In this document: positions 1-64,000 of the stretch, piece after piece
Position numbering within the stretch: the first letter of the stretch is position 1
How the letters are laid out: each line of letters opens with the position of its first letter
DNA from: a virus
Length of the DNA stretch: 64,000 nt
Direction: 5' to 3' (one strand)
Virus record (IMG/VR): IMGVR_UViG_3300048577_000133
Location: 1-64,000 of that record
Position numbers and translations under genes: made by a program
Notes under the pieces: model-generated
Told to the model about the DNA's origin: nothing
The model's database searches: none
What the model saw: the letters and a program-made list of their open reading frames with translations, nothing else

Positions 1-810
1 CAACAACTTTTGATGCTGCGCTTGCAGCATTTACTGTTATTGCTTTCGTGCCTGTTACTCCCGAACCGTCGTTGGCTGTTGCCGATATTGTCACTGAACC
101 AGGCGCAATCAACGTTACAAGCCCGGAGCTGTTAACCGTTGCTTTTGCTGGATCAGAAGAACTCCACACCACTGACTGATTTGTCGCGTTGGAAGGCGTA
201 ATGGAGGCCGCTAACTGGATTGTACCACCAACCGTTCCAGCTGAATTACCTGAAACTGAAATAGCTGAAACTGCTATGTTTGATGCGCTTATCGTTATTG
301 CTTTCGTGCCTGTTACTCCCGAACCGTCGTTGGCTGTTGCCGATATTGTCACTGAACCAGGCGCAATCAACGTTACAAGCCCGGAACTGCTTACAGTCGC
401 TTTTGCTGGATCCGACGAGCTCCACACCACGTTTTTATTAGTTGCATTTGAAGGGGTTATTGAAGCAGCAAGCTGTATTGTTCCACCTACTGCACCGGTT
501 GCATTTCCTGAAACTGAAATAGCTGAAACAGCAATATTCACTTGATTTATAGTCAGTGCTTTAGTACCTGTTACTCCCGATCCATCGCTGGCAGTTGCCG
601 TAATAGTCACCGATCCGGCCGCAATGAGAGTGACAAGCCCGGAGCTGTTAACCGTTGCTTTTGCTGGATCAGAAGAACTCCACACCACTGACTGATTTGT
701 CGCATTTGAAGGGGTAACGGATGCCGCTAACTGGATTGTAGTTCCCATATTTCCAGACGAATTGCCGGTAACGGCAATCGCCGTTACCAGTACCGCATTG
801 GAAGCAGAAA
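1..810. repeat. Tandem 258-bp repeats (3 copies, starting about 37, 295 and 553), each encoding one Big_2 domain
   Basis: Long identical stretches, e.g. 37-125 vs 295-383 and 119-186 vs 637-704. A more diverged fourth domain lies at about 815-1020. Confidence 0.85.
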
Positions 811-2752
811 CAACATTTACAGATTGCTCAACAAACTTGGTATGATCTGCATTTGAAGTGACTCTGATTGTTGCACTGCCTATTGCTTTTGCTGTAATAA
901 GTCCATCTTTACTTATTTCAATCACTTCATTATCAGAAGATGAATAAGTTGCTGACTGATTTGAAGCATTTGAAGGCGTAGTTGCAATTGAAATCTGAGA
1001 TGTTTGATTCACAATAACTTGTGATGGAATCGTAGGCGTAAATACCGTCAAAGCAACCGGAATTGCAGTTGCCTTTGCAGCATTCAGTCTTGTCAAAAAT
1101 GGTGTTTGTAATGATGTATTTAATTTATTTACAAAAAACATCGCATCATTATAGTAATCAAGAAAAATAGTGCTTGCCGTTTTTGATTCAGCGATAGCGA
1201 CATATTTTTCTGCTAGTACAACCAAATTTGAATTGAATGAAGCATTGATTAACAATGCACTTCCCGAAGTCGCTTGTGACTGCTTAATACAATCAGCATA
1301 AATCCGCACATCGTAGGTATTGTCAATGCCTGAAATTAGTAGTGAGGCTTCCTTAAACTTAAAGAATTCAGGATTTGGAATTTCTACATCGAAAATCACT
1401 TTTGAACCTGAGAATGAATCAGCTGCATTGTCTTTTACTGAATTTACAGTGCGTAGAATTGTTGCATTTTTCCTTATATAAAGGTACTCAAACAACTCGT
1501 CTAAAGTTGCTGACCACATCGTATCAGAGCCATCGGCTCCGTATGTATCGTTAAGCCACATTAGACCGTCTTCACAAAAATCTTGTACCGCACCGGGGCT
1601 GATCTGGTGAGTTCTCATGTGCACTAGTTTCCCTGATCCTATCAGGCTAGTAACAACCGCTTTAAAGGTTTCAATTGTCCAGCTAAATTCGGCTGGAAAC
1701 ACTAATTTATCAATTGCGGTTATTGTCTTCAAATTAAGCGTCGATTGTGGAATAGCGTATGAATCATTCTCATCACAACCGGCCAGATAGTTTTTAAAAG
1801 CCCACATAGCTTCTACAAACTTATTATCACCATTCGGTCTACATTCCACCGTAGGAAGCTTACCGAGAAGTGTACTAATTGTAGATAAACTTTTAACCAG
1901 GGATTCATATTCTGTCGCTCCTTCCACCCCTGACTCATGCGTATAAACGCCTCCGAAAAAGTCAAAAAACGTTTGAATTTCTGCTTCAGAAATGTAAGGA
2001 TTCAAAAATCCTTGTGTTGATGCAATCCAGGACGCGATCGGAGCAATTCCAACCCGGACAGGCAACCTATTTCCGGTACCATCAGTGTGTCCTATTAACT
2101 TTCCGGCGTATTTACCTAACCGATAGTCTGCGTCGGATGAATCATGATAAGCATAACCTTTACTCCCAAAATAGTCAACGGTTCGTCTTGTCGAGGCATA
2201 CCTATTATTTACATATCGCTGAATCAATCCGTATATTCCGGTGTACCCGTCATCACTCGTTAGCGCGAAAACAAAGTCCTTGTTAAATTTTAAAGGGGCA
2301 ACAGTCATCTGTACTGTTGCAGGATCAACTGCTGTTGGAACACGAACAACAACCCGCATTTTATACGATTCTGGTTCCGTAACGGTAGCAGCTATCGTAT
2401 CAGGAACATTTTTCAAAACGCTGAAGTTTATTGCTGACGTTAGCGTATTAAGTAATGTAGCAATTCCAGCAGCATCAATATTTTGACCTGTTGGCAAATT
2501 CTTAAGCTTAGTATAATCAATTTTTAGTGCATCATTTGTAGCACCATTAATTGCTGTTATAATTGCCGAAAGCGATTGAAATGCAATATTGGTGACATTT
2601 GAAGCGTCAATCTTTCCAGCAGTTGATAAATTTTGAACTTTTGAATTGTATTCAGATATGATTGAATTGATCTTATTTACAATTAAATTTAGCTCATTTG
2701 CTGAGAGTTGTTCCCCCGTAACTTTTGTTGGTATTGATAATGATGTTACCAT
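1..2752 (-). CDS. Large virion-associated protein, 3' end cut by window edge (>917 aa); central NodB/CE4-like motifs; four C-terminal Big_2 Ig-like repeats
   Basis: Manual minus-strand translation from ATG 2752-2750 (2 nt after the upstream stop) stays open to position 1, which explains its absence from the ORF track. Repeats read TIQLAASITPSNATNQSVVWSSSDPAKATVNSSGLVTLIAPGSVTISATANDGSGVTGTKAIT (Big_2 signature). Central motifs are FALTSDDG, YTHESG and CRPNG. Confidence 0.7.
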   Translation of the reverse strand, partial: MVTSLSIPTKVTGEQLSANELNLIVNKINSIISEYNSKVQNLSTAGKIDASNVTNIAFQSLSAIITAINGATNDALKIDYTKLKNLPTGQNIDAAGIATLLNTLTSAINFSVLKNVPDTIAATVTEPESYKMRVVVRVPTAVDPATVQMTVAPLKFNKDFVFALTSDDGYTGIYGLIQRYVNNRYASTRRTVDYFGSKGYAYHDSSDADYRLGKYAGKLIGHTDGTGNRLPVRVGIAPIASWIASTQGFLNPYISEAEIQTFFDFFGGVYTHESGVEGATEYESLVKSLSTISTLLGKLPTVECRPNGDNKFVEAMWAFKNYLAGCDENDSYAIPQSTLNLKTITAIDKLVFPAEFSWTIETFKAVVTSLIGSGKLVHMRTHQISPGAVQDFCEDGLMWLNDTYGADGSDTMWSATLDELFEYLYIRKNATILRTVNSVKDNAADSFSGSKVIFDVEIPNPEFFKFKEASLLISGIDNTYDVRIYADCIKQSQATSGSALLINASFNSNLVVLAEKYVAIAESKTASTIFLDYYNDAMFFVNKLNTSLQTPFLTRLNAAKATAIPVALTVFTPTIPSQVIVNQTSQISIATTPSNASNQSATYSSSDNEVIEISKDGLITAKAIGSATIRVTSNADHTKFVEQSVNVVSASNAVLVTAIAVTGNSSGNMGTTIQLAASVTPSNATNQSVVWSSSDPAKATVNSSGLVTLIAAGSVTITATASDGSGVTGTKALTINQVNIAVSAISVSGNATGAVGGTIQLAASITPSNATNKNVVWSSSDPAKATVSSSGLVTLIAPGSVTISATANDGSGVTGTKAITISASNIAVSAISVSGNSAGTVGGTIQLAASITPSNATNQSVVWSSSDPAKATVNSSGLVTLIAPGSVTISATANDGSGVTGTKAITVNAASAASKVV

Positions 2753-2754
2753 AT

Positions 2755-3405
2755 TTATTCACTTTTAAAATTGACAGTTGAGTTAAGAAGCGTGTCTTTC
2801 GTTGTTTTTATTGTCAATCCAAATTGAGTAAACTTTGCAACTGATCCTACTTCCTTTTGTCCTACCAGGTCAACATTTTCAACTCGGAATCGATACCCTC
2901 TCTCATACCAATCTTTGAAAGAGACATTGAATGGTTCTTGTCTTTCGATTGTAAACTCTCCGGTTATTTCTCCACTTTCATTGAAAGCTTTTAGAGTTGC
3001 AGATTTTCCAAATGTTTCGGCAATCATTTGTTCACACTTGGTAATTATCCTTTCTTCACGGGTTATGTACACAATTTGAAAATATAGGTCAAAAAGCGTG
3101 TCAGGATTCTTGACCACTTTGAACCGGTCACCGTCTGGAACGTTTTTATAACCTCCTATCGCTCCAATGCTGGAAGGCATGACATAGACAAAACTTACAA
3201 CGATGGTGTTTTCATTCTTATGTTTCTTGCTCTTGTATTGTCCCCCGCCCATGACTTCAATCAGATCACCAATTTCGGTCTTTGCTTCTTCATATCCAGC
3301 TTCGTTATTCGGTAAATACTGTAGTATGTCAGGGATATACCCCTTACTGACTGCAATAGTTCTAATTGCATCAAGTATTCCCATTCCGATTTCTTCTATT
3401 GTCAT
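2755..3405 (-). CDS. Hypothetical neck/tail structural protein (216 aa)
   Basis: ORF overlaps the upstream stop (3402-3405) and lies in the head-to-tail joining block. No motif recognised. Confidence 0.5.
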   Translation of the reverse strand: MTIEEIGMGILDAIRTIAVSKGYIPDILQYLPNNEAGYEEAKTEIGDLIEVMGGGQYKSKKHKNENTIVVSFVYVMPSSIGAIGGYKNVPDGDRFKVVKNPDTLFDLYFQIVYITREERIITKCEQMIAETFGKSATLKAFNESGEITGEFTIERQEPFNVSFKDWYERGYRFRVENVDLVGQKEVGSVAKFTQFGLTIKTTKDTLLNSTVNFKSE

Positions 3406-3890
3406 AGTATTCCGTTTTTCTTCTTAATATAATTTAATACAAAATTTCCGAAATATCCAGTTTCCTTCAAATGTTTTATTACTTTATCTTTTGAAGGTAA
3501 TAAAAAAGGACGTGGTGGAATACCTCTTTTTTCACTTCCATATTCCATTGTAGCAGCTATATCAGCTAAATCATCACCATCTCTATTGATAACATGTTTT
3601 GCCAGCCCAACTAAAATAGTACTTCCGTAATTATAAGTAGTTATGCGATTAATCATGTCGCTTGACCTTATAAGCATCGATGTTGAAAAGCCTTTTTTTT
3701 CTTTCCACGCCTTGTAATCTTCATTTAACTCCGGCCAATTAGAGGGCTGTGATGTTATTAGTTTAACTATCTCCCGTTCTGCCATCAATCCAACTCGCCT
3801 TAGTGCAATTAAACTAGCATGTTCAATATCTTTATCTAGTCCATGAATCATCCTGTATGCCTTGTCAAAGCCTACTTTTCTTGCTGTCAT
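3402..3890 (-). CDS. HK97 gp10-like neck / tail-completion protein
   Basis: C-terminal MEYGSEKRGIPPRPFLLPS resembles the gp10-family E-x-G...PRPF motif. Position after head genes; overlapping start and stop. Confidence 0.6.
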   Translation of the reverse strand: MTARKVGFDKAYRMIHGLDKDIEHASLIALRRVGLMAEREIVKLITSQPSNWPELNEDYKAWKEKKGFSTSMLIRSSDMINRITTYNYGSTILVGLAKHVINRDGDDLADIAATMEYGSEKRGIPPRPFLLPSKDKVIKHLKETGYFGNFVLNYIKKKNGIL

Positions 3891-4318
3891 AGTTCCTTTT
3901 TAAAATACACTTTTAAAAGAACAAAATCTCCAGCAAAGTTTGCTTTAGGGTAAATTGCAGTCGTTTTCATCTCTTCACCATTCACAATTATTTTATCCTG
4001 CCCGGCAAGAACAGTGACTTTATTGTTTTCAATTAAGCCTGCTAAATCAACATCTTTATACGAAATTAATACGTAACCGTCACTTTCATCAACGACACCA
4101 GACACATCAGAATTAAGTGCGTCTTTGTCATTTCCAGACCCATATACTACCATACACCTGATAGTTATATCGTTAGGTTGTCCTGAAGAAAAGTTGCTAA
4201 AACGAGAGAAAACTGGTCCTTTTTTTGACACTTTAATTTCATCTTTAAAAAAAGTATCAAAAATATCAGTGAATGAACTGTTAATGTCAGAAAGGTCTTG
4301 TGCTGATAGTAAATTCAT
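3887..4318 (-). CDS. Hypothetical head-tail adaptor-like protein (143 aa)
   Basis: Coupled ORF in the neck block; called by position only. Confidence 0.45.
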   Translation of the reverse strand: MNLLSAQDLSDINSSFTDIFDTFFKDEIKVSKKGPVFSRFSNFSSGQPNDITIRCMVVYGSGNDKDALNSDVSGVVDESDGYVLISYKDVDLAGLIENNKVTVLAGQDKIIVNGEEMKTTAIYPKANFAGDFVLLKVYFKKEL

Positions 4319-4788
4319 TATTCATCTCCTCCATAAAAACAAATTGGAACGAACCCGCCTTTGTCTTCCCTGAATCCAGGTAGCGAATATTTCAATATTG
4401 CACAATAGCCGGAAATCGATTCCTTCAGATCATCAAGTATGCCTGAAGCCTGCTTTATAAATCCATTTCCATCGCTTGCCTTTGCGTAATCAAATTCTGT
4501 TTCGGCAACATCAGCCTTGACTTTTTTCAGACGTTTACCTCCATCCTGAACGCTTTCCTTAATCTTTCGTTCAAGTAACCTGTATGCAGTCAAATCAACT
4601 ACCAATAGTCGTTTCATGCCCGTGTATGAACCATCATTATAAGCATCTTCATCGCTTAACAATGTTTGCCCCTGTAAATGTGCAAATGTCACCGCCTTTT
4701 GTCGCTCAATCAATGCGGTATTTGTTGCATTGTTTTCCAAAAATGGAATTCGGTCATAGATTAGTTCGTTAATTGCTGCCAGTGCCAT
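4318..4788 (-). CDS. Hypothetical head-tail connector-like protein (156 aa)
   Basis: First ORF after the terminator that follows the capsid genes; called by position only. Confidence 0.45.
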   Translation of the reverse strand: MALAAINELIYDRIPFLENNATNTALIERQKAVTFAHLQGQTLLSDEDAYNDGSYTGMKRLLVVDLTAYRLLERKIKESVQDGGKRLKKVKADVAETEFDYAKASDGNGFIKQASGILDDLKESISGYCAILKYSLPGFREDKGGFVPICFYGGDE

Positions 4789-4833
4789 TTTTCCGATTTA
4801 TTTAATTTAAGGTAAAATGTTGATTTTAAGGTA

Positions 4834-4860
4834 ATAAAAAAGGCCATGAAATCATGACCT
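4834..4860 (-). terminator. Rho-independent terminator
   Basis: Minus strand reads AGGTCATGATTTCATGGCCT followed by TTTTTAT. Confidence 0.7.
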
Positions 4861-4909
4861 TTTAAACTTAAACTTAAACTAAACTATTAAAGATGAAAAT
4901 ACAAAACCC

Positions 4910-5185
4910 TTATTTTTTTGCTTTCTTAACCTCAGGTGCTTCAACCACCGGCGTTTCAACCTCAGGGACTTTAACCACAGGTGTTTCAACCTCAGGGACT
5001 TCAACCTCAGGTGCTTCAACTACAGGGGCTTCAACCTCAATAAACAATCTGCTTGCAATGCCGCGCTGAACATACGGAGTGTAATTAACTTCTTTAATAT
5101 CGCTTCGTGAAAGAGTTATTCCCTCTTGAGCGTTGTGGTGACTACCTGACGTGTCGCGTAACTGAATGAAAATTTTTTTACTCAT
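4910..5185 (-). CDS. Small protein with C-terminal P-E-V-E/T-P-V-V tandem repeats (91 aa)
   Basis: ORF lies between two hairpins directly after the capsid gene. Its tail reads EAPVVEAPEVEVPEVETPVVKVPEVETPVVEAPEVKKAKK. Confidence 0.6.
   Translation of the reverse strand: MSKKIFIQLRDTSGSHHNAQEGITLSRSDIKEVNYTPYVQRGIASRLFIEVEAPVVEAPEVEVPEVETPVVKVPEVETPVVEAPEVKKAKK
4913..5035. repeat. Short tandem DNA repeats (CTTCAACCTCAGG-type, about 15/30 nt) encoding the PEVE repeats
   Basis: Repeated cttcaacctcaggtg/ggact units are visible in 4921-5040. Confidence 0.7.
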
Positions 5186-5202
5186 TTTTTGGATTTTTTA
5201 TA

Positions 5203-5234
5203 TTTTGTGAGGACTAATTAAAATCCTCACAAAA
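5203..5234 (-). other. Stable hairpin between the capsid gene and the PEVE gene
   Basis: TTTTGTGAGGA-N10-TCCTCACAAAA. There is no clean U-tract on the minus strand, so it may be an attenuator or mRNA-stability element. Confidence 0.5.
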
Positions 5235-5237
5235 TAA

Positions 5238-6533
5238 TTACAATAAATTTTCAAATGATTTCGAAATACGGGCATCAATATCCATGTAGGATGGGAACCC
5301 GTCAGTTGCAATCGATTTGCTCTTATCAACAATCAAACGACCATCTCGCTGAACAATAAAGAACCCAACATGTTTTGACACAAAAATTTCGTCAGTCTGG
5401 TTTTGTGGGTTGCGTCGTTTTTCAGTCATCATAGAACCGTAGTTTAATGCGTCCATTGCTTTGTTCGGATCAATCAACATAATTTGACCGGCTGGCATTG
5501 TAAAGATGTCATTAACCAATGTTGGAGGAACACCCAGGATTGTTCGAAAATCTACTTTTTGTGTTTGACCGGCAAACCCAGCGAATTGCTGAAGTTCAGA
5601 CAATTCAATGCCATCATCTTCCGAAGTAATTAACCGGGTACAATCCCTTTTCAAGCGGCTCATGCGACCAAACGATTTCCGAAGGTCTTTATATGTGAAC
5701 GACCCTGCTGTCTTTACACCAATCACCGGGGCAGATTGTGATCCGTCTGACTGTTCTCCATTAATAAGGATGTTGAACGCTTCAACGTCAGTGGCAATAG
5801 CCATATCAACACCAACTTCAGCTAATGCTTTGAAAAGCAAAGAAATTTTTGTGTTGGCCACCATTTCGTCAGTCATGGCAAAACCACAACCAATCTTGAA
5901 AGTTTCAACATTCTTTTGCCCAAATGTTACGGTACCAAAAGGAATACTTTCAGCTTCACCGATTCGGCGCGGAATCATCTCACCTTTTTTAATCAATGGA
6001 ACTACAGCTTTTGTATTTCCTACCAGGTTGTGAGTTGTACCAATCCAGTTAATGTAATTGATGGCAGCTTCATAATCCTGATAAATTGGAGCTAAAATAA
6101 GTTCTGGAATCAAAAAACGATAAGCCTCGTTGAAATCTTTGGTATTTGCAACAAACGAAGTATGATTATTCAACATGTCGGTCAAATTGTTTTTGTCCAA
6201 AACACCGGCATAACCTAATCGTTTTGCAATACTTCCAAGCGAATCTGTTGTAACATAAATACCAATTTGCGTTAAGTATTTTTGCAACGAAACACCATAG
6301 CGGTATTTAATCGCTTCAGAAAGAGAAATGTCACGACCTGGTATTTCAGCACCATTACTGTCACGTGCTGCTCCTTTACGAACGTCAACAACTTCACCCA
6401 CTAAAGAACCAAAATCTGATTGATAGTTGTCACGTACTTTTGTTGCAGAAAGCTCCCCTTGCTCATTTGCCATAACACTTTTATTGTGTTTTCGCAAAGA
6501 CTGCAATTCTTCAAAACTCAATTTTTCTGGCAT
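5238..6533 (-). CDS. Putative major capsid protein (431 aa)
   Basis: Size and position (scaffold/protease, then decoration, then this ORF), followed by a strong hairpin. No motif verified by eye. Confidence 0.6.
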   Translation of the reverse strand: MPEKLSFEELQSLRKHNKSVMANEQGELSATKVRDNYQSDFGSLVGEVVDVRKGAARDSNGAEIPGRDISLSEAIKYRYGVSLQKYLTQIGIYVTTDSLGSIAKRLGYAGVLDKNNLTDMLNNHTSFVANTKDFNEAYRFLIPELILAPIYQDYEAAINYINWIGTTHNLVGNTKAVVPLIKKGEMIPRRIGEAESIPFGTVTFGQKNVETFKIGCGFAMTDEMVANTKISLLFKALAEVGVDMAIATDVEAFNILINGEQSDGSQSAPVIGVKTAGSFTYKDLRKSFGRMSRLKRDCTRLITSEDDGIELSELQQFAGFAGQTQKVDFRTILGVPPTLVNDIFTMPAGQIMLIDPNKAMDALNYGSMMTEKRRNPQNQTDEIFVSKHVGFFIVQRDGRLIVDKSKSIATDGFPSYMDIDARISKSFENLL

Positions 6534-6566
6534 ATTTTGAAATTTTTAAAATTTAATAATTAAGGA

Positions 6567-6977
6567 TTAAGGATTTTTTTGATAAACACCATCAATAATC
6601 CCAACAAGGCATTCATTTGTAGCTGTAGCTCCTTTAATAACTACTGCGTTAACAAAATTGCCTGCTACTGCAAGTGTAAATTCTTGTTTGCCGTCAGCAT
6701 TAACAACGCCTGTTGCAACAACTTCTTTACCTGGCACAAGATCAACTTTTGCAATGCCATAAACTTCAGCGGCAATAAACGTGCGGATTGCCACACGTGC
6801 GCCGTCTGCGCCTCCAACCTCCACAATTCCAAAAGGCAATTGTGTACCGGCTGTTACTTTTGAAACTCTGCCATCAGCGTCTAGTTTTACATTCTGACCT
6901 TTCACTAAAGCACCGTTGGCAATACGACCTAAGTTAAGGCTATCGTGCTTTGCATTTCTTACAACTGTTTGACTCAT
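6567..6977 (-). CDS. Putative head decoration protein (DUF2190-like, 136 aa)
   Basis: Gly/Val/Ala-rich beta-type sequence between the scaffold and capsid genes. Strong GGAGG lies 8 nt upstream of the ATG. Confidence 0.5.
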   Translation of the reverse strand: MSQTVVRNAKHDSLNLGRIANGALVKGQNVKLDADGRVSKVTAGTQLPFGIVEVGGADGARVAIRTFIAAEVYGIAKVDLVPGKEVVATGVVNADGKQEFTLAVAGNFVNAVVIKGATATNECLVGIIDGVYQKNP

Positions 6978-6989
6978 AAAAATAACCTC

Positions 6990-8471
6990 CTATTTATTTT
7001 CGTGTAAATACTGGGCCATTGACGGAATTACTTGTTCAGTAGCTCCGCTGTTGCCTTCCGGCTCTGATTTGCGCATACTAATGTTTTTAGAACCGCACTT
7101 TTGGCAAGTTGCGCCAAACACTTCAAGAGACTTTCCACCAAACTGGTTAATGTAACTATTTGCCAATTCCAGGTTTGCTGTTTTGATACTTGATAACATT
7201 GCATTACTGATTTTATCGCCGGCAGAAAGTTTATACAATCGTTCAGCTTCAACGCGAGCTGCCGAAAGAGTTTGGTTTTGCTCTTTTGCAAAAGGAATTA
7301 TATTTTCAAGTCCTACCTCTGTTTCCAAAGTGGCAACATCTTCATGTTTGCAAATCTTTGCGTAATCAGCAAGCTGCGTATTGGCAACATCAAGACTTTT
7401 GCTTGCAGTGGATAAATTGGTGTTTGCTTCCGACAAATCGGTTTCCAATTTGGCATATGCTGTTGCTTCAACTACTTTTTGGGTAGGCGCAACTACTTGC
7501 AGATTTGCAATAAAATCTGCGGTTAATTCAGTTTCGGTTTTACCGAATTTTTCTGTAAGTAATTTGATTAAATTCATTTCTTTGTTTTTTCCGTTATCGC
7601 CTGTTTTTGAAAAATTTTGCTTATTAAAAGATACTTGTTTTACAGACTGTTCGCTATCAAAAACAAATAATCTTCCTTCTTTTTCGTAAATTGAAAACAA
7701 TGGGTCTTCTGTGGCTTTTGACATACTTACCACATTTGATTTTTCGATATTAAGCGGATTGCCTTCGCTATCCAAAATTTTAGCAAAAGGATCGGCACCT
7801 AACCAAACTAAAGAGGTTTCGTGACATTCAATAACATTAGTTACAACGCGACAAACCATTTTCCCGTCAACCATTTGTCCCAGATTGTCCCTAAACTCAT
7901 ACCAGTCGTATTCACCATTTTGTTTAAAATCGTGTGATGGCTCCCACTCAAATACTACTGTAATTGAAACAGATTGGATATGTGGCACCGGGAACGCGGC
8001 AAGTTTCCGGCAAATATCAGCGTGTAACTTTCCGTCAATCCATATTGGGCCTTCAATACCAGCCGGAATAAATTGCCCCGAATCATCGGTTCTGGAAGGA
8101 ACAAATTTTAAGTCGCCATTGGCCCCGACAATATTGTCAGTTTCAAATTCGTGATTAACCATTACCGGTTTGTTTGAAAGCAAACCAGCTACTTTTTTTA
8201 ACACCTTTTCATTTGAAAAGTCTGTTGCCTTCCAGGTACCGCCGCCTACAATTGTGGCCGAAATGTGACGAAAGTTGAACGGCAAGAAATCTTCAGGCTT
8301 TGGTATAGCATCTTCTATGTTCGAATTTACCTGCTTTTGCCTGTAATCCCTGTTTGCCCAAGAGTAGTTTCCTTCGCCTATTTGTTTTTTAAACGATTCG
8401 GCTTGTTTCTCATCAGGTACGCCAATAAATGCGCGTCCATTTGCAAAATGCAAAATTCCGGTTTGTTTCAT
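6990..8471 (-). CDS. Putative prohead protease / scaffolding protein (493 aa)
   Basis: Sits between the portal block and the capsid gene. Has a C-terminal coiled-coil region and a CQKCGS zinc-ribbon-like tail. Ends in TAG. Confidence 0.45.
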   Translation of the reverse strand: MKQTGILHFANGRAFIGVPDEKQAESFKKQIGEGNYSWANRDYRQKQVNSNIEDAIPKPEDFLPFNFRHISATIVGGGTWKATDFSNEKVLKKVAGLLSNKPVMVNHEFETDNIVGANGDLKFVPSRTDDSGQFIPAGIEGPIWIDGKLHADICRKLAAFPVPHIQSVSITVVFEWEPSHDFKQNGEYDWYEFRDNLGQMVDGKMVCRVVTNVIECHETSLVWLGADPFAKILDSEGNPLNIEKSNVVSMSKATEDPLFSIYEKEGRLFVFDSEQSVKQVSFNKQNFSKTGDNGKNKEMNLIKLLTEKFGKTETELTADFIANLQVVAPTQKVVEATAYAKLETDLSEANTNLSTASKSLDVANTQLADYAKICKHEDVATLETEVGLENIIPFAKEQNQTLSAARVEAERLYKLSAGDKISNAMLSSIKTANLELANSYINQFGGKSLEVFGATCQKCGSKNISMRKSEPEGNSGATEQVIPSMAQYLHENK

Positions 8472-8526
8472 TTTACTGATAATTGTTACTACTTAATGTA
8501 ACTAATAATCAGGGTTCAATGAATAA

Positions 8527-8560
8527 TAAAAAAAGCCGAAAACAATTTAATGTTTCGGCT
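8527..8560 (-). terminator. Rho-independent terminator
   Basis: Minus strand reads AGCCGAAACATTAAATTGTTTTCGGCT followed by TTTTTTTATTATT. Confidence 0.8.
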
Positions 8561-8585
8561 TACTAAATAAAGTATGTTGTAATTA

Positions 8586-9125
8586 TTAATCTGCTATTTC
8601 TCCAATATATATTCTTACATCATTATCTGATCTTCCAGGTAAGTAGTGCATAACTCCCCTTATTTCAGCAGGTATTTTGTACACCAGATTTGTTGTTATG
8701 CTTGTCAACGGATTTATTTGTTTCAAAGATGCTCCCCATCCTTCAAGCATTATAGTTTCTGTCTTGTCAAACTTATATTCTTTCCCATTATAATTAATAA
8801 ATACAGAACCATCAGTTAACATTCTGCTTTCAGTATCTGTATTTTTAAATGTTGTATTTACAATCAAATACCCCATTCCTTTCTCATGCGGTAAGTTTAC
8901 AAATTCATTTCCTGTATTTACAGAGCTAACAACTTTTACATCATTAACAGTAACATCAAAATAATTTGTGTGCAAAACCTGATTTATTCCAATTTGTACT
9001 TTCTCAGTCTTTTGTTTTTCTGTTTTTGAAAATGACCCTATAACCGTAAACAGTATTATTACCGATACTATTGCAATTAATAACTTCTTCCCAGTGCTCA
9101 TTTTCTTTTTAGGTTCTAATTCCAT
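8586..9125 (-). CDS. Membrane-anchored DUF4352-like protein (179 aa)
   Basis: N-terminal TM segment LLIAIVSVIILFTVIG followed by a beta-rich domain (GYLIVNTTFKNTDTES...). Terminator immediately downstream. Confidence 0.6.
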   Translation of the reverse strand: MELEPKKKMSTGKKLLIAIVSVIILFTVIGSFSKTEKQKTEKVQIGINQVLHTNYFDVTVNDVKVVSSVNTGNEFVNLPHEKGMGYLIVNTTFKNTDTESRMLTDGSVFINYNGKEYKFDKTETIMLEGWGASLKQINPLTSITTNLVYKIPAEIRGVMHYLPGRSDNDVRIYIGEIAD

Positions 9126-9165
9126 GACTTCAAGTTTTTTTTGTTAATATGCAAACATAAAAATT

Positions 9166-9624
9166 CTATTTTATATACCCAATTTCTTGAGCAAAATAGA
9201 ATAATCCATCATCATCAAAAATGTAATCAATTAACTCTTTCCGGATCATTCCTAAAACAGTGGGCACATCGTACACCGGGTAAATATTAAAAGCCCGTAT
9301 TACTTTTTCTGGAGTCAATTCTTTTCTTGTGCAATACGACTCCCAGAGGTATATTTCAGAAATAAAATCCAAAAGCTGTTTGGCATAAACCGACTTGCCA
9401 GATTGTGACAAGTCACCTTTTGTCACATCCGAATAAGCATCTTTAATGATCAACTTTGAAGATTTTGCCATTTCATCCCGGCACTGGTTTAAAAACACCT
9501 GGTTGCGCGTAAACTCTTTGGATACCTCTCGAATATCAAGCCCCAACTTGACACAAGAAAAAGTAAGCCCTATGCCAGTGCATAGAGCTGCCTTTAGAAA
9601 ACTTTTGTCTGAATCGGATAACAC
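9166..9624 (-). CDS. Hypothetical protein (152 aa)
   Basis: GTG start overlaps the upstream TAG (TAGTG). No motif recognised. Confidence 0.5.
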   Translation of the reverse strand: MLSDSDKSFLKAALCTGIGLTFSCVKLGLDIREVSKEFTRNQVFLNQCRDEMAKSSKLIIKDAYSDVTKGDLSQSGKSVYAKQLLDFISEIYLWESYCTRKELTPEKVIRAFNIYPVYDVPTVLGMIRKELIDYIFDDDGLFYFAQEIGYIK

Positions 9625-10235
9625 TAGCTGTTCGTTTTAATAAACTCTGTTATTCGTTCTGAAACGTTCTTTTTCTCCGGGTATAAACTTTTGATATGTT
9701 TCAGAAATTTGTGAAATGCTTTTTTCTCAGCCAGTGTGTTAAATTCGATCTTAAAGCTCAGTTCTGTCTTTGAAGTCGAACCGCTTTTATCTCTCTTCTT
9801 TTTATCATGCTTTTCGTCAATTGTTAATTCACTTTCTTCAAACCCGATTTCAAGCAATAAATTTTTATCAAAATCGCTGGTAAGAACGTCATGGTTCCAT
9901 TCCCCGCCCCCCTTATTGGCTATGATGTTTGCTTTTTCGCATTGCTCTGGTGTCCATTTTACCAACCGGTAACCAAAACGTTCGCCCTTGTACTCGATGT
10001 ACCCAAGTGCTAGTGTGCCCTGAACTGTTGGAGGATCGAACTCCTTTACAATCTCAATATTACAATTATTTAAATCAACTACCTTACTTCGCTGGTTGCC
10101 GGAAATAATTTCATTTGAATTTTGATCATGTACTACACATCCAAGATCACCTAATTCCTGCATCCAAATAGCCAGATCACTCATTTGTTTTTCGCTAATT
10201 TTCCGGGGGTTTTTGAAATACTCTTTTGCTTCCAT
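9624..10235 (-). CDS. ParB/Srx-fold nuclease-domain protein (203 aa)
   Basis: NPRKISEKQMSDLAIWMQELGDLGCVVHDQNSNEIISGNQR matches the ParB N-terminal-domain pattern (NPR...L...G...iv...iisGnqR). Confidence 0.6.
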   Translation of the reverse strand: MEAKEYFKNPRKISEKQMSDLAIWMQELGDLGCVVHDQNSNEIISGNQRSKVVDLNNCNIEIVKEFDPPTVQGTLALGYIEYKGERFGYRLVKWTPEQCEKANIIANKGGGEWNHDVLTSDFDKNLLLEIGFEESELTIDEKHDKKKRDKSGSTSKTELSFKIEFNTLAEKKAFHKFLKHIKSLYPEKKNVSERITEFIKTNS

Positions 10236-10445
10236 TTATATTTGTTTTAGTGTATATGTGTCTTTTATTAACTCTATCAGTGTTCCGTTTATTCCACTTC
10301 TTTTCCGGGCTTTCCCTTCACTAATTAATTGTTTCAAATCATTTACACACTCTTCGCCAAACATATATCTAAGTTCAACGCTGGCAAAAAAAGGCCATTT
10401 ATTAGCCTTATACTCTGCCTCCATATAATCAACAACCTTACTCAA
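10236..10445 (-). CDS. Hypothetical protein (69 aa)
   Basis: Coupled small ORF overlapping the portal stop. Confidence 0.5.
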   Translation of the reverse strand: MSKVVDYMEAEYKANKWPFFASVELRYMFGEECVNDLKQLISEGKARKRSGINGTLIELIKDTYTLKQI

Positions 10446-12807
10446 TGCTTGCTACTACTCTACCCCTACATTTAGGGTGATATGGTGACGTTGTAAAACC
10501 CATAGCCTGAAGTTCGCTATTGGTTTTTGTTTTAATTTGATCTAATGGATATGAAGTCAAGAACGGGCTTGTTATATTTAAGTTGGCCGGATCTGAATCG
10601 ACTTTTGTTTTGATCTTCTCAATGGCTGTCTTTACTTCGAAAACTTTACCATCCATCGATAAACAATACTGGCAAGTTAAGTTGTCGCCCATCTCGACAA
10701 TTTCATACTTTTCAATTTCAGCCTGATTCATGTACATTACATTCCCATCGTTTCGGATAGTCTGAACCGTTGTATCAATTATCCTGCTGATTTTCCAAGA
10801 TTCCATGTTCAAAACCTTCTCAAACTCTTTTCTGAAAGAATCCAGGTCTTTGCGGTTCTTTCCAATTGGCGTTTGACCCTTAATGTATTTTTCAGTAATG
10901 TATTTGTAAACCCGGTTTTTTGTATCATCATCGGTAATAAACTTACCTAGGTAAAATTTATCAAGCGAATTGTAGTAATCTATTGCTCTGTAATCAAGCA
11001 AGTCAAATTTAGCCTCCGGTGCTTTAAAGAAACTTCCTTTCGAAAACCCTTTATCTTCAGGGAAAATAGTAGTATCCTTCCGGCTATAATCAAATATTTC
11101 GGTTACATTTCGTTTGATCAGCGGCACAATGTCAACATTGAACCCATTTGAATAAGTTTCCAAAATCTTTGCGTAAACCTTTGCTTTAACAGTCTCAATA
11201 TTTTCTGAAGCATCCGATTTAAACAAGACGTTTGCCGCATCTGTCGCTGCTTTCTTATTGCTTTGTACAAATGCTTTTTCAACGTCAGCATAGTATTTGT
11301 TTGCCATTCGATCAATCTTCGCGCTTCCAAAATCCATCCTGATCGATTCGTTATGATTATGCCCGTCATTATACCGAAATACTGGAGTCTTTTTATTCAG
11401 ATAACTTTCATACCCTTCGATCATCCGGATCGCTGAATTTTTGGCCTGATCTTTTGTTTTTGTAGATGCAGGTACAGCCGGTTGTTTTGATTCAGGTAAA
11501 GCCGGTTTTTCATAGCCCAACTTCTGAGCTTTTGTTTGCTGGTCGATTACCCCCATAGTGTAAAGAGATTCAGCGTTTGCAATACGCTTACCTTCAGCAT
11601 CAGCCGCGGCCACTTCATCACTAATCATTGGTACTTCTGATTCTACACCTTTGATAAATTCAGGATCAAACCCATTTAATTGAGCAAACAACTTATAAAG
11701 TTTCAAAAAGAAAGAATCAACCAGGGCCTGATAATCCCGGATTTGATTTGTCATTTTTGCCAGTACTACTTTCCCAAAAGTTTCGGTCGTACTGAAATTC
11801 CTTCCCAACATATTCGGATCCTGTTTCAGCCCTGAGAATACCATCAAATCAATAATCTTCATCAACGTCTCAGAACTCTTTGCGTCCATTTTGCCGGTTT
11901 CAAGCTTTACTTCCTGAGCATCTTTATAACCAGCAATCACTCCTGTTGACAATGCGTTTTTTATCTGAGGATAAATATATTTATCAAGATATTCCTTTGA
12001 TCGTTTAATGTAATCAGTGTTTGTTTCTCCTTGCTCCTGTTCTGGAGGACTTACCGAAACTGAAAGAATTCCTAACATTCCAATTCGTTTCATAACTTCA
12101 GCAAAATTGTCTTTCATGCTGCTTTTAATAAGCACGTCTCGACAAGCAGATAAAAATGGTGGTGTTGGATATGGGCTTTCATGCAACCGTCTCCATGCGG
12201 CGTAATGATACGTCACCGGATTTAATGCAATTAGTCCTGCGGTTCCTTTCCCTGAGTAACTTCTTTGATAGGTTAAATATTGAATGCTTTCAGGATCATA
12301 CACAAAAACAATGTTCCGGGGCGAAACCCTAAAAACCTGGTGTATGTTATCAAGTTTTAAAGTAGGTACAATCTCAGCGCTTATAGCTCCAAAAATTACA
12401 GCCTGAGCAAGTAAATCAGATTTAAGCGATCGTATACCTTCCGAATTATTATACCAGGAATTTTGATTGTCAGTAATTAATTCATTTAAATTTTTTCGGA
12501 TTGATTCACTTACTGAATCAGAATAAATTATTTCATGCTTTGTATTTGAAAGCTGTACTAGATTGTCTAACGCATAGCTAACATCTTCATTATACGCCGC
12601 AAGATTGACAAGTGTATCAAACCATTCTATTGCAAAATCAGGAGGAATTGCACCAAGTTTTGAATGAAATTGAGTAGTTGCATCTTCGCTGACTCTTACC
12701 CCTCCCTGAATAGGCATAAACCCGCTTTTAATTTCACTCTTCAGGGTTTCAACCTCCTGCCTTAATTTTTTTATTTCTGTATTTTTTCCGAAACGCCAAA
12801 TTTTCAT
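10438..12807 (-). CDS. Portal-sized N-terminal region fused to a Mu F / SPP1 gp7-like minor head domain
   Basis: C-terminal CQYCLSMDGKVFE ... SPYHPKCRGRVV is the Mu F-family signature. The N-terminal roughly 450 aa is called portal by size and position only. Start moved to ATG 12807 because the track start at 12834 reads through promoter-like sequence. Confidence 0.65.
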   Translation of the reverse strand: MKIWRFGKNTEIKKLRQEVETLKSEIKSGFMPIQGGVRVSEDATTQFHSKLGAIPPDFAIEWFDTLVNLAAYNEDVSYALDNLVQLSNTKHEIIYSDSVSESIRKNLNELITDNQNSWYNNSEGIRSLKSDLLAQAVIFGAISAEIVPTLKLDNIHQVFRVSPRNIVFVYDPESIQYLTYQRSYSGKGTAGLIALNPVTYHYAAWRRLHESPYPTPPFLSACRDVLIKSSMKDNFAEVMKRIGMLGILSVSVSPPEQEQGETNTDYIKRSKEYLDKYIYPQIKNALSTGVIAGYKDAQEVKLETGKMDAKSSETLMKIIDLMVFSGLKQDPNMLGRNFSTTETFGKVVLAKMTNQIRDYQALVDSFFLKLYKLFAQLNGFDPEFIKGVESEVPMISDEVAAADAEGKRIANAESLYTMGVIDQQTKAQKLGYEKPALPESKQPAVPASTKTKDQAKNSAIRMIEGYESYLNKKTPVFRYNDGHNHNESIRMDFGSAKIDRMANKYYADVEKAFVQSNKKAATDAANVLFKSDASENIETVKAKVYAKILETYSNGFNVDIVPLIKRNVTEIFDYSRKDTTIFPEDKGFSKGSFFKAPEAKFDLLDYRAIDYYNSLDKFYLGKFITDDDTKNRVYKYITEKYIKGQTPIGKNRKDLDSFRKEFEKVLNMESWKISRIIDTTVQTIRNDGNVMYMNQAEIEKYEIVEMGDNLTCQYCLSMDGKVFEVKTAIEKIKTKVDSDPANLNITSPFLTSYPLDQIKTKTNSELQAMGFTTSPYHPKCRGRVVASIE

Positions 12808-12832
12808 AATTGCATGTTTGCATATAATATGC

Positions 12833-12866
12833 AAAAAAAAGCCTCACATTTTTGTAAGGCTTTTTT
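12833..12866 (-). terminator. Rho-independent (bidirectional-looking) terminator
   Basis: GCCTCACATTTTTGTAAGGC flanked by A8 on one side and T6 on the other. Confidence 0.75.
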
Positions 12867-12942
12867 ATCCGGTTTGGTGCGATTAGTAAGCACATAATTG
12901 CACTAATTCATATTTCAATTCCAATTTGGACAATCAAATGTA

Positions 12943-13473
12943 TTAAATCAATTTAATTTTTCCGCGAATTTCAAGATAACTTTTTTCTGTTTCGCCCCAT
13001 GGCACGGGGAAGTAAATTAAATCTGCTGCGCTTTTTATGTTGCCTTTCCCGGTTTTGATAAAGAAGTTAGCAAATTTATTTAGGTTTTCCGATCCGGGGC
13101 CGATTTTCTTACTAATTACGTTTAGCACCGAATTTTTGGGCAATTGATATTTTGTTTCATTGTAAATATCAGATGCCGAAACGCGGTACGTTTCGCATAA
13201 ATACGGTATGTTGCAAGCTGCAACTTTTGACTTGTCGAACCCAAAAGTCATACCTTCAGGCATCAATTGTTTCGGGGTCCAAATATTTGCCCCGACATTT
13301 TTAAGGACCAGCGCAATGCTGTTTATCGCATCGAGTGACGGGTTTTTAAATCCGTTTGCCCAGTTGCGCCACGCCATCACCGTGAACCCGGTTTGAGAAA
13401 GAAGCCATTCCCGGTCCTTATTTACCGTAACCAGGTAGGCTTTTACAATTTGAATAAATGTTTTGTTATTCAT
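12943..13473 (-). CDS. Putative tandem HTH (XRE-like) regulator
   Basis: Two HTH-like segments (LLSQTGFTVMAWRNWANGFKNPSLDAINSIALVL and YLCETYRVSASDIYNETKYQLPKNSVLNVISKKIG). Start taken at ATG 13473. Confidence 0.5.
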   Translation of the reverse strand: MNNKTFIQIVKAYLVTVNKDREWLLSQTGFTVMAWRNWANGFKNPSLDAINSIALVLKNVGANIWTPKQLMPEGMTFGFDKSKVAACNIPYLCETYRVSASDIYNETKYQLPKNSVLNVISKKIGPGSENLNKFANFFIKTGKGNIKSAADLIYFPVPWGETEKSYLEIRGKIKLI

Positions 13474-13657
13474 TGTTTTGCTTTTTATTAACATTTTTAT
13501 TAGAGTAAATTTGATATAGAACGCATACGCAATATATTACTGCAAACAACAACATGCTAAAAAAGCTTATTATCTTAATAGTTGCATTGATATTTGAAAA
13601 TGGAATTGTTGATAAAATTACAATAATTATCAGCAAATAGTTAATGTTAAATTTCAT
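13466..13657 (-). CDS. Small two-TM membrane protein (63 aa)
   Basis: Hydrophobic segments LLIIIVILSTIPF and FFSMLLFAVIYCVCVLY. Confidence 0.45.
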   Translation of the reverse strand: MKFNINYLLIIIVILSTIPFSNINATIKIISFFSMLLFAVIYCVCVLYQIYSNKNVNKKQNNE

Positions 13658-13720
13658 AATCTTAAATTTTATTGCCTTTACTGTTTTTCCTACTCTTTTA
13701 AGGATTTTCGGAATACTCCT

Positions 13721-13737
13721 GAATTGTTAAACAATTC
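13721..13737. promoter_or_regulatory. Perfect palindrome GAATTGTT-A-AACAATTC (operator-like)
   Basis: 8-bp arms with a 1-nt spacer, in the intergenic region upstream of the 63-aa and HTH genes. Confidence 0.4.
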
Positions 13738-13846
13738 TAATTTGGTACTTTGTTTGCCAAAAATTGAGGCTTTCGCCTCTTACCCGTTTGGATGAAACAA
13801 AGATATAAATAAATTCCAATATGGTGCAAGTGTTTTGTAATAAAAA

Positions 13847-14356
13847 TTAATCAGATTTTTCGTTAGATTCTGAAAATTCTTTTCCTGCAAAAAGTTCGGC
13901 AAGTCCCGATAATTGTTTTAGCCTTAGCACTTCGTCGGCATCCATGCCAATGTTTTTCATTATCCAAGCATCGCCCATCCCTGCTTTTGACAGTTCTGAA
14001 ACAATATTTACCATTAAATCAATATCATGCGATCCACGGGCCCGATTATGACGAATGGTAGAAGCCATACGGTTGCTGATGTCTTTTTCAATAACAACAA
14101 CTGGCATCAATCCGTTTTCTCGTTCGTAAATATCGCGGTGTTTAAGCATCACTGTATATCTGTGAAAACCGTCAACAATTTCATACTTATCGTCATCGGG
14201 AAGATGATAACAAACAATAGGCATGGTATAGCCATCTTCTTTAATTGACTGGTATAGTAATTTCATCTCAGGGGGTGCTACTGCATTTGGATTGTAGCTA
14301 TTGGCTTGTATTTTTTCGACAGGTATAGCCTGTACGTTATAAACTGGTGATGTCAT
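13847..14356 (-). CDS. IbrB-like ParB-domain protein (169 aa)
   Basis: IPVEKIQANSYNPNAV...LLYQSIKEDGYTMPIVCYH...YEIVDGFHRY is a ParB N-terminal-domain pattern. Start overlaps the PAPS-reductase-like gene. Confidence 0.7.
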   Translation of the reverse strand: MTSPVYNVQAIPVEKIQANSYNPNAVAPPEMKLLYQSIKEDGYTMPIVCYHLPDDDKYEIVDGFHRYTVMLKHRDIYERENGLMPVVVIEKDISNRMASTIRHNRARGSHDIDLMVNIVSELSKAGMGDAWIMKNIGMDADEVLRLKQLSGLAELFAGKEFSESNEKSD

Positions 14357-15636
14357 AATATTGATCTGTATTTTTCTAACATGTTATTTCGTTTCTCTAA
14401 TTCATATTTGGTAAGTCCAAATCCTAACGTCTTGCAAGCTGTATCATTTTTCATTATTGCTATGCACATGCGTTTGTATGTTGGTAAAAGATTTGGGTTC
14501 TTTATTTCAATTTCATCTAAGTAATCTTTAAAGCGAATTACCCTATAGTCTGTTGTATAATTACGATTGTTTTCTGGAGTACCCAAATCTTCAAATTCGA
14601 TCTGCGTAGAATCAAGTTCGTTGGCAACTTCAGACGGCAATGCTCCACCTTTTTCAAGCCAATATTTAAATGATACCTCTAATTTTCGAATGTAATTTTC
14701 TCGTGTTTCTTTAGGTAATGTATCAAGTAAAAAATACATGTATTGTTTCCATGTAAAATGTGCAGGTTTTTTTATGTTATTCCAACCCATAGCTGTAGTT
14801 CCGCCGTAAAGACCGGAAAAATTAACTCCGTTTACGCGGCCAATCAGTTTTCCCCAATTATTAGGGTCTATTACCTTATACAATTTCAGGCTTTCGGTTG
14901 CGCAATCGTTAAACGGACTTGCAACACGCATGGAGTTTAGTTTAACGCCTGCGCGATACATCAAATCGTACAACCGGTTATAATCAAAACGGAACCGATA
15001 ATTTGCTATCCAAATATCATCAACTTGCCAATCATAAATTGGATAGGCGTTGATAAGATTTGATGTTAAAACAGAGGTGTAATTATTTGATTTATATTCA
15101 TTACGGTCGTCAAATTTATTTACCGCTTTCCAACGGTGCAGGCTTTCCTGGGTGCGAATTCCGATCAAAAAGCAGGTTTTCTTTTCTTTTGATATTACTT
15201 TGCCAAATTTGATATTAAAGTCGTAATCGCTGATTTCGTAATCAAAATTAAACGGAAAATTATCTTCATTGATGCAATTTACAGGAAGATCGCGGCACCA
15301 TATTTCTTTATCTTCCTTTCTCCACGGTTGCCAGTAGTTTTGAAACATGCTTGTAGCACATTGGGCTTTTATAGGAAGACAAACCCAATATTTTGAAACT
15401 TCACTGGAAAGTGATTCAAACGTCCGGGTAACGTAATTAGTTGTTTCCTGATATTGTGCCTCGTAATCCATGTGGTAAACTCCAACCTTATGCAGTTGGT
15501 TAGTTTTACGGGCATAGTTTAACGCAAGATTCATCATTACTCCACTGTCTTTTCCTCCCGAAAAAGATATGATTATCTGCTCAAATTCATTGAATAAAAA
15601 AGCAATTCGCTTAATAGTTGCTTCGTAAACATTCAT
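14353..15636 (-). CDS. IbrA-like PAPS-reductase / PP-loop family protein (427 aa)
   Basis: PP-loop SFSGGKDSGV near the N-terminus, long C-terminal extension, and pairing with a ParB-like gene as in IbrA/IbrB. Confidence 0.75.
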   Translation of the reverse strand: MNVYEATIKRIAFLFNEFEQIIISFSGGKDSGVMMNLALNYARKTNQLHKVGVYHMDYEAQYQETTNYVTRTFESLSSEVSKYWVCLPIKAQCATSMFQNYWQPWRKEDKEIWCRDLPVNCINEDNFPFNFDYEISDYDFNIKFGKVISKEKKTCFLIGIRTQESLHRWKAVNKFDDRNEYKSNNYTSVLTSNLINAYPIYDWQVDDIWIANYRFRFDYNRLYDLMYRAGVKLNSMRVASPFNDCATESLKLYKVIDPNNWGKLIGRVNGVNFSGLYGGTTAMGWNNIKKPAHFTWKQYMYFLLDTLPKETRENYIRKLEVSFKYWLEKGGALPSEVANELDSTQIEFEDLGTPENNRNYTTDYRVIRFKDYLDEIEIKNPNLLPTYKRMCIAIMKNDTACKTLGFGLTKYELEKRNNMLEKYRSIL

Positions 15637-15839
15637 TAGTTAATCATTAAATCTTTATCGCTTTCTTTATCTGGATAATATTTACCTTCTGAAGTAACGC
15701 AAATTACTTCTTTGTTGTCAATTATTGCAACAATTGGAAATTTCTTGCTATTTCTGTCAAATAAAAGAACCTTTACTGGTTTACCTTTTCTGGTAAAAAT
15801 TTCAGCACCTTGTTTTGCTTTTTCAATATCAAATTGCAT
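15636..15839 (-). CDS. Hypothetical protein (67 aa)
   Basis: Start moved to ATG 15839 (MQFDIEKAK). The track N-terminus MHYICKINT is a translated promoter motif. Confidence 0.5.
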   Translation of the reverse strand: MQFDIEKAKQGAEIFTRKGKPVKVLLFDRNSKKFPIVAIIDNKEVICVTSEGKYYPDKESDKDLMIN

Positions 15840-15862
15840 TGTATTAATTTTACAAATATAAT

Positions 15863-15887
15863 GCAAATATATATATTGTATTTGTAA
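15863..15887 (-). promoter_or_regulatory. Extended early/middle promoter motif copy
   Basis: Plus strand gcaaatatatatattgtatttgtaa, which on the minus strand ends in a TAnnTTTG -7 box. Confidence 0.65.
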
Positions 15888-15909
15888 AAACGATATTCAA
15901 ATTGAATTT

Positions 15910-17559
15910 TTATAACAATTCAATGTATTTTTTTAATTTGGTTTTGTTCTTCATCAATTCTTTTATTTCGTCAGTTAAATTACCTTTTCGCCGCAAATTT
16001 CCCATAATCCGAGTATCAATTCCTGAATGAGTAAGTAAATCAATGACCAACATTGGTTTTGTTTGTCCGGGTCGGTCAATACGTCCAACCGACTGCTTTC
16101 GATTTAAATAACTAAAAGAATTAGAATAGAAAACAACTTGGCTACTTACTTCCTGAAGACCATTCAATCCGGTACCACCGCTTTGCATTGTCGCAACAAA
16201 GTAAAGGCGTTTTCTTTCGCGGAATAATTGTAATTCGTTGTCGCGATCTTTAGGGTTACGGCCTGTAAACACGGCGCAATTTTCGCGTCCTAAATAATTA
16301 ATTATTGTTTCGATTTCAAAAATGTATTTACAAAAAAACACGGTTGGTTGTGTAAAATCAAGATTTTTAAGCATTAATGGTTTGTTTGATTCCAAGATTG
16401 TTATTTTCCCATCGCGGGTTTTGTGGTACCCTGATGTGATTTGCTGCATATGTGTAAACACTTCAAAAATATCGATTGCTCTCATTTCGTCACGCTCAAT
16501 AATTGTCAATAACCGCTCCTTTTCTGCCTGATAGTATTCTTCCTGTTCGTCAGTAAGATAACAATACTTTGCCGTTTCTGTTTTAGCCGGAAGGTCTAAA
16601 ACTTCTTCTTTCGATACTTGATAAGTATAAGGTTCGAGCAATCCCATTAGTTGATCAAGATTCTTGTAACCAATTATTTCGTCGCCATTACGACCACCCA
16701 TAATTAGGTATTTTTCTTCAAACTTCAGCCAGTTACGAACTCCTATAATCAATTCCGAAAGCATTGCATACTGCATGTACAAGTTATGCACATTTTCGGT
16801 TACTGGCGTTCCTGTCATCACTACCTTGTAACTGCTTTTATCGCACACCATTTTGATCCGCTTGCTACGTTTTGCTATCGGAGTTTTCACCATGTGGCTT
16901 TCGTCAACAATAATCTGAGTTTCATTATCTGCATATTCCAAAGCTTCAAAAACGGTTTTGTCGCTTGAACTCATGCTTTCAATGCCGATCAACTTCCAAT
17001 AGATTCCGGGAGTATTGCACCATAAGTGTATTTGATCGCGGAAATTCTTTTTTGTCGATACGGGAAGGAATACCAATACCTTTTTGATTTGCCCAGCTTC
17101 GTAACGGCTCTGCACAAGGTCAATAACTATCTTACTTTTCATTGTTCCGGTATCGGCATACAAGGCTGATACCTTCATCGAACACATAAACCGGAGCGCA
17201 TCAACCTGGTGCTTTTTGCTTCGAGAATCATACACAGGAATAACGTCATCCTTCAGTCGTTCGTGAAGCGGCACTTTTTTGCGCTCCAGTTCACAATTAT
17301 TGATCAACTCGTGAAATTGACGTTCTATTTCGGCCTTGTAGTTTGCCGCTTGTTGATTATCGTAATAATTTGAATTACGGTCGTTCTCTACCCGGCAAAA
17401 CACCTGAAGGCGATCGTTAACCACCTCGAACCACGCAGCTGTTTTAATTCCTTTTCCATTTTTACCGTATGGGATATACAGCCGCCTGATGCCGTTTTTT
17501 TCTCCGGTAAACAAGCGGCTATATTTAATGCGTGATTGTATGGTTTCAAGGGTATTCAT
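15910..17559 (-). CDS. SNF2-family helicase-like protein with atypical motif I (549 aa)
   Basis: IVDESH (motif II), MTGTPVTEN (III), SGGTGLNGLQ (V) and QSVGRIDRPGQ (VI) are present. Motif I reads YADTGTMKSK instead of GxGKT. Confidence 0.75.
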   Translation of the reverse strand: MNTLETIQSRIKYSRLFTGEKNGIRRLYIPYGKNGKGIKTAAWFEVVNDRLQVFCRVENDRNSNYYDNQQAANYKAEIERQFHELINNCELERKKVPLHERLKDDVIPVYDSRSKKHQVDALRFMCSMKVSALYADTGTMKSKIVIDLVQSRYEAGQIKKVLVFLPVSTKKNFRDQIHLWCNTPGIYWKLIGIESMSSSDKTVFEALEYADNETQIIVDESHMVKTPIAKRSKRIKMVCDKSSYKVVMTGTPVTENVHNLYMQYAMLSELIIGVRNWLKFEEKYLIMGGRNGDEIIGYKNLDQLMGLLEPYTYQVSKEEVLDLPAKTETAKYCYLTDEQEEYYQAEKERLLTIIERDEMRAIDIFEVFTHMQQITSGYHKTRDGKITILESNKPLMLKNLDFTQPTVFFCKYIFEIETIINYLGRENCAVFTGRNPKDRDNELQLFRERKRLYFVATMQSGGTGLNGLQEVSSQVVFYSNSFSYLNRKQSVGRIDRPGQTKPMLVIDLLTHSGIDTRIMGNLRRKGNLTDEIKELMKNKTKLKKYIELL

Positions 17560-18047
17560 AATATAAATGATTTAGCCTCAGAATTGTTATGCACTTTGTA
17601 TATAACATAGTCTGTTTTTTTAATATATTCAATAGCCTGAATATATGGAAGAAGTTCTATTGGATGGTACCAACCATTTGGTCTTTTCTCACTAACCCAG
17701 ACGTCTGGGTTAGTGACGAACAAAAATATTCCGTGAAAATACCCATGCCACCTGATTAATTTAGGTGGATTTGATTCTATTTCACATTCTTGTTCAACAG
17801 TAGGAATACAACCATCAATTGCGATCAATTCTAACTCAGGAAATTCTTCCCCTTTCCGCATTTTGTCCCAAAAGTCAGAATCAATTCTAACTTTTTTGTG
17901 GCAATACGAACAATACGCTTTTTTTATGTGTCCTTTTTGTGACACTTCAATTATTACGTGCCCCTTTGGGTCATCACCAGGAGCCATTGTGTGATAACAA
18001 GGTTTGTAATACCTTGTTTTAAATGTTAAAGTTTTCATTTTTATCAA
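17556..18047 (-). CDS. Hypothetical Cys/His-containing protein (163 aa)
   Basis: Coupled ORF carrying CYH...CSYCH. Confidence 0.5.
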   Translation of the reverse strand: MIKMKTLTFKTRYYKPCYHTMAPGDDPKGHVIIEVSQKGHIKKAYCSYCHKKVRIDSDFWDKMRKGEEFPELELIAIDGCIPTVEQECEIESNPPKLIRWHGYFHGIFLFVTNPDVWVSEKRPNGWYHPIELLPYIQAIEYIKKTDYVIYKVHNNSEAKSFIL

Positions 18048-18613
18048 TTTAATTCATTTTCTAATTCTACGATACGAGCTTTCAATGCTTCAATTTCGGC
18101 CTTAATTTCTTCAACTGGCCGTTTCTTTTTCGAGTATTTTACTTCGCACCAGCCTTCTTCGATTGCCTTTTTTACTTCAGGTAATTCGAGTGATGGTATC
18201 GGAAAATTCTTGATTTCAAAGGTGGCATTGCTTATTGTTGTGTTCCAGTTTTTTACAGAACCTCCAGAATTGTATTTGCCTGATATAAAAACAATATCAT
18301 CGCCAAGCCGTGCACCCGAATCGCGTCCAAAAGCACGGGCTATTGACCTGCCAAAAAGCACAACGGGTCCATGTGCTTCAAAATCAGAAAAATCGGTTAT
18401 TAGCAGAGTGCATGTTTCAAAAGGTGTTTCTCCTGTTGTTCCAAAAAACTGTATCATTGCTTCTCGAACGTAGTCGAGAATAGAATCATCAAACCACCAA
18501 GCCCCGCCCTTAAAAGTACCGCGAAAATTGCGACACTTATTAACAAACCTTTCGTTGTAAGGAGTTACAACTTTTACTTTGTCGTCTATAATAGTTAATT
18601 GTATTGCTTGCAT
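18044..18613 (-). CDS. Hypothetical protein with C-terminal coiled coil (189 aa)
   Basis: Coupled ORF; no family recognised. Confidence 0.5.
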   Translation of the reverse strand: MQAIQLTIIDDKVKVVTPYNERFVNKCRNFRGTFKGGAWWFDDSILDYVREAMIQFFGTTGETPFETCTLLITDFSDFEAHGPVVLFGRSIARAFGRDSGARLGDDIVFISGKYNSGGSVKNWNTTISNATFEIKNFPIPSLELPEVKKAIEEGWCEVKYSKKKRPVEEIKAEIEALKARIVELENELN

Positions 18614-18656
18614 AATTATTTTTTCCTTTTTATTGATGTATACTTCAGTTGCTTTG

Positions 18657-18893
18657 TTACTTTATTCGCATAAAATCAACGCAATCTTGATGCGATTCGA
18701 AGGGAATAATACCTTTTGCATCACCTGAAGGCGAATAAATAGCTTTTCCTGAATTATAGAAAGCAACAAATTCGGGACCTCCATAAGCATTTATACCAAA
18801 AACACCGTATTCAGTTGGTTCAAACTTGAACGCATTTGAAACGTAATCCAATGAAACAGGATCAAGTGAGTGAGCTAAATTTACTTTTTTCAT
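18657..18893 (-). CDS. Hypothetical protein (78 aa)
   Basis: First ORF downstream of the promoter motif at 18927. Confidence 0.5.
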   Translation of the reverse strand: MKKVNLAHSLDPVSLDYVSNAFKFEPTEYGVFGINAYGGPEFVAFYNSGKAIYSPSGDAKGIIPFESHQDCVDFMRIK

Positions 18894-18926
18894 CTTGTTT
18901 TTGTTTTAATATTTGTACTTTGTTCT

Positions 18927-18951
18927 GCAAATATAAATACTATATTTGTAA
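18927..18951 (-). promoter_or_regulatory. Extended early/middle promoter motif copy
   Basis: gcaaatataaatactatatttgtaa. Confidence 0.7.
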
Positions 18952-18983
18952 TTATAAGCATTTAAACACTTTTTTTTACAAAT

Positions 18984-19014
18984 AAAAACCCCAGACTCTT
19001 TTGAATCCAGGGTT
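18984..19014 (-). terminator. Probable terminator
   Basis: Minus strand AACCCTGGATTCAAAAGAGTCTGGGGTT (stem includes G-U pairs) followed by TTTATTTGT. Confidence 0.5.
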
Positions 19015-19101
19015 CTTAATCTGTGTGTGAGCGCTTTTTATGCTTATTTTTATAACTTTTTAGATATAAAAATCTCACTATTAATCTGTTGGCATAAGCG
19101 C

Positions 19102-19365
19102 CTATTTATCAACTTTTACTTTTGCCGGTGGCCTGACAAGTACTCTCTTAACAATCACAAATCGCTCGTCTTCGTAAGTATTACCACGAGAAATTTTATT
19201 GTATATTTTATTGCGAGATTTATCATTGTTGTATTCTTGATTGTGTTGTGAAAAACAATCTATACCAGAATATGGAATGTAATCAACTTTGTTTTTATCA
19301 AACACAATAACAATATTTGTGTTAAACTTTACTTTTTCTTTTTTTTCCGAATTTTCTTTTTCCAT
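19102..19365 (-). CDS. Hypothetical protein (87 aa)
   Basis: ORF directly downstream of a -7 box at 19380-19404. Confidence 0.45.
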   Translation of the reverse strand: MEKENSEKKEKVKFNTNIVIVFDKNKVDYIPYSGIDCFSQHNQEYNNDKSRNKIYNKISRGNTYEDERFVIVKRVLVRPPAKVKVDK

Positions 19366-19379
19366 GATTTTAAAATTTT

Positions 19380-19404
19380 CACAAATATAATGCTTATTGT
19401 TGTA
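19380..19404 (-). promoter_or_regulatory. Promoter (-7 TATATTTG, weaker extended motif)
   Basis: cacaaatataatgcttattgttgta. Confidence 0.5.
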
Positions 19405-19407
19405 TTG

Positions 19408-19977
19408 TTAATCTTTGTACTCCCATTTAAAGCCCCCGGCAGACTTTCTTTTTCCTAAGCATACCTTCTGAATAGAACTAAAGTCAACACCTGTTTCCCT
19501 AAATGCTTCAGTTGTAGAGCCGTAATTTGCAATCAATTCGCCGTTAATCGTGAGTTGATTTACAGATTTACTATTCCAATTATACGATCCTGTTTTGTCA
19601 CTATTTATTGTAGTCCGATCAAACTTTAGTTCGTTTGTTAAATGATCAATGTTTTCCTGATGCGTACACCATTCAAGATTATCTGAACAACAATTCAATT
19701 TATTACCGTCTTTGTGATTACCTTCTGGTAAGTTATTTTGATTTTTCTTAAAAGCAATCAAAACAAGTCGGTGTATCAACATGTTTTTTCTGCATCCATT
19801 GAGTAAGTTAACAAATAAATAACCAGAATTATTTACATTTGGTATTAGTACTTTACCTTTAAAAAATCTGCGTTTACCATCCTTTGAAATAATAACCCGG
19901 TCAAGTGATCTAACTCTTCCTAAATTACTGACTTGATAAAATTTTTCGTATCCTGCTATATCTTTCCAAATTTCCAT
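19408..19977 (-). CDS. HNH homing endonuclease with NUMOD4 N-terminus
   Basis: MEIWKDIAGYEKFYQVSNLGRVRSL (NUMOD4) and GNHKDGNKLNCCSDNLEWCTHQEN (HNH_3). Confidence 0.85.
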   Translation of the reverse strand: MEIWKDIAGYEKFYQVSNLGRVRSLDRVIISKDGKRRFFKGKVLIPNVNNSGYLFVNLLNGCRKNMLIHRLVLIAFKKNQNNLPEGNHKDGNKLNCCSDNLEWCTHQENIDHLTNELKFDRTTINSDKTGSYNWNSKSVNQLTINGELIANYGSTTEAFRETGVDFSSIQKVCLGKRKSAGGFKWEYKD

Positions 19978-20109
19978 TATATTACACTTGCTTTTTTGTA
20001 CAAAATGTTTTATTGTTTATTTTAAATATTTGTCTTAGAACTTATTTTAAGTAAAGTAGATCAATTTTAATTAAATACCTGTAAATCAATACTAAACATT
20101 ACTTTGTAT

Positions 20110-20298
20110 TTATTTCTGACTTTCAACGCTATCACTTTCAACGCTTTTATGTTCATTTATGCCATTATTGCAGCTTTTTTTGCTAAAAATAGCCTCAAAA
20201 ATCCACATAACGCATAGACAAAAAAAAATAAATAAGAACCCATATCCGAACAACCTCGACCCGGTTTGATGATCTAAAAAATTAAAAAGTGTTTCCAT
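20110..20298 (-). CDS. Small membrane protein (62 aa)
   Basis: TM segment FGYGFLFIFFCLCVMWIF. Confidence 0.4.
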   Translation of the reverse strand: METLFNFLDHQTGSRLFGYGFLFIFFCLCVMWIFEAIFSKKSCNNGINEHKSVESDSVESQK

Positions 20299-20597
20299 TA
20301 CAAGTATAAAAATTTGTGTATTTCTGCCATTCTCATTTTAAACTTGTGTTTCCGGATCAATGCCTCTTTACTGATTTGTTCATCATGAGCATCATCATGA
20401 CACACCCGGCAAAGGCCAATCAGGTTTTCAATGTAGTCTTTCTCATCTGAACCTCCCATACCTTTGTTATCGATGTGATGTACATCAATAATGATTCTTT
20501 TCTCGCAATACTCGCACTTCCTGGGTTCGTACTCCCCCGTTTCCGGGCTATATGCAATGTCAAAGAAATCAAGATATATTTTAGTGTGCCGCTCCAT
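20298..20597 (-). CDS. HNH endonuclease-like protein (99 aa)
   Basis: CEYC...DVHHIDNKG...CRVCHDDAH. Confidence 0.7.
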   Translation of the reverse strand: MERHTKIYLDFFDIAYSPETGEYEPRKCEYCEKRIIIDVHHIDNKGMGGSDEKDYIENLIGLCRVCHDDAHDEQISKEALIRKHKFKMRMAEIHKFLYL

Positions 20598-20969
20598 TTA
20601 CACCGTCTCAAAATAGAACTTTACTCCTTTTCCTGTTTCTACAACAAGTTCGTACTTGCTGCAAAATTTATACTGTGTAGAGTAATTTTTAAGAGAATTG
20701 AGCATAGTTTCAATATTCTGTCTAAATGCCTCAATTGACATTGAGTTTTTAATGATATTACAACTTGGACAACTTGGATTGTAATTTTCTAAAATTTCTC
20801 GTTCTGGATGTTCACACTTCGATTTATCTTTTAAATCACGAACTATTGGTTCAATATGGTCAACGTGCCAACCTTTTTTAAGTTCACACCCACAATAAGC
20901 ACACTTTCCACCATACTTTTCAAAAACAGTGATCCTGTCTCTTTTTGTAATTCTACTGTTTTGCTCCAT
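20598..20969 (-). CDS. HNH endonuclease (123 aa)
   Basis: CAYCGCEL...HVDHIEP...NPSCPSCNIIKN. Confidence 0.75.
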   Translation of the reverse strand: MEQNSRITKRDRITVFEKYGGKCAYCGCELKKGWHVDHIEPIVRDLKDKSKCEHPEREILENYNPSCPSCNIIKNSMSIEAFRQNIETMLNSLKNYSTQYKFCSKYELVVETGKGVKFYFETV

Positions 20970-21250
20970 TAAAAAATCATATGACGTTCAATACTGCACA
21001 ACTTTTCTTCTGCGAATATTTCTTTAATTGCTGTTTTTGCCTTTCTTCTTGATGAATAACAAGACAAAATTTGTCCTTCAATTGAAAGTACTATGTAAAT
21101 ATATCTTCTCATACCGAATGTTTGTAGTCCATGATAATTAAGTATTTTGTTATTAATAAGTTTCTAAAAGAACTAAGCCATAACTTTGGCTATCTGCAAG
21201 CCCGGCTTGGTTGGGTTTTCGATTTCATTCATTCCGTTTAAAATTTAAAT

Positions 21251-21523
21251 TTACTTGACCAATACGGTCTTTCTTCCATCCCATTGACCTAAATCTAAAA
21301 GGACTGTAATTGCTTCAGCTTTTTCAAATACTTTGTCTTTATTTGAAACGAAGCCAGATACACGAACTGCAATCTTTCCTTTCTTCATTGATTTGCCATC
21401 GCTTTTAAGTTCCCACTTAAAAATACCAATAGAAAATGTTTTATTCCAACCTTTTAATATTTCAATTTCGTTGTCATAATCGTGCTTTCCTACAAACTGA
21501 ACATCTTTTGAATTATACATCAC
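21251..21523 (-). CDS. Hypothetical protein (90 aa)
   Basis: ORF in the operon; no motif recognised. Confidence 0.5.
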   Translation of the reverse strand: MMYNSKDVQFVGKHDYDNEIEILKGWNKTFSIGIFKWELKSDGKSMKKGKIAVRVSGFVSNKDKVFEKAEAITVLLDLGQWDGRKTVLVK

Positions 21524-21529
21524 ACTAAA

Positions 21530-21721
21530 TTATTTGTTATTAAATAACTTTAAACATTTTTTACAGGTTACTTTGTCAAAATCATACGTCATACGCTTTG
21601 TTTCTTCTTCCTGTTTGTCAAACCAATATCCACATTTTGTTGAGAAAAGTTCTTTTTTATTAAATTCCGGATTTTGCTCCCTGAAGAAAAACATGTTTTC
21701 TCCTTTTAAATGAACTGTCAT
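21530..21721 (-). CDS. Hypothetical small Cys-containing protein (63 aa)
   Basis: TAATG overlap with the methyltransferase stop. Confidence 0.45.
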   Translation of the reverse strand: MTVHLKGENMFFFREQNPEFNKKELFSTKCGYWFDKQEEETKRMTYDFDKVTCKKCLKLFNNK

Positions 21722-23472
21722 TATACGGCCACCTTTCTAAAGTACATTTCAATACCCCTGGTATTACTCTCCGTAAGTGCTTTTGCCACATCAGGAACCA
21801 CCGCATTACCGATAAATTTCTTTTGCTCTGTTTGCGTTCCTTCAAGCTTATAACCTTTCGGAAATCCCTGGATACTCAACAGTTCTTTGATGTACAGCAT
21901 TCTCATTTTAATGTCGCTAATCCCGTACGCAAGCATGAAAATTCTGATCTTCTTCATGATCTCACTTTCCTTCTCAAAAATTGGCATAGCAAAAAAGTTT
22001 GAAGTAATGGCCGTAGCTTTATACATAGGTGATTTATCTTGCCTTGCAATAATTACTGGAGAAGGCTTATCAATACTTGAAATACATCCAGCCCATGAAG
22101 GATTAATTAAATAGTGCCATTTTCTATTTGCTGTAATAACACCTAACGGTTGATCTATCCTTTGACCTACATTACTGAAATTGGTGTCCATAATCCATTT
22201 ACTTGCAGTAACCAAATTCTGTTTAGGGTTTGCCGTTATCGTATTGGCCGGATTGTCGATACTTACCGGTTTTGAATTGCCAAATTGCTGGTCAAGAAAA
22301 TTGACTGTTGTAAGCCTCTGTTTTGGGACTCCTGTAAGCGTTGGATTTGGTTGCTCAATACTTCCTAGCTGGCCACCTCCAGTGTAGTAGCTTTGCATAA
22401 ACTGAGCTTCAACCTTCGTAAACCGGTCTTTTGTGCTGACTGTTGGGCATGGGTTTTCAATTGAATGAACATTCTTACCCGTTGAGTAATGAGCGGCCAA
22501 AAATACTGATTTAACAGCAGCAAATCTATTACTCGTTGTAATAACACCAACTGGCTCATTTACCGACCTTACCCTATTTTTGTCATTACCGCTATTGTAT
22601 TGCATAGTAAACAAGTCTTCCCCACCGGCAACAAACTTAACCAACCCGGCATATACGCGCTCATGTGTCTTTTCGGCCCTCTTCTTTATGAAGATGCTTT
22701 TGCCTTCATCTTCCAAATCCAGAACGTCACGAACAGCCTTCCACGGATTCAATCCATTACGGCCACTCTTGTCATGCGTTGGCTTTGGCCACTTTATAGG
22801 CAATCCGTCCTTTGCAAATACCCCGAAATATCTTTCACGGCTGGTATATGCCCCGAAATCAGCCGCGTTAAGTAACCTATAGTCGTGATCGTAACCGTAG
22901 CTCTTTACCGTATTAATCCAACTTACGTAATCGCATCCATTCATTTTTGAAATTGGCCTTCCATTTTCATCAAGCGGCCCCCAGCTCATAAATTCACGAA
23001 CGTTTTCAATGTAAATGTAATCAGGACAAAGTTCTTCAATGTACATGAATAGAGCATGTGCCAATGTCCGGCTATCAGCATCGCGTGGTAAACCTCCCTT
23101 AGCTTTTGAGTAATTGGTACACTCCAAAGAAGCCCAAAGGTTAATAATGCAGCCAGGAAATTGCCTCCTTAACTCATTGACTAACTTTTTCAGCTCAATA
23201 ACTACTTTGAAGTTCCGAACATCTTCAACAAAATGTAGGCAATTCGGATGATTACCGTAATGACTCAACAAGGCGTTGTAGTCGTGATTAACACATGCAA
23301 CTACTTTTGTATTCTTCAACTTAGCTAAATGAATACCGGTTGTCGTTCCACCGGCCCCAGAAAAAAGATCGATCCAGAAAACCATTCGGCCATTCGTTTC
23401 ATCATAGTTGCTTTTCAAATGCAACATCATTGGCTCAATCTGAATCTTTTCAAAAATGTGTTGTGGTTTCAT
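21721..23472 (-). CDS. DNA (cytosine-5)-methyltransferase with six tandem TRD-like repeats
   Basis: Motif I DLFSGAGG, motif IV SLECTNYS (Cys kept, Pro replaced), motif VI ENV, SRERYF, QGFP and GNAV. Between VIII and IX lie six roughly 33-aa repeats of S-I-D/E-x-P-x-x-T/V-I-T type. Confidence 0.85.
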   Translation of the reverse strand: MKPQHIFEKIQIEPMMLHLKSNYDETNGRMVFWIDLFSGAGGTTTGIHLAKLKNTKVVACVNHDYNALLSHYGNHPNCLHFVEDVRNFKVVIELKKLVNELRRQFPGCIINLWASLECTNYSKAKGGLPRDADSRTLAHALFMYIEELCPDYIYIENVREFMSWGPLDENGRPISKMNGCDYVSWINTVKSYGYDHDYRLLNAADFGAYTSRERYFGVFAKDGLPIKWPKPTHDKSGRNGLNPWKAVRDVLDLEDEGKSIFIKKRAEKTHERVYAGLVKFVAGGEDLFTMQYNSGNDKNRVRSVNEPVGVITTSNRFAAVKSVFLAAHYSTGKNVHSIENPCPTVSTKDRFTKVEAQFMQSYYTGGGQLGSIEQPNPTLTGVPKQRLTTVNFLDQQFGNSKPVSIDNPANTITANPKQNLVTASKWIMDTNFSNVGQRIDQPLGVITANRKWHYLINPSWAGCISSIDKPSPVIIARQDKSPMYKATAITSNFFAMPIFEKESEIMKKIRIFMLAYGISDIKMRMLYIKELLSIQGFPKGYKLEGTQTEQKKFIGNAVVPDVAKALTESNTRGIEMYFRKVAV

Positions 23473-23516
23473 GCCAATTTACCTCCAAACTTGTGTATGT
23501 TTAAGTATTATTTTAT

Positions 23517-23541
23517 GCAAATATAAATACTATTTTTGTAA
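23517..23541 (-). promoter_or_regulatory. Extended early/middle promoter motif copy
   Basis: gcaaatataaatactatttttgtaa, about 45 nt upstream of ATG 23472. Confidence 0.75.
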
Positions 23542-23556
23542 ATAAAAATGAATAGC

Positions 23557-23589
23557 AAAAAAAATACCCAGTTAATTACAACTGGGTAT
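23557..23589 (-). terminator. Rho-independent terminator
   Basis: Minus strand ATACCCAGTTGTAATTAACTGGGTAT followed by TTTTTTTT. Confidence 0.8.
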
Positions 23590-23616
23590 TGAGAAAACAA
23601 TTTACTTGACAAAATA

Positions 23617-24042
23617 TTAAACACACCTAAGACCATCTCGGGGAAATCTGTAAACAATACAAGCAACTTTTTTAAATTTTAGGTTTTCAACGTGCTTATA
23701 TTTATTACATTTTTGAATCCAATAATTATTAAATTTTGTTATTTCGGTAGTATTTAATAATGCAGTTATCTTCTTTAAGTAAGTAGGTTGAGTAACAAGA
23801 CTGAACATCTGCACTTCAACGCCACCTCCTTTCTGATAAATAAATGCGAAACCCGGCAACGTGTTTTTTACTTCTTTATTGATGCTGTAACTATCCTGAG
23901 CCATTATAGCAACAGGTGCCACATTCACCAAATCAATAACAAAACTTACCTAATTGGTATTTGCTGCTTTTACCTGTTGGCCAGGTGGCCAAAAAGCAAC
24001 CATCACGATAGAAAAAATACACAATACAATAAACTTTTTCAT
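23617..24042 (-). CDS. Small secreted-protein ORF interrupted by one in-frame TAG (23950-23952)
   Basis: ATG 24042 gives MKKFIVLCIFSIVMVAFWPPGQQVKAANTN, then TAG, then the same frame continues into track ORF 23617..23931 (which has a TTG start). Confidence 0.45.
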
Positions 24043-24101
24043 GTAATGAATTTTAAAAGTTAAACAATAATTATTCAATGAAGTTCCTATAATTGAATTT
24101 T

Positions 24102-24674
24102 TTACTTACTATAAATCCTTTTAATTAAAGATTTTATTCTGGTAACAAATGGTGATTTGTTGAAATAAATGATCACAAAAACAACTAATGCCAATATTCC
24201 AAAAATCCACGGCAATCGGTTTGGCGACGGCTTTGACTTCTCAACAGAATTAACCGACACATTTGATTTTTCTTTCCCTATCTGTTCTGATTTCTGATCT
24301 TTTTTTGCTTCAGATTTCCCTTTATCGGTTTTTTTTGCTTTTGTTTCACGCTTAGTCTTATCTGAATCATGCTTTTCTGTTGAAGTTTCTGTTTCAGACT
24401 TAATAGCACCCTTTTCTTTTCCTGAACCTGGTTCAGGTGGATAGTACTCTGTTGTTTTAGTGTTTATCGTATAATCAGAATTTTTATCATTCTGAATGTT
24501 GTCCGTCGATTCAGTTGTTTTGTCTTTTTGCTCACTGTCTGAAGATTTAACTTCGTCAATTTTTGTAAACTCTGTTTTAGTTGCCGTATCAATATCCGTC
24601 TTAATTGATTTTTTCTGAAGCGAGCACCCGGATATTAAAAATAGCAATGCAATTAAAATTTGTAGTGATTTCAT
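24102..24674 (-). CDS. Lipoprotein with C-terminal TM anchor (u-spanin-like topology, 190 aa)
   Basis: Lipobox LISGC at residues 14-18, a K/E/S/T-rich low-complexity middle, and C-terminal TM LPWIFGILALVVFVIIYF. Confidence 0.55.
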   Translation of the reverse strand: MKSLQILIALLFLISGCSLQKKSIKTDIDTATKTEFTKIDEVKSSDSEQKDKTTESTDNIQNDKNSDYTINTKTTEYYPPEPGSGKEKGAIKSETETSTEKHDSDKTKRETKAKKTDKGKSEAKKDQKSEQIGKEKSNVSVNSVEKSKPSPNRLPWIFGILALVVFVIIYFNKSPFVTRIKSLIKRIYSK

Positions 24675-24904
24675 TTTTCTAACTCCTTATTATTTTTAAT
24701 TTGACTAAACCATTCAGGTATTGTTAAACCAGCCAGACCAAAAGCCAGACCGGCAATGGTATAAAGAACTATTTCGTTTATTCCTGGTTGTGTTATTGCT
24801 TTGCTTAGCATTAATAAACACCAGTAAAAGCCAAGGCGTTTTGATGAAATACTTCCCGCTCTATCTTCAACAGCAGAAGCAAGCCACTTTATTAATTTTC
24901 TCAT
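24671..24904 (-). CDS. Small two-TM membrane protein (77 aa)
   Basis: TM segments LGFYWCLLMLS and IVLYTIAGLAFGLAGL. Coupled to the lipoprotein gene. Confidence 0.5.
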   Translation of the reverse strand: MRKLIKWLASAVEDRAGSISSKRLGFYWCLLMLSKAITQPGINEIVLYTIAGLAFGLAGLTIPEWFSQIKNNKELEK

Positions 24905-24953
24905 TTTCCTATTTTAATTATTATTTTGCAACTGATAGGATTGTCAATAAACT

Positions 24954-24981
24954 AAAAAACCCGAACTATATAGTCCGGGTT
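24954..24981 (-). terminator. Rho-independent terminator
   Basis: Minus strand AACCCGGACTATATAGTTCGGGTT followed by TTTTTAGTTT. Confidence 0.75.
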
Positions 24982-25003
24982 CTGATTAACTTATACGTTA
25001 ACT

Positions 25004-25942
25004 TTACTTTGTCACTCGTTGATAGTCAAATATAATAACACGTTCTGGATTCTTTACCTCAGTAGGAGAACCCTTTCTATTACGAATCGAAAACAACAAT
25101 TTAAAAAAATCATTTGAAGGGTATTTTGTACAAAGCATTTCAATTTCTTCATCAGTAAATTTAAATTCCTTTTTCAAAATAATTCTCATTCGTTCCTGAT
25201 CTTCAGAGCTGTTAACTGGAGGAATTTCTACAACTTCATTTTGTTCTGCTTCAACAATCGATACAATCATGAATTTAACCGAAACAATATTTCGGCCCAC
25301 CTTTATAGGCTGATAGTCTATTTTGATTCCAGTCTTTTCATTTATCGTTTGTTTTGATGGTTCCAAAACACGCTTTTTAAAGTCATTGAATTCTGAATAT
25401 TTCCCTGGGTGAATCATCATTCTTGAACGAAGATCCTCAATGCTTAAAACAATAGTTTTTACCCGTTTATTCTTGATCTGACAAATTAAATCCCAAATTT
25501 CATGTACATATACGCTTTGAAATATGGAACTGCTTAAAAGCTGTTTAGTGTATTGTTTGCCATGAAGTTTGACAAAATGATTTTTTGCCATGTTGGTAAG
25601 GTAAAACCGAACACCCATGTTGTTGTGTAGAAAAACAGTCTCTCCTATCAAGCTGTCAATACTCAAACCTTCGCTGGCAATGTCAACAACCTCAATAGAT
25701 TTCATTGTTCGAAATACCTGCCTGAATTGTTCAAAATTGGTCACTGTTATACCCATAAGCTCCGATATTTCCCGAAGCTGAAAATCTATAAAATCAATAT
25801 CACTATTCAGCTTAATCTTTGTCAGGATAACATTCAAAACGTTTCGTTGGGCCGCTGTCAAATGCTTTGGACTATTTATATAATCGTTACTTTTCGCAAT
25901 GTAACGTTTTGGTTTTGGTGTGTCTAGTGTTTGTGCTTCCAT
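25004..25942 (-). CDS. Rep_3-family plasmid replication initiator
   Basis: YIAKSNDYINSPKHLTAAQRNVLNVILTKI and YSEFNDFKKRVLEPSKQTINEKTGIKIDYQPIKVGRNIVSVKF match the Rep_3 (PF01051) pattern. Iterons lie upstream. Start taken at ATG 25942. Confidence 0.85.
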   Translation of the reverse strand: MEAQTLDTPKPKRYIAKSNDYINSPKHLTAAQRNVLNVILTKIKLNSDIDFIDFQLREISELMGITVTNFEQFRQVFRTMKSIEVVDIASEGLSIDSLIGETVFLHNNMGVRFYLTNMAKNHFVKLHGKQYTKQLLSSSIFQSVYVHEIWDLICQIKNKRVKTIVLSIEDLRSRMMIHPGKYSEFNDFKKRVLEPSKQTINEKTGIKIDYQPIKVGRNIVSVKFMIVSIVEAEQNEVVEIPPVNSSEDQERMRIILKKEFKFTDEEIEMLCTKYPSNDFFKLLFSIRNRKGSPTEVKNPERVIIFDYQRVTK

Positions 25943-25996
25943 GAGTGTAATTTTAACAAATACATTTCTAATAATCAATTGTATTTTATTAACATG

Positions 25997-26024
25997 CAAC
26001 AAATATGCAATTACAATTTTGTGA
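25997..26024 (-). promoter_or_regulatory. Degenerate copy of the promoter motif upstream of rep
   Basis: caacaaatatgcaattacaattttgtga. Confidence 0.4.
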
Positions 26025-26074
26025 TTATTCTCTTTTTTCTCTTACCAATCGGGCAATTCAAAGAATTTAAATCA

Positions 26075-26341
26075 ATGTAAAGTGTCCGGCCATTTATGTA
26101 TTCTGTCCGGCTATTATTTTGTTAATTATACTTATTTATTTTATTTTGTCTTAAAAATCAACGTTTTGAGAAATAAAAAAAGATATTAACAAGTTAAAAA
26201 TCATGTAAAAATGGTGTTTATGTAGATTGTCCGGTTTCGCATGTAAAATGTCCGCTCTTCGCATGTAAAGTGTCCGGTTGTCAAATGTAATCCGTCCGGC
26301 TATTAATGTAAATTGTCCGGTTATTAATGTAAATTGTCCGG
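26075..26341. repeat. Iteron array (8 copies of ATGTAAAnTGTCCGG) flanking an AT-rich segment: putative oriV
   Basis: Copies start at 26075, 26096, 26220, 26241, 26263, 26285, 26306 and 26327 (21-22 bp phasing). AT-rich stretch at 26111-26219. Confidence 0.85.
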
Positions 26342-26447
26342 TTATGCCCTTTCAGATATTTATAAATCAATCTGTTACGACGCTGAAAATATTATAAAAT
26401 AAAAGAAAATAAGAAAAAAAAGAAATACGGAAAAACCTAAAAACATT

Positions 26448-26771
26448 TTATTTCTGGGTCTTTTTAAACCCCAAAACAGCCTTTTGTAACTCATCCTGAT
26501 CAAGTTTGTTCAAGTAGTCACTAAACGCCTTTTCTGCAATATCTTTTTCTTTTGTCCGTGTGTACCATGCCCAAGCTTCAATTATATCACCTAATTCTGA
26601 GTCCATCAGGAACGTTTTGCGGTAATATCCTTTATCTCCCTTTAGCTTTTTGTTCTCGGATTGTCTTTTAACGCCAAAACTCAAAAAAGAGGCCGTTTCT
26701 GGTTTTGTTTCTTCTGGTTGAATATTGCCGGTAATGAGACTTGATAAGCCTGAAAAGTTTTTCTTTGCCAT
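26448..26771 (-). CDS. Putative RHH centromere-binding partner of ParA (ParG-like, 107 aa)
   Basis: Immediately downstream of parA. YYRKTFLMDSELGDIIEAWAWYTRTKEKDIAEKAFSDYL resembles a ribbon-helix-helix. Confidence 0.5.
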   Translation of the reverse strand: MAKKNFSGLSSLITGNIQPEETKPETASFLSFGVKRQSENKKLKGDKGYYRKTFLMDSELGDIIEAWAWYTRTKEKDIAEKAFSDYLNKLDQDELQKAVLGFKKTQK

Positions 26772-26783
26772 TTCGCCGAATGT

Positions 26784-27554
26784 TTACACGTTTACATGAT
26801 TAATTGATTTACTTAAAACAAGGTTTACGAATTCGCTGTAATCCTTTGCCCCATTGCTTTCTGGCGCATATTCAAAAATAGATTTTTTTTGTGTTATCGC
26901 TTCGCTTATCGCAATATTCCTGCGGATCATGCTCGAAAAAACCCTGTCACCATATTGCTCTTTCAGGATATTTATAATGTCCCGGTTTAAAACTGTACCC
27001 TGGGTCATGGTTAAAAGAATCCCTGAAATGTCAATCGTACTGTCCGACATTTCCCTGATGAGAGCCAATACATCAGAAAGCTTTGCCAATCCTTTGTATG
27101 GCAGCAATTCTGCTTGCATAGGTACATAAACCTCATTCGACGCAATAAGAGCATTTAGTGTGAGAACACCAAGCGACGGCGGGCAATCAATCAAAACAAA
27201 GTCAAAACCGTCTATCTTTTGCAGGATCTTCTTCAGAACTAAATCCCTCGAAGGAATTGAATTCATTTCCGTTTCGGCCCCTGCCAGATCAATCGAACTG
27301 GGCAGGATGAAAAGATTTTCAGTTACTTTTAACGGGGTCGGGTTCTTTGCCTTCATGGTCATGTAGTGATACATGTTTTTGCCTTCAATTGTGCTGCTTT
27401 CAGAAATTTCAAGGCTATCAGTTAAGTTGGCCTGAGCATCCATATCAACCAGTAAAACTTTCTTCCCGGCATTGGCCAAACCATAACCCAGGTTAAGGGT
27501 TGTAGTTGTCTTTCCGGTACCGCCCTTGTGCTGGGCAATGCTAATTACTTTCAT
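26784..27554 (-). CDS. parA: ParA-family partition ATPase
   Basis: Deviant Walker A KGGTGKTTTTLNLG, DMDAQANLT and VLIDCPPSLG. Confidence 0.9.
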   Translation of the reverse strand: MKVISIAQHKGGTGKTTTTLNLGYGLANAGKKVLLVDMDAQANLTDSLEISESSTIEGKNMYHYMTMKAKNPTPLKVTENLFILPSSIDLAGAETEMNSIPSRDLVLKKILQKIDGFDFVLIDCPPSLGVLTLNALIASNEVYVPMQAELLPYKGLAKLSDVLALIREMSDSTIDISGILLTMTQGTVLNRDIINILKEQYGDRVFSSMIRRNIAISEAITQKKSIFEYAPESNGAKDYSEFVNLVLSKSINHVNV

Positions 27555-27581
27555 GTTTTAGTGTGTAAAGTGTGTTTATAA

Positions 27582-27767
27582 TTAATTAGAAATAATCCTT
27601 TCTGATAAGCATGTATTAATCCAATTTATAATTGCTTCTTTTGTTTTATCGTATCCTGCTATTCCTTCACCTTTTTGCATTATTTCAATTACATTTTTTT
27701 CGCTTTCCGTTAAATAACTAACGGTAATTCCATATATAGTATATTGATTGTTTTTTTTATTTTCCAT
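27582..27767 (-). CDS. Hypothetical protein (61 aa from ATG 27767)
   Basis: Small ORF upstream of parA. Confidence 0.4.
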   Translation of the reverse strand: MENKKNNQYTIYGITVSYLTESEKNVIEIMQKGEGIAGYDKTKEAIINWINTCLSERIISN

Positions 27768-27879
27768 TTGCTTTATAAAATTCAAAGTCGCTTTCTGATA
27801 AGTGTTCTTTCATCCATTCCTCCATCCCTATATCACGCCTTTCGTTGACATTACTTTCATTTTAGTGTGTTTCTGTGTG

Positions 27880-28461
27880 TTATTCTACTTTTATAATTTC
27901 AAGACCCTCGTAATAAAACCGTTGCACTGAACCATGTTGATCGTAAGCAATCAGAGGCTTATCATCATTAATCCATTTTCTTCTAACTGTATAAACAGTG
28001 TCGTTAAATTTGAATTTATCATTTTTATGCAATGATTCTAATGTCGTTTTACTTTCTATTTGAATAATGTTTGTAATTTCCGGTGATTGTCCTTTTCTTT
28101 CAATTCTACCTTTGCATTGATCTTCCTGTACTTGTTGAATCTTTATCGATAATTCTATATTTTGCTTTGCTTCTTTTCCGTAAAGTTCAACCGCTTTTTC
28201 AATGATAAGAGCCTGAGTTGCATAAGACATTTTTGAGTAAAACGCATCGTAAAATTCAGTATGCTTAACGGTAGCCATCCAACCACTTTGTTTACTTCTT
28301 TCCAGAGCAACTTCTTCTAGTTCTTTCCATACATGAGCAAATTCGCTACTCTGCGAGATCAAATCATGAATGTCATTCGATCTGAAGTTGTACAGAAAAA
28401 GACCTAGCGATCTTGTAATAACCAAGCTTTCTAAGTTACGTTTAATTGATTCCGACTTCAT
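27880..28461 (-). CDS. Hypothetical protein (193 aa)
   Basis: ORF preceded by a promoter motif plus an AAACAC-repeat leader. Confidence 0.5.
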   Translation of the reverse strand: MKSESIKRNLESLVITRSLGLFLYNFRSNDIHDLISQSSEFAHVWKELEEVALERSKQSGWMATVKHTEFYDAFYSKMSYATQALIIEKAVELYGKEAKQNIELSIKIQQVQEDQCKGRIERKGQSPEITNIIQIESKTTLESLHKNDKFKFNDTVYTVRRKWINDDKPLIAYDQHGSVQRFYYEGLEIIKVE

Positions 28462-28506
28462 TGTGTTTTAGTGTTTATGTGTTTCAGTGTTTACATTAAT
28501 GAAGCA

Positions 28507-28530
28507 CGAATATAAACACTATTTTTGTAA
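28507..28530 (-). promoter_or_regulatory. Extended early/middle promoter motif copy
   Basis: cgaatataaacactatttttgtaa. Confidence 0.7.
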
Positions 28531-28540
28531 AAAAAGCATA

Positions 28541-28741
28541 TCAAGCAAAATTATTTAAAAATTTTTCGCATTGATTATAATCCGCTGTGCGGCTTTTTAT
28601 ACGGTCCAAAATTATATCTTTAGTCCGGTCACTAAAACAAGTATCAAGTTGTTGTTCTAATTTTTCAATTTCACTTTTCAAAAAAATTAAACGGGTTTTA
28701 TAAAATTTTCTGTCATCATTTGTTAATTGTTCTGTTTTCAT
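28541..28741 (-). CDS. Hypothetical coiled-coil protein (66 aa)
   Basis: Small ORF in the operon. Confidence 0.45.
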   Translation of the reverse strand: MKTEQLTNDDRKFYKTRLIFLKSEIEKLEQQLDTCFSDRTKDIILDRIKSRTADYNQCEKFLNNFA

Positions 28742-29321
28742 TGTTTTGTATTTTAATAGTAAGCTTGTTTAATAATCCAACCGTATATTTTTCAAAAAAG
28801 TATTCAAAAAACACTCGACCATCTTCAATTTTTGCAATACATGGAATAGGAGTAAGACAAAAAAAACGGTTTGTATTTATATTTATAATATCAGGAATTT
28901 CTTTGTTTAAATTAAACCCATCAAATTCTAATCCACCGATATTTATTAAATCTCCAATAATTACATTTTTTCTTTTTGAAAAATGAATTCGTTTTTTCCC
29001 GTGAACATAAATTGTTGTAACATGGCTATTTATTATTTTACTTATCATTAATACATCAGAAATATGAAACACATATTCTTTTGATAAAATGTAATTTATA
29101 TCTTTTGGACCTGGATATAACCACAAAAAAATCAATTTACGATCTGGAAAGTAAATATTTATATTTGTTCTTATGTTTTGTTCAAGGCCAATATTTGAGA
29201 ATAAACCGCCTTGATAATTTTTTTTGATAACTATGTAAATAGCTTCTCTAATTTTTTTTATATCAATTATCTCAATACCAATTAAAGTACGATACTTGAT
29301 TTTTAAGTCATCTAGTGTCAT
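28716..29321 (-). CDS. Hypothetical protein (201 aa from ATG 29321)
   Basis: The track N-terminal extension runs through terminator 29362-29397, so the start was moved to MTLDDLKIKY. Confidence 0.5.
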   Translation of the reverse strand: MTLDDLKIKYRTLIGIEIIDIKKIREAIYIVIKKNYQGGLFSNIGLEQNIRTNINIYFPDRKLIFLWLYPGPKDINYILSKEYVFHISDVLMISKIINSHVTTIYVHGKKRIHFSKRKNVIIGDLINIGGLEFDGFNLNKEIPDIININTNRFFCLTPIPCIAKIEDGRVFFEYFFEKYTVGLLNKLTIKIQNNENRTINK

Positions 29322-29361
29322 TTGTGCTTTACTTTTAACAAATGTACGTGCTATATTTGTT

Positions 29362-29397
29362 AAAAGCAAAAAAGCCGCCCCCACGGTTGGGAACGGC
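29362..29397 (-). terminator. Rho-independent terminator
   Basis: Minus strand GCCGTTCCCAACCGTGGGGGCGGC followed by TTTTTTGCTTTT. Confidence 0.8.
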
Positions 29398-29453
29398 AAG
29401 CACAAAATACCAAACAATTAATCAAAAAAGCATGTATAGAATCCAAATTAAAA

Positions 29454-29765
29454 TCAAAAACTAATAGCCGAAATTTTCCTATTTTTAGGATTAACAGAAC
29501 CATTTGTTGATTTAATGTAAAACAAATAGATTTGATCTACAATTTTTTGTTTGTTTTCAACATACGGAAAATCAGTATTTGACCACAAAATTTTATCAAG
29601 CTCTGAATCGTTTTTGCTTGGGAAATAAAATTCTACAACTTTTTTAAATGATAATTCTTTTTTTGCAATTTCCTTAAGAGTTAATTTTTTTTTAATTTTT
29701 TGAAGATCGTTCCGTTTCATATGTATAATTTGGTGATATTCATTTACAATGTATACATAAAACAA
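29454..29765 (-). CDS. Hypothetical protein (103 aa)
   Basis: ORF only. Confidence 0.45.
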   Translation of the reverse strand: MFYVYIVNEYHQIIHMKRNDLQKIKKKLTLKEIAKKELSFKKVVEFYFPSKNDSELDKILWSNTDFPYVENKQKIVDQIYLFYIKSTNGSVNPKNRKISAISF

Positions 29766-29775
29766 ATTGACTGCA

Positions 29776-30240
29776 CTAAGATGTTACAGTTAAGTACTTC
29801 AACAGATAGTAGAACATTGCCCGGTTTGCTTTGCTCAATTCCCTGTTTTCAGACAAAATAAGGCTCAATGAAGATTTATCAATGTCCAACAGCTTAACCA
29901 GGTCTTTCGGTTTTAATCCAAACTGCTCAATATCTCTCTTTATTACTTCAATTGTTAGGTTCCTGAGCTCGCTGGGTTCATACGGCACCGGACGACAATG
30001 TATTTTTACACCGGCTGGAATAATGCCTTCAAAAACGCCCTTTGTACGTTCAATCAATTCTTTTGCTGAAAGGTAATTCTGAGCTGGGTTTTCTTGCTGC
30101 CAAACCTTAATAATTGCCTCTTTTTCGTCAATTCTGATCACCTCAAAATAAACCCTTGCAAATCTCTTAAAGCTTACTTCAGATTTTTCTAAAATCCTTT
30201 TTTGCTCCTTTGTCAAGTTTAATTTTTCAATGCCTTTCAT
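29776..30240 (-). CDS. Protein with C-terminal XRE-like HTH (154 aa)
   Basis: LKPKDLVKLLDIDKSSLSLILSENRELSKANRAMFYYLLKYL. Confidence 0.5.
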   Translation of the reverse strand: MKGIEKLNLTKEQKRILEKSEVSFKRFARVYFEVIRIDEKEAIIKVWQQENPAQNYLSAKELIERTKGVFEGIIPAGVKIHCRPVPYEPSELRNLTIEVIKRDIEQFGLKPKDLVKLLDIDKSSLSLILSENRELSKANRAMFYYLLKYLTVTS

Positions 30241-30260
30241 CTCTATATTTTTTGTGAATT

Positions 30261-30290
30261 AAAAAAAGAAAGGGAGGGGTTACCCCCCTC
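30261..30290 (-). terminator. Rho-independent terminator
   Basis: Minus strand GAGGGG-GGTAA-CCCCTC followed by CCTTTCTTTTTTT. Confidence 0.7.
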
Positions 30291-30296
30291 GCCTCT

Positions 30297-30632
30297 CTAA
30301 AGTCGAATTTCCTTGAAGGTGTTTAGATCGAAAATTGCTATCTGTTCATTTTTACGACCAAATTGAACAGCTTCGTCAAGATTTTCGAAGATTTTTGAAG
30401 AGTCGAAGTAAAACAATTTGTTTTCTTCGTTCATCCATCCACCTACGATTTTGTCATGACTTAAAGCATGTTCAACTGCTTTTTTCAATCCATCTGCTCC
30501 GAAACAATTTTGAGTTTCTTTGTAAGCTACAATGTAACCTGAAATCACCCAGCTCATTTCTGGAAGCTTAACCGTAAATCCTTCTGGATTTTCTTTTGCA
30601 ATCTTTTCGATTGCGTTGATCATTTGTTTCAT
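30297..30632 (-). CDS. Hypothetical protein (111 aa)
   Basis: ORF only. Confidence 0.5.
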   Translation of the reverse strand: MKQMINAIEKIAKENPEGFTVKLPEMSWVISGYIVAYKETQNCFGADGLKKAVEHALSHDKIVGGWMNEENKLFYFDSSKIFENLDEAVQFGRKNEQIAIFDLNTFKEIRL

Positions 30633-30680
30633 AGAACTTAGCGTTTTTATCCTGCTGCCCCCGCAGTGTTAATTACTTCT

Positions 30681-30703
30681 ACAAATATAGAAATTAGTTT
30701 GCA
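30681..30703 (-). promoter_or_regulatory. Promoter (-7 TATATTTG with TTTG 19 nt upstream)
   Basis: acaaatatagaaattagtttgca; overlaps palindrome GTTTGCATACAGCAAAC. Confidence 0.6.
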
Positions 30704-30750
30704 TACAGCAAACAAAAAGAATAAAAATATTAGTCAAAGCAAACTTTTTT

Positions 30751-32337
30751 TTAATCTTCGTAAACTTCTACCCCTTTCCCCTTGCGTCGCTCTGTTCCTT
30801 TCTTCTTTGTATCTGTTTGTTTCGGGAGTGCCCAGCCTTTTATTTCGGCTACCTTTCTGTTGAATTTTTCCCAGACTTTTTCATCCTTGAATTCAAAGTG
30901 CATGGTCCCCTTTTTATATCCTCGAACCCGGAAGAACCCCCATTCATACCATTGGCCCCATTCGCGGCCAGTACTGCTAATAATTACTTTTATACCTTTT
31001 TTTTCTAACAAACTTTTAACAGCACTTTGCGCCTGTTCTACATTTTGATAGCTGTACTCATATCCACCCAATAAAGTTCCGTCTTCCCTCTTTAAGTGGA
31101 ACGGGTAACTAAAATAGTTTCTAAGCGGGATCTGATTTTCGTATTTTTCTCCAGTCAACAAACAAAGTGCTTTTATAATGTCGTCCATATGGTCACCACG
31201 TTCATAACGAATTTTCATTGTTTCGCTGGGCCACCTGGTGTCATATTCGCACATGTACGGGTGAATAAACCTCCTGTTAACCTTGTAATCGCTGTTTGTT
31301 TTCCATCCTTCACCTCCTGAATGGTTATCGTATGAATAACCGCAAATTCGTTCAAATGCTTCAACCAAAACCCCATTTAAACGGCTTACGTGTGTACCGG
31401 CAATCATTTCAATCATCAGGTAAACATTCTTTACAGTGAACGGTACATTCGATTGTTTTTCAATAAAAGCGTTCAGGTCTGCAATCACTTTCTGAGTGAC
31501 GTATTTATCCATGTTCATTTTATTGAAAACTGACCGCCAAGCCGATTTTTGAAGTTGCTTTTTAAATGTTTCCCGATCTATTTTATTATACAGGTTATTC
31601 CGGCTTGTTGCGTGTGCTCCAAACTCAATACCAAGACCAGCACTGATAGGATTTATCAGATCATTGATTGACTTTGATACCTCCATAACCGAATCAAACA
31701 TTTTTACGGCCCCAACATACCTATTTACAATATTTCTGATTTCTGAATACTGCATTATCCCGTTATTCTGGGCCTCTTCTTCTTCTGTCATGTCGAAATA
31801 CCCGTCAAACTCAGTTTCAGATGCTTTACGGGGCTTGAATAGGCGAATAAGGCCAACTTCTACACCTGTCTTTCTTTCTGCTTTTGAAAATACATCTCCC
31901 AGGTTTTGATAATTGCCGTTTTCGTCAGCAATTTTTTTCAATTGCTCCCGGGTCCTGAACCTGGCATTTGCCAGAGTTTCCCAATTGCACAATGCAACGA
32001 TCTGGCAACCTTCCGGGGCAATGTTCCACGCATGTATTATGTGTTTCTCATCGGCAGAAAATGGCGGGTTCATGATGATGTAATCAATGTGGCTGATCTC
32101 ATGTGCTTCAACTTGCAAAAAGTCTGTCCTCAAAAACCGGCATTTTTGCCCGACAATACTCGCTAATCGTTGATCTATCTCACAGGCCATAACATCGGCC
32201 CCGAATGTTTGAAGATAGTCAACTATATTACCAGAACCTGCTGACGGCTCCAAAACTTTTTTTTCGTGTAAATCGATCCCGGCGCACATCGTTTCAATAA
32301 CTGACAACGGGGTAGGATAGAAGTCTGAATTAAACAT
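30751..32337 (-). CDS. N6-adenine DNA methyltransferase (gamma-type order) with large C-terminal domain (528 aa)
   Basis: FYPTP, motif I VLEPSAGSGN and motif IV IIMNPPF. The roughly 350-aa C-terminal extension resembles the DUF4942-type domain seen with such MTases. Confidence 0.8.
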   Translation of the reverse strand: MFNSDFYPTPLSVIETMCAGIDLHEKKVLEPSAGSGNIVDYLQTFGADVMACEIDQRLASIVGQKCRFLRTDFLQVEAHEISHIDYIIMNPPFSADEKHIIHAWNIAPEGCQIVALCNWETLANARFRTREQLKKIADENGNYQNLGDVFSKAERKTGVEVGLIRLFKPRKASETEFDGYFDMTEEEEAQNNGIMQYSEIRNIVNRYVGAVKMFDSVMEVSKSINDLINPISAGLGIEFGAHATSRNNLYNKIDRETFKKQLQKSAWRSVFNKMNMDKYVTQKVIADLNAFIEKQSNVPFTVKNVYLMIEMIAGTHVSRLNGVLVEAFERICGYSYDNHSGGEGWKTNSDYKVNRRFIHPYMCEYDTRWPSETMKIRYERGDHMDDIIKALCLLTGEKYENQIPLRNYFSYPFHLKREDGTLLGGYEYSYQNVEQAQSAVKSLLEKKGIKVIISSTGREWGQWYEWGFFRVRGYKKGTMHFEFKDEKVWEKFNRKVAEIKGWALPKQTDTKKKGTERRKGKGVEVYED

Positions 32338-32363
32338 GTCTAAATGATTTAATGATTAAGTGT

Positions 32364-32615
32364 TTAAACAAGTGTGTATTGATTTGTGTAAATCCATTGT
32401 GTTGATTCTGGGGTTTTGCCACCGTAGAACCTTTGTATGTATGATTGTTCTAAGAATGATTCGCCCTTACTGTTTGCTATTGCAAGTCGAAGGCTATTTG
32501 GGTGAATATACTCAACCTCACCTGATTCAATGTTTTTTATCTGCTTTCCAATTAAATATTCAAGTCCTTTTTCTGCAATGATATGCTTCAGTGTTATGTT
32601 ATTGTTTGTTGTCAT
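32364..32615 (-). CDS. Hypothetical protein (83 aa)
   Basis: ORF only. Confidence 0.5.
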   Translation of the reverse strand: MTTNNNITLKHIIAEKGLEYLIGKQIKNIESGEVEYIHPNSLRLAIANSKGESFLEQSYIQRFYGGKTPESTQWIYTNQYTLV

Positions 32616-32626
32616 TATCTAAATGT

Positions 32627-32911
32627 TTAAATGATTACTTGATTTACTTCAGCATCGACACATTGGCCACCTTGTGACCAGTTACCTCTAGCCGTTGTAT
32701 ATTTTGCCCAAACTCTTGTATTGCCTGAGTTATAAATTTCAATTGCGTAAACTTTATAGTCAGAGCACTCAGGATCGAATTGTGACTTTTGGCACACATT
32801 GCACTTTTTTGAATCCATTTCGTACCGAGTGTAAGTGTCTTTATCAACTACTGACTTTATTGAACAATTGATTGTTTGTCCTGAATAGTTGTCTGTAATT
32901 ATTGCCATCAT
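32627..32911 (-). CDS. Hypothetical Cys-containing protein (94 aa)
   Basis: ORF with an ACAC-rich leader. Confidence 0.5.
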   Translation of the reverse strand: MMAIITDNYSGQTINCSIKSVVDKDTYTRYEMDSKKCNVCQKSQFDPECSDYKVYAIEIYNSGNTRVWAKYTTARGNWSQGGQCVDAEVNQVII

Positions 32912-32937
32912 GGTGTTTACTTGTTTGAGTGTTTACA

Positions 32938-33198
32938 TTAATAACATAAATCACACATTCCAAATCTGTTGATGTGATTAAATTTCACTTTCAAACCAAT
33001 CTCTTTAACCACATCTTTCAAAAACTTTACTGCATCAATCATTCTGTTACAGTCAAAATCTTCACAAACTTCCATTGTCTTTTTATCTACAATGATCATA
33101 GTGTCAACATTTGCGAAATAGTTTGAACTTTTAACCTTAATTGCAAACCTTAATTCGTTTACCGGGATAACTGATGTGTTAAATTTTTTAGCTGCCAT
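32938..33198 (-). CDS. Hypothetical protein (86 aa from ATG 33198)
   Basis: The track N-terminus MYYKNSIYICR is the translated promoter motif; the real start is MAAKKFNT. Confidence 0.5.
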   Translation of the reverse strand: MAAKKFNTSVIPVNELRFAIKVKSSNYFANVDTMIIVDKKTMEVCEDFDCNRMIDAVKFLKDVVKEIGLKVKFNHINRFGMCDLCY

Positions 33199-33233
33199 TG
33201 TGTTTATGTGTTTTAGTGTTTCAGTGTTTACAC

Positions 33234-33259
33234 GACAAATATAAATACTATTTTTGTAA
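33234..33259 (-). promoter_or_regulatory. Extended early/middle promoter motif copy
   Basis: gacaaatataaatactatttttgtaa, with TTTG about 18 nt upstream of the -7 box on the minus strand. Confidence 0.75.
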
Positions 33260-33287
33260 TACAAAACAATTAAATGATATTTTTCAA

Positions 33288-33319
33288 ATAAAAAAAACCG
33301 GACTAATTCTAATCCGGTT
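33288..33319 (-). terminator. Rho-independent terminator
   Basis: Minus strand AACCGGATTAGAATTAGTCCGGTT followed by TTTTTTTTATTTG. Confidence 0.8.
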
Positions 33320-33421
33320 TAATGGCTATTGTTGGGTGTACATCTGTTTAACTCATTTCAATTCCTAAAAGGTTCGATTGTAATTACACCCCAGTAAGTA
33401 TCTAAATAATTTTAAACATAA

Positions 33422-33841
33422 TTACTTTGCACAACAGTATTTATACTTCTTTCCCGATCCACACGGACACGGCCTATTCCTGAATATTTTGGGCTCTGTA
33501 CGAACCGGAATGATAATTGCTTCACGTTTTTTCTTTGTCAAGTGTGAGTACTTCATGTCGAACATTTCAATTTCTGGCAATTCTGGACGTGCTGTATAAG
33601 GTAATATCGTTGGTTCTGGCAATATACCTACCTCGATCAATTCCTCATTCGAATGCTGAATCTCATCAATTGAATGAATGTGTTCAACTCTATTTGCACA
33701 TATACCGTGTGCCGTTGCTATTGCTGAAGCCACTGCGGATACACCTGGTCCAGAACCAACTAAAACAACTTTTCTATTTACATGATCACCCCAAATCTTA
33801 CGGTGTTCTTCCAAATTTCCAATATGCAATTTTTCTTCCAT
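33422..33841 (-). CDS. SEC-C motif protein (139 aa)
   Basis: C-terminal CPCGSGKKYKYCC. The N-terminal domain is unrecognised. Confidence 0.6.
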   Translation of the reverse strand: MEEKLHIGNLEEHRKIWGDHVNRKVVLVGSGPGVSAVASAIATAHGICANRVEHIHSIDEIQHSNEELIEVGILPEPTILPYTARPELPEIEMFDMKYSHLTKKKREAIIIPVRTEPKIFRNRPCPCGSGKKYKYCCAK

Positions 33842-33959
33842 CGCTTAGTTTTTTACTTCATCAACGCCTATCCGGTTGTATTTCCCAGAAAACAGAATCG
33901 CCCATTTCGAACTGTACTTTTCTGCCTTATCGGCGTTGACTTTTTCTTAATAAAGGTTG

Positions 33960-34048
33960 TGGAACCGGAAGGATTCGAACCTTCGCCTTATGCACTGACT
34001 AAGTCAGATATTACGAGAACGCACCTTAAAAATTATTTTCACAGTTCC
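33960..34048 (-). tRNA. tRNA-like element 1 (89 nt), anticodon arm not foldable by eye
   Basis: Acceptor GGAACTG/CGGTTCC (one G-U pair) and canonical T arm GAAGG-TTCGAAT-CCTTC. An internal CTGAC-TTA-GTCAG hairpin and an A/T-only D region make it non-canonical. Confidence 0.4.
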
Positions 34049-34139
34049 ATCCAGCACTTTACCCAAGTACACAGGGAGACAGTTTTCCTTATATTTTTCA
34101 GATATTAAAGAAAATCTAAAAAACAAACTTTTATCTGTG

Positions 34140-34228
34140 TGCCTGATACTGGATTTAAACCAGTATCCTTTTCCCTCCGGGGAAACATTTCGGTGTAAAA
34201 GCCACTCTATCAATTGAGCTAATCAGGC
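34140..34228 (-). tRNA. tRNA-like element 2 (89 nt) with long variable arm, degenerate anticodon arm
   Basis: Perfect acceptor GCCTGAT/ATCAGGC, D arm GCTC-AATTGATA-GAGT, variable hairpin TTTCCC-CGGA-GGGAAA and T arm ACTGG-TTTAAAT-CCAGT. The anticodon region GCTTTTACACCGAAATG pairs at only 3 bp. Confidence 0.4.
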
Positions 34229-34331
34229 ATTTTTTGCCCCGGATGAATAACCAAAACCGGGGCATTGCATTTAGCGGGCAATATTATCTGAATCTCATTT
34301 CGTCGCTCCTTTCTAGTTAGTTAGTAAATTT

Positions 34332-35114
34332 TTAAAATAACTTCAATTGCGAAATATGCCAGTTATACCGGTTTTCCTGATCTTCGTAATACTTCGAATC
34401 AATCTCAGTACCAACAAAATTCAAATTCAAATCATAACAAACAATTCTTTGGCTTCCAGAACCTAAATGAGTATCGAGTATCTTGTAACCAGGTTTAGCA
34501 AACCGTGAAAGCAAATACTTATACACTTCAAACGGTTTTTCAGTCGGATGAATTCGCTTTTGGTTCTTTTCTTTAAACGGATTCATTACGGTACCTTCTC
34601 TAAATGATTTACCTTGCATCATTCCAGACCACATGAAATAAAATACCTCAGTCGGTACTGGAAACGAAACCCACACTAATTCACAGTCATTAAACCCTGT
34701 TGTTGAATTCACTTTGTCCCAAATAATCCAGTTTGTCGGATGATCTTTGATGAACTGTTCGTATTCGTGCCGTCTGGGTGTTTTAAACTCAGTGCTGCAA
34801 ATTGCCGGGAAATAATTGGCTCCGAATATGATTTGATGTTCTGTTACCCGCTTTAACTCTGTGAAATATTCGTCACCTGTCTTTTGCTGATCCCACAAAG
34901 CATTGTGATACTCTTTTGAGTTAGTCGCCCGGCTCCGGCTTTTGTTATTCCGGTGGCTGTTACCATCTATGCCATAAACAGGATCCACACTACCAATGTC
35001 AAAAAACTGATCTGGAAAGCTTTTGGTTATTATTTTGTAGTCCTCATTAAATGTGAGGGAAAAACACCCGTTTTTGTCGAGTTGCAGGATTTGACGCTGT
35101 AATTGATCAATCAT
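34332..35114 (-). CDS. N4/N6 DNA methyltransferase (PF01555-type, 260 aa)
   Basis: SVDPVYG (DPPY-like), HPTEKP and LDTHLGSGS. Confidence 0.8.
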   Translation of the reverse strand: MIDQLQRQILQLDKNGCFSLTFNEDYKIITKSFPDQFFDIGSVDPVYGIDGNSHRNNKSRSRATNSKEYHNALWDQQKTGDEYFTELKRVTEHQIIFGANYFPAICSTEFKTPRRHEYEQFIKDHPTNWIIWDKVNSTTGFNDCELVWVSFPVPTEVFYFMWSGMMQGKSFREGTVMNPFKEKNQKRIHPTEKPFEVYKYLLSRFAKPGYKILDTHLGSGSQRIVCYDLNLNFVGTEIDSKYYEDQENRYNWHISQLKLF

Positions 35115-35137
35115 TATTCTCCAGTATTCAGTTCTTT

Positions 35138-35707
35138 TTATTCGAATGTCGGATAAAAAAAACTCAATTTTCCTTTAACATTTAGAATCGGTTTTTCAAA
35201 TAGGATAGGGTGGGAGACAAGCCAGTTCCAGATAATAGGTTTTGTATTATCTATCACATGTCCACCGGCTGAAATACCTTCAGACTTTTCAGCCCAAATT
35301 GATGAGTGATTGATAAAACAGTCCTTAAACTTCACCGCGCCAATAATGGCACTGTATTCAAGTGAATTATTTGCAATAATTCTATTTTCCTGACCTATTG
35401 AGTCATATTGTTCATTTGTCAATAAATCAAACGGCGTTTTAAGTCTTTTTGCACTTGCATGAATCAAAACCCATTTTCCTTTATGCTTTTCAGGCATTTT
35501 CCACGTTCTGTTTTCAATATCTTTTATCCCGGAACAAAGCAACCAAGCCCACGGTTGCATAACCGAAATAGCTGGCATTGGCTCCGGTATTTCGTCACTC
35601 AATAACCAGTTATCACATTTTGGACAATTATGATGACCGGCTATGTATTGTTGATCATCGTAAATATGAATGTGCTCACATTTCGGACAAACAATAAAGT
35701 ATTTCAT
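35138..35707 (-). CDS. ASCH-domain protein with N-terminal zinc ribbon (189 aa)
   Basis: CPKCEH...CPKCDN, then SVMQPWAWLLCSGIKDIENRTWKMPEKHKGKWVLIHAS. Confidence 0.6.
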   Translation of the reverse strand: MKYFIVCPKCEHIHIYDDQQYIAGHHNCPKCDNWLLSDEIPEPMPAISVMQPWAWLLCSGIKDIENRTWKMPEKHKGKWVLIHASAKRLKTPFDLLTNEQYDSIGQENRIIANNSLEYSAIIGAVKFKDCFINHSSIWAEKSEGISAGGHVIDNTKPIIWNWLVSHPILFEKPILNVKGKLSFFYPTFE

Positions 35708-35949
35708 TGCTCCTTTGTTTTTTCGGTTATAACTTTTTCTACGACTTTGCCAATTGCTTTCTTTACATCCTTAATTGTGTCAATTTGGGCCTGCCTCTGA
35801 AAACAGAAAATTGCAATAAGAAGCAAGACAGTTCCAACAGCTAAATAAGGTTTTTGAAAAGTTATTTTAAAAGGTTTGAACTGGACAATTGAGTCTGCAA
35901 TGAAAAATATCACAATACAGACGGCGACAATATGTATAACTGTTTTCAT
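35704..35949 (-). CDS. Small two-TM membrane protein (81 aa)
   Basis: VIHIVAVCIVIFFIA and AVGTVLLLIAIFCF. Confidence 0.5.
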   Translation of the reverse strand: MKTVIHIVAVCIVIFFIADSIVQFKPFKITFQKPYLAVGTVLLLIAIFCFQRQAQIDTIKDVKKAIGKVVEKVITEKTKEQ

Positions 35950-36078
35950 GTTTACATTGTTTAATTGTACTCATCTTCATCTGAATTTGGAGTCGTCTTT
36001 ATGATTACTGTAAAAACAACAGTTTCAATAATTAAAAAAACAACAAATGATGAAATAATAGGGTAATTGTGAATTAAT

Positions 36079-36450
36079 TCAATTGTATTCATTTTCAGCA
36101 ATTTTTAGTTTTTTGCTAATAAAATGACCTTTTGAATCACGAGGAAAATTGAATTTTGCCAATTTTTCTTCTGCTATTTCTAGCTTCTGCTTTAATACAG
36201 AATTTTCAACAGTAAGGCAATCTTTTATATGATTTGCCGCAAAAAGTTCAGCCAATTTGTCTTCAACTTTTTCTTCAGCAAAAGACAGAGAATTCCTTGT
36301 TTCAACTAATTCTGAAACAATAATTTTAATAACATAAAACATAGCAATGCAACCGATTAATAAAATAATCGAAACAATGAGAGATGTGTCTTGAATAATA
36401 CATTTAAAATTAATGCTGTGATTTTCTAAAAAATAAATTAAGTTTTTCAT
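36079..36450 (-). CDS. Membrane-anchored coiled-coil protein (123 aa)
   Basis: TM segment VSIILLIGCIAMFYVIKIIV followed by heptad-like sequence. Confidence 0.5.
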   Translation of the reverse strand: MKNLIYFLENHSINFKCIIQDTSLIVSIILLIGCIAMFYVIKIIVSELVETRNSLSFAEEKVEDKLAELFAANHIKDCLTVENSVLKQKLEIAEEKLAKFNFPRDSKGHFISKKLKIAENEYN

Positions 36451-36472
36451 TTTTTAAATATTAAGTTAGTAA

Positions 36473-36640
36473 CTAAGTCAATCCGGCAAAAGCTTCTTCT
36501 TTTCTGTAAAGAACTATCATTCTAATTTTAAGTATGTTTTTTGCTTCTTCTGAAGAAGCTTTTAATTTCAAATCAGATACTATACTCCAATCATCAGCGT
36601 TTTCAGCTTGTTTGATAAGCTCTTTATCATCTTCGCTCAT
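36473..36640 (-). CDS. Unlisted small ORF (55 aa)
   Basis: Manual translation gives MSEDDKELIKQAENADDWSIVSDLKLKASSEEAKNILKIRMIVLYRKEEAFAGLT, then TAG. Starts 39 nt downstream of the promoter motif at 36679. Confidence 0.4.
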   Translation of the reverse strand: MSEDDKELIKQAENADDWSIVSDLKLKASSEEAKNILKIRMIVLYRKEEAFAGLT

Positions 36641-36678
36641 TTAAGTATGTGTTATAGTGGATGTATATTTTTATTTGA

Positions 36679-36704
36679 TACAAATATATGTATTGTATTT
36701 GTAA
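36679..36704 (-). promoter_or_regulatory. Extended early/middle promoter motif copy
   Basis: tacaaatatatgtattgtatttgtaa. Confidence 0.65.
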
Positions 36705-36730
36705 TTACAAGCAAATAATACAAAATATTT

Positions 36731-38383
36731 TTACATTGGCATAAATCCCCTTGGATTATACCATCCATGTCTCATCCAATTCCAGTAAACAAAGGCATCT
36801 GCCAAGTTTGGCGATTTTCCTCCAAGCAATTTTTTTATTTCTTCTTTGCTCAAAATGATGATTTTTCCTGCACTTACTTTGTAGGTCACCATAAGCAATT
36901 CACGCTTTAAGGCCTTAAATGTCTTGTCTGGAATGTTGATTATTATTTCTCCATCGTTTAGGTCAAGCATTGCCTGAAAATACATCTGAGCTCTTAATCC
37001 ATTAAATTCATAAAGTGGCTTTCCTTCTTTGTCAAGTTTATATGCTTCTTTATAGGCTCCACCTTGCAAGCCTATTGCTTTAATTTTTAACTCATGTAAT
37101 GTGTTAAGTGTACCAACACCAACGCCAACGACATCAACGCCTATGTTCTGAGGCATAATGTCAAATTCTTTAATCTTTGGAATATTGTAAACAGGGTTGT
37201 AGTTAAATTTTAATCCTTCTGATCGCTTCATTACATCCACATCAGGCTCAACCAAGTTGTAAGCAAGAAAATTTGCATTAGGGCATGAAAATTCACGAAG
37301 GTAAAGCAATTCCTTTCCCCTTCCGTGGGCAACGCAACCTTTGTCACCATCTACTGAGTTTGCAACGTCAACCCCTGAAGCATTGTAACTACGTTGTTTA
37401 CCACTAATCTCTACATAATGCTCTTTATCGTTCCGATTGCACTTATCGAGCATTACCGATTTTATCAATGCGTTCACGTCTTCAGTTGGCGCGATTCCCC
37501 GGACACGGGATTTGAAAAATGGGCTGTCTTCCCCGTACTCTTCGCGGCGAATATCTATTGAATGTTGCGTAACGGCCCCCAGAATCTTAGTTTCCCCGGT
37601 TACAATGTTTGGGTGATCATAGGCACTTATGACAATGTGCTCCGTATTGGGCCGCTGGCAAAATGTGTGTAATGTGTCGAGCTGGCTATCAGGATTGCCA
37701 ATGGCCAGTATCAAATTCAAAACTCCTTTTTTAACATCGGTCTGGTTTGTATTGATAATTGCCTTTAGTACGGCCATATCAACTCCAGCGGCTTCCTCCA
37801 ATATGAAAAGCTGATACCGTTGATGGTGTCCCTGAAATTTTACCGAAGATTCAGCGCCGGCGCGTTTTCCTCCAACCATGCCCGTAATTTTCCATTTTAC
37901 ACTATTCTGATCATCTTCATCACCAGTTGAAAGATTTGGATCAACTTTCATCTGGAGTGCAAACAGTTCAGCCGTTGGCCGTAGTTTCCTGAATTTTGGA
38001 AACGCGATCGTTATTTCTTTGAAAAGAACTTCTTTCAACTGGTCCGCTGTAGGGGCCGTACATATTACGTGTGAATTTGGAAAGCAATCAAGAAACCAAA
38101 ATGCAACACGTGGTGCAATAAAAGTTTTTCCGGTACCGGTGGCCGACTCGATACCCACATCTTTCCCTTGTGCCAATGCCTGCATAGCTCTGAAAAATGG
38201 GTTAGGTGTTCCGTCCCACATATGACCATCATATCCCGGATGTCGATCCCAAAACAAATTTACTTCAGGCTCTTTAAATTTCTCAATATACCATTTTGCT
38301 GGATTTTTTTGGTAATCTTCATATATAAGCCTTTTGTTATACTCTTCAATTAGTCTGTCTGATCGGTCCTTTATTTCTATCAT
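36731..38383 (-). CDS. terL: Terminase large subunit
   Basis: Walker A ESATGTGKTF, Walker B LFILEEAAG, nuclease-type ASGVDVANSVDGDKG. Overlaps the upstream terS-like ORF. Confidence 0.8.
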   Translation of the reverse strand: MIEIKDRSDRLIEEYNKRLIYEDYQKNPAKWYIEKFKEPEVNLFWDRHPGYDGHMWDGTPNPFFRAMQALAQGKDVGIESATGTGKTFIAPRVAFWFLDCFPNSHVICTAPTADQLKEVLFKEITIAFPKFRKLRPTAELFALQMKVDPNLSTGDEDDQNSVKWKITGMVGGKRAGAESSVKFQGHHQRYQLFILEEAAGVDMAVLKAIINTNQTDVKKGVLNLILAIGNPDSQLDTLHTFCQRPNTEHIVISAYDHPNIVTGETKILGAVTQHSIDIRREEYGEDSPFFKSRVRGIAPTEDVNALIKSVMLDKCNRNDKEHYVEISGKQRSYNASGVDVANSVDGDKGCVAHGRGKELLYLREFSCPNANFLAYNLVEPDVDVMKRSEGLKFNYNPVYNIPKIKEFDIMPQNIGVDVVGVGVGTLNTLHELKIKAIGLQGGAYKEAYKLDKEGKPLYEFNGLRAQMYFQAMLDLNDGEIIINIPDKTFKALKRELLMVTYKVSAGKIIILSKEEIKKLLGGKSPNLADAFVYWNWMRHGWYNPRGFMPM

Positions 38384-39312
38384 ATTTTACCTTTTTCTTT
38401 TAGGGCCTTCATTACTTGCTCTTCAATCCTATCCATGTCCATGTTGGAATAATTAATTCCAAGTTTTTGACTTGATTTATCAGACTCAGCTCTCAGACTC
38501 AAATACAAAGCAAACAATTTATCCGGATCCAGTTCTTCAATAGTTTCAACCTTAGAATCTTCAACAAAGCCAAAACTGCCAGACCTGAGTAATTTTCTCT
38601 TGTACCTGGTACTTGTAGTTGTACGCTTACCTGTTGTTATGTGTTTTGCCAATTTTTGTAACACAGCAGCCCGGCCAACGTTGGCAACAATCCACGCCAT
38701 AATTGAAACGCTCTCTCCATACATCTGCCGAACGTCCTCATATTTATAAAGCCACTCGTTAAACATTTCAGGAGTAACCCCATATGAAATGCAACTTTCT
38801 TCCAACGTCTCAACACCGGAAGCCGCCCGGCTACAAATTTGCTTTGCAAGCTGCAATATTTCAAATTCGTCAGTCGTTGTTTCTTCATCGCGCTTATTCT
38901 TTTCCTCAATAACCTTTCTTCGAACCTGGGATATTTCTTTCACATCAAGTATTTCAACCTGAATAGGAGTGACCCCAGCATCTTCTAAATCCATATATAC
39001 CACATGAAGACGGTCACCGCTATCTTTCCCCAATCTAAATAATCGAAGTACAATAGGATTTAATATCATCCGTTTCAATTCATTTTCCTGATCGAATGAA
39101 AGAGCAAATTTTGATTTCGTGTATTTAAAAAGCTGAGTGCGTCCAAGGTTAGAAAAAAGCTTCAACGCTTTTGCCGGACTTCCAGCGCATTGATTTAAAT
39201 AATATTCAGCAATTTTTATCTTAAACGGAATAGCTTTATCAGGTAGTTCTATTTGCAAATTAGACTTAATCAGGAATCCTGGACTAAGCTCTTTAAGTGT
39301 AAAGGTTCGCAT
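38380..39312 (-). CDS. Putative terminase small subunit
   Basis: Coupled immediately upstream of terL. HTH-like ISYGVTPEMFNEWLYKYEDVRQMY. Start at ATG 39312 (the track uses TTG 39345). Confidence 0.45.
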   Translation of the reverse strand: MRTFTLKELSPGFLIKSNLQIELPDKAIPFKIKIAEYYLNQCAGSPAKALKLFSNLGRTQLFKYTKSKFALSFDQENELKRMILNPIVLRLFRLGKDSGDRLHVVYMDLEDAGVTPIQVEILDVKEISQVRRKVIEEKNKRDEETTTDEFEILQLAKQICSRAASGVETLEESCISYGVTPEMFNEWLYKYEDVRQMYGESVSIMAWIVANVGRAAVLQKLAKHITTGKRTTTSTRYKRKLLRSGSFGFVEDSKVETIEELDPDKLFALYLSLRAESDKSSQKLGINYSNMDMDRIEEQVMKALKEKGKI

Positions 39313-39331
39313 TCTATAAAATTGTTCGGTG

Positions 39332-39485
39332 TGTTCAGTGAACAATTTAAACCAAAAAGCCGAAAGGCGAGTTTTTTACTTTTCCCACTCTTTCGGCTTT
39401 TATCTACTGTGATGTGTGTCAATGATTTACATTGTTCACTTTTGTTCACTCAAAATTGTTCACTCTGTTCTTCTCTGTGTTCACT
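39332..39485. promoter_or_regulatory. Cluster of TGTTCACT motifs (4 direct copies plus palindrome TGTTCAGTGAACA) upstream of terS
   Basis: Direct copies at 39433, 39443, 39457 and 39478. Palindrome at 39332-39344, 20 nt upstream of ATG 39312. Confidence 0.5.
39354..39398 (-). terminator. Possible terminator (long-loop hairpin)
   Basis: AGCCGAAAG-N23-CTTTCGGCT followed on the minus strand by TTTTTGGTTT. Confidence 0.45.
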
Positions 39486-39797
39486 CTCTGTCACATCTAA
39501 GACTACCCAATCTTCAGCCAGAATATCAGTAATAGTCGGTGTCCAACCACAAATCAAATTGCTTTCATTAACAATTGCTAATTGATCGTCGTAATAAATT
39601 GCATTGATTTGTTCATCCTTGAACCTTCTTTGAAATTCATCTTTTACCGACTGAGGTAAAGACTACATTTTTGGAACAATTTCCTTCGAGATAGTAGAAG
39701 GAATTTGCATAAATACAAATAATCCACTCCACATGCAATTTAAACGTGTAACTCTTTTGCCTTGTCTTAATGCTTCTATAGCTTCTCCAAATTTCAT
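39450..39797 (-). pseudogene. DUF2829 / Tad2-like gene with a single in-frame TAG (39663-39665)
   Basis: Codon-by-codon translation gives MKFGEAIEALRQGKRVTRLNCMWSGLFVFMQIPSTISKEIVPKM, then TAG, then SLPQSVKDEF...LICGWTPTITDILAEDWVVL. Family hallmarks lie on both sides of the stop. Confidence 0.7.
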
Positions 39798-39828
39798 ACA
39801 ATTAAATTTTAATGGTTAATTATTTTGT

Positions 39829-40023
39829 TTATTCTCTCTTCATTCGAACTGAACATTCAAATCCAAAAAAGCATAATTTAAATGAGTATTCTTTTGGATT
39901 AAACCATCGTTTGTGTATTCCAATTATTGTCCAATTACAATTTCTTGAATATACTGGTTGTTTCCATCTGTTGTTAAAGCTGATATTGTCAAATGAATGC
40001 TTATACTTAAACTTTCTTTTCAT
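39829..40023 (-). CDS. Hypothetical basic protein (64 aa)
   Basis: The only minus-strand ORF filling the gap; weak support. Confidence 0.35.
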   Translation of the reverse strand: MKRKFKYKHSFDNISFNNRWKQPVYSRNCNWTIIGIHKRWFNPKEYSFKLCFFGFECSVRMKRE

Positions 40024-40039
40024 TGCTCAATTTCCCCAC

Positions 40040-40675
40040 TTATTTTTGTAGCCATACAAGTCTTTCGTGCAAACACTGGCTGTATGTTTTCATTACCTGT
40101 AATTGAATATTTAGCAATGTGATTTGCTCCGGATCAATTTCCTTTGATTTATCTTTCATGAAAAAGACTTCAAGCCTACCAATACGTCCGTCAACTTCAT
40201 TCTTTTCGTCAATAAGACGTTCTAAAAATCCCGGACTTGGTTTTGTAATGCCATCAACAATATCAGAAACAATTTCTTTGGCTTCCTGTAGCTCTTTAAC
40301 AATTTCAACAAACGCTACCTCAATAGCCCAACCAATTGTAGTATTTTCGTAATCTCCAAAATCGGCTTCAACGATAAACCCACCGTCTCTGAAAACTACT
40401 TCAGATTCTTCTGTATCATCCCCACTAAACTCAATTGACACAGTATCCCCTCCTTTTGACATTTCCCCATTCACAGGAATAGAACCGAATATTCTTTCCC
40501 CATTTTTATCAAACTCCCCGGTAAACATGCCGATTGATTTTGCTTCAACCTCATAATCTACCCCATTACTTCTGATGTAGTGCCATGTTCCATCAGACCA
40601 ATAAAATCCCTCAATAGGTTCATAGATGTCTGCTCTTTTCCCCCTGAACAATACTTCAAATTTTGATTTTCTCAT
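40040..40675 (-). CDS. YopX-like protein with C-terminal coiled coil
   Basis: KFEVLFRGKRADIYEPIEGFYWSDGTWHYI...SIGMFTGEFDKNGERIFGS fits the YopX pattern. Start taken at ATG 40675. Confidence 0.6.
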   Translation of the reverse strand: MRKSKFEVLFRGKRADIYEPIEGFYWSDGTWHYIRSNGVDYEVEAKSIGMFTGEFDKNGERIFGSIPVNGEMSKGGDTVSIEFSGDDTEESEVVFRDGGFIVEADFGDYENTTIGWAIEVAFVEIVKELQEAKEIVSDIVDGITKPSPGFLERLIDEKNEVDGRIGRLEVFFMKDKSKEIDPEQITLLNIQLQVMKTYSQCLHERLVWLQK

Positions 40676-40694
40676 TTTTTTTGTGTTTTTGTGT

Positions 40695-41228
40695 TTATTC
40701 TTTAAATACTTCAATTGCTCTTTTGGCCAATTCAACTATTTTAATTTTTAGCTCTTTGTAATTGGTGTTATCGTAGCATTCAAAAATCATATTCAACTCA
40801 TACCCGGTACTATCTGTCTTTCCAATTTCAACGTTTTCCCAATGATCTAACTCCTGCTCATCCAAGAGTAGACTTATTTCAAGACGTTGGCCGCATTCGT
40901 CGCAAAAAAGAAAGCCGTCATTTTCGTATCCACCTCCGTAATTATAGCAATAATCAAATTTATCAAATGGATCATCCCGGTAATAATCATACATATATTC
41001 CGGTATTTCCGTATTTTTTGGACGTATAGGTTTCTTTCTTTGCTCAATAAGGTATTCTTTCCTGTGATTTTTTACTGCTTTCTCAATACATTTATCACAA
41101 TAATCACCTTCCTGATCATTTGAATTTTTAGTTACCCAGTTAACATTGCTTGTTTCATTATGAACTTTCAAATAATAACTATCTGTCAGATTTATTGCTT
41201 TTTCAATGATTTCTTCATCTGTTTGCAT
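40695..41228 (-). CDS. Hypothetical Cys-rich protein (177 aa)
   Basis: CDKC ... CDECG motifs. Confidence 0.5.
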   Translation of the reverse strand: MQTDEEIIEKAINLTDSYYLKVHNETSNVNWVTKNSNDQEGDYCDKCIEKAVKNHRKEYLIEQRKKPIRPKNTEIPEYMYDYYRDDPFDKFDYCYNYGGGYENDGFLFCDECGQRLEISLLLDEQELDHWENVEIGKTDSTGYELNMIFECYDNTNYKELKIKIVELAKRAIEVFKE

Positions 41229-41404
41229 GATTCCTGTTTTACTTCAATTTCTTTGTATGTTTTCTTATCAACAGAAACAAGAATAAAATTTTTGCCTTTT
41301 CTTTCCTTTTTTACCTTTTCCAAAACTTTTAAAGCTTCTTCTCTACGTTCTCCATCTGTAACTATTGTTGCATTCCCGGATACGTATGTTACACAATTTG
41401 CCAT
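41192..41404 (-). CDS. Hypothetical protein (70 aa)
   Basis: ORF only. Confidence 0.4.
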   Translation of the reverse strand: MANCVTYVSGNATIVTDGERREEALKVLEKVKKERKGKNFILVSVDKKTYKEIEVKQESCKQMKKSLKKQ

Positions 41405-41463
41405 TTCCTTTTTTAAAATTAAACTTATTGATTATCGCATGTATTTTAACAATTCCGTATAAT

Positions 41464-41772
41464 CTAGTTATCATTATTTGTTTTTTCAATAGCAATCAAT
41501 CGCTTTCTAAGTCTTTCAAGCTTCTTTTTCTTTGCCATAAGTAGCATTTCTTCAGGAACTTGCTTTTTAACGTATTCTAAAACAATGTAAACGTCAGCAA
41601 CTTCTTCTGCAAGATTGTCTGAACACACATCAGATTTATCATCTTCTAATGTTCTGCTAATTGCACGAGCTAACTCACAAAGTTCTTCAATTGATTTAAG
41701 CAATTGTTTTCTTTTACCTATAATAGAATAGGCTTTATCAATTATTTTGTTTTCAGTAGTTGTTATAATCAT
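41464..41772 (-). CDS. MazG-like nucleotide pyrophosphohydrolase (102 aa)
   Basis: IEELCELARAISR ... LAEEVADVYIVLEYV matches the MazG EExxE/D pattern. Confidence 0.55.
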   Translation of the reverse strand: MIITTTENKIIDKAYSIIGKRKQLLKSIEELCELARAISRTLEDDKSDVCSDNLAEEVADVYIVLEYVKKQVPEEMLLMAKKKKLERLRKRLIAIEKTNNDN

Positions 41773-42029
41773 GATATTTTTCGAATAAATAAAACATTGT
41801 TTTTATATCGCAGTAATTCCTGTTCGGAAAGAGTGCCCAAATATTCAATTTTAGGCATGTAAAACTCATGAGTAGGTATAATGTCACCTTTGTAAGAATA
41901 CACTTCTGATTTTGCCAATTTTCCACATTCAGGGCATTGAATCAGATATGGTGTTTTACCTTCATCTGATTCAATTACCGCTGTGCGATGCAAAGTAGGA
42001 CACAAGTATGTATTAAAATGGTAAATCAT
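41769..42029 (-). CDS. Zinc-ribbon-like small protein
   Basis: CPTLH...CPECG. Start moved to ATG 42029 to limit overlap with ssb. Confidence 0.45.
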   Translation of the reverse strand: MIYHFNTYLCPTLHRTAVIESDEGKTPYLIQCPECGKLAKSEVYSYKGDIIPTHEFYMPKIEYLGTLSEQELLRYKNNVLFIRKIS

Positions 42030-42435
42030 CTTCTTCCGGCTTACTCCAATTTTCTTCCGTCTGTTGTCCTGTTTGTTGTACTGGTTCTTTACGTTCTCCG
42101 TTTCCACCTCCAAGCATCTGCATATTATCGCCGTATATTTCTGTCGTGTATCTTTTGGTTCCGTCTTTGTCTTCCCAAGCTCTAGTTCTTATTTTTCCCT
42201 CAATATAAAGTTTGGAGCCTTTTTTCACGTATTTTTCAGCTACTTCAGCCAACCCACGCCATAAAACGATGTTATGCCATTCTGTTGTGGTTACTTTTTC
42301 GCCGTTTTTAGCGGTATAGTTTTCTGTCGTAGCCAGGGAAAAGTTTGCTACCGTTATCCCACTTTCAAGACGCTTTACTTCAGGATCTTTACCGACATTT
42401 CCGATTAGTATTGCTTTATTAATGCTCATTATCAA
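42013..42435 (-). CDS. ssb: Single-stranded DNA-binding protein
   Basis: NKAILIGNVGKDPEVK...TEWHNIVLWRGLAEVAEKYVKKGSKLYIEGKIRTRAWEDKDG...DDLPF. Confidence 0.9.
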   Translation of the reverse strand: MIMSINKAILIGNVGKDPEVKRLESGITVANFSLATTENYTAKNGEKVTTTEWHNIVLWRGLAEVAEKYVKKGSKLYIEGKIRTRAWEDKDGTKRYTTEIYGDNMQMLGGGNGERKEPVQQTGQQTEENWSKPEEDDLPF

Positions 42436-42643
42436 TAGGTTTTAAAATTAATTTATCATCATCATCCAGCGTGTAGCAATCAGGGCAATAATGCTTGTCA
42501 CCATCCAAGTACCAATTGTCATTTGCTGCATGTTCATGTGCCGAATTCTCATCAACGAATATTGAAAATCCATTGTGGTATTCTTCAAAATCTTTTTTAC
42601 AGTTATCGCATGATAGCATCACGCATTCTACTTTGTGTATCAT
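42419..42643 (-). CDS. Small zinc-finger-like protein (74 aa)
   Basis: CDNC...CPDC. Confidence 0.5.
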   Translation of the reverse strand: MIHKVECVMLSCDNCKKDFEEYHNGFSIFVDENSAHEHAANDNWYLDGDKHYCPDCYTLDDDDKLILKPIDNEH

Positions 42644-42649
42644 GATTTA

Positions 42650-42841
42650 TTATAATTTTAGTTCTTCAATATCGTTCGGATGATAAGGCTTTGCAGTCTT
42701 TTCACCTTCTAACTTCACATAAATGTAGTACACGTAATCAACCCCATTTAAGTTGTTTTCTTGCATTTTTGAGATATTTCCCTTTTTCCCTCCGGCCAAT
42801 ACAATAGCCCCTTTGAACATCCAACTTTCTTTCTTTCTCAT
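42650..42841 (-). CDS. Hypothetical protein (63 aa)
   Basis: ORF only. Confidence 0.45.
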   Translation of the reverse strand: MRKKESWMFKGAIVLAGGKKGNISKMQENNLNGVDYVYYIYVKLEGEKTAKPYHPNDIEELKL

Positions 42842-42845
42842 AGCT

Positions 42846-44204
42846 CTATGATTCAGCGTTTACAATTCGTTCCCCGGTAAGAATAATCGCATTTGGCCGG
42901 GCTTCCGGTCTCTTTTCAACCACCTCAATAACGATTTGGAAGCCCTTTTCGCTTAGGTATGCAATAATTTCAGCTTGTTTATCTTCATCCATCAGGCTAA
43001 AATCCTGCAAAAACACGTATTTAAGCGGCGTTTCCCTGGTCTCTGAAAGAATGATAGGAACGTACTTCAAAAGTTCTCCAGTTGAAAAATATGGAGGTCT
43101 GATCGGCTTGTCGTTCAACAACAATTCTCCCTTATCATTTACACTCATGTTTTCAAACGGCAACCGGTTAGATTCTTTCAGGTATTTTACACGGGCTGTT
43201 TCGGCATCTTTTACAGCATTTCTTGCTTTTTCAATCTTCAATTGTTGCTCTTGCTGTTCCTGAAGTTTACTTTTATATGTTTCAACATCCTTAACCTTAT
43301 CATTATGCTTGTCAAGTTCTGAAAGTTCTTTCGAAATAAATTCCACATCAAAACTTTCCGGATCTTGATCCTGCATAATTTGGTACTCGGCATCTTCTTC
43401 CAGCAAAGAATTTGATTCAGCTTGAAATTCTTTGATTTTTTCACGTTGTATTTTCAACGCGGCCACGAATGCAGCCTTAATACGCTCAATCTCTGCTTCT
43501 GATCGCTCAATACTTTCTGATACTGCAATCATTCTGGATTGTCTGAAAGCTACACGGTCTTTGGCTGCCTGAGCCTTTTGAAGTTTCTGACTAAGTGTTA
43601 CGCTGTCTTTTTTCTCCGTGTATTTGGCAATTTCTTCAAGTGTAAGCTGAATATTGCTTATCGCTTCATCAGTGCGTTTACCGATTGCAACTTCAGTGCT
43701 TAAATCCTGCTTTTTTAGTTCAATTGCCTTGTCATGCGCTTCAGTATCAATACCAAGGGCCAAAGCCTGTTCTTTTGAAGAAAGATTGTAAAACTGAGCC
43801 GGGGCAATCATGTACGGATCAAAAATGTCATTCAACCACTCCTGGGTAAGATAAACACCTTCGGGTGCTTTTATTTCAAGCGTTTGGCCTGATTTTGTCA
43901 TCTTTCGGGTAATCTCAATTTCATTGCCTGATTTTTCATCAAACAACACAACAGAACCCGTCGTATTAGCGGCATTTCCTCCAATAAACCGAAAGCGTTC
44001 AGCAATTAGTGGAGTCTTTACCTCTTTAGTAGCCTTGCTTGCAATACCCTGCATAACAAACCATAATCCGGTTAAACCAATTGTACTTTTTCCGGATCCG
44101 TTTCCACCTATCAAATAGGTAACATTATCGTTCAAGCTTACGGAAATCTGTTCAAACTCACCAAAGTTTGACAACATCAATGATTTTAATTTTAATGAAT
44201 CCAT
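42846..44204 (-). CDS. SMC/SbcC-like AAA ATPase (452 aa)
   Basis: Walker A GGNGSGKSTIG, long central coiled coil, C-terminal VFLQDFSLMDE (Walker B-like). Confidence 0.65.
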   Translation of the reverse strand: MDSLKLKSLMLSNFGEFEQISVSLNDNVTYLIGGNGSGKSTIGLTGLWFVMQGIASKATKEVKTPLIAERFRFIGGNAANTTGSVVLFDEKSGNEIEITRKMTKSGQTLEIKAPEGVYLTQEWLNDIFDPYMIAPAQFYNLSSKEQALALGIDTEAHDKAIELKKQDLSTEVAIGKRTDEAISNIQLTLEEIAKYTEKKDSVTLSQKLQKAQAAKDRVAFRQSRMIAVSESIERSEAEIERIKAAFVAALKIQREKIKEFQAESNSLLEEDAEYQIMQDQDPESFDVEFISKELSELDKHNDKVKDVETYKSKLQEQQEQQLKIEKARNAVKDAETARVKYLKESNRLPFENMSVNDKGELLLNDKPIRPPYFSTGELLKYVPIILSETRETPLKYVFLQDFSLMDEDKQAEIIAYLSEKGFQIVIEVVEKRPEARPNAIILTGERIVNAES

Positions 44205-44235
44205 TTTTTAGTGTATAATGTGTTTAAATAAAAAA

Positions 44236-44270
44236 GCTATTACAAAAATAGTGTTTATTTTTGTAATAGC
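44236..44270. promoter_or_regulatory. Perfect 15-bp inverted repeat (5-bp spacer) combining a terminator hairpin and a promoter motif
   Basis: GCTATTACAAAAATA-gtgtt-TATTTTTGTAATAGC. The minus strand is followed by TTTTTTATTT. The right arm is the TATTTTTGTAA half of the promoter motif. Confidence 0.7.
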
Positions 44271-44294
44271 AAACAAATAAAAATAAATTTTAAA

Positions 44295-44831
44295 CTAAAT
44301 ATTTTGTTGCTTTAAAATTTCAACTTTTTCATATTTTTCTTTAAGTTTTGTTATTCTGCTGTCAAGTTTAGATTCGTTTGAAATTTCAAGTGTTGTTTTT
44401 ATTTTACCATTTAGCAAAAGAAACAATCGAACTCCAGAAGTTGGATTATTTCTTACAATTGGTTGTTCGGAATGAGTAAACTCTTCTGACCATTTTTTTT
44501 CTCTTGCTGCTTTCTTTTTGCGTTCTTCAAGCAATTGTTTTAGTTGTTTTTTTCGCGCAAGAACTTTTTTACCTTCCTCAATAAACCCAAAAATTGAACA
44601 CGCCTGAACCTTACGGCCCCTTTTACCAGCTTGTTTAATTCTTGTGTCCTTATTTTTTTTCTTCAGATTCAAAGATTTTAAATACTTTCTTATCGAATCT
44701 GATGTTCGTCCCATTTCAATAGATAATTCATTGAATGTTTTATCTTTATAATTAGCTCTCAAATATTCTTCTTCCAAAGAACTCCAAGGTTTATATTTAT
44801 TGATACATTCCATATTGCTAGAATAAATCAA
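44295..44831 (-). CDS. Hypothetical basic protein, possible Myb/SANT-like HTH (178 aa)
   Basis: WSSLEEEYLRANYKDKTFNELSIEMGRTSDSIRKYL. Confidence 0.5.
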   Translation of the reverse strand: MIYSSNMECINKYKPWSSLEEEYLRANYKDKTFNELSIEMGRTSDSIRKYLKSLNLKKKNKDTRIKQAGKRGRKVQACSIFGFIEEGKKVLARKKQLKQLLEERKKKAAREKKWSEEFTHSEQPIVRNNPTSGVRLFLLLNGKIKTTLEISNESKLDSRITKLKEKYEKVEILKQQNI

Positions 44832-46332
44832 TTTCTAAATTTACGCCAAATTGCTCATTAATCTCATTAAGCAATTTAGCTGTATCAATAGCAAAATCAC
44901 CAGCAATTGAAGTTACAATTTCAAATGATTCACTATTTACTTGTAATCCTTTTAGCATGAAAGCCTGTAGCGTAAATTCGAGCTCTTTAATCGTTTTATC
45001 TCCTGCATTTTTAATGTTGTGATAAACAGTATTAATACAAGCAATCCGATCATTTAATTGATCTTCATCAATTGTTGTATAATTTGGAGCTGTCATCCAA
45101 TTCCTTGCTTCTGCAATTTCAATCCTGTCAGAAAGTGGTAATGCAAGAAACAAACTGATAACGTTTGCAATTCGAAAACCTCTCGGAATACCATTAAATT
45201 CGTTAATAGTAACCTCGCGAACTACGTTTCCAAGCAAATCATTTACAAATTTTATTTTCGCTTCTTTAAGGGGTTTTGCATCAGGATTTTGTTTTTCAAT
45301 TTGTTTTTCTCCCTGTAGCAATTTAACTTCTTTGTTGTATTCATTGCGCTGATCATCAGAAAGAATATCAACATACCGGCCAACTTTGCCAAAACTGTCA
45401 ACGATCAATGCAATTGACTGCCTGGTATGATTCTTTACTGCCTCTTTGGGAATTTGAATAAATTCTGAAAGTAACCGGACGCCTTTTTCTTGCCGGTCTT
45501 TTTCAGACAACCACCTGTCAGATACTTTTATTACTTCAACACCAAGACCTTCCCAACTTTTTTTAAGGCTTTCAATGTGATTGACAACTTTAGACTGATA
45601 ACAATTTTTGTCAAAACAAATATCTGAAGCCTCATATCCTTCAAAAAGCCTGTTTGTGCTACCTGATCTTTTTGTACAATCAGTACAAGCCCCGGCACCT
45701 AAAAGCAATGATTCATCATTTACCATAAAAGGAGCATTTGCAAGTTTTAAATTAAAATGCTTTTTAATTAACTCCCTTAGTTCATTTAATGAAAATCCAT
45801 CTCCCCACATTTCAAAAAGTTCTTTTTGATCAGTTGGTGTTAATCTGATTAATTCCTTTGCGTGCGAAACCTGAAGAATTCCATCCTGTAGCTTATTTAC
45901 AAATTCAGGAATTAGCAAACTTAAATTAATACGATCGTAGACATATTTTAATGACCGCCCAATACGGTCCGATAATTCTTCAATTGTAAATCCACGATCT
46001 TTTAATTCCAGCAAAGCTTGCATTTCTTCATAGGCAGTAAGATCACGCCTCTGAATGTTTTCTGTAAGATGAATAATTGTTTCTTCATGCTCAGTAAGAT
46101 TTTCAAAAACCTTTGCATCGATCGTCTTCATTTTATTGACTACGCAGGCTCTTAATCTACGCTCTCCATACAGTAAGCGGTACTTTTTACCATCTGGAAT
46201 GATTCCAATCGGTTGGATAAGACCTACTGATTTGATACTGGCTGCAAGCTCCTGAATCGCTTCAGGGATAAATAACTTTCGAGAATTGTTAGGTACAACA
46301 ATTTCATTAATACTGATTTTCTTCAGTTCCAT
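44818..46332 (-). CDS. Large ParB-domain protein (504 aa from ATG 46332)
   Basis: ISINEIVVPNNSRK...ELAASIKSVGLIQPIGII...YRLLYGERRLRA. Confidence 0.7.
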   Translation of the reverse strand: MELKKISINEIVVPNNSRKLFIPEAIQELAASIKSVGLIQPIGIIPDGKKYRLLYGERRLRACVVNKMKTIDAKVFENLTEHEETIIHLTENIQRRDLTAYEEMQALLELKDRGFTIEELSDRIGRSLKYVYDRINLSLLIPEFVNKLQDGILQVSHAKELIRLTPTDQKELFEMWGDGFSLNELRELIKKHFNLKLANAPFMVNDESLLLGAGACTDCTKRSGSTNRLFEGYEASDICFDKNCYQSKVVNHIESLKKSWEGLGVEVIKVSDRWLSEKDRQEKGVRLLSEFIQIPKEAVKNHTRQSIALIVDSFGKVGRYVDILSDDQRNEYNKEVKLLQGEKQIEKQNPDAKPLKEAKIKFVNDLLGNVVREVTINEFNGIPRGFRIANVISLFLALPLSDRIEIAEARNWMTAPNYTTIDEDQLNDRIACINTVYHNIKNAGDKTIKELEFTLQAFMLKGLQVNSESFEIVTSIAGDFAIDTAKLLNEINEQFGVNLEIDLF

Positions 46333-46367
46333 ATTTTCCGGTTTTAGTGTAAATTTTATATTTGAAT

Positions 46368-46444
46368 ATATGTATAACATATACTGCAAAAGTGGAATAC
46401 ACGGCTAAAAGTGGAAAATATTTCCGCATTTAAGCCGCATTTAA
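46368..46444. repeat. Palindrome plus two pairs of direct repeats upstream of the ParB-like gene
   Basis: ATATGT-ATA-ACATAT (46368-46382); AAAAGTGGAA at 46388 and 46407; CCGCATTTAA at 46424 and 46435. Confidence 0.6.
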
Positions 46445-46468
46445 AATTGTATAGATTAGTAGTTTATT

Positions 46469-46496
46469 AAAAAAAAGGATGAATAATTATCCATCC
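46469..46496 (-). terminator. Rho-independent terminator
   Basis: Minus strand GGATGGATAATTATTCATCC followed by TTTTTTTT. Confidence 0.8.
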
Positions 46497-46524
46497 CCCC
46501 TAATTCGTATAAACAAACTAAGCA

Positions 46525-47217
46525 TTAAATTGGAAGATCGTTTTCTTCGTCTTCGTCGCTCTGTTCTGATTCAAAATCATCAACAGGCTCCTGGTGCTCA
46601 GTTTTAACAATACCATCAATACGAATAGTATCAAGGCGCAACTGGTAATCTGAAAGACTAAGCTCTTCCATAGAAAGAACTTCTTTTGTTTCCGGATCAA
46701 TAAATACTTTTTGCTTTGAACCGTAATCGATCTGAACAATGCAATCTGAAGTTCTGTCTTCCCACCCTTGTCTGTAACTGCTTGCCAAGTCTGAAATTGC
46801 TGATTCCTTTTCCTCAATTTTGTCTGAATAACCTTTAACAACCAGTTTCTTTTCATCAACCAGCGATTCTTTTTCTGCCTGAACCTTACAAAGGTTATCA
46901 GCAATATTGCTTTTTTCAGCGTCGCTGAAGTAATGCTTGTAGGCTTTTTTTTGAAGATAAGGTATTTCAAATACAGTGTCGCCAATGGCTTTGAATTCGA
47001 GTAACTCACCTGACGGAATCATTGACTTAAGTAATTCGTAACTGTACGGATTTGGCAATTTGATGGCAAGAAACCCGCCTTCATCCTCTTCAACTACAAA
47101 TTCAGTGAATTCATGGTTGTTTCTTTTTGCAAAATCGCTCATCGATTCCGCAACTCTGGTAATCAAATCAACATCGTTGTTTGCAACAACTAAAACCTTT
47201 GTGTTCGTGTAAATCAT
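46525..47217 (-). CDS. Hypothetical protein with acidic C-terminus (230 aa)
   Basis: ORF in the replication block. The nested alternative-frame ORF 46518..47009 is disregarded. Confidence 0.55.
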   Translation of the reverse strand: MIYTNTKVLVVANNDVDLITRVAESMSDFAKRNNHEFTEFVVEEDEGGFLAIKLPNPYSYELLKSMIPSGELLEFKAIGDTVFEIPYLQKKAYKHYFSDAEKSNIADNLCKVQAEKESLVDEKKLVVKGYSDKIEEKESAISDLASSYRQGWEDRTSDCIVQIDYGSKQKVFIDPETKEVLSMEELSLSDYQLRLDTIRIDGIVKTEHQEPVDDFESEQSDEDEENDLPI

Positions 47218-47235
47218 TGTATTAAGATTAAATTG

Positions 47236-47709
47236 TTATATGCCATAAACCAAAAGCGCAGCATCGCGAACATGCTGACTGGTTCGTGTTTTTACTTTTG
47301 TAATACGCTCAAATGCTGTTTTATCAAGCTTAGTCATTGAACCTGATGTTGGCTTCCGCTTCACTACTTTTATCCCTGCTCTTTCACAAAAATCTATCAT
47401 CAAGTTTGATTTGTCCATCACTTTGCCAACATTGATCCCTTGTTTGGCTACTGCTCTTACTTTACCGGAATGATCTGCCTTTGTTGAATTGTAGGTGTTT
47501 TCTGGTCCAAATACGGCTTTATTTGATTCAACGTCCTCAATGTGAACTTCAAGATTAATTGTTTGGCCGCATGAAAATTGATATTTTTTTATCTGTTCAA
47601 TTGCATCCCAAAATGTCACCGTCGACAATTCGATAAAAGCTTTTTTACCTGAATGCCAAACAGCAAAACCCGTGTGTTCACCTCCATCTATCCCGATACA
47701 TATTTTCAT
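47236..47709 (-). CDS. RuvC-like Holliday junction resolvase (157 aa)
   Basis: N-terminal MKICIGIDGGEHTGFAVW is an RNase H-fold start. Sits in a recombination-gene context. Confidence 0.5.
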   Translation of the reverse strand: MKICIGIDGGEHTGFAVWHSGKKAFIELSTVTFWDAIEQIKKYQFSCGQTINLEVHIEDVESNKAVFGPENTYNSTKADHSGKVRAVAKQGINVGKVMDKSNLMIDFCERAGIKVVKRKPTSGSMTKLDKTAFERITKVKTRTSQHVRDAALLVYGI

Positions 47710-47713
47710 ATTT

Positions 47714-47737
47714 GCAAATATAATAACTATTTTTGTG
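47714..47737 (-). promoter_or_regulatory. Extended early/middle promoter motif copy
   Basis: gcaaatataataactatttttgtg. Confidence 0.7.
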
Positions 47738-47756
47738 TTTTAATAGTAATAAGAAA

Positions 47757-48461
47757 TTAAATTCGTGGATTACCTTTAAATATTATTTCGGTAAACATAC
47801 CCTTCATGCGTAGTTCTACCCGATCACCATATAGCTTGACAAAAATTCGTTTTCCAGAGGCTGGATCCGGAATGTCGTATTTATAATTTGTTGTAGCTGC
47901 TGTAATAAATCCATGTGTTTTCTTTAACATATCGCGACATGTTATAATTTCCCTAACTACATTACAATCTCCAGAATAAAATTTAACCAGGTTATTTTCA
48001 AAACCAAGATCATCCAAGCAATACAATCGCTTTGTATTACCATTTTTTAAAGCTGAATTACCTTTATCTTCATATTTACGAGCAATATCACCAGTATCCT
48101 CAATAAAAAATTGAAAACCATATTTTTTACCGTCAAATTCATAATGAAGATCGTATAATTGTGAAACCCTATTCATGATCATTAAAGCTAAAGTTTTTCC
48201 TGTTCTAGGAGCACCTCTGAGAAGTAATCCACCGTAAAGGTCTCCTGTAAATGTTTGATCTGCAAAAAAATATTTAATCAAGTCTATAAATGCTAAATGA
48301 TTATCATGATCAATTTTAAAGCCACTAACAAACATATTACCAATTTGCTCAATGCACTCTAATACTTCTTTCATGTCGTAAGGTGCTCTGAAACGTTTAA
48401 CTCTATTTCTGTTAAATACTTGTCTTAATTCATCAAGACGAGCTTTCAGACTTGTATCCAT
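47757..48461 (-). CDS. DnaC/IstB-like AAA+ helicase loader (234 aa)
   Basis: Walker A LLLRGAPRTGKTLA and Walker B YCLDDLG. Confidence 0.65.
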   Translation of the reverse strand: MDTSLKARLDELRQVFNRNRVKRFRAPYDMKEVLECIEQIGNMFVSGFKIDHDNHLAFIDLIKYFFADQTFTGDLYGGLLLRGAPRTGKTLALMIMNRVSQLYDLHYEFDGKKYGFQFFIEDTGDIARKYEDKGNSALKNGNTKRLYCLDDLGFENNLVKFYSGDCNVVREIITCRDMLKKTHGFITAATTNYKYDIPDPASGKRIFVKLYGDRVELRMKGMFTEIIFKGNPRI

Positions 48462-49498
48462 CAGTGAACAATTTCTGTAACATTAATTCCCATCTTATCT
48501 CCAGTAACCCGTTCCGGTGATTTTTTAGCGTCCTTTGAAAGTTGTGCTATTTCTGAAATTATTGCGTTGTACGAACTATTCAATATCTTGATTGATAATT
48601 TTTCAAGATACCAAGCGGGTACCGCTTCAAAAAATGTTGATAGCGCCGTCAAAATCATTTCATTGCCAGAATCAAGTTTCTTTTGCACTAAACGTGCTTT
48701 TTGTTTATTCAAAAGTTGTTCAAGCGCACCGGCATCAGCAGCAGTCCAATAATACTCTTCTCCAGTTTTAAATTTATAAAACTCGCAAAAAGCAACCTTT
48801 GCCCGGTTGTGTAAATCTGTTTTTTCTGGTTCCCTGACCGGTCTACTTTTCTTTTCTTTGGTAGTTTTCTTTTCTTTTGTTTTTTCTTCTTTTATAGAAG
48901 AGTTATTATTAATACTACTTGTTATATTATATACATTTAACATTCCTGTTAAATCTTGAATATCAGATTGTTGTGATTTAACACTTTTGTCATCATTTAA
49001 CAGTTTTGTTAAATCTTGGGTTTCAGATAGTTGTGTATTTTCTTTTGCTTTAACTGATTGATTACTACCATTTAACACACTTGTTAAATCCATTTTACAA
49101 TTCTGTTGAATGGGAGGATTCATATTTAGGCCGTATTTTGCAAAGTTTTCAAACTGGCCACCCGATAGGTTATACATCTGCAATGCTTCATCACTTACCG
49201 AATACCACAATGTCCTGTCTGTTTTTTCTGGATTAAAATTTTCAATATGTAGGACTCCCTTAGACTTCAGCTTTTCAGTTAAATTCTGTACTTGTCTTTC
49301 AGTCCAAAAAATGAAAACTTTGGTTATTCCGGCTCGGGAACTTTTTACCCAATACCGGCCAGAACGACAATTCAATCCTGATGCTGCATTGTAAAGCTGT
49401 AATTCAATTATTTTTTGAATAAATACGGCTTCATTAACCCCGTATTTTTTTGCAACAAACGGATTAAACCGTTGTTCAATGTAGAAAAGTGATTCCAT
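48461..49498 (-). CDS. Putative replication organiser / initiator-like protein
   Basis: Called only from its position upstream of the loader and an N-terminal wHTH-like region. Start at ATG 49498. Confidence 0.35.
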   Translation of the reverse strand: MESLFYIEQRFNPFVAKKYGVNEAVFIQKIIELQLYNAASGLNCRSGRYWVKSSRAGITKVFIFWTERQVQNLTEKLKSKGVLHIENFNPEKTDRTLWYSVSDEALQMYNLSGGQFENFAKYGLNMNPPIQQNCKMDLTSVLNGSNQSVKAKENTQLSETQDLTKLLNDDKSVKSQQSDIQDLTGMLNVYNITSSINNNSSIKEEKTKEKKTTKEKKSRPVREPEKTDLHNRAKVAFCEFYKFKTGEEYYWTAADAGALEQLLNKQKARLVQKKLDSGNEMILTALSTFFEAVPAWYLEKLSIKILNSSYNAIISEIAQLSKDAKKSPERVTGDKMGINVTEIVH

Positions 49499-49571
49499 AG
49501 TCTGTTTAGTGTGTGTGTTTAAGGTCAAAATTCATCGTTTTTCTGGCAATACAGACTTTATTTAGTTTTTT

Positions 49572-50042
49572 TTAAGTCATAGTATTACTTCTTACCCTTT
49601 CGCTCTTAAAAAGCCCTACACGGCTTTGAGCTACTGAAATTACCCTGCTATGTTCTTCCATGTATGATTTAAAAAAATCAGCAATGAACCTATCAATAAC
49701 CTCTGAAATCCTTTCTTCGTAGGTGTTTTGTTCCGCTGCATTTTCTCTGTCTTTACCTGTTCCGGCCAATGAATGATATTCTCCCAAATACCTATATTTC
49801 CTATAAATATATGATTCATTGGCTTTTGAAATTAAGTCGGCAGTCAATCCACCAACCCTCACAAGTAAAATTGACATCTCTGTTATAATTTGACTCAATT
49901 CGTCTGGAGAATCAATACAATCCATTATTGACTCTTTGAGCATATTTATTTTTCCTAACTCCGGTATTTTAGAAAATAAGGCTTCCAGCTTTGGCTTGGC
50001 AAGATTCGTAATACTTTGCCGAGTAATGTTCCCTTTCGACAT
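49572..50042 (-). CDS. Hypothetical protein (156 aa)
   Basis: ORF overlaps the end of the upstream nuclease by 74 nt. Confidence 0.45.
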   Translation of the reverse strand: MSKGNITRQSITNLAKPKLEALFSKIPELGKINMLKESIMDCIDSPDELSQIITEMSILLVRVGGLTADLISKANESYIYRKYRYLGEYHSLAGTGKDRENAAEQNTYEERISEVIDRFIADFFKSYMEEHSRVISVAQSRVGLFKSERVRSNTMT

Positions 50043-50685
50043 AATTTAGCAGGTGTTTGTGTTCGCAAAAACTAATCAATAACCGGCAATAGCTTCGAAT
50101 ATCACTTTCCATTGTCGGGTAACGGTAAAAGTTGTAAGGGGTATATTCCACAATCTTCCCACCCTGTTTCAAGTCTGTACATTGAAAAACATTATACTGT
50201 ACTTCGTGGACATCTGCCGTAAAAAGGTATATTCTCCATTGCAGCGAGTTTTCGTATTTAGCACGTTTATGTGGACTTCCAGTAGTTTTATGCTCGTGCA
50301 CCTTCATCCCTTCCAGCCCGTCAACACGCATATTCAGTAAAACAATGTAATCCTGAAATTCAATTGCTTTCATTGCTTCTATTTCAGAAATCATTAAAGG
50401 ATGCTCACTCCTAAATTTTAATGCTGGTTCTGCTTCTTTTAGAGTTATATAAATTGGATCCTTCATGTCATCAGACATGACAGCATATACTCCATTTTTT
50501 AAGTATATTTCACCACCATTTTCAATTAAAGAATGATAAGCTTTCCCGTACTCAAAACTTGTTTTAAATACGTCTTCACCTTTAATCTGCTTAATTAATT
50601 GCTCTTCAGATGCAAACATTTCATCATGATAGAAAGCCCTGAAGCTTTCCAGCTTCGAGGGCGATAAAGTGTAAACCGGTTTCAT
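49969..50685 (-). CDS. PD-(D/E)XK-type exonuclease-like protein (238 aa)
   Basis: RVDGLEG...VHEHKT (D...E-x-K). Pairs with a Sak4-like ATPase, as in phage recombination modules. Confidence 0.5.
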   Translation of the reverse strand: MKPVYTLSPSKLESFRAFYHDEMFASEEQLIKQIKGEDVFKTSFEYGKAYHSLIENGGEIYLKNGVYAVMSDDMKDPIYITLKEAEPALKFRSEHPLMISEIEAMKAIEFQDYIVLLNMRVDGLEGMKVHEHKTTGSPHKRAKYENSLQWRIYLFTADVHEVQYNVFQCTDLKQGGKIVEYTPYNFYRYPTMESDIRSYCRLLISFCEHKHLLNYVEREHYSAKYYESCQAKAGSLIF

Positions 50686-51941
50686 TATAGTAACCTCCTG
50701 CCGTTTTTAGGCGGCTCTGAAACTGCACCATCCATCTTTAACTCATTTTGAACCGGATTACTGCGAGTGCGGTTTGGCATTTCGTAAACGGTTACAGGGG
50801 CCTTACCGTTGTGATCAATACTTACTTTTACATTTGGATTTGGATGACTAGAATTTGATAAATCAGATTTTTTATTTTCTGACTTTAACTCAATCTCCTT
50901 ATACCCAAATTTCTTCAATTCCCGATTGTAAACAATGTTTACAGTTAAACAATGTTTTAACAAAGAACGTTTGATGTCTTCACTAAAAATCTTATTCAAT
51001 TGGTTTGCATCTTCAACAATTGCAGCCGCCTGTTCTGGAGTGGTTATTTCCTTGATAAAATCAGTATAAATGTTAATCATCTGTTTCTTTAACAATGATG
51101 TAACTTGTAACTGTATTGCAGTTGGTTCGCTCATAATATCCTGCCGAATTAATTCAAGTTCTTCAGGCTTTACGGTTCCCTCAATCGTATTTTTATAAAA
51201 AGAAATCTTTTCAAGCGTTTCAATCTGTTCAGCGCTCAAAGACATTATTTTATCCTTTGTTTTATCAATTAGCCTCTGAAAAAAATTATTGAATTCGGGA
51301 GAAGTGTATTCAGGAATAGTAATCAAACCAAATTCAGCAGTGTTTTTGCCAACGTGCTTGTCAGTGTGCGAAAACTCCAACGTCCTGCGATTGTTCTGGC
51401 TGTTCATGTAACCCATCAGGTCAGCTTGCTGAACCAGAATGTCATACGATCCACCGGTCATTTTAGGGCGATATTTTATGTCGTCGCCTTCTTTAAACTG
51501 TTCAGCATGGCAAACGAATATCAGGTTAACATTCTGGCTCCTGCACCAACCCACAAAACTGTTGAAAATATTTTTCAATGCTCCAAATCCTTGAAGCGAC
51601 AAAGAGCCGTCTGCCTTTTTATTCTTAATGTCGGTTTTCATCGCGTGTTGGGCCATAAAGTTATCCAACATCGTACCGGCTGTGTCAATGATCAACGTTC
51701 TGAACCCGTTCTTTTCGATCACACCGTCATTCTGAATACCGATCATATCAGACCAATTGTCCAACCGTGCAGCTTTACACTTGTTTTTTGCCCGGTGTAA
51801 GCCACCGTCAAAGTCAACCAGAAAACCATGTTCAACCTGCATTGCCAAACTTGTTTTACCGATACCTGGATCTCCGAAAAGTACGGTAACCAACCCGTCA
51901 ACTGTTACGGGTTCATTTTCTTCAATAATGTGAATAGCCAT
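50685..51941 (-). CDS. Sak4-like / AAA_24 RecA-fold ATPase with C-terminal extension (418 aa)
   Basis: VLFGDPGIGKTSLAMQVEHGFLVDFDGG and LIIDTAG. Confidence 0.7.
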   Translation of the reverse strand: MAIHIIEENEPVTVDGLVTVLFGDPGIGKTSLAMQVEHGFLVDFDGGLHRAKNKCKAARLDNWSDMIGIQNDGVIEKNGFRTLIIDTAGTMLDNFMAQHAMKTDIKNKKADGSLSLQGFGALKNIFNSFVGWCRSQNVNLIFVCHAEQFKEGDDIKYRPKMTGGSYDILVQQADLMGYMNSQNNRRTLEFSHTDKHVGKNTAEFGLITIPEYTSPEFNNFFQRLIDKTKDKIMSLSAEQIETLEKISFYKNTIEGTVKPEELELIRQDIMSEPTAIQLQVTSLLKKQMINIYTDFIKEITTPEQAAAIVEDANQLNKIFSEDIKRSLLKHCLTVNIVYNRELKKFGYKEIELKSENKKSDLSNSSHPNPNVKVSIDHNGKAPVTVYEMPNRTRSNPVQNELKMDGAVSEPPKNGRRLL

Positions 51942-51963
51942 TTGTGTAAAATTTTAATGTGTG

Positions 51964-52233
51964 TTATACTAATTCTGAAATTGCGTAGTCTGAAACATAA
52001 CCTGTTGCATCTGATTCATGTTTCTTAATTCTCAAAGCAACTTTTGAAAATCCAAGTTGCTTTAATAATTCAAGTTGTTCGCGTACTGCCTGAGCTTTTT
52101 GTAATAATTCGTTTTTCGAAAACATTACTGTAAAACTTAACCATCCTTCGGAAGTGTGTACTTCTGCTATTTCAAATTTTCTATTCGGGTAAAGTTTATT
52201 TACCCGCGGAAAGTTTTCAGTTTGTGTAAACAT
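51964..52233 (-). CDS. Hypothetical protein (89 aa from ATG 52233)
   Basis: The track N-terminus MKYKYSSYICR is the translated promoter motif. Confidence 0.45.
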   Translation of the reverse strand: MFTQTENFPRVNKLYPNRKFEIAEVHTSEGWLSFTVMFSKNELLQKAQAVREQLELLKQLGFSKVALRIKKHESDATGYVSDYAISELV

Positions 52234-52260
52234 GATGTAGTGTTTTAATGTTATATCTCG

Positions 52261-52284
52261 ACAAATATAACTACTATATTTGTA
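52261..52284 (-). promoter_or_regulatory. Extended early/middle promoter motif copy
   Basis: acaaatataactactatatttgta. Confidence 0.7.
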
Positions 52285-52299
52285 TTTCAAACAAAATAA

Positions 52300-54408
52300 C
52301 TAAAATAATTGCAAAGTTTTTGTTTCACTGTTTACATGATTAAATGATTTAGATTTTAATACCTCGTATTCAGGAATTTCAGCGTTGTCCGATTTTAAAT
52401 TGCTTCCAACGATAAGCTTTGTCAAATCATCAACCATGTTGGTTTCAATTTCTCCACTACTACCGGTGGCTGCTTTACCTGCCTGTCGTTTTGCATCGAT
52501 AATACTGTACATGTGATCATCAACCGTATCGCGGCCTAATAAGTAATAAATATTTACCATGTCTTTTTGTCCAATACGGTGAATCCTGTCCTCTGCCTGA
52601 TCTTCCATCGCTGCCGTCCAGCTCAATTCAAGCTTTACCATTTTTGAGGCCGCTGTCAAAGTGTGGCCGGCATATCCCTTTTTATAGCTACAAACGATAA
52701 TACGGTACTTTTCATCGTTCTGGAACAACTTTTTATTCTTGTCAATTTCTTCCGGGGTATTGTCGCCGTATATGGTCAAAACATTCGGGAATAATTCTTT
52801 TATCTTATTGATAGTGTTCTTGTACCAACAGAAAACCACCAGTTTTTCATGTTCAATAATTCTACCTGCAAAGTCCTTGAATGCTTCAAATTTTCCCTCA
52901 GAACTTATCTGAGCCAATACCCTGAACCTGGAAAGAAGTTCAGCTCTCATACTTGATGCGATATTTTCCGGATCAACTTTTTGACTTGCTAAATAATCCT
53001 GAAGCGATATAAACGCGTGATCGTACTCGGCCCTGTTGGATATGTCGATGTGAATAATCTGTCTTAATTTATCAGGTAAATCTTTTAATACCTGGAATTT
53101 TTCACGTCTTATAAAACATAGCGAACGCAATTTAATGTTCAGCGCGGCCAGATCGGAATTTCCTGAGTTGTTATTTCCACTGTCGAAATAGCCTTTCTTC
53201 ATATCTTTAGCGGCTTTCACAAATCTATACATACCTCCGAACTCATCAATTCTATTTGATAGTTCGAGCAATGAAGCAATGTCCTGAGCGGTGTTAACAA
53301 ACGGCGTTCCAGTTAGCGGAAATACATGCTTTTTACCCTTTGTTACCGCTCTGACGGTTTTGTATCTTACTGTTTTGTGGTTCCTCAATTCATGAGCTTC
53401 GTCAATAATCACACACTTGAATATCTCGTGCATTTTGTTCATGATTACCGACTTCCTTACCTTTCCTTTATTTGCTCCTTCCTTTATCTCAACCTCTTTA
53501 ACTTCATCACAAAAAAGCGTTTTAACTCCATCATAGTTAATAATAGCAAAATCGCACATGCCTAAATTCACAAAGTTTTCAAGGCTCTTTATGTTTTTCT
53601 GATTAAGCAACAACGGTTTTTTGTTTGTGAATTTCTTCACTTCGTCGTACCAGTTACCCATAAGCGATTTTGGACATATAACCAATACCGGAAAAGCATT
53701 TAACCCATAAGCTGCGCCTATGCCTTGAATGGTCTTGCCTAGTCCCATATCATCAGCATTGATACACGATTCGTTTTTCATCATGTAGTCAATACCTGAA
53801 CTCTGAAATGGAAAAGGTTTTAGTTTAAAAGGTATGTTCAATTCTATTTCTTCAGCACTATATGAAGCTTCGTAGTTATTTTCAATCCCGTTGAACATGC
53901 GTTGTGCCGACGAACCAATATTGAAATTGTTCTTTTCGGCAAATGCCTTTAGTTCTTTTGTTGAAGTCAACGGAAAAAACCACTGTTTTGAATCAGGCGA
54001 ATATTTTCCATCCGGTACCGCTTTCACCTGTGCAACCAACAAGCTGCTGTATGAAAACTCGACAATGTATTTTTCGCCATTGTAAGCAACCGATTTTGAA
54101 ACTTGATTATGGAATTGCTGATAACTCTGAGTCTGTGCAGCAAGTTTAACCGGTGGAACGGTGCTAAATTCAAATCCAACTCTTTTAAGTATCGTTGAAT
54201 ATCCTTTTAGGTAGTTGTATAGCCTGAAAGCCTCCTGCTCGGTCATAACCGGGTTATGCCTTACCTTCTTTAAAAATTTTGCTGTGTTTTCTGAAAGTGA
54301 ACTAACAGAAAGAATGTTGCGTTCAAAAAGGTTTCTGTACGCCTCCAGTGCTTTTCTTAACTCCCGGTGTGTAACGGTTGTGTAAGTCGTTTGTGTGTTT
54401 TGTTCCAT
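52300..54408 (-). CDS. SNF2-family helicase (702 aa)
   Basis: DDMGLGKTIQ, IIDEAHELRN, LTGTPFVN and QAEDRIHRIGQ. Confidence 0.9.
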   Translation of the reverse strand: MEQNTQTTYTTVTHRELRKALEAYRNLFERNILSVSSLSENTAKFLKKVRHNPVMTEQEAFRLYNYLKGYSTILKRVGFEFSTVPPVKLAAQTQSYQQFHNQVSKSVAYNGEKYIVEFSYSSLLVAQVKAVPDGKYSPDSKQWFFPLTSTKELKAFAEKNNFNIGSSAQRMFNGIENNYEASYSAEEIELNIPFKLKPFPFQSSGIDYMMKNESCINADDMGLGKTIQGIGAAYGLNAFPVLVICPKSLMGNWYDEVKKFTNKKPLLLNQKNIKSLENFVNLGMCDFAIINYDGVKTLFCDEVKEVEIKEGANKGKVRKSVIMNKMHEIFKCVIIDEAHELRNHKTVRYKTVRAVTKGKKHVFPLTGTPFVNTAQDIASLLELSNRIDEFGGMYRFVKAAKDMKKGYFDSGNNNSGNSDLAALNIKLRSLCFIRREKFQVLKDLPDKLRQIIHIDISNRAEYDHAFISLQDYLASQKVDPENIASSMRAELLSRFRVLAQISSEGKFEAFKDFAGRIIEHEKLVVFCWYKNTINKIKELFPNVLTIYGDNTPEEIDKNKKLFQNDEKYRIIVCSYKKGYAGHTLTAASKMVKLELSWTAAMEDQAEDRIHRIGQKDMVNIYYLLGRDTVDDHMYSIIDAKRQAGKAATGSSGEIETNMVDDLTKLIVGSNLKSDNAEIPEYEVLKSKSFNHVNSETKTLQLF

Positions 54409-54691
54409 CTTCTTTATTTTCCGAAAAAAATACTTTTATCCTCTCTGGTGTGTTTGAAATGTAAACTTTCAAATCTGCATCTTTACGATTAGTAATTATC
54501 CAAACGTTTGTTGCTGTTTCATACTTATTTTTTGAAATAAATATGATGTAATTTGCAATAGCTCTGTTACTTGTATTATTTACACAAATATCAGCATCAG
54601 CGCGATTTTTGACAAAACAAACTTTTGTTGCCTGAACTTTTAAGGATAAAAGTATAAAAATGATTATTGTGAATAATTTATATGCACTCAT
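54323..54691 (-). CDS. Small secreted protein with internal NR-x-DAD repeats (122 aa from ATG 54691)
   Basis: Signal peptide MSAYKLFTIIIFILLSLKVQA. Repeats KNRADADICV and TNRKDADLKVY. The 3' end overlaps the SNF2 start by 86 nt. Confidence 0.5.
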   Translation of the reverse strand: MSAYKLFTIIIFILLSLKVQATKVCFVKNRADADICVNNTSNRAIANYIIFISKNKYETATNVWIITNRKDADLKVYISNTPERIKVFFSENKEDGTKHTNDLHNRYTPGVKKSTGGVQKPF

Positions 54692-54695
54692 AATT

Positions 54696-54719
54696 GCAAA
54701 TATAGTATTTATTTTTGTG
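54696..54719 (-). promoter_or_regulatory. Extended early/middle promoter motif copy
   Basis: gcaaatatagtatttatttttgtg. Confidence 0.7.
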
Positions 54720-54744
54720 TTTAAATTTAAAAACGTTTTTTTAA

Positions 54745-54779
54745 AATAAAAAAAGCCGGGGGTTACACACTCCCCCAGC
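54745..54779 (-). terminator. Rho-independent terminator (end of late/lysis unit)
   Basis: Minus strand GCTGGGGGAGTGTGTAACCCCCGGC followed by TTTTTTTATTTT. Confidence 0.8.
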
Positions 54780-54864
54780 AAACACACATTATTCACACTA
54801 AAATACACCATTATTATTGAATGATGAGTAAAATAGTATCACAAATATAACCTAATAAGTAATA

Positions 54865-55467
54865 TTAATCGATTCTATTTAAAACCCAACCATAAAAAAA
54901 CACTTCCTGAGTTTCATTTTTGACGCAAATATCTTTGTATTTGCAAAATTGAATTCCATTTAAAACTTTTAGCAAAACTTTTAATTTATCTGATTCAAGT
55001 CTTCCAGGTATGTTGAAATATGCTTTTAAAGCCGTTAATGTTCCTTGACCGATTACGCCATCTTCATCAATATTTTTGTAATATTTTTGATTTGAATTAA
55101 GAAAATTAAGAGATTGTTGAAAATATTTGCCAGAAGTGGCAGGCCCCTGATTAACTCCGGTATCAAATAATTCATCTGCAATTTCTTGATATAAAACATA
55201 ATCAAGATTTAATGAGTCCCAATGATTTTGTTTGTAAAAAGCATTTACCAAAAATGTTAATTCTTCGTTTTTGTTTAATGCTAAAATCAGTTCATTTTTT
55301 GCGACTGACGTTTTAATTTTATCAATTATTGACCATCCGGCCCATGTTGGATTTTTAATTCGAGAAATACCTTTCCAAGTTTCGCCTCCAGCATCGTTAG
55401 GATCATTACTGTATTCTCCTTCAGATGTTTTTGTTTTATTGTATGCAATATTAAAATCTGGGTTCAT
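54865..55467 (-). CDS. Endolysin, GH108 lysozyme with PG_binding_3-like C-terminus
   Basis: KTSEGEYSNDPNDAGGETWKGISR is the GH108 (PF05838) signature. The C-terminal end reads FFYGWVLNRI. Confidence 0.85.
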   Translation of the reverse strand: MNPDFNIAYNKTKTSEGEYSNDPNDAGGETWKGISRIKNPTWAGWSIIDKIKTSVAKNELILALNKNEELTFLVNAFYKQNHWDSLNLDYVLYQEIADELFDTGVNQGPATSGKYFQQSLNFLNSNQKYYKNIDEDGVIGQGTLTALKAYFNIPGRLESDKLKVLLKVLNGIQFCKYKDICVKNETQEVFFYGWVLNRID

Positions 55468-55468
55468 G

Positions 55469-56017
55469 TTAATTTTGTTTTTTAATTATTGATTGAATTT
55501 GAGAAATATTTCTTGTAAATAATTTTAAAATTTTGAAGTTATACCCAAGTCTTTCACAATTTTCATCTACTGAATGTGTTTCCCACTTAAGAATAAAAAT
55601 TAACAAAGTGAAATGTATCAATTTCATTGGAATGTCAAGAAAATCAAGACCTTCATTTATTATATGTTTTCTTAGACTTAACGATACTGCAAGAAAAACT
55701 AAGTAACTTCCAAGTTTAAAAACCCAACCTAAAGCCTTTTTTGAGCTAAATACATCTTTAATCGGTCTTTGTTCTTTTTCCGCTTTTATTTTTTCTTCAT
55801 GTTTTGATGCAGCAAGTCCAGTTTTATAATCAGTTATCATTATCAAGAATAAAAGAAAAAATAAGACTACTGATATTCCAAGAAAATCATTACTGAATTT
55901 TGTCAACGCAGAAATAATAGTTGTTGCAACTGAAAAGATGAAAGAAACTAAAAGCGATATTTTTGTCTCTTGTTTTGAAAAATCAAACAGTTTTGCTACA
56001 AAAAAATAATGTTCCAT
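55469..56017 (-). CDS. Putative holin (multi-TM, 182 aa)
   Basis: Four hydrophobic segments. MITDYKTGLAAS resembles the D-x-x-TG motif of phage_holin_4 families. Adjacent to the endolysin. Confidence 0.55.
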   Translation of the reverse strand: MEHYFFVAKLFDFSKQETKISLLVSFIFSVATTIISALTKFSNDFLGISVVLFFLLFLIMITDYKTGLAASKHEEKIKAEKEQRPIKDVFSSKKALGWVFKLGSYLVFLAVSLSLRKHIINEGLDFLDIPMKLIHFTLLIFILKWETHSVDENCERLGYNFKILKLFTRNISQIQSIIKKQN

Positions 56018-56044
56018 TCCAGAAAGTGTTAAATTAAAATTTGA

Positions 56045-56986
56045 TTAACGCTTTAATTTACTTATTGCAACAACAGTTGCTTCAATTGTATTTGCCCATG
56101 TTTTTCCAAAATCAGAACTTAATCGTGAACCAAAAGAATCTGGTGCAAACAAATATTTTCCGTCATATGAAAAACCTTGTTTATTAAACGATAAATTATA
56201 GTTGTTAAAAAAAGTTTGTCCATAATCAGAACTTAATTTTTGATGTTCTACAGAACCTATACTTGCAGGACAAATCGCTTGATATTTTGCATTTCCGGAC
56301 ATTGCAACATGTAGTGCATCAGTGTAATAAATGTTTAAATAATTAAGTCCGCCGTTAACACTTATTAATGAATAATCTGATTGATCTTGTGCAATAAGTC
56401 TGTTTATTCCATCAGAGCTTATTGCGCAATCATTATAATAAGCTATTGTATTAATTTCAATTGACCAATTTTGTCCGTAATCAATTGATTTATAAAATTT
56501 TCCATTATAAACACCAGCGATCAAATTTTGTCCATTTGCATCGCAAGCTATGCAAGACCACGTTGTTGAAATAAAAACTGCTTGCCAAGTTGTTCCAAAA
56601 TCTTCGGACCTATGTATTTGTCCTGAATTGGAACAAACAAATTGATATTTACCGTCATAACTCATACAACAAGAACTCCAAAAATTTTGAATTATATGTT
56701 TTGTAAAAGTATTTCCACCATTTTGAGAAGTATAAATAAAACCAGGTGAAGTTCCGCCTCCACTTGTAGGAACAAGTGAGGCTGCAAGTATTATTTGTCC
56801 GTTTGAACTTATTTCAAGACAATTAAATCGTTCAAGAGGAAGATCAAGATAATTCCATGTTTTTCCATAATCTTTTGATAAAAAAACTTTTGCACCGTCT
56901 GCATATATAGCTTTTGATGCAAGCATAAATTTGCCGTCAATGCTTTTTTTATTTTTTATAATTCTGTTTCCAACTCCAGGTATCAT
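56045..56986 (-). CDS. BNR/Asp-box repeat beta-propeller protein (distal tail fibre / receptor-binding candidate)
   Basis: Seven Asp-boxes: SKDYGKTW, SQNGGNTF, SEDFGTTW, SIDYGQNW, SVNGGLNY, SSDYGQTF, SSDFGKTW. Confidence 0.75.
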   Translation of the reverse strand: MIPGVGNRIIKNKKSIDGKFMLASKAIYADGAKVFLSKDYGKTWNYLDLPLERFNCLEISSNGQIILAASLVPTSGGGTSPGFIYTSQNGGNTFTKHIIQNFWSSCCMSYDGKYQFVCSNSGQIHRSEDFGTTWQAVFISTTWSCIACDANGQNLIAGVYNGKFYKSIDYGQNWSIEINTIAYYNDCAISSDGINRLIAQDQSDYSLISVNGGLNYLNIYYTDALHVAMSGNAKYQAICPASIGSVEHQKLSSDYGQTFFNNYNLSFNKQGFSYDGKYLFAPDSFGSRLSSDFGKTWANTIEATVVAISKLKR

Positions 56987-58266
56987 AAGCTTTTCATAAT
57001 TGTTGTCAATAATTTTTCATTGTTTGGTGTTGAATCAATACAAAGCATATTTACATAGTATTTTCCAGTGTTTTCAAATATTTCATTACCATCAACAAAC
57101 TCGTGTTTTGAACTATTTGCAAATGATGGTATAAATCCATTTGTAGAAATAATTAACAAATAGGATTTATTTAATTCAAAACCATTGAAAATAAAAGCTG
57201 TGTTTGCTGTTAATGTAATTGTACCAATTGCATTAGCAGAAAGGTCTATTGTATTTGTTACAATAGATTTATTTTTAAGTGAATTTGAAACTTTATTGTA
57301 AGAAACAGATAAATCTGTTGGAATTCTTTGATCTGTAAGTCTTGTGTCTGTATTTAAAACTCTTGCTGCAAGAGCATTAAATACAGTATCTTTAAAATTT
57401 GGATCATTATTTATTGCTGTTGCAATTTCATTAATTGTATCTAAAGCTGCTGGAGCATTAGCAATTAGCGCTGCAACAACAGCTTTTACAAAAGCAGTAT
57501 TTGCTATTTGTGTATTATTGCTATTTATTAAAGGTGTTGGAACTGTTGGTGTTCCACTAAAAGATGGACTTTCTATATTTGCTTTTGAAGAAACATCAGC
57601 AACTGGAATTGTTATATTTTGGACACTCCATCCTGCCGTTGAACTGTATTTTATGATTGCCAATTCGGAGGTCACAACAACATTACCAGCATTGGTATAT
57701 GTGCCTTTTTCCACCGCCTGAAAGTAGATAACTCCTTTACTTGGGATAGATGGAATCATTGATTTAGTCAGGCCTCCCCTATAACTACCACCTCCCAAAA
57801 GTGCATCTTCGAAATAAGAAGAAACAGAAATAGCTCCTGAATTTACATCGACAATAAATAATCTTTCCTTTTGTCCCGACATTAAGTTAGCAACCCAGAT
57901 AAATGTTTGCTGAGTTTCCGCATCAACAAAAAAATCTGGCCGGACCGGTGCAGCCCCTGATTGAATTAGCCATAGCCCATTTTCAGACGGTGCAACTTGC
58001 CCGGACAAAAGAATAATGTCATCTTCATATAAAACGGTTTCGTTAACCGTTGCCCCCGCAATCATTGTTCCTAATGCGGTATTTGTCGTGAAATTCCACC
58101 TTGCTGTTTTTGTAGCTCTTTTGTTCAATTCCCGAGAAACAGAAATACTATCATTAAGTATATTCTTCATCCTTGGCGCCGTGATGTATCCAACGATATT
58201 TTCAAATATGTTCTCGTTAATATTTGCCACAAGAGTAGCAAGCTTTTTACTGAACAAACTTTTCAT
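56983..58266 (-). CDS. Tail fibre protein (427 aa)
   Basis: NTQIANTAFVKAVVAALIANAPAALDTINEIATAINNDPNF is the common tail-fibre collar motif. Confidence 0.65.
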   Translation of the reverse strand: MKSLFSKKLATLVANINENIFENIVGYITAPRMKNILNDSISVSRELNKRATKTARWNFTTNTALGTMIAGATVNETVLYEDDIILLSGQVAPSENGLWLIQSGAAPVRPDFFVDAETQQTFIWVANLMSGQKERLFIVDVNSGAISVSSYFEDALLGGGSYRGGLTKSMIPSIPSKGVIYFQAVEKGTYTNAGNVVVTSELAIIKYSSTAGWSVQNITIPVADVSSKANIESPSFSGTPTVPTPLINSNNTQIANTAFVKAVVAALIANAPAALDTINEIATAINNDPNFKDTVFNALAARVLNTDTRLTDQRIPTDLSVSYNKVSNSLKNKSIVTNTIDLSANAIGTITLTANTAFIFNGFELNKSYLLIISTNGFIPSFANSSKHEFVDGNEIFENTGKYYVNMLCIDSTPNNEKLLTTIMKSL

Positions 58267-59075
58267 TAAATGATTATTGAGTTGTTAAAATGAACTTTTT
58301 TACCCGTAGTGCCTGAGGCAACGCTCATAACATTTCCTGATATTATTATCATTTCAGGGCTATATGCTCCTGATATTTCTGTTAATGAAACAAATTTACA
58401 ATCAGAAATGTGCTTTTTAAAAGTTAGTAAGACCGTAGCGTTTGTTATTGCTGTGATTATCCCTGTAATCTTTAATTGTCCATCTTTCAATATTATTGAA
58501 AGTCCATTTGCAATAACGGATCCTAATACATAATCAACTCCTTCTGTTAGTTCGTATGAATACGCTTTGTTTCGCAAGACATTCCTGTCAAAATATGAAT
58601 ATCCTGCAACAAGAGCCGAAGCTCCTGCCTGAACATATAGGCTTCCTATTACAATTTGAGTGTTTTCGTTAAGCAACGCAGGTGTTTCAGGAATCTCTGC
58701 CGGTGTTCCTTTAATTACCATATACACAGCTGTCGAACCTCCCTCAATATTGATGTAATTATGATCTAATACGATCAGATCGATTCGAGGATTAGATGAA
58801 TATTCGTTTGTATCAATTGATACAGAAATATGTTCATTTTCTTTAATTGTTAATCCTTGTTTTGAAAGAATTACTCCAATTCCATTTGATAAAACAGCTG
58901 CGGAATCAATTTCTTTATGAACTTGTTTTTGATCATGCCTTAACAATAGATTTAACCCCGAAAATTCAGGATAAAAGCCATGTATCACTCCCGGCTCAAA
59001 GAATGAAAGCATCCAGCTATTTAAGTCAGCAGTGCTATCATTTGATTTATATTCAAAACTCCTTTTTTGAGTCAT
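58266..59075 (-). CDS. Hypothetical tail fibre / baseplate-attached protein (269 aa)
   Basis: Called by position only. Confidence 0.4.
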   Translation of the reverse strand: MTQKRSFEYKSNDSTADLNSWMLSFFEPGVIHGFYPEFSGLNLLLRHDQKQVHKEIDSAAVLSNGIGVILSKQGLTIKENEHISVSIDTNEYSSNPRIDLIVLDHNYINIEGGSTAVYMVIKGTPAEIPETPALLNENTQIVIGSLYVQAGASALVAGYSYFDRNVLRNKAYSYELTEGVDYVLGSVIANGLSIILKDGQLKITGIITAITNATVLLTFKKHISDCKFVSLTEISGAYSPEMIIISGNVMSVASGTTGKKVHFNNSIII

Positions 59076-59104
59076 TTTGTTTTATGTTTGTATTCTTATT
59101 ATAA

Positions 59105-59137
59105 TAAAAAAAGCACTCATGATAAAGTGCTTTTTTT
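59105..59137 (-). terminator. Bidirectional-looking terminator
   Basis: A8-AGCACTCATGATAAAGTGCT-T7. Confidence 0.7.
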
Positions 59138-59153
59138 ATTATAAATTAATTTA

Positions 59154-59852
59154 TTACGATAGTTTAAATGGAAATGTGTAAGGGAAAGAGTTATTGTCAT
59201 TATCTACAACCGTAGCGTTTCCATTGCCAAATGACTTGGCAAATGAATCACTATACGAACGGCCTGCATTAACTTCTGATGCTCCCATTTCTGCACCGTT
59301 GTAGGTCAAGGAAAGTACATAACAATCAAGTGGAAGGTTATAATATATGACATTGTATATCATGTTCATAATCTCAACAGTTAACTTTTTTGTACATTTA
59401 AGGCCAATATTCAATCCCGAATAATTGCCTTTATAACTGTCAAAAGTCCTAATACCATCATGTTTATAATTTGAACTGTCAAATCCTCCTTCGTATCGGT
59501 CCCATGTAATTGAAATTTCGCTATCAATACCGATAATTCTAAATAGTATGTGAAATCCTGCTTTTGTGCCTTTAATGCGCTGGAATTTATCAAAAAAACG
59601 GTAACTCGTTCGAATCATTGAATCATCCGTTGACAAGTAAGGTGCCTTTAATTCTGATATTCTTATATCTACGTATTTTTTGTTTGCTGTTTTCCAGGAC
59701 AAAACATTATTGAATGCTTCATGTAAAAGCGTATATTCATTTTCGTCAAAATCTTCAGCAAGGATTTCATTAAATTCTTTAAGAAATCCGTTGTCTTTGT
59801 AATTGTCCCTTAGTCCAAACAAATCGGCAATTATTGTTTTTATTCCGATCAC
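59154..59852 (-). CDS. Hypothetical baseplate protein (gpI-position, 232 aa)
   Basis: GTG start overlaps the TAG of the J-like gene. Called by position only. Confidence 0.35.
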   Translation of the reverse strand: MIGIKTIIADLFGLRDNYKDNGFLKEFNEILAEDFDENEYTLLHEAFNNVLSWKTANKKYVDIRISELKAPYLSTDDSMIRTSYRFFDKFQRIKGTKAGFHILFRIIGIDSEISITWDRYEGGFDSSNYKHDGIRTFDSYKGNYSGLNIGLKCTKKLTVEIMNMIYNVIYYNLPLDCYVLSLTYNGAEMGASEVNAGRSYSDSFAKSFGNGNATVVDNDNNSFPYTFPFKLS

Positions 59853-61840
59853 TATACACCTCCAATTATTGTAATATCAATATCTTCTGCATATGAAACA
59901 ACTGCTGAATTTTCCATCAACGAGATGACTCCTCCATTTTTTGTAAAATCTGGATAAGTAAAAAATTGCCATCTGTTATTTTGTATGTAATTTTCTTTAA
60001 TTGTAAATGTTATCTCATCGATTGTATTTTCCTCATTTACATTAAAAGTTCCTTTATAAACATTGTTTTTATACAGCGCAAAAGACGACTGTGTTGAAAA
60101 AACAATTAACCATTTATTTGTAACAACAGGAGTTGAAATTAAAGATATAGTCCAATTTAATTGTGTTTCATTTTGATCAATAGGTTCTGGGTATGGGATA
60201 CAAGTTATTTTATCAATGTTTGTTCCTGAAATGCCAGTTATTGCCTCAATTTGTTCATATAAATCGCTGACATATCTATTTTGGTTAATTAATGCTTCTC
60301 TCCATCCAAAAATATTTGTTATTGCATTTTGGATACTTGTTTTTAATGAATCACGGTTATATCCAGATTTTGCATATGCCGTAATTTTTATTAAAGTTTT
60401 TATTTCTCCTGAAGGTAAAATATCCAGATCATAGCCAACGGTTATTTTATTGCTTTCAAGATAAGAATAAACATAGTTAAGAAAATAATCTCCAGCAATT
60501 CCGCCACCATAAGGATAAACATAAATGCGTAAATTCTTATCTTTATTGTAATCAACTTTATTGGAAAGAACTCCTGGAATTAAAGATACAACGTCTGTAA
60601 AATCTGGTTCTGTAACTGCTCTTCCTCTACTGCTTATTTTTGCAGGGATAGATTTTTTTATTGAAGATATTGATTCTAGGTCTTTTCCTCCTTGAAATCT
60701 ATACTCATTTTTTACATATAAAATTACTCCATCTGGCAAAGTAATATCATCATCAATTATATTAATTTTATTTGAGGGAACATTTCCCAAATCTCCATTT
60801 GAAGATTTATAATTTATTGTAATTGTCGATCCTGAAGAAGGAATAGAACCGTTTTTGCCGTCTCCAAAAGTTAATTTCATTGTTCCATTTTCGGAAGCTG
60901 AAAAAAGAAAAACGTTTGAACCATAACCTTCTGATCCACCTGAAAAATTAGATATGTTTAAAATATTAATTGTTCCGGTAACAGTTGCAGAAATTATTTT
61001 TTCATTTAACAAAGTTCCAAAATCGGAACCTTGCAATATTACCATTTTGCTATTTGATGTGGCAATTATTCCAAAATCATTTGTTTGCGTGTTGATTCCT
61101 GCTGCAATAGCTGCTGCTGTAGAAACTTGATCTACGTAGTTAACCGGATTAGGTAAAATGTTTACGCCATCAATTTTAATTTCAGTTATTACAGAACCAG
61201 CAAGACCTAACCCAATTTCAAAATATCCTACTGATTTTGCTTGTTGTTCTGTTTTGTTATATAAACTATCAACTTCAATATACTGAGTTTCATTTACAAA
61301 TACTTGCAAACTTTTTTCTGCCGTATTTGCAGGCATATTTATTGTAAAATTTTTAATCCCGGTTGAAATAGTAATTATTGGGTCAGCGTCAACCCATTGT
61401 TTTGCAGAAACAATGCAATTTAATTGACCCGGGCTAATTACTCCAGCGGATAATGTGACAAACTTAATATCATCGGCTGTTGAAAGTATAGTTCCTTTAG
61501 GGATTGTTATTATTTCTGAAGAAATGGAATTGATATAAAATTTAACTTTTCCTAGCGATGGCACTGTTCCATGAATTCTGTAGTCAAACATTTCTGCAAA
61601 ACTTACCATTGACTTAAATTTCTTTGCATAAGAATAGAAAAATTCACGAACGTAATTATCAATATAATAGCCAATTTGTTCACCTAAATTTCCCCAAATT
61701 TCAATAAATTTTACAAATGGATTTGATTCTGAAAAATCTGTCATATCAGATAAAACACCTTCTTCTTGTTGCTGAATCTTGTTTTTTATCGACTCAACCA
61801 TTTGCTCTGACGTCCTATCTGTATAACCAAACCATTTCAT
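59852..61840 (-). CDS. Baseplate J-like wedge protein (662 aa)
   Basis: Size and position immediately after the gp25/W-like gene. Confidence 0.55.
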   Translation of the reverse strand: MKWFGYTDRTSEQMVESIKNKIQQQEEGVLSDMTDFSESNPFVKFIEIWGNLGEQIGYYIDNYVREFFYSYAKKFKSMVSFAEMFDYRIHGTVPSLGKVKFYINSISSEIITIPKGTILSTADDIKFVTLSAGVISPGQLNCIVSAKQWVDADPIITISTGIKNFTINMPANTAEKSLQVFVNETQYIEVDSLYNKTEQQAKSVGYFEIGLGLAGSVITEIKIDGVNILPNPVNYVDQVSTAAAIAAGINTQTNDFGIIATSNSKMVILQGSDFGTLLNEKIISATVTGTINILNISNFSGGSEGYGSNVFLFSASENGTMKLTFGDGKNGSIPSSGSTITINYKSSNGDLGNVPSNKINIIDDDITLPDGVILYVKNEYRFQGGKDLESISSIKKSIPAKISSRGRAVTEPDFTDVVSLIPGVLSNKVDYNKDKNLRIYVYPYGGGIAGDYFLNYVYSYLESNKITVGYDLDILPSGEIKTLIKITAYAKSGYNRDSLKTSIQNAITNIFGWREALINQNRYVSDLYEQIEAITGISGTNIDKITCIPYPEPIDQNETQLNWTISLISTPVVTNKWLIVFSTQSSFALYKNNVYKGTFNVNEENTIDEITFTIKENYIQNNRWQFFTYPDFTKNGGVISLMENSAVVSYAEDIDITIIGGV

Positions 61841-62226
61841 CTGTTTTCTCTATTTAGTGTAAATTCGTAATACGATTGTTGTTGTGTAATTAAATTTGTA
61901 TAATAAACATTTGCTACTATAGCATATTCTGAAATTGTAAAATTTATGCTAGATATTTTTATCCGTTTTTCCCATTTTTCAAGTGCTGATTCTATATAAT
62001 AATACAGCAGCGATTTTAAAACGCTGTCATTTTGTTCAAAAATAAGAAGATAGATATAACTACCATAATCTTCTCTTCCAAATCTAGTTGATATTGGAGT
62101 TTCAAGAATGTCTTGAATAGATTGTTTAATAAGCTCATCTTCTGAAACAGTATCAATGCTTCCATAAGCATTTGGTACAATTGGATATTTTGCAGCTACA
62201 TCCATACTATGAAATTGGTTTGACAA
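61837..62226 (-). CDS. gp25 / GPW-like baseplate wedge protein
   Basis: IQDILETPISTRFGREDYGSYIYLLIFEQND. Confidence 0.75.
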   Translation of the reverse strand: MSNQFHSMDVAAKYPIVPNAYGSIDTVSEDELIKQSIQDILETPISTRFGREDYGSYIYLLIFEQNDSVLKSLLYYYIESALEKWEKRIKISSINFTISEYAIVANVYYTNLITQQQSYYEFTLNRENR

Positions 62227-62470
62227 TTAAATTTGATGATGATGTTACTGAACCGGCAGGAGAAACAAATCCTGCTGCCGAAACATTGGCCGGGGTTGCC
62301 GCAAATGTGATCGTCTGAATGTAATCACTGATGGCATTTGCTAGTATGTTGGCTTCATTGTTAATCGCATCTGTATCTGTGTTCCCTTCGCTTCCGTCCA
62401 TTACTTTGTTTTCATTCCGGATCTGCTTTATTGCATTTATCAGAATATTAATATTTCCTTTTGTTGCCAT
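62207..62470 (-). CDS. Hypothetical baseplate-module protein (87 aa)
   Basis: Coupled ORF. Confidence 0.45.
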   Translation of the reverse strand: MATKGNINILINAIKQIRNENKVMDGSEGNTDTDAINNEANILANAISDYIQTITFAATPANVSAAGFVSPAGSVTSSSNLIVKPIS

Positions 62471-63126
62471 TATTTGAGAAGTTTTGAAAATTTTGTTTTT
62501 AGCTGGGTTAGTTGCGTCTTTGTTGGTGGAGCAATTGCACCAGGTCCTGATGGAGTGGTTATCACTGCATTTGAAACAATATCAATGAATGTGTTGACCA
62601 AATTAAACATACTTTCACCTCCGGCTTTCATCGAAATGTGATCGTCAAAAGTCAATTCACTGTTTTTTTCGTGTTTTAAGCTTATTTGACCGTTTTTATC
62701 ATCAAGAATAAAGGTTTTCCCCTTTGGGCTTGTGATCGTATAAATTTCGCCGTCTTTTTCATTCAATTCGATCTGAAATCCTTTTACCGTACGTAGTTTC
62801 CAAATTTTTTCGCTTACTCCATTGATTCCGAAACCTTTTGGAATAAACCCATATTGCCACATTGGAAAGCGAACCTTTCCAGAACGAAATGAAATCCAAA
62901 CCGGGTCTCCTTCTTGTGGAATACCATAGAATCCGATTTGCTTACCTGAAAACATACCTTTTGGTAATGCCCATATTTCGGGTTCGTGATCACCAAATAC
63001 TGCCGGACATTTGAATTGTACCCGGCCACGCCCTTCAGGATCATTGTTTTTTGTTATCGTACCTTCGTAATCAGAATAGTAAATTCCAAAATATTCAAGC
63101 CCAAACTTTTTTATTCTTTCGATCAT
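62470..63126 (-). CDS. Baseplate hub/spike protein (gpV / Mu gp45-like)
   Basis: EGTITKNNDPEGRGRVQFKCPAVFG...WALPKGMFSGKQIGFYGIPQEGDPVWISFRSGKVRFPMW. Confidence 0.75.
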   Translation of the reverse strand: MIERIKKFGLEYFGIYYSDYEGTITKNNDPEGRGRVQFKCPAVFGDHEPEIWALPKGMFSGKQIGFYGIPQEGDPVWISFRSGKVRFPMWQYGFIPKGFGINGVSEKIWKLRTVKGFQIELNEKDGEIYTITSPKGKTFILDDKNGQISLKHEKNSELTFDDHISMKAGGESMFNLVNTFIDIVSNAVITTPSGPGAIAPPTKTQLTQLKTKFSKLLK

Positions 63127-64000
63127 TGCTTAACTCCGTTAGCATTGTATTTAACTGTTGTAACCTCTGTTTTTTCCTGTCCCTTATCTTCTCCGATCTT
63201 TGAATTTTTATCTTTTGCTGCTGAGTTCACCGACGCTCCTTTCACATCTGAAGCATTTTTCTTCATTGTAAGTGTTACCTTAAAACTAGGAGAAAAGCCA
63301 TAGCTCACTTTGTCAACTTTCCAATTTCCTGAATGTTTCCGGGCAAATCCCACCAACGTAACAATGTCACCTTTCTTTACTGAAAATGTTCCTTCCATTG
63401 TAAGTGTACCTGTTATACCTTCCAATTGACTATCTTTAACATGTGCATCAAGTTGTTTTTTAGCATCTTCTTTGCTGTCATAAGGCAATACTACATTTCT
63501 TCCCGAATCACTTTTTTTGTCAAGTACATCTCCATTTGAATTGTATAGATAATTTCCTAATGCCGTTTCCTGATCTGTTGCGGCATTAGAATCAACTTTT
63601 ATAACTTTATTCGTTTCCGGATCAATAAAACTTGTACTCATTGATTCCATCGTTTTCGATGAATTTTGGTCAACAGTAAACGAAATTTTGTCATTCCGGT
63701 TAATTTTTAATACCGGTTTTTTTGCAAGGTTTCTTTTTTTAAAGAAAATCGTTTCTCCAGATACAGAACAAAAATAGCTTCCTTCTTTTTCTTCACTACC
63801 TGCTAATCCAGCCAGTTCCTGCAAGAACTGCATGTATGTTTTATTGCCCTGTGCCAGTAATGAAAATTTCTTTGTTGTTGGGTCTCCAATGAATTTTAAC
63901 CCGGCCGCTTTGGCAATTTCTTGAACTGTCTGTGTGATTGTTTTCTGCTTATAAACTTTGTTTGATGTCTGATAAAGATTTCCCATGTCTAACGCTTCAA
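63123..64000 (-). CDS. gpD / late-control-D-like tail protein, 5' end probably beyond the window
   Basis: GDIVTLVGFARKHSGNWKVDKVSY resembles the gpD C-terminus. The frame stays open upstream of ATG 63986 to the window edge. Confidence 0.6.
   Translation of the reverse strand, partial: EALDMGNLYQTSNKVYKQKTITQTVQEIAKAAGLKFIGDPTTKKFSLLAQGNKTYMQFLQELAGLAGSEEKEGSYFCSVSGETIFFKKRNLAKKPVLKINRNDKISFTVDQNSSKTMESMSTSFIDPETNKVIKVDSNAATDQETALGNYLYNSNGDVLDKKSDSGRNVVLPYDSKEDAKKQLDAHVKDSQLEGITGTLTMEGTFSVKKGDIVTLVGFARKHSGNWKVDKVSYGFSPSFKVTLTMKKNASDVKGASVNSAAKDKNSKIGEDKGQEKTEVTTVKYNANGVKQ

What the first reader, a model, noticed from the sequence alone, without database searches (positions are those of the whole stretch)
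25004..27554. Complete plasmid-type replicon inside a contractile-tailed phage: candidate Bacteroidota phage-plasmid
A Rep_3-type initiator, an upstream iteron/AT-rich origin, a ParA ATPase and a small RHH-like partner form a textbook theta-plasmid maintenance cassette. It sits between the terminase and head modules of a genome that also encodes baseplate, tail fibres, holin, endolysin and its own replication genes. No integrase, excisionase or host-flank sequence is visible in 64 kb. This suggests lysogeny as an extrachromosomal plasmid (P1/N15/SSU5-style), a lifestyle poorly documented for phages of Bacteroidota-like hosts.
Basis: partly seen in the sequence, partly recalled or inferred. Interest (0 to 1): 0.75.

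Follow-up and report, generated by a model that had tools for sequence, protein, structure and literature searches.

The report
Plasmid replication-partition cassette inside a phage
An uncultured tailed phage of about 72 kb, probably infecting Bacteroidota, carries a complete plasmid-style replication origin and DNA-partition system, so it probably persists in its host as a plasmid rather than integrating, a lifestyle already known elsewhere.

Summary
Window 25004-27554 (minus strand) holds a Rep_3 initiator with both winged-helix domains. Next to it are eight 21-22-nt iterons split 6+2 around an AT-rich spacer, a small RHH-like protein and a ParA ATPase with intact motifs.

The same ParA-partner-iterons-Rep order recurs in three other metagenomic loci. 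Their iterons differ in the 5' half from locus to locus, so the cassette is conserved and functional, not a remnant.

ParA and its partner are closest to the pairs found on Bacteroidota plasmids. Promoter motifs, rare Shine-Dalgarno sites and relatives binned with Bacteroidota MAGs point to the same host phylum.

The rest of the window is a complete phage: terminase, portal, capsid, baseplate, fibres, holin, endolysin and a second replication module. No integrase, protelomerase or transposase was found.

The phage-plasmid reading is the best explanation (about 0.6) but is not shown. The plasmid state, circularity, centromere and repressor are untested, and about 4.5 kb of the source contig was not seen.

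The cassette sits in a hypervariable terminase-portal gap. More distant relatives lack it there, and one carries an integrase beside its terminase gene.

This is a new member of a known kind. CrAssphage already stands as a proposed Bacteroidota phage-plasmid. Interest is moderate.

The parts
25004..25942 (-). Rep_3-family replication initiator, 312 aa (WH1 + WH2). Starts at the ATG at 25942.
   Evidence: Pfam Rep3_N 2.2e-08 and Rep3_C 1.8e-20, both above their cutoffs. NCBIfam partial matches to RepM and RepE. A profile hits RepE of F and pi of R6K in the PDB. 1626 plasmid records match against 4 phage records. JGI also calls a 312-aa product.
24956..24983 (-). Intrinsic-terminator-like hairpin plus T run, 20 nt after the rep stop codon.
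   Evidence: stem of 12 pairs, loop of 4, followed by a T-rich tail.
26072..26114 (-). Two rep-proximal iterons, 21 nt apart.
26115..26202 (.). AT-rich spacer (at least 80% A+T) between the two iteron groups. Candidate DNA-unwinding element.
   Evidence: Composition in 40-nt windows. L010 has the same layout.
26217..26345 (-). Six tandem iterons, consensus aaCCGGACAaTTTACATnnn, spaced 21/21/22/22/21 nt. A degenerate extra half-copy lies at 26203-26219.
   Evidence: Arrays with the same period occur in L008, L010 and L023.
26385..26425 (-). T-rich tract with a period of about 10 nt, between the partner gene and the iterons. Candidate bent DNA.
   Evidence: TRF reports period 10 with 4.4 copies. 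Equivalent tracts occur in L008, L010 and L023.
26448..26771 (-). 107-aa ParA partner. It has a conserved N-terminal MAKKNFxG motif, a disordered linker and a C-terminal beta-alpha-alpha (RHH-like) domain plus one extra helix. Candidate centromere-binding protein.
   Evidence: 13 homologues among 1.8e9 representative proteins. Profile against the PDB: omega repressor, E 0.033. AF2 mean pLDDT 77.5, above 90 for residues 50-100. Best fold matches are Reg576, ParG and CopG. hhalign to the ORF after ParA on Tenacibaculum plasmid CP116296 gives 99.2%, 2e-19, and to B. thetaiotaomicron p5482 gives 94.9%.
26784..27554 (-). ParA/Soj-type partition ATPase, 256 aa, with no N-terminal DNA-binding domain.
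   Evidence: AAA_31 2.6e-49 and CbiA 1.2e-21. PHROG 164, 9.9e-62. It is 78-81% identical in L008 and L010. 28 of the 30 best plasmid hits are Bacteroidota plasmids.
27582..28461 (-). Two ORFs of unknown function (67 aa at 27582-27785 and 193 aa at 27880-28461). They lie upstream of parA in what looks like the same transcription unit. They are not conserved in L008 or L010.
28506..28533 (-). Bacteroidota-type promoter-like motif heading the parA unit. It is one of ten copies of TTACAAAAATAGTATTTATATTTG in the window. This copy reads TATATTCG in the -7 box.
28541..29321 (-). Two ORFs of unknown function (66 aa at 28541-28741 and about 201 aa at 28716-29321). Both travel with the cassette in L008 and L010.
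   Evidence: tblastn identities of 39-53%. Only 2 homologues among 5.8e9 proteins. The model has low confidence and gave no fold match.
44818..46389 (-). Full-length ParB-family protein, 523 aa (ParB_N + HTH_ParB), 17 kb from parA. An alternative or additional partner for ParA.
   Evidence: Pfam. TIGR00180 at 88.7 bits against a cutoff of 58.45. PHROGs ParB-like families.
47236..54408 (-). Second, phage-type replication and recombination module: a RusA-like resolvase, a DnaD-like initiator or loader (48461-49528), a Sak4-like annealase and an SNF2-type helicase.

Best explanation
**Claim.** The region is a working plasmid-type maintenance cassette carried by a phage genome of about 72 kb. It most likely lets that genome persist in a Bacteroidota host as a low-copy extrachromosomal plasmid prophage, that is, a phage-plasmid.

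**Proposed replication mechanism.**
- Rep is transcribed from its own promoter inside the origin and ends at the hairpin at 24956-24983.
- Rep monomers bind the eight 21-22-nt iterons.
- The AT-rich spacer between the 6-copy and 2-copy groups melts, and host replication proteins are recruited for theta replication.
- The two rep-proximal iterons probably also autoregulate rep.

**Proposed segregation mechanism.** ParA and the 107-aa RHH-like adaptor segregate the copies in the manner of type Ib systems such as ParF-ParG or delta-omega. The centromere has not been found.

**Lytic growth.** This is expected to use the separate DnaD-like, helicase, Sak4, SSB and RusA module at 42-54 kb.

**Shown.**
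- The identity and integrity of Rep, the iterons and ParA.
- Homology of the ParA-partner pair to pairs on Bacteroidota plasmids.
- Conservation of the cassette in four loci.
- The full phage gene complement.
- No integrase in what could be seen.

**Inferred.** The plasmid state, division of labour between the two replication modules, the RHH fold and its DNA binding, and the host.
For: **Rep and origin.**
- Both Rep domains score above their Pfam cutoffs.
- The Rep profile hits RepE and pi, the classic iteron-binding initiators.
- The eight iterons have two-helical-turn spacing and occur only here.

**Conservation.**
- L008, L010/L013 and L023 share the order ParA-partner-iterons-Rep. ParA is 78-81% identical and Rep about 60% identical in L008 and L010.
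- The iteron 3' half (TTTACAT) is conserved. The 5' half is specific to each locus (CCGGACA, GTGTACC, AAGTACT, ACGGACA). This is as expected if each Rep co-evolves with its own sites.

**Plasmid affinity.**
- Rep matches 1626 plasmid records but only 4 phage records. Two of those four are Clostridioides difficile phages, phiSemix9P1 and HGP05, which I recall being described as extrachromosomal.
- The best ParA matches are Bacteroides, Phocaeicola, Parabacteroides and Tenacibaculum plasmids.
- In those plasmids ParA is followed by a small ORF that is homologous to the 107-aa partner.

**Phage context.**
- A second, phage-type replication module exists.
- No integrase, protelomerase or transposase was found among the window's ORFs.
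- The source contig is 71,820 bp, and many portal relatives sit on contigs of 69-71 kb. The contig is therefore about one genome long with no room for host flanks.
- The relative L018 carries a tyrosine integrase next to TerL and has no rep/par within 10 kb of its portal. Persistence modules therefore vary within this phage family.
Against: - No direct evidence exists for an extrachromosomal state, circularity or copy number.
- No CI-type repressor or divergent immunity region was recognised. Nearly all genes lie on one strand, as in many virulent phages.
- The parA unit is headed by the same conserved promoter type as nine other units, including those upstream of the terminase and lysis gene regions. 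Nothing marks it as a prophage-state transcript.
- No toxin-antitoxin module or multimer resolvase was found.
- No centromere was identified, and canonical parS is absent.
- More distant relatives of the phage (L015, L021, L022 and the MAG loci) show no rep/par near the portal and no visible lysogeny module.
- About 4.5 kb of the contig was not seen.
- GC skew shows no inflection at the origin.
Confidence: 0.6

Rival explanations
1. The phage is essentially virulent, or at most forms a carrier state. Under this reading Rep_3 and its iterons act as an early or theta-phase origin during productive infection. ParA and its partner would position or protect replicating phage DNA, or support transient pseudolysogeny, rather than maintain a stable plasmid prophage.
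For: - Genes are co-oriented throughout and no repressor or immunity region was recognised.
- The parA unit uses the same conserved promoter type as the other nine units.
- Most family relatives have no visible lysogeny module near the portal.
- No addiction module or resolvase was found.
Against: - The window already has a separate phage-type replication module.
- Iteron-controlled Rep_3 replicons limit copy number, which does not suit lytic amplification (established knowledge of RepE, pi and RepA).
- ParA and its partner are homologous to plasmid partition pairs.
- The whole cassette is conserved with co-varying iterons.
- This lineage has the cassette, while the relative L018 has an integrase next to its terminase gene and no rep/par within 10 kb of its portal.
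Confidence: 0.22
2. The phage is an integrating temperate phage whose integrase and attP lie in the part of the contig not seen. Under this reading the rep-par cassette is accessory cargo.
For: - About 4.5 kb of the 71,820-bp contig could not be retrieved.
- A relative, L018, does carry a tyrosine integrase.
- A tRNA-like sequence at 34140-34228 could in principle mark an attP.
Against: - In relatives, the 220-aa neck or tail gene is followed by a sheath gene of 533-648 aa, a gp19-like tube gene and further tail genes. None of these is in the window or in L003.
- Those genes, the rest of the Big_2 protein and the start of the tape-measure gene are expected to fill the unseen 4.5 kb.
- In L018 the integrase lies next to TerL. 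The window has an unrelated 321-aa ORF at that position.
- No integrase was found anywhere in the 64 kb.
Confidence: 0.07
3. The cassette is a passenger. Under this reading it is a plasmid fragment captured in the hypervariable terminase-portal gap, with no role in the phage's own maintenance. It would be either decaying or serving something else, such as incompatibility against resident plasmids.
For: - The gap varies from 0 to 24 kb between relatives. It is filled with methyltransferases, HNH endonucleases and other cargo.
- The cassette is restricted to one subclade.
Against: - All ORFs are intact in four independent loci, with 60-81% protein identity.
- Iteron arrays of 8-11 copies are retained, and their sequence has diverged together with Rep.
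- Two further genes are co-inherited with the cassette.
- No obvious flanking inverted or direct repeats and no transposase were seen.
Confidence: 0.06

Closest known systems
Iteron-controlled theta replicons of the Rep_3 family (RepE/oriS of F, pi/gamma-ori of R6K, RepA of pPS10, RepM/RepB of Acinetobacter plasmids)
   Same: The initiator has two winged-helix domains. Tandem iterons of about 22 bp lie directly upstream of rep, next to an AT-rich stretch, with extra rep-proximal repeats. The Rep profile hits RepE and pi.
   Different: Identity to any plasmid Rep is only about 25%. No DnaA box was found in the origin: no site within 1 mismatch of TTATCCACA. The replicon resides in a phage genome. 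Only 8 relatives were found among 5.8e9 proteins.
Type Ib partition systems with an RHH adaptor (ParF-ParG of TP228, delta-omega of pSM19035), and the uncharacterised ParA + small-ORF pairs of Bacteroidota plasmids (p5482 of B. thetaiotaomicron, Tenacibaculum finnmarkense plasmid CP116296)
   Same: A small ParA with a deviant Walker A motif and no DNA-binding N-terminus. It is followed by an adaptor of about 100 aa with a basic flexible N-terminus and a beta-alpha-alpha C-terminal domain. The adaptor is homologous to the Bacteroidota plasmid ORFs.
   Different: The link to omega and ParG is only marginal (E 0.033, with non-significant fold scores). No centromere repeats were found upstream of parA. 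The Bacteroidota plasmid pairs have, to my knowledge, not been studied experimentally.
Phage-plasmids P1, N15 and SSU5 (Pfeifer et al. 2021, PMC7969092)
   Same: A complete tailed-phage gene set plus a plasmid replicon and a partition system, and no integrase. As in P1, two separate replication modules are present.
   Different: There is no sequence relationship to any deposited phage or plasmid backbone. There is no protelomerase as in N15, no Cre-like resolvase and no addiction module as in P1. The plasmid state is not demonstrated.
Carjivirus communis (prototypic crAssphage), proposed as a phage-plasmid of Phocaeicola vulgatus (PMC10983915)
   Same: A Bacteroidota phage without an integrase that carries plasmid-type replication genes. 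One window protein (40040-40735) has a crAss001_48-related domain.
   Different: CrAssphage is a podovirus-like crassvirus with two RepL genes and a toxin-antitoxin system. A ParA partition system is mentioned in that paper only for P1, in the passages I read. Here the backbone is an unrelated baseplate-bearing phage with Rep_3 iterons and ParA.
Actinobacteriophages with parABS in place of an integration cassette (from my own recollection of Dedrick et al. 2016, not read here)
   Same: Within one phage family, some members have an integrase and others a partition system. The viral fold search lists the small ParB-like proteins of a Gordonia phage and a Mycobacterium phage among its top, non-significant matches.
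   Different: To my recollection those phages carry no dedicated plasmid Rep or iteron origin. In them the partition cassette replaces the integrase at the same locus. Here the L018 integrase lies upstream of TerL, while the cassette lies downstream of it.

Membership tests
Rep_3 iteron-binding initiators (PF01051 + PF21205) | N-terminal WH1 domain | tested here: met
   Rep3_N scores 35 bits against a cutoff of 22.4, over residues 35-174 of the 332-aa ORF.
Rep_3 iteron-binding initiators (PF01051 + PF21205) | C-terminal WH2 domain | tested here: met
   Rep3_C scores 73.3 bits against a cutoff of 21.1. The profile hits RepE and pi over this region.
Rep_3 iteron-binding initiators (PF01051 + PF21205) | Tandem direct repeats (iterons) of about 17-22 bp next to rep, with an AT-rich region | tested here: met
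   Eight copies with a 21-22-nt period and a spacer of at least 80% A+T. The layout is conserved in three other loci.
Rep_3 iteron-binding initiators (PF01051 + PF21205) | DnaA box in the origin (present in many members, not all) | tested here: not met
   No site within 1 mismatch of TTATCCACA in 25943-26448.
Rep_3 iteron-binding initiators (PF01051 + PF21205) | Rep-dependent autonomous replication of the cloned origin | not testable with these tools
   Needs cloning into a Bacteroidota host.
Type Ib ParA / RHH-adaptor partition system | ParA with the deviant Walker A motif KGGxxK[ST], about 200-260 aa, and no N-terminal HTH | tested here: met
   256 aa, with HKGGTGKT at residues 9-16. AAA_31 covers residues 1-175 from the first residue.
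Type Ib ParA / RHH-adaptor partition system | Small adaptor gene immediately downstream, with a ribbon-helix-helix fold | tested here: inconclusive
   Adjacency is met and conserved. For the fold: omega repressor at E 0.033; the model shows an extended segment followed by two helices with pLDDT above 90; the Foldseek top hits Reg576, ParG and CopG have E around 1.
Type Ib ParA / RHH-adaptor partition system | Centromere of short repeats, usually upstream of parA | tested here: not met
   The AAACAC 8-nt repeats upstream turned out to be generic leaders that sit before many genes, here and in L008. No other repeat family was found near parA.
Phage-plasmid (operational definition of Pfeifer et al. 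2021, PMC7969092) | Core phage functions: packaging, head, tail and lysis | tested here: met
   TerL, portal, protease, major head protein, neck, baseplate, fibre, holin and endolysin.
Phage-plasmid (operational definition of Pfeifer et al. 2021, PMC7969092) | Plasmid replication and/or partition genes | tested here: met
   Rep_3 and ParA.
Phage-plasmid (operational definition of Pfeifer et al. 2021, PMC7969092) | Extrachromosomal maintenance in the lysogen, with no integration | not testable with these tools
   There is only negative evidence. No integrase was found in the 64 kb, and none was recorded for the genes in the 3.3 kb of L003. About 4.5 kb is unseen, and no reads were available.
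N15-type linear plasmid prophages | Protelomerase (TelN) and a telomere site | tested here: not met
   No protelomerase family appeared in any PHROGs or Pfam scan.
P1 / SSU5 phage-plasmid groups | Shared backbone genes with the group | tested here: not met
   No megablast match to any deposited phage. The best TerL and portal matches are at most 30% identical, in unrelated phages. There are no close plasmid records.

The most novel reading that the evidence does not exclude
A family of Bacteroidota baseplate-bearing phages that otherwise look virulent has one young subclade that captured a rep-par cassette from a Bacteroidota plasmid. The cassette landed in the hypervariable terminase-portal gap and turned that subclade into phage-plasmids. 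A sister lineage instead took up an integrase. If so, this is a natural, datable example of a phage becoming a phage-plasmid by gaining a single module. It would also provide a compact 2.6-kb replicon with a partition system that could serve as a vector for environmental Bacteroidota.
Probability: 0.3. Interest if true: 0.6.

Novelty: new member of a known kind. Interest (0 to 1): 0.45.

Why it matters
- **Gap in current surveys.** Phage-plasmids are common in Proteobacteria and Firmicutes. The main survey states that its detection probably under-counts them in Bacteroides and other less-studied clades (PMC7969092).
- **A second Bacteroidota type.** If the plasmid state is confirmed, this element would add a Bacteroidota phage-plasmid unrelated to crAssphage. 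It would have a classical iteron replicon and a ParA system.
- **Evolutionary angle.** It would show that persistence modules (rep-par, an integrase, or none) differ between members of one phage family.
- **Practical use.** The 2.6-kb rep-ori-par unit is a candidate stable low-copy vector for Flavobacteriia- or Cytophagia-like hosts, which have few genetic tools.
- **Limit.** As it stands this is a well-supported annotation, not a demonstrated lifestyle.

Tried and rejected
**1. Retrieving the rest of the 71,820-bp source contig.** Exact-protein look-ups returned only short contigs from two other JGI samples. Scans of viral contigs and metagenome contigs did not find it, including a chimeric query built from both window ends plus Rep. 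Only L003 extends the window, by 3.3 kb.

**2. AAACAC 8-nt tandem repeats as the centromere** (28462-28493, 33200-33230). Rejected. They lie directly before many start codons in the window and in L008, so they are generic leaders.

**3. Canonical parS for the 523-aa ParB.** No match with up to 3 mismatches.

**4. GC skew as an origin marker.** The cumulative skew falls monotonically because all genes are on one strand, so it is uninformative.

**5. Rep relatives in reference collections.** None were found in GTDB genomes or IMG/VR. The metagenome scan gave only L013, which is the same contig as L010, and a 1.3-kb fragment.

**6. The conserved 201-aa neighbour (28716-29321).** It has only two homologues. 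The model is of low confidence, with mean pLDDT 55.6. There was no meaningful fold match.

**7. The 321-aa ORF upstream of TerL as a divergent recombinase.** It shows no similarity to the L018 integrase and has no family hit.

**8. The Big_2 protein at the window start as a sheath.** It shows no similarity to the sheath-position protein of L015. It is a Polysacc_deac_3 + Big_2 protein.

**9. Addiction or defence genes near the cassette.** PADLOC found none. Only the AAA_15 ATPase at 42846-44204 has weak AriA/PtuA-like hits.


Full report
**1. What is in the stated interval**

Nearly every gene in the window is on the minus strand. Reading that strand from 27554 down to 25004 gives the following parts.

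- **parA (26784-27554).** It encodes 256 aa and matches AAA_31 at 2.6e-49, CbiA at 1.2e-21 and PHROG 164 'ParA-like partition protein' at 9.9e-62. The deviant Walker A motif KGGTGKT sits at residues 10-16. The Pfam domain starts at residue 1, so there is no N-terminal DNA-binding extension.
- **A 107-aa ORF (26448-26771),** which begins 13 nt after parA ends.
- **A 505-nt non-coding stretch.** In order, it holds a T-rich tract with a period of about 10 nt (26385-26425), six tandem iterons (26217-26345, spaced 21/21/22/22/21 nt), an AT-rich spacer of at least 80% A+T (about 26115-26202) and two more iterons (26072-26114).
- **rep (25004-25942).** It encodes 312 aa and carries both domains of the Rep_3 family above Pfam's cutoffs: Rep3_N at 35 bits and Rep3_C at 73.3 bits.
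- **A terminator-like hairpin (24956-24983),** which follows rep.

The iteron consensus CCGGACAnTTTACAT occurs eight times here with up to 2 mismatches, always on the minus strand, and only twice elsewhere in 64 kb. No shuffle reached the observed count. A profile built from Rep and its relatives hits RepE of F and pi of R6K, the textbook iteron-binding initiators.

**2. The small partner**

It matches no curated family. An exhaustive HMMER search of 1.8 billion representative proteins found 13 relatives. These share a conserved N-terminal MAKKNFxGGLxSL motif, a variable low-complexity linker and a conserved C-terminal block, RKTFxxDxELxExIxAWAWYxR...EKDIxxxAFxxY. That block reads as strand-helix-helix.

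- A profile of the family has the omega repressor of pSM19035 as its best PDB sequence match (E 0.033). Omega is the RHH adaptor of a type Ib partition system.
- The AlphaFold model has pLDDT above 90 over residues 50-100. It shows an extended segment followed by helices.
- The best fold matches are the RHH proteins Reg576, ParG and CopG, but with E around 1.
- In the viral structure library, small 'ParB-like partitioning proteins' of actinobacteriophages and other RHH proteins appear among the best matches. These are also non-significant.

The strongest evidence is comparative. On real Bacteroidota plasmids the closest ParA genes are followed by a small ORF, and that ORF is homologous to this protein. 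hhalign gives 99.2% (E 2e-19) for Tenacibaculum finnmarkense plasmid CP116296 and 94.9% for B. thetaiotaomicron p5482. 'RHH-like partner' is therefore reasonable. Formally, though, the fold assignment remains inconclusive.

**3. Is the cassette functional and conserved?**

Rep has only eight relatives among 5.8 billion proteins. Three of them could be placed in their genomic context:

- L008, a 33-kb Logan contig;
- L010 (the same contig as L013), 6.4 kb, from GCA_900118445.1;
- L023, 4.8 kb, from a sediment metagenome.

All three have the order ParA, 107-110-aa partner, non-coding region, Rep. In L008 and L010, ParA is 78-81% identical, the partner 53-60% and Rep about 60%. The L008 rep reading frame is intact.

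Each non-coding region holds 8-11 iterons with the same 21-22-nt period. The 3' half (TTTACAT) is conserved. The 5' half is specific to each locus: CCGGACA here, GTGTACC in L008, AAGTACT in L010 and ACGGACA in L023. L010 also repeats the layout of six iterons, an AT-rich stretch and two more iterons. This is what one expects of an initiator co-evolving with its own binding sites. It argues against a decaying remnant.

Two further ORFs of unknown function travel with the cassette in L008 and L010: 28541-28741 and 28716-29321.

**4. The surrounding genome**

PHROGs and Pfam scans of all ORFs of 140 aa or more gave this map on the gene strand:

- tail protein, baseplate V, gp25/W-like and J-like proteins (59852-63986);
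- tail fibre (56983-58266);
- holin (55469-56017) and endolysin (54865-55467);
- a replication and recombination module: SNF2-type helicase 52300-54408, Sak4 50685-51941, DnaD-like initiator or loader 48461-49528 and RusA-like resolvase 47236-47709;
- a full-length ParB (44818-46389; TIGR00180 at 88.7 bits against a cutoff of 58.45) and SSB (42013-42435);
- TerL (36731-38383);
- a 24-kb stretch of accessory genes: three DNA methyltransferases, the rep-par cassette, three HNH endonucleases, a second helicase, and a PAPS-reductase-like gene paired with a ParB-like gene;
- portal (10438-12834), protease or scaffold, major head protein (5238-6533) and tail completion protein (3402-3890);
- a protein of at least 917 aa with Polysacc_deac_3 and Big_2 domains, which runs off the window start.

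Beyond the window end, L003 adds three ORFs of 384, 110 and 160 aa, plus a tape-measure-like ORF whose sequence has that character. No sheath or tube gene is in the window. In relatives they follow the 216-220-aa gene that precedes the Big_2 protein here. 'Contractile-tailed' is therefore likely but lies outside what I could read.

No integrase, protelomerase, transposase or excisionase-type family appeared in any scan.

**5. Completeness and host flanks**

The exact Rep and portal proteins are recorded on a JGI contig of 71,820 bp. Portal relatives sit on many contigs of 69-71 kb. The contig is therefore about one genome long, and phage genes reach both window ends.

Of the 7.8 kb outside the window, L003 covers 3.3 kb. 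The remaining 4.5 kb or so must hold the end of the Big_2 gene, sheath, tube, chaperone genes and the start of the tape-measure gene. That leaves little room for an integrase. This is an inference, not a reading.

**6. Host**

Six lines point to Bacteroidota.

- Of the 30 best plasmid matches to ParA, 28 are Bacteroides, Phocaeicola, Parabacteroides or Tenacibaculum plasmids. The partner protein has homologues on the two of these plasmids that I checked.
- Ten copies of a conserved motif, TTACAAAAATAGTATTTATATTTG, lie 20-45 nt upstream of start codons. Its 3' end is TAnnTTTG. Several copies have TTTG 18-19 nt upstream. From my own knowledge, this is the -7/-33 consensus of Bacteroidota sigma-A promoters.
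- Only 13 of 76 genes have a Shine-Dalgarno-like core, as is typical of that phylum.
- The closest portal relatives in GTDB genomes are in MAGs named Flavobacteriales, Cyclobacteriaceae, Flavobacterium, Crocinitomicaceae and Raineya. One small contig was binned as Pseudomonadota.
- A crAss001_48-related domain is present.
- A DUF805b RNA motif is present, but I could not verify its taxonomic range.

None of these is direct host linkage.

**7. How the cassette relates to the phage family**

The gap between TerL and portal varies widely between relatives:

| Locus | Gap between TerL and portal |
|---|---|
| L015/L016 | essentially 0 kb |
| L018 | about 4 kb |
| L021 | about 5 kb |
| L022 | about 8 kb |
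| L008 | about 13 kb |
| window | 24 kb |

The contents differ from locus to locus: methyltransferases, radical-SAM genes and homing endonucleases. Only the window and L008 carry rep-par in this gap. L010 and L023 are too short to show where their cassettes lie.

L018 has a TerL 50% identical and a portal 44% identical to those in the window. It carries a tyrosine recombinase immediately upstream of TerL, and no rep/par within 10 kb of its portal. None of 23 further relatives in genomes shows Rep, ParA or the partner within 10 kb of the portal.

The cassette is therefore cargo acquired by one subclade in a recombination hot spot. I saw no obvious flanking repeats, though I did not search specifically for mobile-element ends.

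**8. Most likely mechanism and its rivals**

The best reading is a phage-plasmid (confidence about 0.6). Rep and the iterons would provide copy-controlled theta replication, ParA and its partner would provide segregation, and the DnaD-like, helicase, Sak4, SSB and RusA module would serve lytic growth. This parallels the two-origin logic of P1.

Weaknesses:
- No repressor or immunity region was recognised.
- Nearly all genes are on one strand.
- The parA unit has the same promoter type as the units upstream of the terminase and lysis gene regions. Its -7 box does read TATATTCG rather than TTTG.
- There is no addiction module, resolvase or centromere.
- Nothing is known about the physical state of the DNA.

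The main rival (about 0.22) is a virulent or carrier-state phage that uses Rep_3 as an extra origin. Against it, iteron replicons limit copy number, and partition ATPases have no known role in lytic growth. An unseen integrase (about 0.07) and a functionless passenger (about 0.06) are less likely.

The adaptor for ParA could also be the distant 523-aa ParB rather than the adjacent 107-aa protein, or in addition to it. The conserved adjacency, and the same pairing on Bacteroidota plasmids, favour the adjacent protein.

**9. Comparison with what is known**

- **As a replicon,** it meets the Rep_3 and iteron criteria except for a DnaA box.
- **As a partition system,** it works like type Ib. Two defining points remain open: the RHH fold is not statistically secured, and the centromere has not been found.
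- **As a phage-plasmid,** it meets the gene-content criteria of Pfeifer et al. (PMC7969092). It is unrelated to the P1, N15 or SSU5 backbones.
- **Within Bacteroidota,** the prototypic crAssphage has already been proposed and cultured as a phage-plasmid (PMC10983915). In that paper it is described with two RepL genes and a toxin-antitoxin system. In the passages I read, a ParA partition system is mentioned only for P1. The 2021 survey had flagged crAssphage as a singleton and warned of under-detection in Bacteroides.

**10. Verdict**

This is a new member of a known kind. It is a clean, well-conserved rep-ori-par cassette in an uncultured Bacteroidota phage lineage, with an interesting evolutionary setting in a variable gap, next to relatives that carry an integrase or no visible persistence module. 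I score interest at 0.45. A phage specialist would find it plausible and useful rather than surprising, and the decisive evidence (reads, or cloning) is outside what these tools can give.

Noticed in passing
window 15863, 18927, 23517, 28506, 33235, 36680, 44242, 47712, 52261, 54694 (minus strand, about 28 nt each): Ten copies of a conserved motif, TTACAAAAATAGTATTTATATTTG, lie 20-45 nt upstream of start codons. The 3' end fits the Bacteroidota -7 box TAnnTTTG, and several copies have TTTG 18-19 nt upstream. The conserved spacer suggests a shared operator for a phage regulator.
   Followed up: partly
window 28462-28493, 32913-32935, 33200-33230, 44220-44257; also L008 3175-3193, 7761-7796, 11461-11482, 18192-18214, 18483-18513: Tandem 8-nt (T/G/A)AAACAC repeats lie immediately before start codons of many genes in this phage and in its relative. 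They may be unstructured CA-rich leaders that replace Shine-Dalgarno sites. TAAACAC occurs 26 times against 13.8 expected.
   Followed up: partly
window 2-2752 (minus strand), with tandem repeats at 36-740: An ORF of at least 917 aa runs off the window start. It combines a Polysacc_deac_3 domain with at least four Big_2 domains, which are encoded by a 258-nt tandem repeat. It occupies the position where relatives have the sheath gene, and may be a virion-borne polysaccharide-modifying enzyme.
   Followed up: partly
window 9624-10235, 13847-14356, 44818-46389: Three further proteins carry a ParB_N domain. One lies between the portal and head genes. One is paired with a PAPS-reductase-like gene (14353-15636). 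One is a full-length 523-aa ParB with an HTH domain. No canonical parS site is present.
   Followed up: partly
window 34140-34228 (minus strand): Rfam finds a tRNA (41.4 bits) with a 33-nt insert in the anticodon region, which ARAGORN did not call. It overlaps a 69-aa ORF. It may be an intron-containing or degenerate tRNA.
   Followed up: no
window 13687-13721 (minus strand): A full-length match to the Rfam cis-regulatory motif DUF805b (47.7 bits against a gathering score of 35.6). It lies between the regulator-like ORF at 12943-13494 and the ParB-like gene at 13847-14356.
   Followed up: no
window 19408-23472 and 30751-35114: The terminase-portal gap is dense with DNA-modification and homing genes. 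It holds a 583-aa C5-cytosine methyltransferase, two other methyltransferases (528 and 260 aa) and three HNH/NUMOD4 endonucleases.
   Followed up: no
window 42846-44204: A 452-aa AAA_15/SMC-like ATPase has weak similarity to the defence ATPases AriA, PtuA and GajA (best E 4e-09). It lies inside the replication module.
   Followed up: no
window 24102-24904: Directly downstream of rep lie a 77-aa membrane protein and a 190-aa predicted lipoprotein. The lipoprotein has a signal peptide with a Cys, a K/E/S/T-rich low-complexity body and a C-terminal transmembrane helix. These are candidates for prophage-expressed surface or exclusion functions.
   Followed up: no
L016/L028 (PAJI01000013.1, 172,468 bp, Crocinitomicaceae MAG) and L015 (TARA scaffold, 71,529 bp): The same distant relative of this phage appears both on a scaffold of about one genome length and inside a 172-kb MAG contig. 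It may therefore be integrated, or the contig may be a concatemeric assembly.
   Followed up: no
L018 3353-4159: A relative with 50% TerL identity carries a 268-aa tyrosine recombinase directly upstream of TerL. The window has an unrelated 321-aa ORF at that position.
   Followed up: partly

Follow-up and report, generated by a model that had tools for sequence, protein, structure and literature searches.

The tRNAs carried by phages are usually explained by codon supply or, lately, by the replacement of tRNAs cleaved by host defences. Other RNAs, among them the bacterial Y-RNA-like YrlA, imitate the acceptor, T and D region of tRNA and do no decoding. In phage T4, the stable small RNAs RNAC and RNAD originate from the tRNA gene region, and their roles are not yet known (PMC3014915). 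The nearest described analogue of the elements reported here is the SpF41 sRNA (Rfam RF02435), although the elements themselves are not members of that family. In published surveys of genomes, SpF41 falls in regions exclusive to particular strains and is named among the candidates for horizontal transfer (PMC6064168, PMC9569102). In its consensus, a closing stem of 7(+2) bp is accompanied by a D-like stretch that is unpaired, a hairpin of 5 bp capped by 4 nt in the place of the anticodon arm, a T arm containing GGUUCGAAUCC, and a terminator. A BLAST search with this consensus identifies 27 records of Streptococcus temperate phages and satellite phages, and the SpF41 copies in GenBank records are either unannotated or lie under a 'hypothetical protein' CDS. 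In phage Javan115, SpF41 is found between a DNA modification methylase gene and terS, where it scores 101.6 bits, while the same locus reaches 24.5 bits on the tRNA model.

The locus described here lies in a window of 64 kb, by which we mean the whole stretch of DNA analysed. It represents a tailed phage with plasmid-type maintenance genes, a Bacteroidota phage-plasmid of ~36% G+C, with all genes on the minus strand. Genes for TerL, capsid, a Mu-F-like protein and baseplate J are accompanied by ParA, ParB and a Rep3 initiator with upstream 21–22-nt iterons, and by several DNA methyltransferases. Two 89-nt tRNA-like elements are situated on the minus strand, element 2 at 34228–34140 and element 1 at 34048–33960, within a gap of 490 nt (33842–34331). 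No larger non-coding gap exists in the window, as the stretch 1–2754 looks ORF-free but is a single open frame running off its end. The chances are about even, in our estimation, that the elements are tRNA-derived, non-decoding mimics that are excised from an operon transcript by the tRNA-processing enzymes of the host.

Each element possesses a perfect 7-bp acceptor stem abutting a 5-bp T arm with a canonical T-loop (UUUAAAU in element 2, UUCGAAU in element 1). Positions 1 to 72 span 88 nt in both, and both carry the discriminator A73. These features were sought with a custom scan that demanded G53, a TTYRANN loop, C61 and a 5-bp T stem together with a directly adjacent acceptor stem, paired at 7 of 7 positions and closing 66–100 nt, and on both strands of the 64-kb window it recovered two sites only, elements 1 and 2. 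Because simulated windows contain on average 0.067 such sites, and only one of 300 first-order Markov simulations held at least two, the paired elements are a real feature that is far from chance. An earlier note, made from the letters of the sequence, had described them as a tandem minus-strand pair at 33960–34228 in the largest non-coding gap, each with a 7-bp acceptor stem and a T arm; the coordinates and the ranking of the gap are confirmed, and all of the pairs form.

The distribution of intact and altered parts is uneven. Each element has 31 nt of acceptor and T arm without a flaw, and the departures from tRNA are confined to a single block in element 2 or take up the entire core in element 1, a pattern that uniform neutral decay would not yield. 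This bears on the alternative that the elements are decaying tRNA genes, acquired horizontally together with a methyltransferase module, whose anticodon region (element 2) or core (element 1) has been knocked out by an insertion or replacement and which are now inert. We regard this as the main rival, and a serious one, though clearly less probable than the mimics. Under decay, the stems should suffer equally, yet 24 of the 24 acceptor and T-arm stem pairs are intact across both elements, as are the T-loops and the tertiary pairs of element 2, and the wholly un-tRNA-like core of element 1 stands beside a perfect minihelix.

Element 2 (34140–34228, minus strand) has a complete class-I tRNA core, as revealed by its alignment to the Rfam tRNA model RF00005, where it reaches 41.4 bits and the gathering threshold is 29. 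It comprises the acceptor stem GCCTGAT/ATCAGGC (34228–34222 and 34147–34141) with A73 at 34140, the D arm GCTC-AATTGATA-GAGT (34219–34204), a 5-nt variable loop, AGGAT (34169–34165), and the T arm ACTGG-TTTAAAT-CCAGT (34164–34148), all on the minus strand, and as RNA it reads GCCUGAU-UA-GCUC-AAUUGAUA-GAGU-G-(33 nt)-AGGAU-ACUGG-UUUAAAU-CCAGU-AUCAGGC-A. All of the class-I tertiary pairs that can be read from the Rfam alignment are kept, including U8:A14, the Levitt pair A15:U48, G18:U55, G26:A44, C13:G22/G46, U54:A58 and G53:C61. At the elbow, A19:U56 replaces G19:C56, a change that is compensated on both sides and that also occurs in two canonical phage tRNAs, L032 (tRNA-Arg UCU) and L058. In addition, the D-arm region is identical over 22 of 22 nt to the tRNA-Pro of Pectobacterium phage My1. 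Given these tertiary pairs, the occurrence of A19:U56 in phage tRNAs and the My1 identity, the body of element 2 is, judged by its sequence, that of a genuine, foldable tRNA. The same My1 match, and the likeness of the body to an ordinary phage tRNA, also speak for decay. An intact core of this kind could reflect a working tRNA that was disrupted recently, and this is a counterweight to the reading of the elements as mimics.

In the place of the 17-nt anticodon arm, the Rfam alignment of element 2 contains 33 nt (34170–34202, minus strand). Both the minimum-energy and the centroid structures of RNAfold predict that this replacement consists of 17 unpaired nucleotides (GCUUUUACACCGAAAUG) followed by the 6-bp hairpin UUUCCC-CGGA-GGGAAA (34185–34170), which ends exactly at position 43. 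A near-canonical D arm and a 6-bp variable arm had already been recognised in element 2 by the earlier note, which also maintained that neither element has a canonical anticodon arm. The latter point is borne out. With default settings, ARAGORN calls no tRNA and no tmRNA in the whole window; the Rfam alignment shows the 33-nt insert; and an arm with a 5-bp stem and a 7-nt loop that has U33 and a purine at 37 is absent from both elements, with deletion scans failing to restore it. When all contiguous deletions of 0–29 nt were applied to element 2, none produced a 5-bp stem with a Y32-U33...R37 loop. The nearest miss arises from the removal of one U, which gives the stem GCUUU/AAAGU and the loop UACACCG (with A33 and C37), and ARAGORN calls this 1-nt-deleted version a type II tRNA-Val(CAC). 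With its intron options, ARAGORN made only low-score calls, at relaxed thresholds.

Element 1 (33960–34048, minus strand), delineated by the custom scan and RNAfold, is an acceptor/T-arm minihelix around a core that is not tRNA-like. Its acceptor stem is GGAACTG/CGGTTCC (34048–34042 and 33967–33961), with A73 at 33960, its T arm is GAAGG-TTCGAAT-CCTTC (33984–33968), both on the minus strand, and the RNA reads GGAACUG-(57 nt)-GAAGG-UUCGAAU-CCUUC-CGGUUCC-A. The resemblance to tRNA is limited to the acceptor stem, the T arm and A73. RNAfold predicts that the 57-nt core forms an A/U hairpin, a second hairpin, UGCG-UUCU-CGUA (34023–34012), and a third, CUGAC-UUA-GUCAG (34007–33995), and its structure contains no recognisable D arm or G18G19. 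Deletions of 1–49 nt anywhere in element 1 led to no ARAGORN tRNA call. In a permissive Rfam scan of the gap, the only match of element 1 was a weak one, to the two ends of the tmRNA model (RF00023), at 16.6 bits against a threshold of 47, and its score on the tRNA model is lower still. Among the checks that the earlier note had proposed, ARAGORN calls neither element, and the Rfam tRNA model passes element 2 and not element 1. The note had further held that the elements would be random or decayed sequence if both fell below the covariance-model threshold and lacked conservation. Element 2, however, lies above the Rfam threshold, which goes against that outcome, while element 1 lies below it and neither element occurs in relatives, which agrees with it.

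The same searches address membership of the tmRNA and Y-RNA families, which had also been suggested. Element 1 shares with the tRNA-like domain of tmRNA its acceptor stem and T arm, a degenerate D region and the lack of an anticodon arm. It differs in that its 3:70 pair is A:U and not the G:U alanine identity pair, in that 89 nt are too few to hold pseudoknots or a tag reading frame, and in that CCA is not encoded. The Y_RNA, YrlA, tRNA-Sec and viral tRNA-like-structure models of Rfam gave no match at E ≤ 10 in the gap, and no TROVE/Ro (Rsr) domain was found in the ~60 ORFs scanned, which cover the small ORFs in part. With the tmRNA score far under its threshold and no Y_RNA or YrlA match in the gap, membership of either family is not upheld, and the likeness to YrlA is one of concept, namely non-decoding imitation of tRNA.

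Could the elements nevertheless be working, decoding tRNAs with odd anticodon arms, whether suppressors, type II tRNAs, quadruplet readers or intron-bearing species? This is largely refuted, and we regard it as highly improbable. It is true that element 2 scores above the Rfam tRNA threshold, that bulging of U42 yields the 5-bp stem GCUUU/AAA(U)GU plus a long variable arm, with the tRNA-Val(CAC) lying one deletion away, and that the hairpin loop of element 1 includes UUA. On the other hand, ARAGORN makes no default call, and neither loop, UACACCG in element 2 or the 3-nt loop in element 1, offers U33 or purine 37. The anticodon UUA that had been read into element 1 would require the loop ACUUAGU, which has C and not U at position 33, and this assignment is therefore not sustained. 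Moreover, the phage uses the standard code, in which TAA is the commonest stop (61 TAA, 19 TGA and 15 TAG), and an ochre suppressor would be harmful, causing readthrough in the majority of the phage's genes. As no deletion restores a canonical arm either, the suppressor and type II interpretations of the earlier note do not stand. No intron position restores a canonical arm, and to our knowledge short protein-spliced introns are not a bacterial feature. A suppressor belonging to a recoded phage was considered separately and rejected: read with the standard code, the window has a coding density of 89%, each of the three stops terminates ORFs, and there is no canonical anticodon loop.

A further alternative operates at the level of DNA. 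It is common for the att site of a phage to overlap a tRNA gene at its T arm and acceptor 3' end, and the elements might be an attP site or what is left of an integration site, copied from the 3' portion of such a gene in the host. The fully canonical T arm of element 1 would suit this origin. However, both acceptor strands are present, which means that the elements have their full length and are not fragments of a 3' end; the 3'-terminal 22 nt of element 1 have no match in one genome each of 185,579 species (GTDB), and no host genome with a matching tRNA was found; and Rep3 with its iterons, ParA and ParB indicate plasmid-like maintenance, with no integrase among the ~60 ORFs scanned. For these reasons, the att-type remnant put forward earlier has very little probability.

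How, then, do the elements compare with the systems described above? The SpF41 model can be aligned with element 2 from end to end, at a score of 25.6 bits where the threshold is 52, and element 1 gave no SpF41 match in the permissive scan of the gap. As in the elements, a 7-bp acceptor-like stem stands beside a T arm, which in SpF41 includes GGUUCGAAUCC; the position of the anticodon arm is taken by a short capped hairpin, there is no anticodon loop, and the carriers are phages. SpF41 differs from element 2 in lacking a D stem and in being closed by its own strong terminator. Element 2 possesses a complete D arm, the tertiary core and an unpaired insert of 17 nt, and it lies within an operon and has no real terminator. 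The hosts also differ, being Firmicutes for SpF41 and Bacteroidota for the elements. Canonical tRNA (RF00005) shares the acceptor stem, T arm and A73 with both elements, and the D arm, 5-nt variable loop and all tertiary pairs with element 2, but the 5-bp/7-nt anticodon arm is missing from both and the D arm from element 1. T4 RNAC and RNAD, likened here by description only, are also phage-encoded small RNAs made alongside tRNA-type genes, though they lie in a cluster of eight genuine tRNAs and this phage has none. By analogy, the precedent of SpF41, an anticodon-less, phage-borne, tRNA-like sRNA, lends support to the reading of the elements as mimics.

The genomic setting offers clues as to how the elements might be made. 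Upstream of them lies the gene of an N6/N4 DNA methyltransferase (34332–35114, minus strand; Pfam PF01555, 7.7e-14; phrog_23224, 1.9e-45), and downstream is a 139-aa ORF with a C-terminal SEC-C zinc motif (33422–33841, minus strand). The intergenic cassettes that this phage has in common with its relatives comprise a terminator, a Bacteroidota-type promoter and an A/C-rich leader. A motif scan identified minus-strand promoters of the type TTTG-N-TAnnTTTG at 36715 (spanning 36681–36715) and 33265, among others, and showed 33300–35200 to be free of TAnnTTTG on both strands, which leaves the gap without an internal promoter. The sole strong minus-strand terminator within 36800–33150 is the intrinsic terminator CCGGATTAGAATTAGTCCGG followed by T8 (33320–33290), which closes the operon. 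Because the gap lacks a promoter and the only strong terminator is downstream, the elements most likely share a transcript with the methyltransferase gene, the SEC-C-motif ORF and four small ORFs that lie upstream, and the promoter at 36681–36715 most likely drives this operon.

Several structures flank the elements within the gap. Directly 5' of element 2, sequence and folding reveal a G+C-rich hairpin, GCCCCGG-N14-CCGGGGC, followed by AAAAAAU (34236–34263, minus strand). Cleavage by RNase P at position +1 of element 2 would leave this hairpin at the 3' end of the methyltransferase mRNA. The spacer between the elements (34049–34139, minus strand) is 91 nt long and A+T-rich, and contains a weak hairpin followed by a U-run (34138–34118) that falls short of terminator criteria. 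Between element 1 and the SEC-C-motif ORF there is a structured leader (33860–33940, minus strand; RNAfold z-score −2.5; inverted repeat I10), in which a 9-bp closing stem, GUCAACGCC/GGCGUUGAU, surrounds two hairpins. No meaningful internal repeats were detected beyond the elements' own stems, ORFs overlapping the gap on either strand gave no family matches, and the complementarity of the unpaired stretches to phage transcripts does not exceed 10–11 nt, which is the chance level for antisense targets.

Such an arrangement invites the interpretation that the elements act in cis only, as processing signals whose minihelices recruit RNase P and the 3' enzymes and thereby uncouple the methyltransferase and SEC-C mRNAs in stability and translation, the excised RNAs being by-products. 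The position of the elements inside the operon, between two ORFs and without a promoter of their own, would fit this, as would the stable hairpin and A6U that would cap the upstream mRNA, the structured leader that follows element 1, and the fact that element 1 retains just the part of a tRNA that RNase P requires. Nevertheless, one element would suffice for this purpose and two are present, 180 nt apart; processing needs no full element 2 core with its G26:A44 and Levitt pairs; and the other junctions of the phage are plain terminator-promoter cassettes. We consider a purely cis-acting role to be unlikely.

Searches for homologues were conducted in phages, plasmids, metagenomes and genomes. 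Two JGI metagenomes contain the only other copies (L026 and L027), which match the window at 100% identity along their full lengths of 4.4 and 2.8 kb. The closest relatives (L152–L154), whose TerL is 84–85% identical, match the window at the DNA level on the TerL side and on the ParA/Rep3 side, and they contain nothing that matches 36669–33302 and no tRNA-like match. The 214 kb drawn from 18 related loci hold no tRNAs and no acceptor/T-arm elements, and the wider TerL family at 50% identity likewise lacks both the module and tRNA-like elements. The 139-aa SEC-C ORF has no homologue but itself among 5.8 billion proteins, while homologues of the methyltransferase (at most 72% identity) occur in unrelated phages, with no comparable gap after the gene. 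When the gap and each element were compared by blastn with GenBank phages and PLSDB plasmids, there was nothing or only generic matches to the D arm or T arm of tRNAs. Exact and degenerate pattern scans of IMG/VR gave no relevant match: a 15-mer T-arm pattern led to canonical tRNAs and chance matches, and a pattern of D-loop, long gap and T-loop to eight chance matches. One metagenome scan returned 24 loci, none of them homologous and several of them intron-bearing or expanded tRNAs, and two scans of GTDB genomes returned no matches. As far as sequence comparison can tell, the elements are orphans in a variable accessory module. That these searches found no homologues besides the 100% identical copies, and that the closest relatives are without the module, is a second counterweight to the mimic reading.

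It is precisely because no relative carries the elements that decay stays alive as an explanation. A phage family without tRNAs and closest relatives without the module would point to a recent, lineage-specific acquisition, the elements show no conservation, and the phage is in no need of an extra tRNA or suppressor. Against this, besides the uneven pattern of damage discussed above, stands the finding that no single deletion restores a tRNA.

We return to the reading that the elements are non-decoding mimics, which would work as follows. The elements would be transcribed as parts of the accessory operon, whose promoter lies near 36715 and whose terminator lies near 33300. The 12-bp stack of acceptor stem and T arm, the T-loop and A73 form the unit that is recognised by RNase P, the 3'-processing enzymes and the CCA-adding enzyme. 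As this unit is retained by both elements, and the D/T elbow in addition by element 2, host enzymes would be expected to excise them as stable RNAs of ~89 nt, or ~92 nt with CCA. The same cuts would part the methyltransferase mRNA, ending in its protective hairpin, from the SEC-C ORF mRNA. Since the freed RNAs have no anticodon loop, they presumably cannot work on the ribosome, and their likeliest role would be that of mimics which act in trans by occupying a tRNA-binding factor. This target could be a host factor in the conflict between phage and host, and a sponge for such a factor is favoured because the elements sit among methyltransferases in an accessory region. With regard to partners encoded by the phage itself, Pfam, PHROGs, PADLOC and NCBIfam searches of ~60 ORFs identified no RNA-handling enzyme and no Ro-like protein, ligase, synthetase-like protein or CCA-adding enzyme, and the lack of a partner protein among the scanned ORFs is another counterweight to the mimic reading.

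A more specific and rather speculative version, which we think quite unlikely, holds that the elements are purpose-built, anticodon-less decoys that host enzymes free from an accessory operon of the anti-restriction type and that soak up a host defence factor which reads the acceptor/T-arm half of tRNA. Candidate targets would be, for instance, a toxin that modifies or cleaves the 3' ends of tRNAs, or a tRNA-sensing nuclease.

To conclude, the elements are strain-specific orphans with a striking anatomy that recalls a little-studied group of tRNA-like sRNAs in phages. RNAs that have kept the half of a tRNA recognised by enzymes and have lost the decoding half fit neither codon supply nor replacement, and they point to a role in mimicry or RNA processing. 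Standard annotation is blind to such elements, as ARAGORN is silent here and SpF41-type copies in GenBank have been overlooked. If the elements are merely decaying tRNA genes, they would illustrate that a covariance-model tRNA match of 41 bits is no proof of a working tRNA. If they are functional, two 89-nt RNAs in one operon of a phage with a Bacteroidota host would make up a compact and testable system. Finally, should the decoy reading be true, it would represent RNA counter-defence by mimicry, and not by the replacement of cleaved tRNAs, and it would suggest the same job for the SpF41-type RNAs of Streptococcus phages.

The window phage, roughly 72 kb in size and tailed, looks like a phage-plasmid. 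It has partition genes, with ParA encoded at 26784-27554 and ParB at 44818-46389, and a Rep3-family initiator gene (25004-26002), upstream of which lie about six iterons of 21-22 nt (ATGTAAAnTGTCCGG..., 26075-26345). A recurring intergenic cassette also punctuates the genome: a terminator is combined with a conserved promoter of the Bacteroidota type (ACAAAAATAGTATTTATATTTG) and with a leader rich in A and C (AAACACTAAAACACATAAACAC). Its minus-strand copies are at 52283, 47736, 33257, 28528, 23539 and 18949. A sub-threshold Rfam SpF36 match at 33277-33325 corresponds to the terminator portion of this cassette. The same cassette is kept in the closest TerL relatives, at 7630-7770 and 12215-12360 of locus L152 and at 9320-9440 of L154, while the genes separating the cassettes otherwise differ. 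Because it is conserved among phages that differ in the intervening genes, the cassette appears to delimit exchangeable blocks of genes. In the more distant TerL relatives (50% identity), IS605-family TnpA/TnpB (OrfB, Cas12f-like) insertions are found directly downstream of TerL (L187 12621-14349, L188 12666-13841 and L190 5565-7290), and they occupy the same variable region as the tRNA-like module of the window.

Further structured RNAs and repeats were detected in the window. The DUF805b RNA motif (RF02914) is present on the minus strand at 13687-13721 and scores 47.7 bits, where the threshold is 35.6. It is located in the 189-nt gap on the upstream side of ORF 12943-13494, which encodes 183 aa and is without a Pfam match. 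The leader of the SEC-C-motif ORF (33860-33940, minus strand) folds into a 9-bp closing stem enclosing two hairpins with a z-score of -2.5; Rfam gives nothing for it except a nearby PreQ1 match at chance level. A 258-nt tandem repeat (36-740, minus strand, 2.7 copies, 80% matches) equals an 86-aa repeated domain within an ORF of >919 codons, the open frame of which (1-2760, minus strand) runs off the window start. In addition, tandem repeats with nested periods of 15, 30 and 45 nt (AACCACAGGCGTTTC and its variants, 4928-5039) lie immediately upstream, by transcription direction, of a capsid-like gene (5238-6533).

Features of tRNA and tmRNA type occur in other loci as well. The metagenome scan uncovered tRNA bodies with 30-45-nt anticodon regions that default ARAGORN misses. 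Those at L164 514-598, L165 12317-12401 and L167 5518-5602, all on the minus strand, read as tRNA-Thr(CGU) interrupted at position 37/38 by an intron of 12-13 nt, and they show compensatory stem changes. The other candidate bodies, which form the CCGGAYG... and AGTCAGG... families, occur in L163, L169, L174, L175, L178 and related loci. The IMG/VR viral contigs L017-L020, chosen solely for their common SEC-C motif, carry, at 3482-4038, a tRNA-Met adjoining a tmRNA gene (tag peptide ...VVAFAA).

The SpF41 sRNA of Rfam is itself an anticodon-less tRNA-like RNA, and the tRNA model gives its copy in Streptococcus phage Javan115 (L198 3500-3608; MK448671.1 15643-15751) 24.5 bits. SpF41 is also present in a further 26 records of Streptococcus phages and satellites, its carriers being temperate phages and satellite phages, and these loci have either no annotation or overlapping 'hypothetical protein' CDSs. 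In Javan115 it is flanked by a DNA methylase gene and terS. Since SpF41 lies near packaging genes in phages and their satellites alike, it could conceivably act in packaging or in the expression of late genes.

Follow-up and report, generated by a model that had tools for sequence, protein, structure and literature searches.

The interrupted Tad2-like frame and its neighborhood

The DNA analyzed here, referred to as the window, is a stretch of 64,000 nucleotides from an uncultivated phage, covering part of its genome, in which nearly all of the genes lie on the minus strand. Codon-by-codon translation of the minus strand from 39797 to 39450 gave a frame of 115 codons that includes an internal TAG and is closed by a terminal TGA, with the ATG start codon at 39797..39795 and the TGA at 39452..39450. 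Codons 1 to 44 of the Tad2-like frame encode MKFGEAIEALRQGKRVTRLNCMWSGLFVFMQIPSTISKEIVPKM, and codons 46 to 115, which are in the same frame, encode SLPQSVKDEFQRRFKDEQINAIYYDDQLAIVNESNLICGWTPTITDILAEDWVVLDVTESEHREEQSEQF, beginning with SLPQSVKDEF and ending with GWTPTITDILAEDWVVLDVTESEHREEQSEQF. Because of the TAG at codon 45, the locus contains no uninterrupted ORF of ~85 to 105 residues with a whole Tad2 domain, and the program-made list of ORFs has only a 44-amino-acid ORF and a 35-amino-acid ORF there. Separate translation of the C-terminal part was considered and rejected, as the earliest in-frame start codon 3' of the TAG is a TTG located 35 codons before the end. Upstream of the gene, no Bacteroidetes-type -7 motif (TAnnTTTG) was found, and a scan for sigma-70 promoters stayed at the background level. 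The coordinates of the features are collected in Table 1.

Table 1. Features of the Tad2-like locus, its neighbor, and the tRNA-like elements of the window
Feature	Positions	Strand	Location or basis
Whole interrupted Tad2-like (DUF2829, PF11195) frame	39450..39797	-	Translation, Pfam, AlphaFold2 model against PDB
Codons 1-44, the sole part expected to be translated; helix alpha1 and first strands; profile positions 1-34	39666..39797	-	
Amber TAG, codon 45, in place of a conserved Gln	39663..39665	-	Translation and comparison with homologues
Codons 46-115, presumably untranslated remainder; 32 of 33 highly conserved family columns retained	39453..39662	-	
14-codon C-terminal extension VTESEHREEQSEQF, encoded by the AGTGAACA repeat region	39453..39494	-	
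Five of the six AGTGAACA copies of the window: four direct on the minus strand, one inverted	39337..39485	.	3' end of the Tad2-like ORF and spacer to the next gene
Hairpin with perfect 12-bp arms AAAAGCCGAAAG / CTTTCGGCTTTT, 23-nt loop, ending in a U-run	39355..39401	-	
Upstream neighbor, 231 amino acids, intact; residues 169-226 match PF21825 (crAss001_48 / "Sequestin")	40040..40735	-	
tRNA-like element 1: good acceptor, D, and T arms; long variable arm; no CUA	34140..34228	-	
tRNA-like element 2: 7-bp acceptor stem, canonical T arm; multi-hairpin core, no cloverleaf; no CUA	33957..34048	-	

Tad2 proteins act as sponges for the TIR-derived signaling nucleotides of Thoeris defense: they are small, assemble as homotetramers, and sequester these nucleotides. 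For SPO1 Tad2 and others, the tetrameric state, the binding of gcADPR/3'cADPR (or other signals), and the cancellation of Thoeris defense are known (bioRxiv 10.1101/2023.05.01.538930). The conceptual protein, read through the TAG, matched the Pfam profile PF11195 (Tad2-like, formerly DUF2829) with 55.9 bits (E 6e-15) over profile positions 1 to 72 of 73, the gathering cut-off being 25 bits. The N-terminal fragment alone scored 28.2 bits over positions 1 to 34, and the C-terminal fragment alone scored 28.7 bits over positions 41 to 72. Since the two halves match in register and each exceeds 25 bits, the match is real and belongs to one frame on both sides of the stop. The solved Tad2 structures were also matched by a subfamily profile, for which the conceptual protein was aligned with 41 homologues, namely SptTad2 (8wjd, 3e-23), AcrIIA7/HgmTad2 (8kbi), and SPO1 Tad2 (gp34.65, 8sme). 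The AlphaFold2 model of the read-through protein (pLDDT 76) has the Tad2 arrangement of an N-terminal helix and an antiparallel sheet with helical loops, and the top 24 matches of this model in a Foldseek search of the PDB, which were all of its significant ones, were Tad2 proteins without exception, with target-normalized TM-scores of 0.66 to 0.86. The original prediction, which had described a DUF2829/Tad2-like gene overlooked by the ORF track and split by a single TAG at 39663-39665 with the same frame on both sides, was thus correct in its family assignment, coordinates, and translation; it had left the minus strand unstated.

The gene therefore resembles the known Tad2 proteins in sequence profile and predicted fold. 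Like their genes, it is small, lies in an early or middle phage region ahead of the terminase, and is found beside another sponge gene. Unlike them, its frame is stopped at codon 45 and carries a tail of 14 residues at the C terminus, and the GWNGKG loop reads NCMWSG. The subfamily of the window copy is associated with Bacteroidota, has the motif VPKMQSLPQSVKDEF, and shares only ~30% identity with the solved Tad2 proteins.

The gene immediately upstream encodes an intact protein whose C-terminal match to PF21825 (58.3 bits, with a cut-off of 24.8) identifies a Sequestin domain. Sorek and colleagues gave this family its name and reported that its members bind and sequester the type I Thoeris signal 3'cADPR, that residues E12, Q47, and R61 of SequestinA are essential, and that Sequestin is the family most often fused to Tad2 (bioRxiv 10.1101/2025.07.12.664507). 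In the neighbor, R173, E177, Q211, and R225 reproduce the reported spacing of the key residues with an offset of one residue, as judged by spacing and not by an alignment with SequestinA. As in the Tad2-Sequestin fusions of the same report, the two domains in the window are immediate neighbors on the same strand; in contrast to the fusions, they are encoded by separate genes ~240 nt apart. The domain also differs from the Sequestin sponges in forming the C terminus of a protein of 231 residues. The 165-residue N-terminal region of this protein is possibly a second fused anti-defense module.

On the other side of the Tad2-like frame, the AGTGAACA copies flank the 12-bp-arm hairpin in the region before the 321-amino-acid ORF that precedes the large terminase gene. 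The cluster of copies is probably a protein-binding array, and the hairpin would form a terminator-like end of the transcription unit that contains the Tad2-like gene; a consensus terminator scan missed it because of the 23-nt loop. Together, the cluster and the hairpin look like the regulatory end of a unit located just before the terminase genes, and they may serve as an operator or a pac-type protein-binding array, or mark an early/late boundary.

Upstream of the Tad2-like frame are ParB-like, SMC/AAA-like, SSB, and MazG-like genes, and downstream are the 321-amino-acid ORF and the large terminase. A megablast search with the region from 36.7 to 42.2 kb found no close phage in GenBank. The TerL protein has at most 26 to 29% identity to those of cultured phages, and no record matched the protein exactly. 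The host probably belongs to the phylum Bacteroidota. Three further elements of the window were observed outside the locus. An intergenic full-length match to the Rfam DUF805b RNA motif (RF02914; 47.7 bits, gathering threshold 35.6) lies at 13687-13721 on the minus strand, within the structural gene block. An ORF that runs off the end of the window (1-2755, minus strand) contains three near-identical Ig-like repeats of ~85 residues (…GTTIQLAASxTPSNATNxxVVWSSSDPAKATVxSSGLVTLIAxGSVTIxATAxDGSGVTGTKA…) and probably encodes a tail fiber or decoration protein. In the gap after the ORF at 33422-33841, a near-threshold match to the Streptococcus sRNA SpF36 (33277-33325, minus strand; 39 bits against a gathering threshold of 48) is probably a terminator-like hairpin.

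The ancestral codon and the age of the lesion

We then compared the frame with its homologues, using the best 120 of the 481 proteins found with an E value of 1e-10 or lower. All of these 120 proteins were uninterrupted. In the column of the TAG, 118 had Gln, one had Thr, and one had Ala, and the motif around the stop in relatives was VPKM-Q-SLPQSVKDEF. The Gln codon in the loci that were fetched was CAG in five cases and CAA in four. The original prediction, which placed Q or T after PKM in relatives, was borne out, and the codon that the relatives carry at this position is CAG or CAA. A single C-to-T transition is sufficient to convert CAG to TAG.

The frame was likewise uninterrupted in 3 IMG/VR relatives (58 to 70% identity), in 9 metagenome relatives, and in 18 relatives from GTDB genomes, which were mostly Bacteroidota MAGs (e.g., Prolixibacteraceae, Bacteroidales, and Chitinophagaceae). 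Nearly all of the closer relatives, with 50 to 73% identity, were ~103 amino acids in length and ended in ...DWVILD. The extension VTESEHREEQSEQF of the window copy runs past ...VLD, the usual end point for almost all relatives.

The lesion showed little sign of age. Among the best 120 of the 481 homologues, 58 columns are conserved at 90% or more, and the window copy deviates at 5 of these when the stop is not counted. Four of the five deviations are upstream of the stop, comprising the GWN of the GWNGKG loop, which is also variable in more distant relatives (e.g., L003 and L020), and one V-to-I replacement. Downstream of the stop, only one of the 33 conserved columns deviates (S88T). The mean identity to the homologues was 64% for codons 1 to 44 and 72% for codons 46 to 101, against homologue-to-homologue baselines of 76% and 79%, respectively. 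In codons 46 to 115, comparison with the homologues revealed no second stop, no frameshift, and no excess divergence. The absence of such changes indicates a young lesion when set against the 27% divergence that separates the window copy from its nearest known relative; that relative, the closest intact one at 73% identity, is too distant for an estimate of the age of the mutation or of dN/dS. The gene had been described as intact apart from the amber codon and open to doubt if relatives carried additional disabling mutations; we found the relatives uninterrupted and the 70 codons downstream of the TAG undecayed, so that the amber codon is the sole lesion.

Assembly and decoding of the amber codon

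It had been allowed that the stop could be a sequencing error. A gene with exactly the 44-amino-acid product is called on contigs of JGI samples 3300048578 and 3300048599, and these sister contigs, which are 99.98% and 100% identical to the window, both carry the same TAG. The contig from sample 3300048578 (L015) has one A fewer in a homopolymer (window position 41745, position 2054 of L015), indicating that it was assembled independently. Since the TAG is common to two further assemblies, a one-off assembly error is unlikely, and the same result disposes of a one-off sequencing error. The best full-length protein among 5.8 billion clusters was only 73% identical, and an intact allele of the lineage of the window is thus not on record. 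The TAG allele, the sole one seen for this phage lineage, points to fixation over error. On the other hand, the TAG could be a systematic artefact, such as a miscall at a modified base in a genome that truly reads CAG. The phage encodes at least two DNA methyltransferases, the homopolymer difference in one sister contig suggests that some of the data may be error-prone, and all of the assemblies may share one project and one platform. Against such an artefact, the same base was recovered in three assemblies from different samples, and a systematic error should also damage other genes, none of which is interrupted. We therefore consider an artefact very improbable. As a separate observation, the A-run indel at 41745 is near the start of the MazG-like ORF at 41464-41772 and would shift its frame in the contig from sample 3300048578; the assemblies differ either because the population varies here or because one of them has a homopolymer error.

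The truncation could also have created a new functional product, in which the 44-residue N-terminal peptide would act as a regulator or a dominant-negative partner. The 44-amino-acid ORF is retained in all three assemblies, and it keeps helix alpha1, which makes tetramer contacts in Tad2 (bioRxiv 10.1101/2023.05.01.538930). However, this architecture was absent from all of the relatives examined, and the three assemblies represent essentially one strain, so that their agreement carries no evolutionary weight. A functional short product appears extremely unlikely.

The remaining possibilities concern how TAG is read. In this phage, TAG is a standard terminator: it ends 11 of the 70 large minus-strand ORFs (16% of stops), a GC-rich hairpin and a T-run directly follow the TAG stop at 30297, and the next ATG is within ~10 nt of the TAG stops at 6990 and 42846. 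Read with code 11, the genes for the terminase and baseplate and the other large genes have open frames, and when TAG was dropped from the stop set, the gain in ORF length was far below that obtained for the other stops. No other TAG-interrupted gene was found in the 64 kb among same-frame ORF pairs or in translated gaps between large ORFs; the remaining same-frame pairs across a TAG look like adjacent genes, as judged without homology. Genome-wide recoding was rejected, since the ORF statistics with alternative stop sets, the same-frame pairs, and the gap translation revealed only this interruption.

No tRNA was reported by ARAGORN in the window, and the Rfam search, at the gathering threshold and with E values up to 1, returned only the two odd tRNA-like elements. 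These are the two genes that the original prediction had noticed ~5.5 kb away, and they do exist, at 34228..34140 and 34048..33957 on the minus strand, with a DNA methylase gene on one side and a SEC-C-motif gene on the other. Element 1 scored 41.4 bits against the Rfam tRNA model and has 33 nt where an anticodon arm of 17 nt is expected. Its anticodon stem closes a loop of 6 nt (ACACCG), or of 8 nt with an alternative pairing, and ARAGORN called it only at a lowered threshold, with the 6-nt loop. Judging from the sequence, A19/U56 could replace the usual G19-C56 elbow pair in this element. The only match for element 2 was a weak one to the Rfam tmRNA model (16.6 bits). Neither element has the canonical combination of a cloverleaf, a 5-bp anticodon stem, and a 7-nt loop. 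A "tRNA-Glu(CUC)" proposed by ARAGORN with an intron of 1,496 nt (35550..33959) was rejected as an artefact, as its acceptor stem is mismatched and the methylase gene falls inside the "intron." Searches for relatives of the elements came back empty, both with their exact 3'-end patterns in IMG/VR and GTDB genomes and with the region 33940-34240, compared by blastn with 50,697 GenBank phage records. We raise only as a question whether the elements serve as a decoy or as a primer-like or processing signal. No CUA-anticodon tRNA occurs in the 64-kb window, and the 3.3 kb past its end, covered by L045, contain no tRNA at all.

A U after the stop codon generally provides a strong context for termination in bacteria, and the base that follows the TAG is U. 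A 7-bp hairpin (CUUUACC/GGUAAAG; -6.7 kcal/mol) begins 1 nt after the TAG and was considered as a structure promoting readthrough. It was rejected because the relative L021, which has CAG at the site, contains a stronger equivalent hairpin (-9.6 kcal/mol). Its presence in a relative with CAG indicates that the hairpin simply arises from the codons for SLPQSVK.

On this evidence we weighed the proposal that expression is conditional: TAG would be translated as Gln or some other residue, whether through programmed readthrough or through a suppressor tRNA supplied by this phage, by the host, or by a code-15 phage infecting the same cell, and the sponge would be produced only in some cells or at some times. 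The TAG occupies a column that is Gln in 98% of the best 120 of the 481 homologues, and Gln is the meaning of TAG in code 15 (PMC9523058; bioRxiv 10.1101/2021.08.26.457843). The 70 codons after the TAG are undecayed, two noncanonical tRNA-like genes lie 5.5 kb away, and the 7-bp hairpin is 1 nt past the stop. However, ARAGORN found no tRNA and the two elements from Rfam have neither a CUA nor a 7-nt anticodon loop; with 11 of 70 ORFs ending in TAG, efficient suppression would extend or fuse many proteins; the hairpin is equal or stronger in L021 with its CAG; the base after the stop is U; and the known bacterial signals for UAG readthrough are absent. The suggestion of the original prediction that the gene is expressed conditionally by suppression or readthrough is thus unsupported, given that TAG is an ordinary terminator, that no CUA tRNA and no other interrupted gene were found in the window, and that the hairpin is present in a CAG-bearing relative. 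We regard decoding as unlikely. A narrower form of it, in which the amber codon is a switch and the sponge is produced only when an amber-reading tRNA is available, we hold to be very unlikely. The tRNA would then be one of the phage's own noncanonical tRNA-like RNAs, a tRNA brought in by a code-15 phage in the same cell, or a supE-like suppressor of the host. If such a switch were true, the ancestral Gln would be restored exactly, an anti-defense protein would be tied to a particular stage or host, and the gene would represent an incipient TAG-to-Gln recoding confined to one gene.

[quoted passage not shown] The phage is like the code-15 phages that carry a suppressor tRNA-CUA (PMC9523058; bioRxiv 10.1101/2021.08.26.457843; PMC10879173) in having an amber codon at a Gln position and a probable Bacteroidota host. 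In contrast to those phages, which have many sites in late genes, it has a single in-frame TAG in 64 kb; it keeps TAG as a common terminator (11 of 70 ORFs, 16% of stops, followed in clear cases by a terminator or a start codon) instead of avoiding it; and no CUA tRNA was found in the window and the 3.3 kb beyond. Code 11 leaves the large genes uninterrupted, and ORFs gain much less length when TAG is dropped than when the other stops are. Code 15 throughout the phage is hardly credible.

Interpretation as a probable recent nonsense pseudogene

The Tad2-like frame is likely a young nonsense pseudogene that is real in the population. This agrees with the alternative of a very recent nonsense pseudogene in the original prediction, which is supported by the Gln ancestral state, the single lesion, and the lack of decay. 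The conserved Gln45 codon CAG would have been changed to TAG by a single C-to-T transition, and translation is now expected to end after 44 residues. Since the 44-amino-acid product would lack most of the beta-sheet and the C-terminal GW...DW segment, it would not form a functional sponge, and we infer that the sponge function has been lost.

Two points count against the pseudogene reading. The 70 intact downstream codons fit a young pseudogene and continued translation equally well. In addition, it has to be accepted as a coincidence that the amber codon falls exactly where the family has Gln, which is what TAG specifies in Bacteroidota code-15 phages. Gln is one of about eight codon families that are a single step from TAG.

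With the Tad2-like frame taken as a pseudogene, the phage appears to have once had two adjacent sponges for Thoeris signaling and to have lost one. The loss is plausibly tolerated because the adjacent upstream gene has an intact Sequestin domain, of a family that sequesters 3'cADPR; redundancy with Sequestin would render the loss neutral. The loss could also be favored if the hosts carry guard systems that sense sponges, as systems that fire when sponges deplete a decoy nucleotide would render the loss advantageous. In the study of Panoptes, 14 of 15 T4 escapers were mutated exclusively in the sponge gene acb2, by frameshifts, premature stops, and large deletions; a premature stop in acb2 occurs naturally in Pseudomonas phage PaMx41, and Panoptes also responded weakly to SptTad2 (PMC12657218). 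The gene described here is like the acb2 nonsense alleles of the T4 escapers and PaMx41 (PMC12657218) in that a premature stop would remove a sponge from an otherwise intact phage. It differs in belonging to another sponge family, and selection for its loss is a conjecture.

The gene is probably a pseudogenized member of a known family in a phage without a close cultured relative. Its importance would depend on real decoding of the stop, which nothing that we found supports. The gene is one that ORF callers miss, and it appears to be a natural case of a phage discarding one of two adjacent Thoeris sponges for the same signal, and as such it may be mildly useful for understanding the turnover of anti-defense islands and the cost of sponges in the face of Panoptes-type guard systems.
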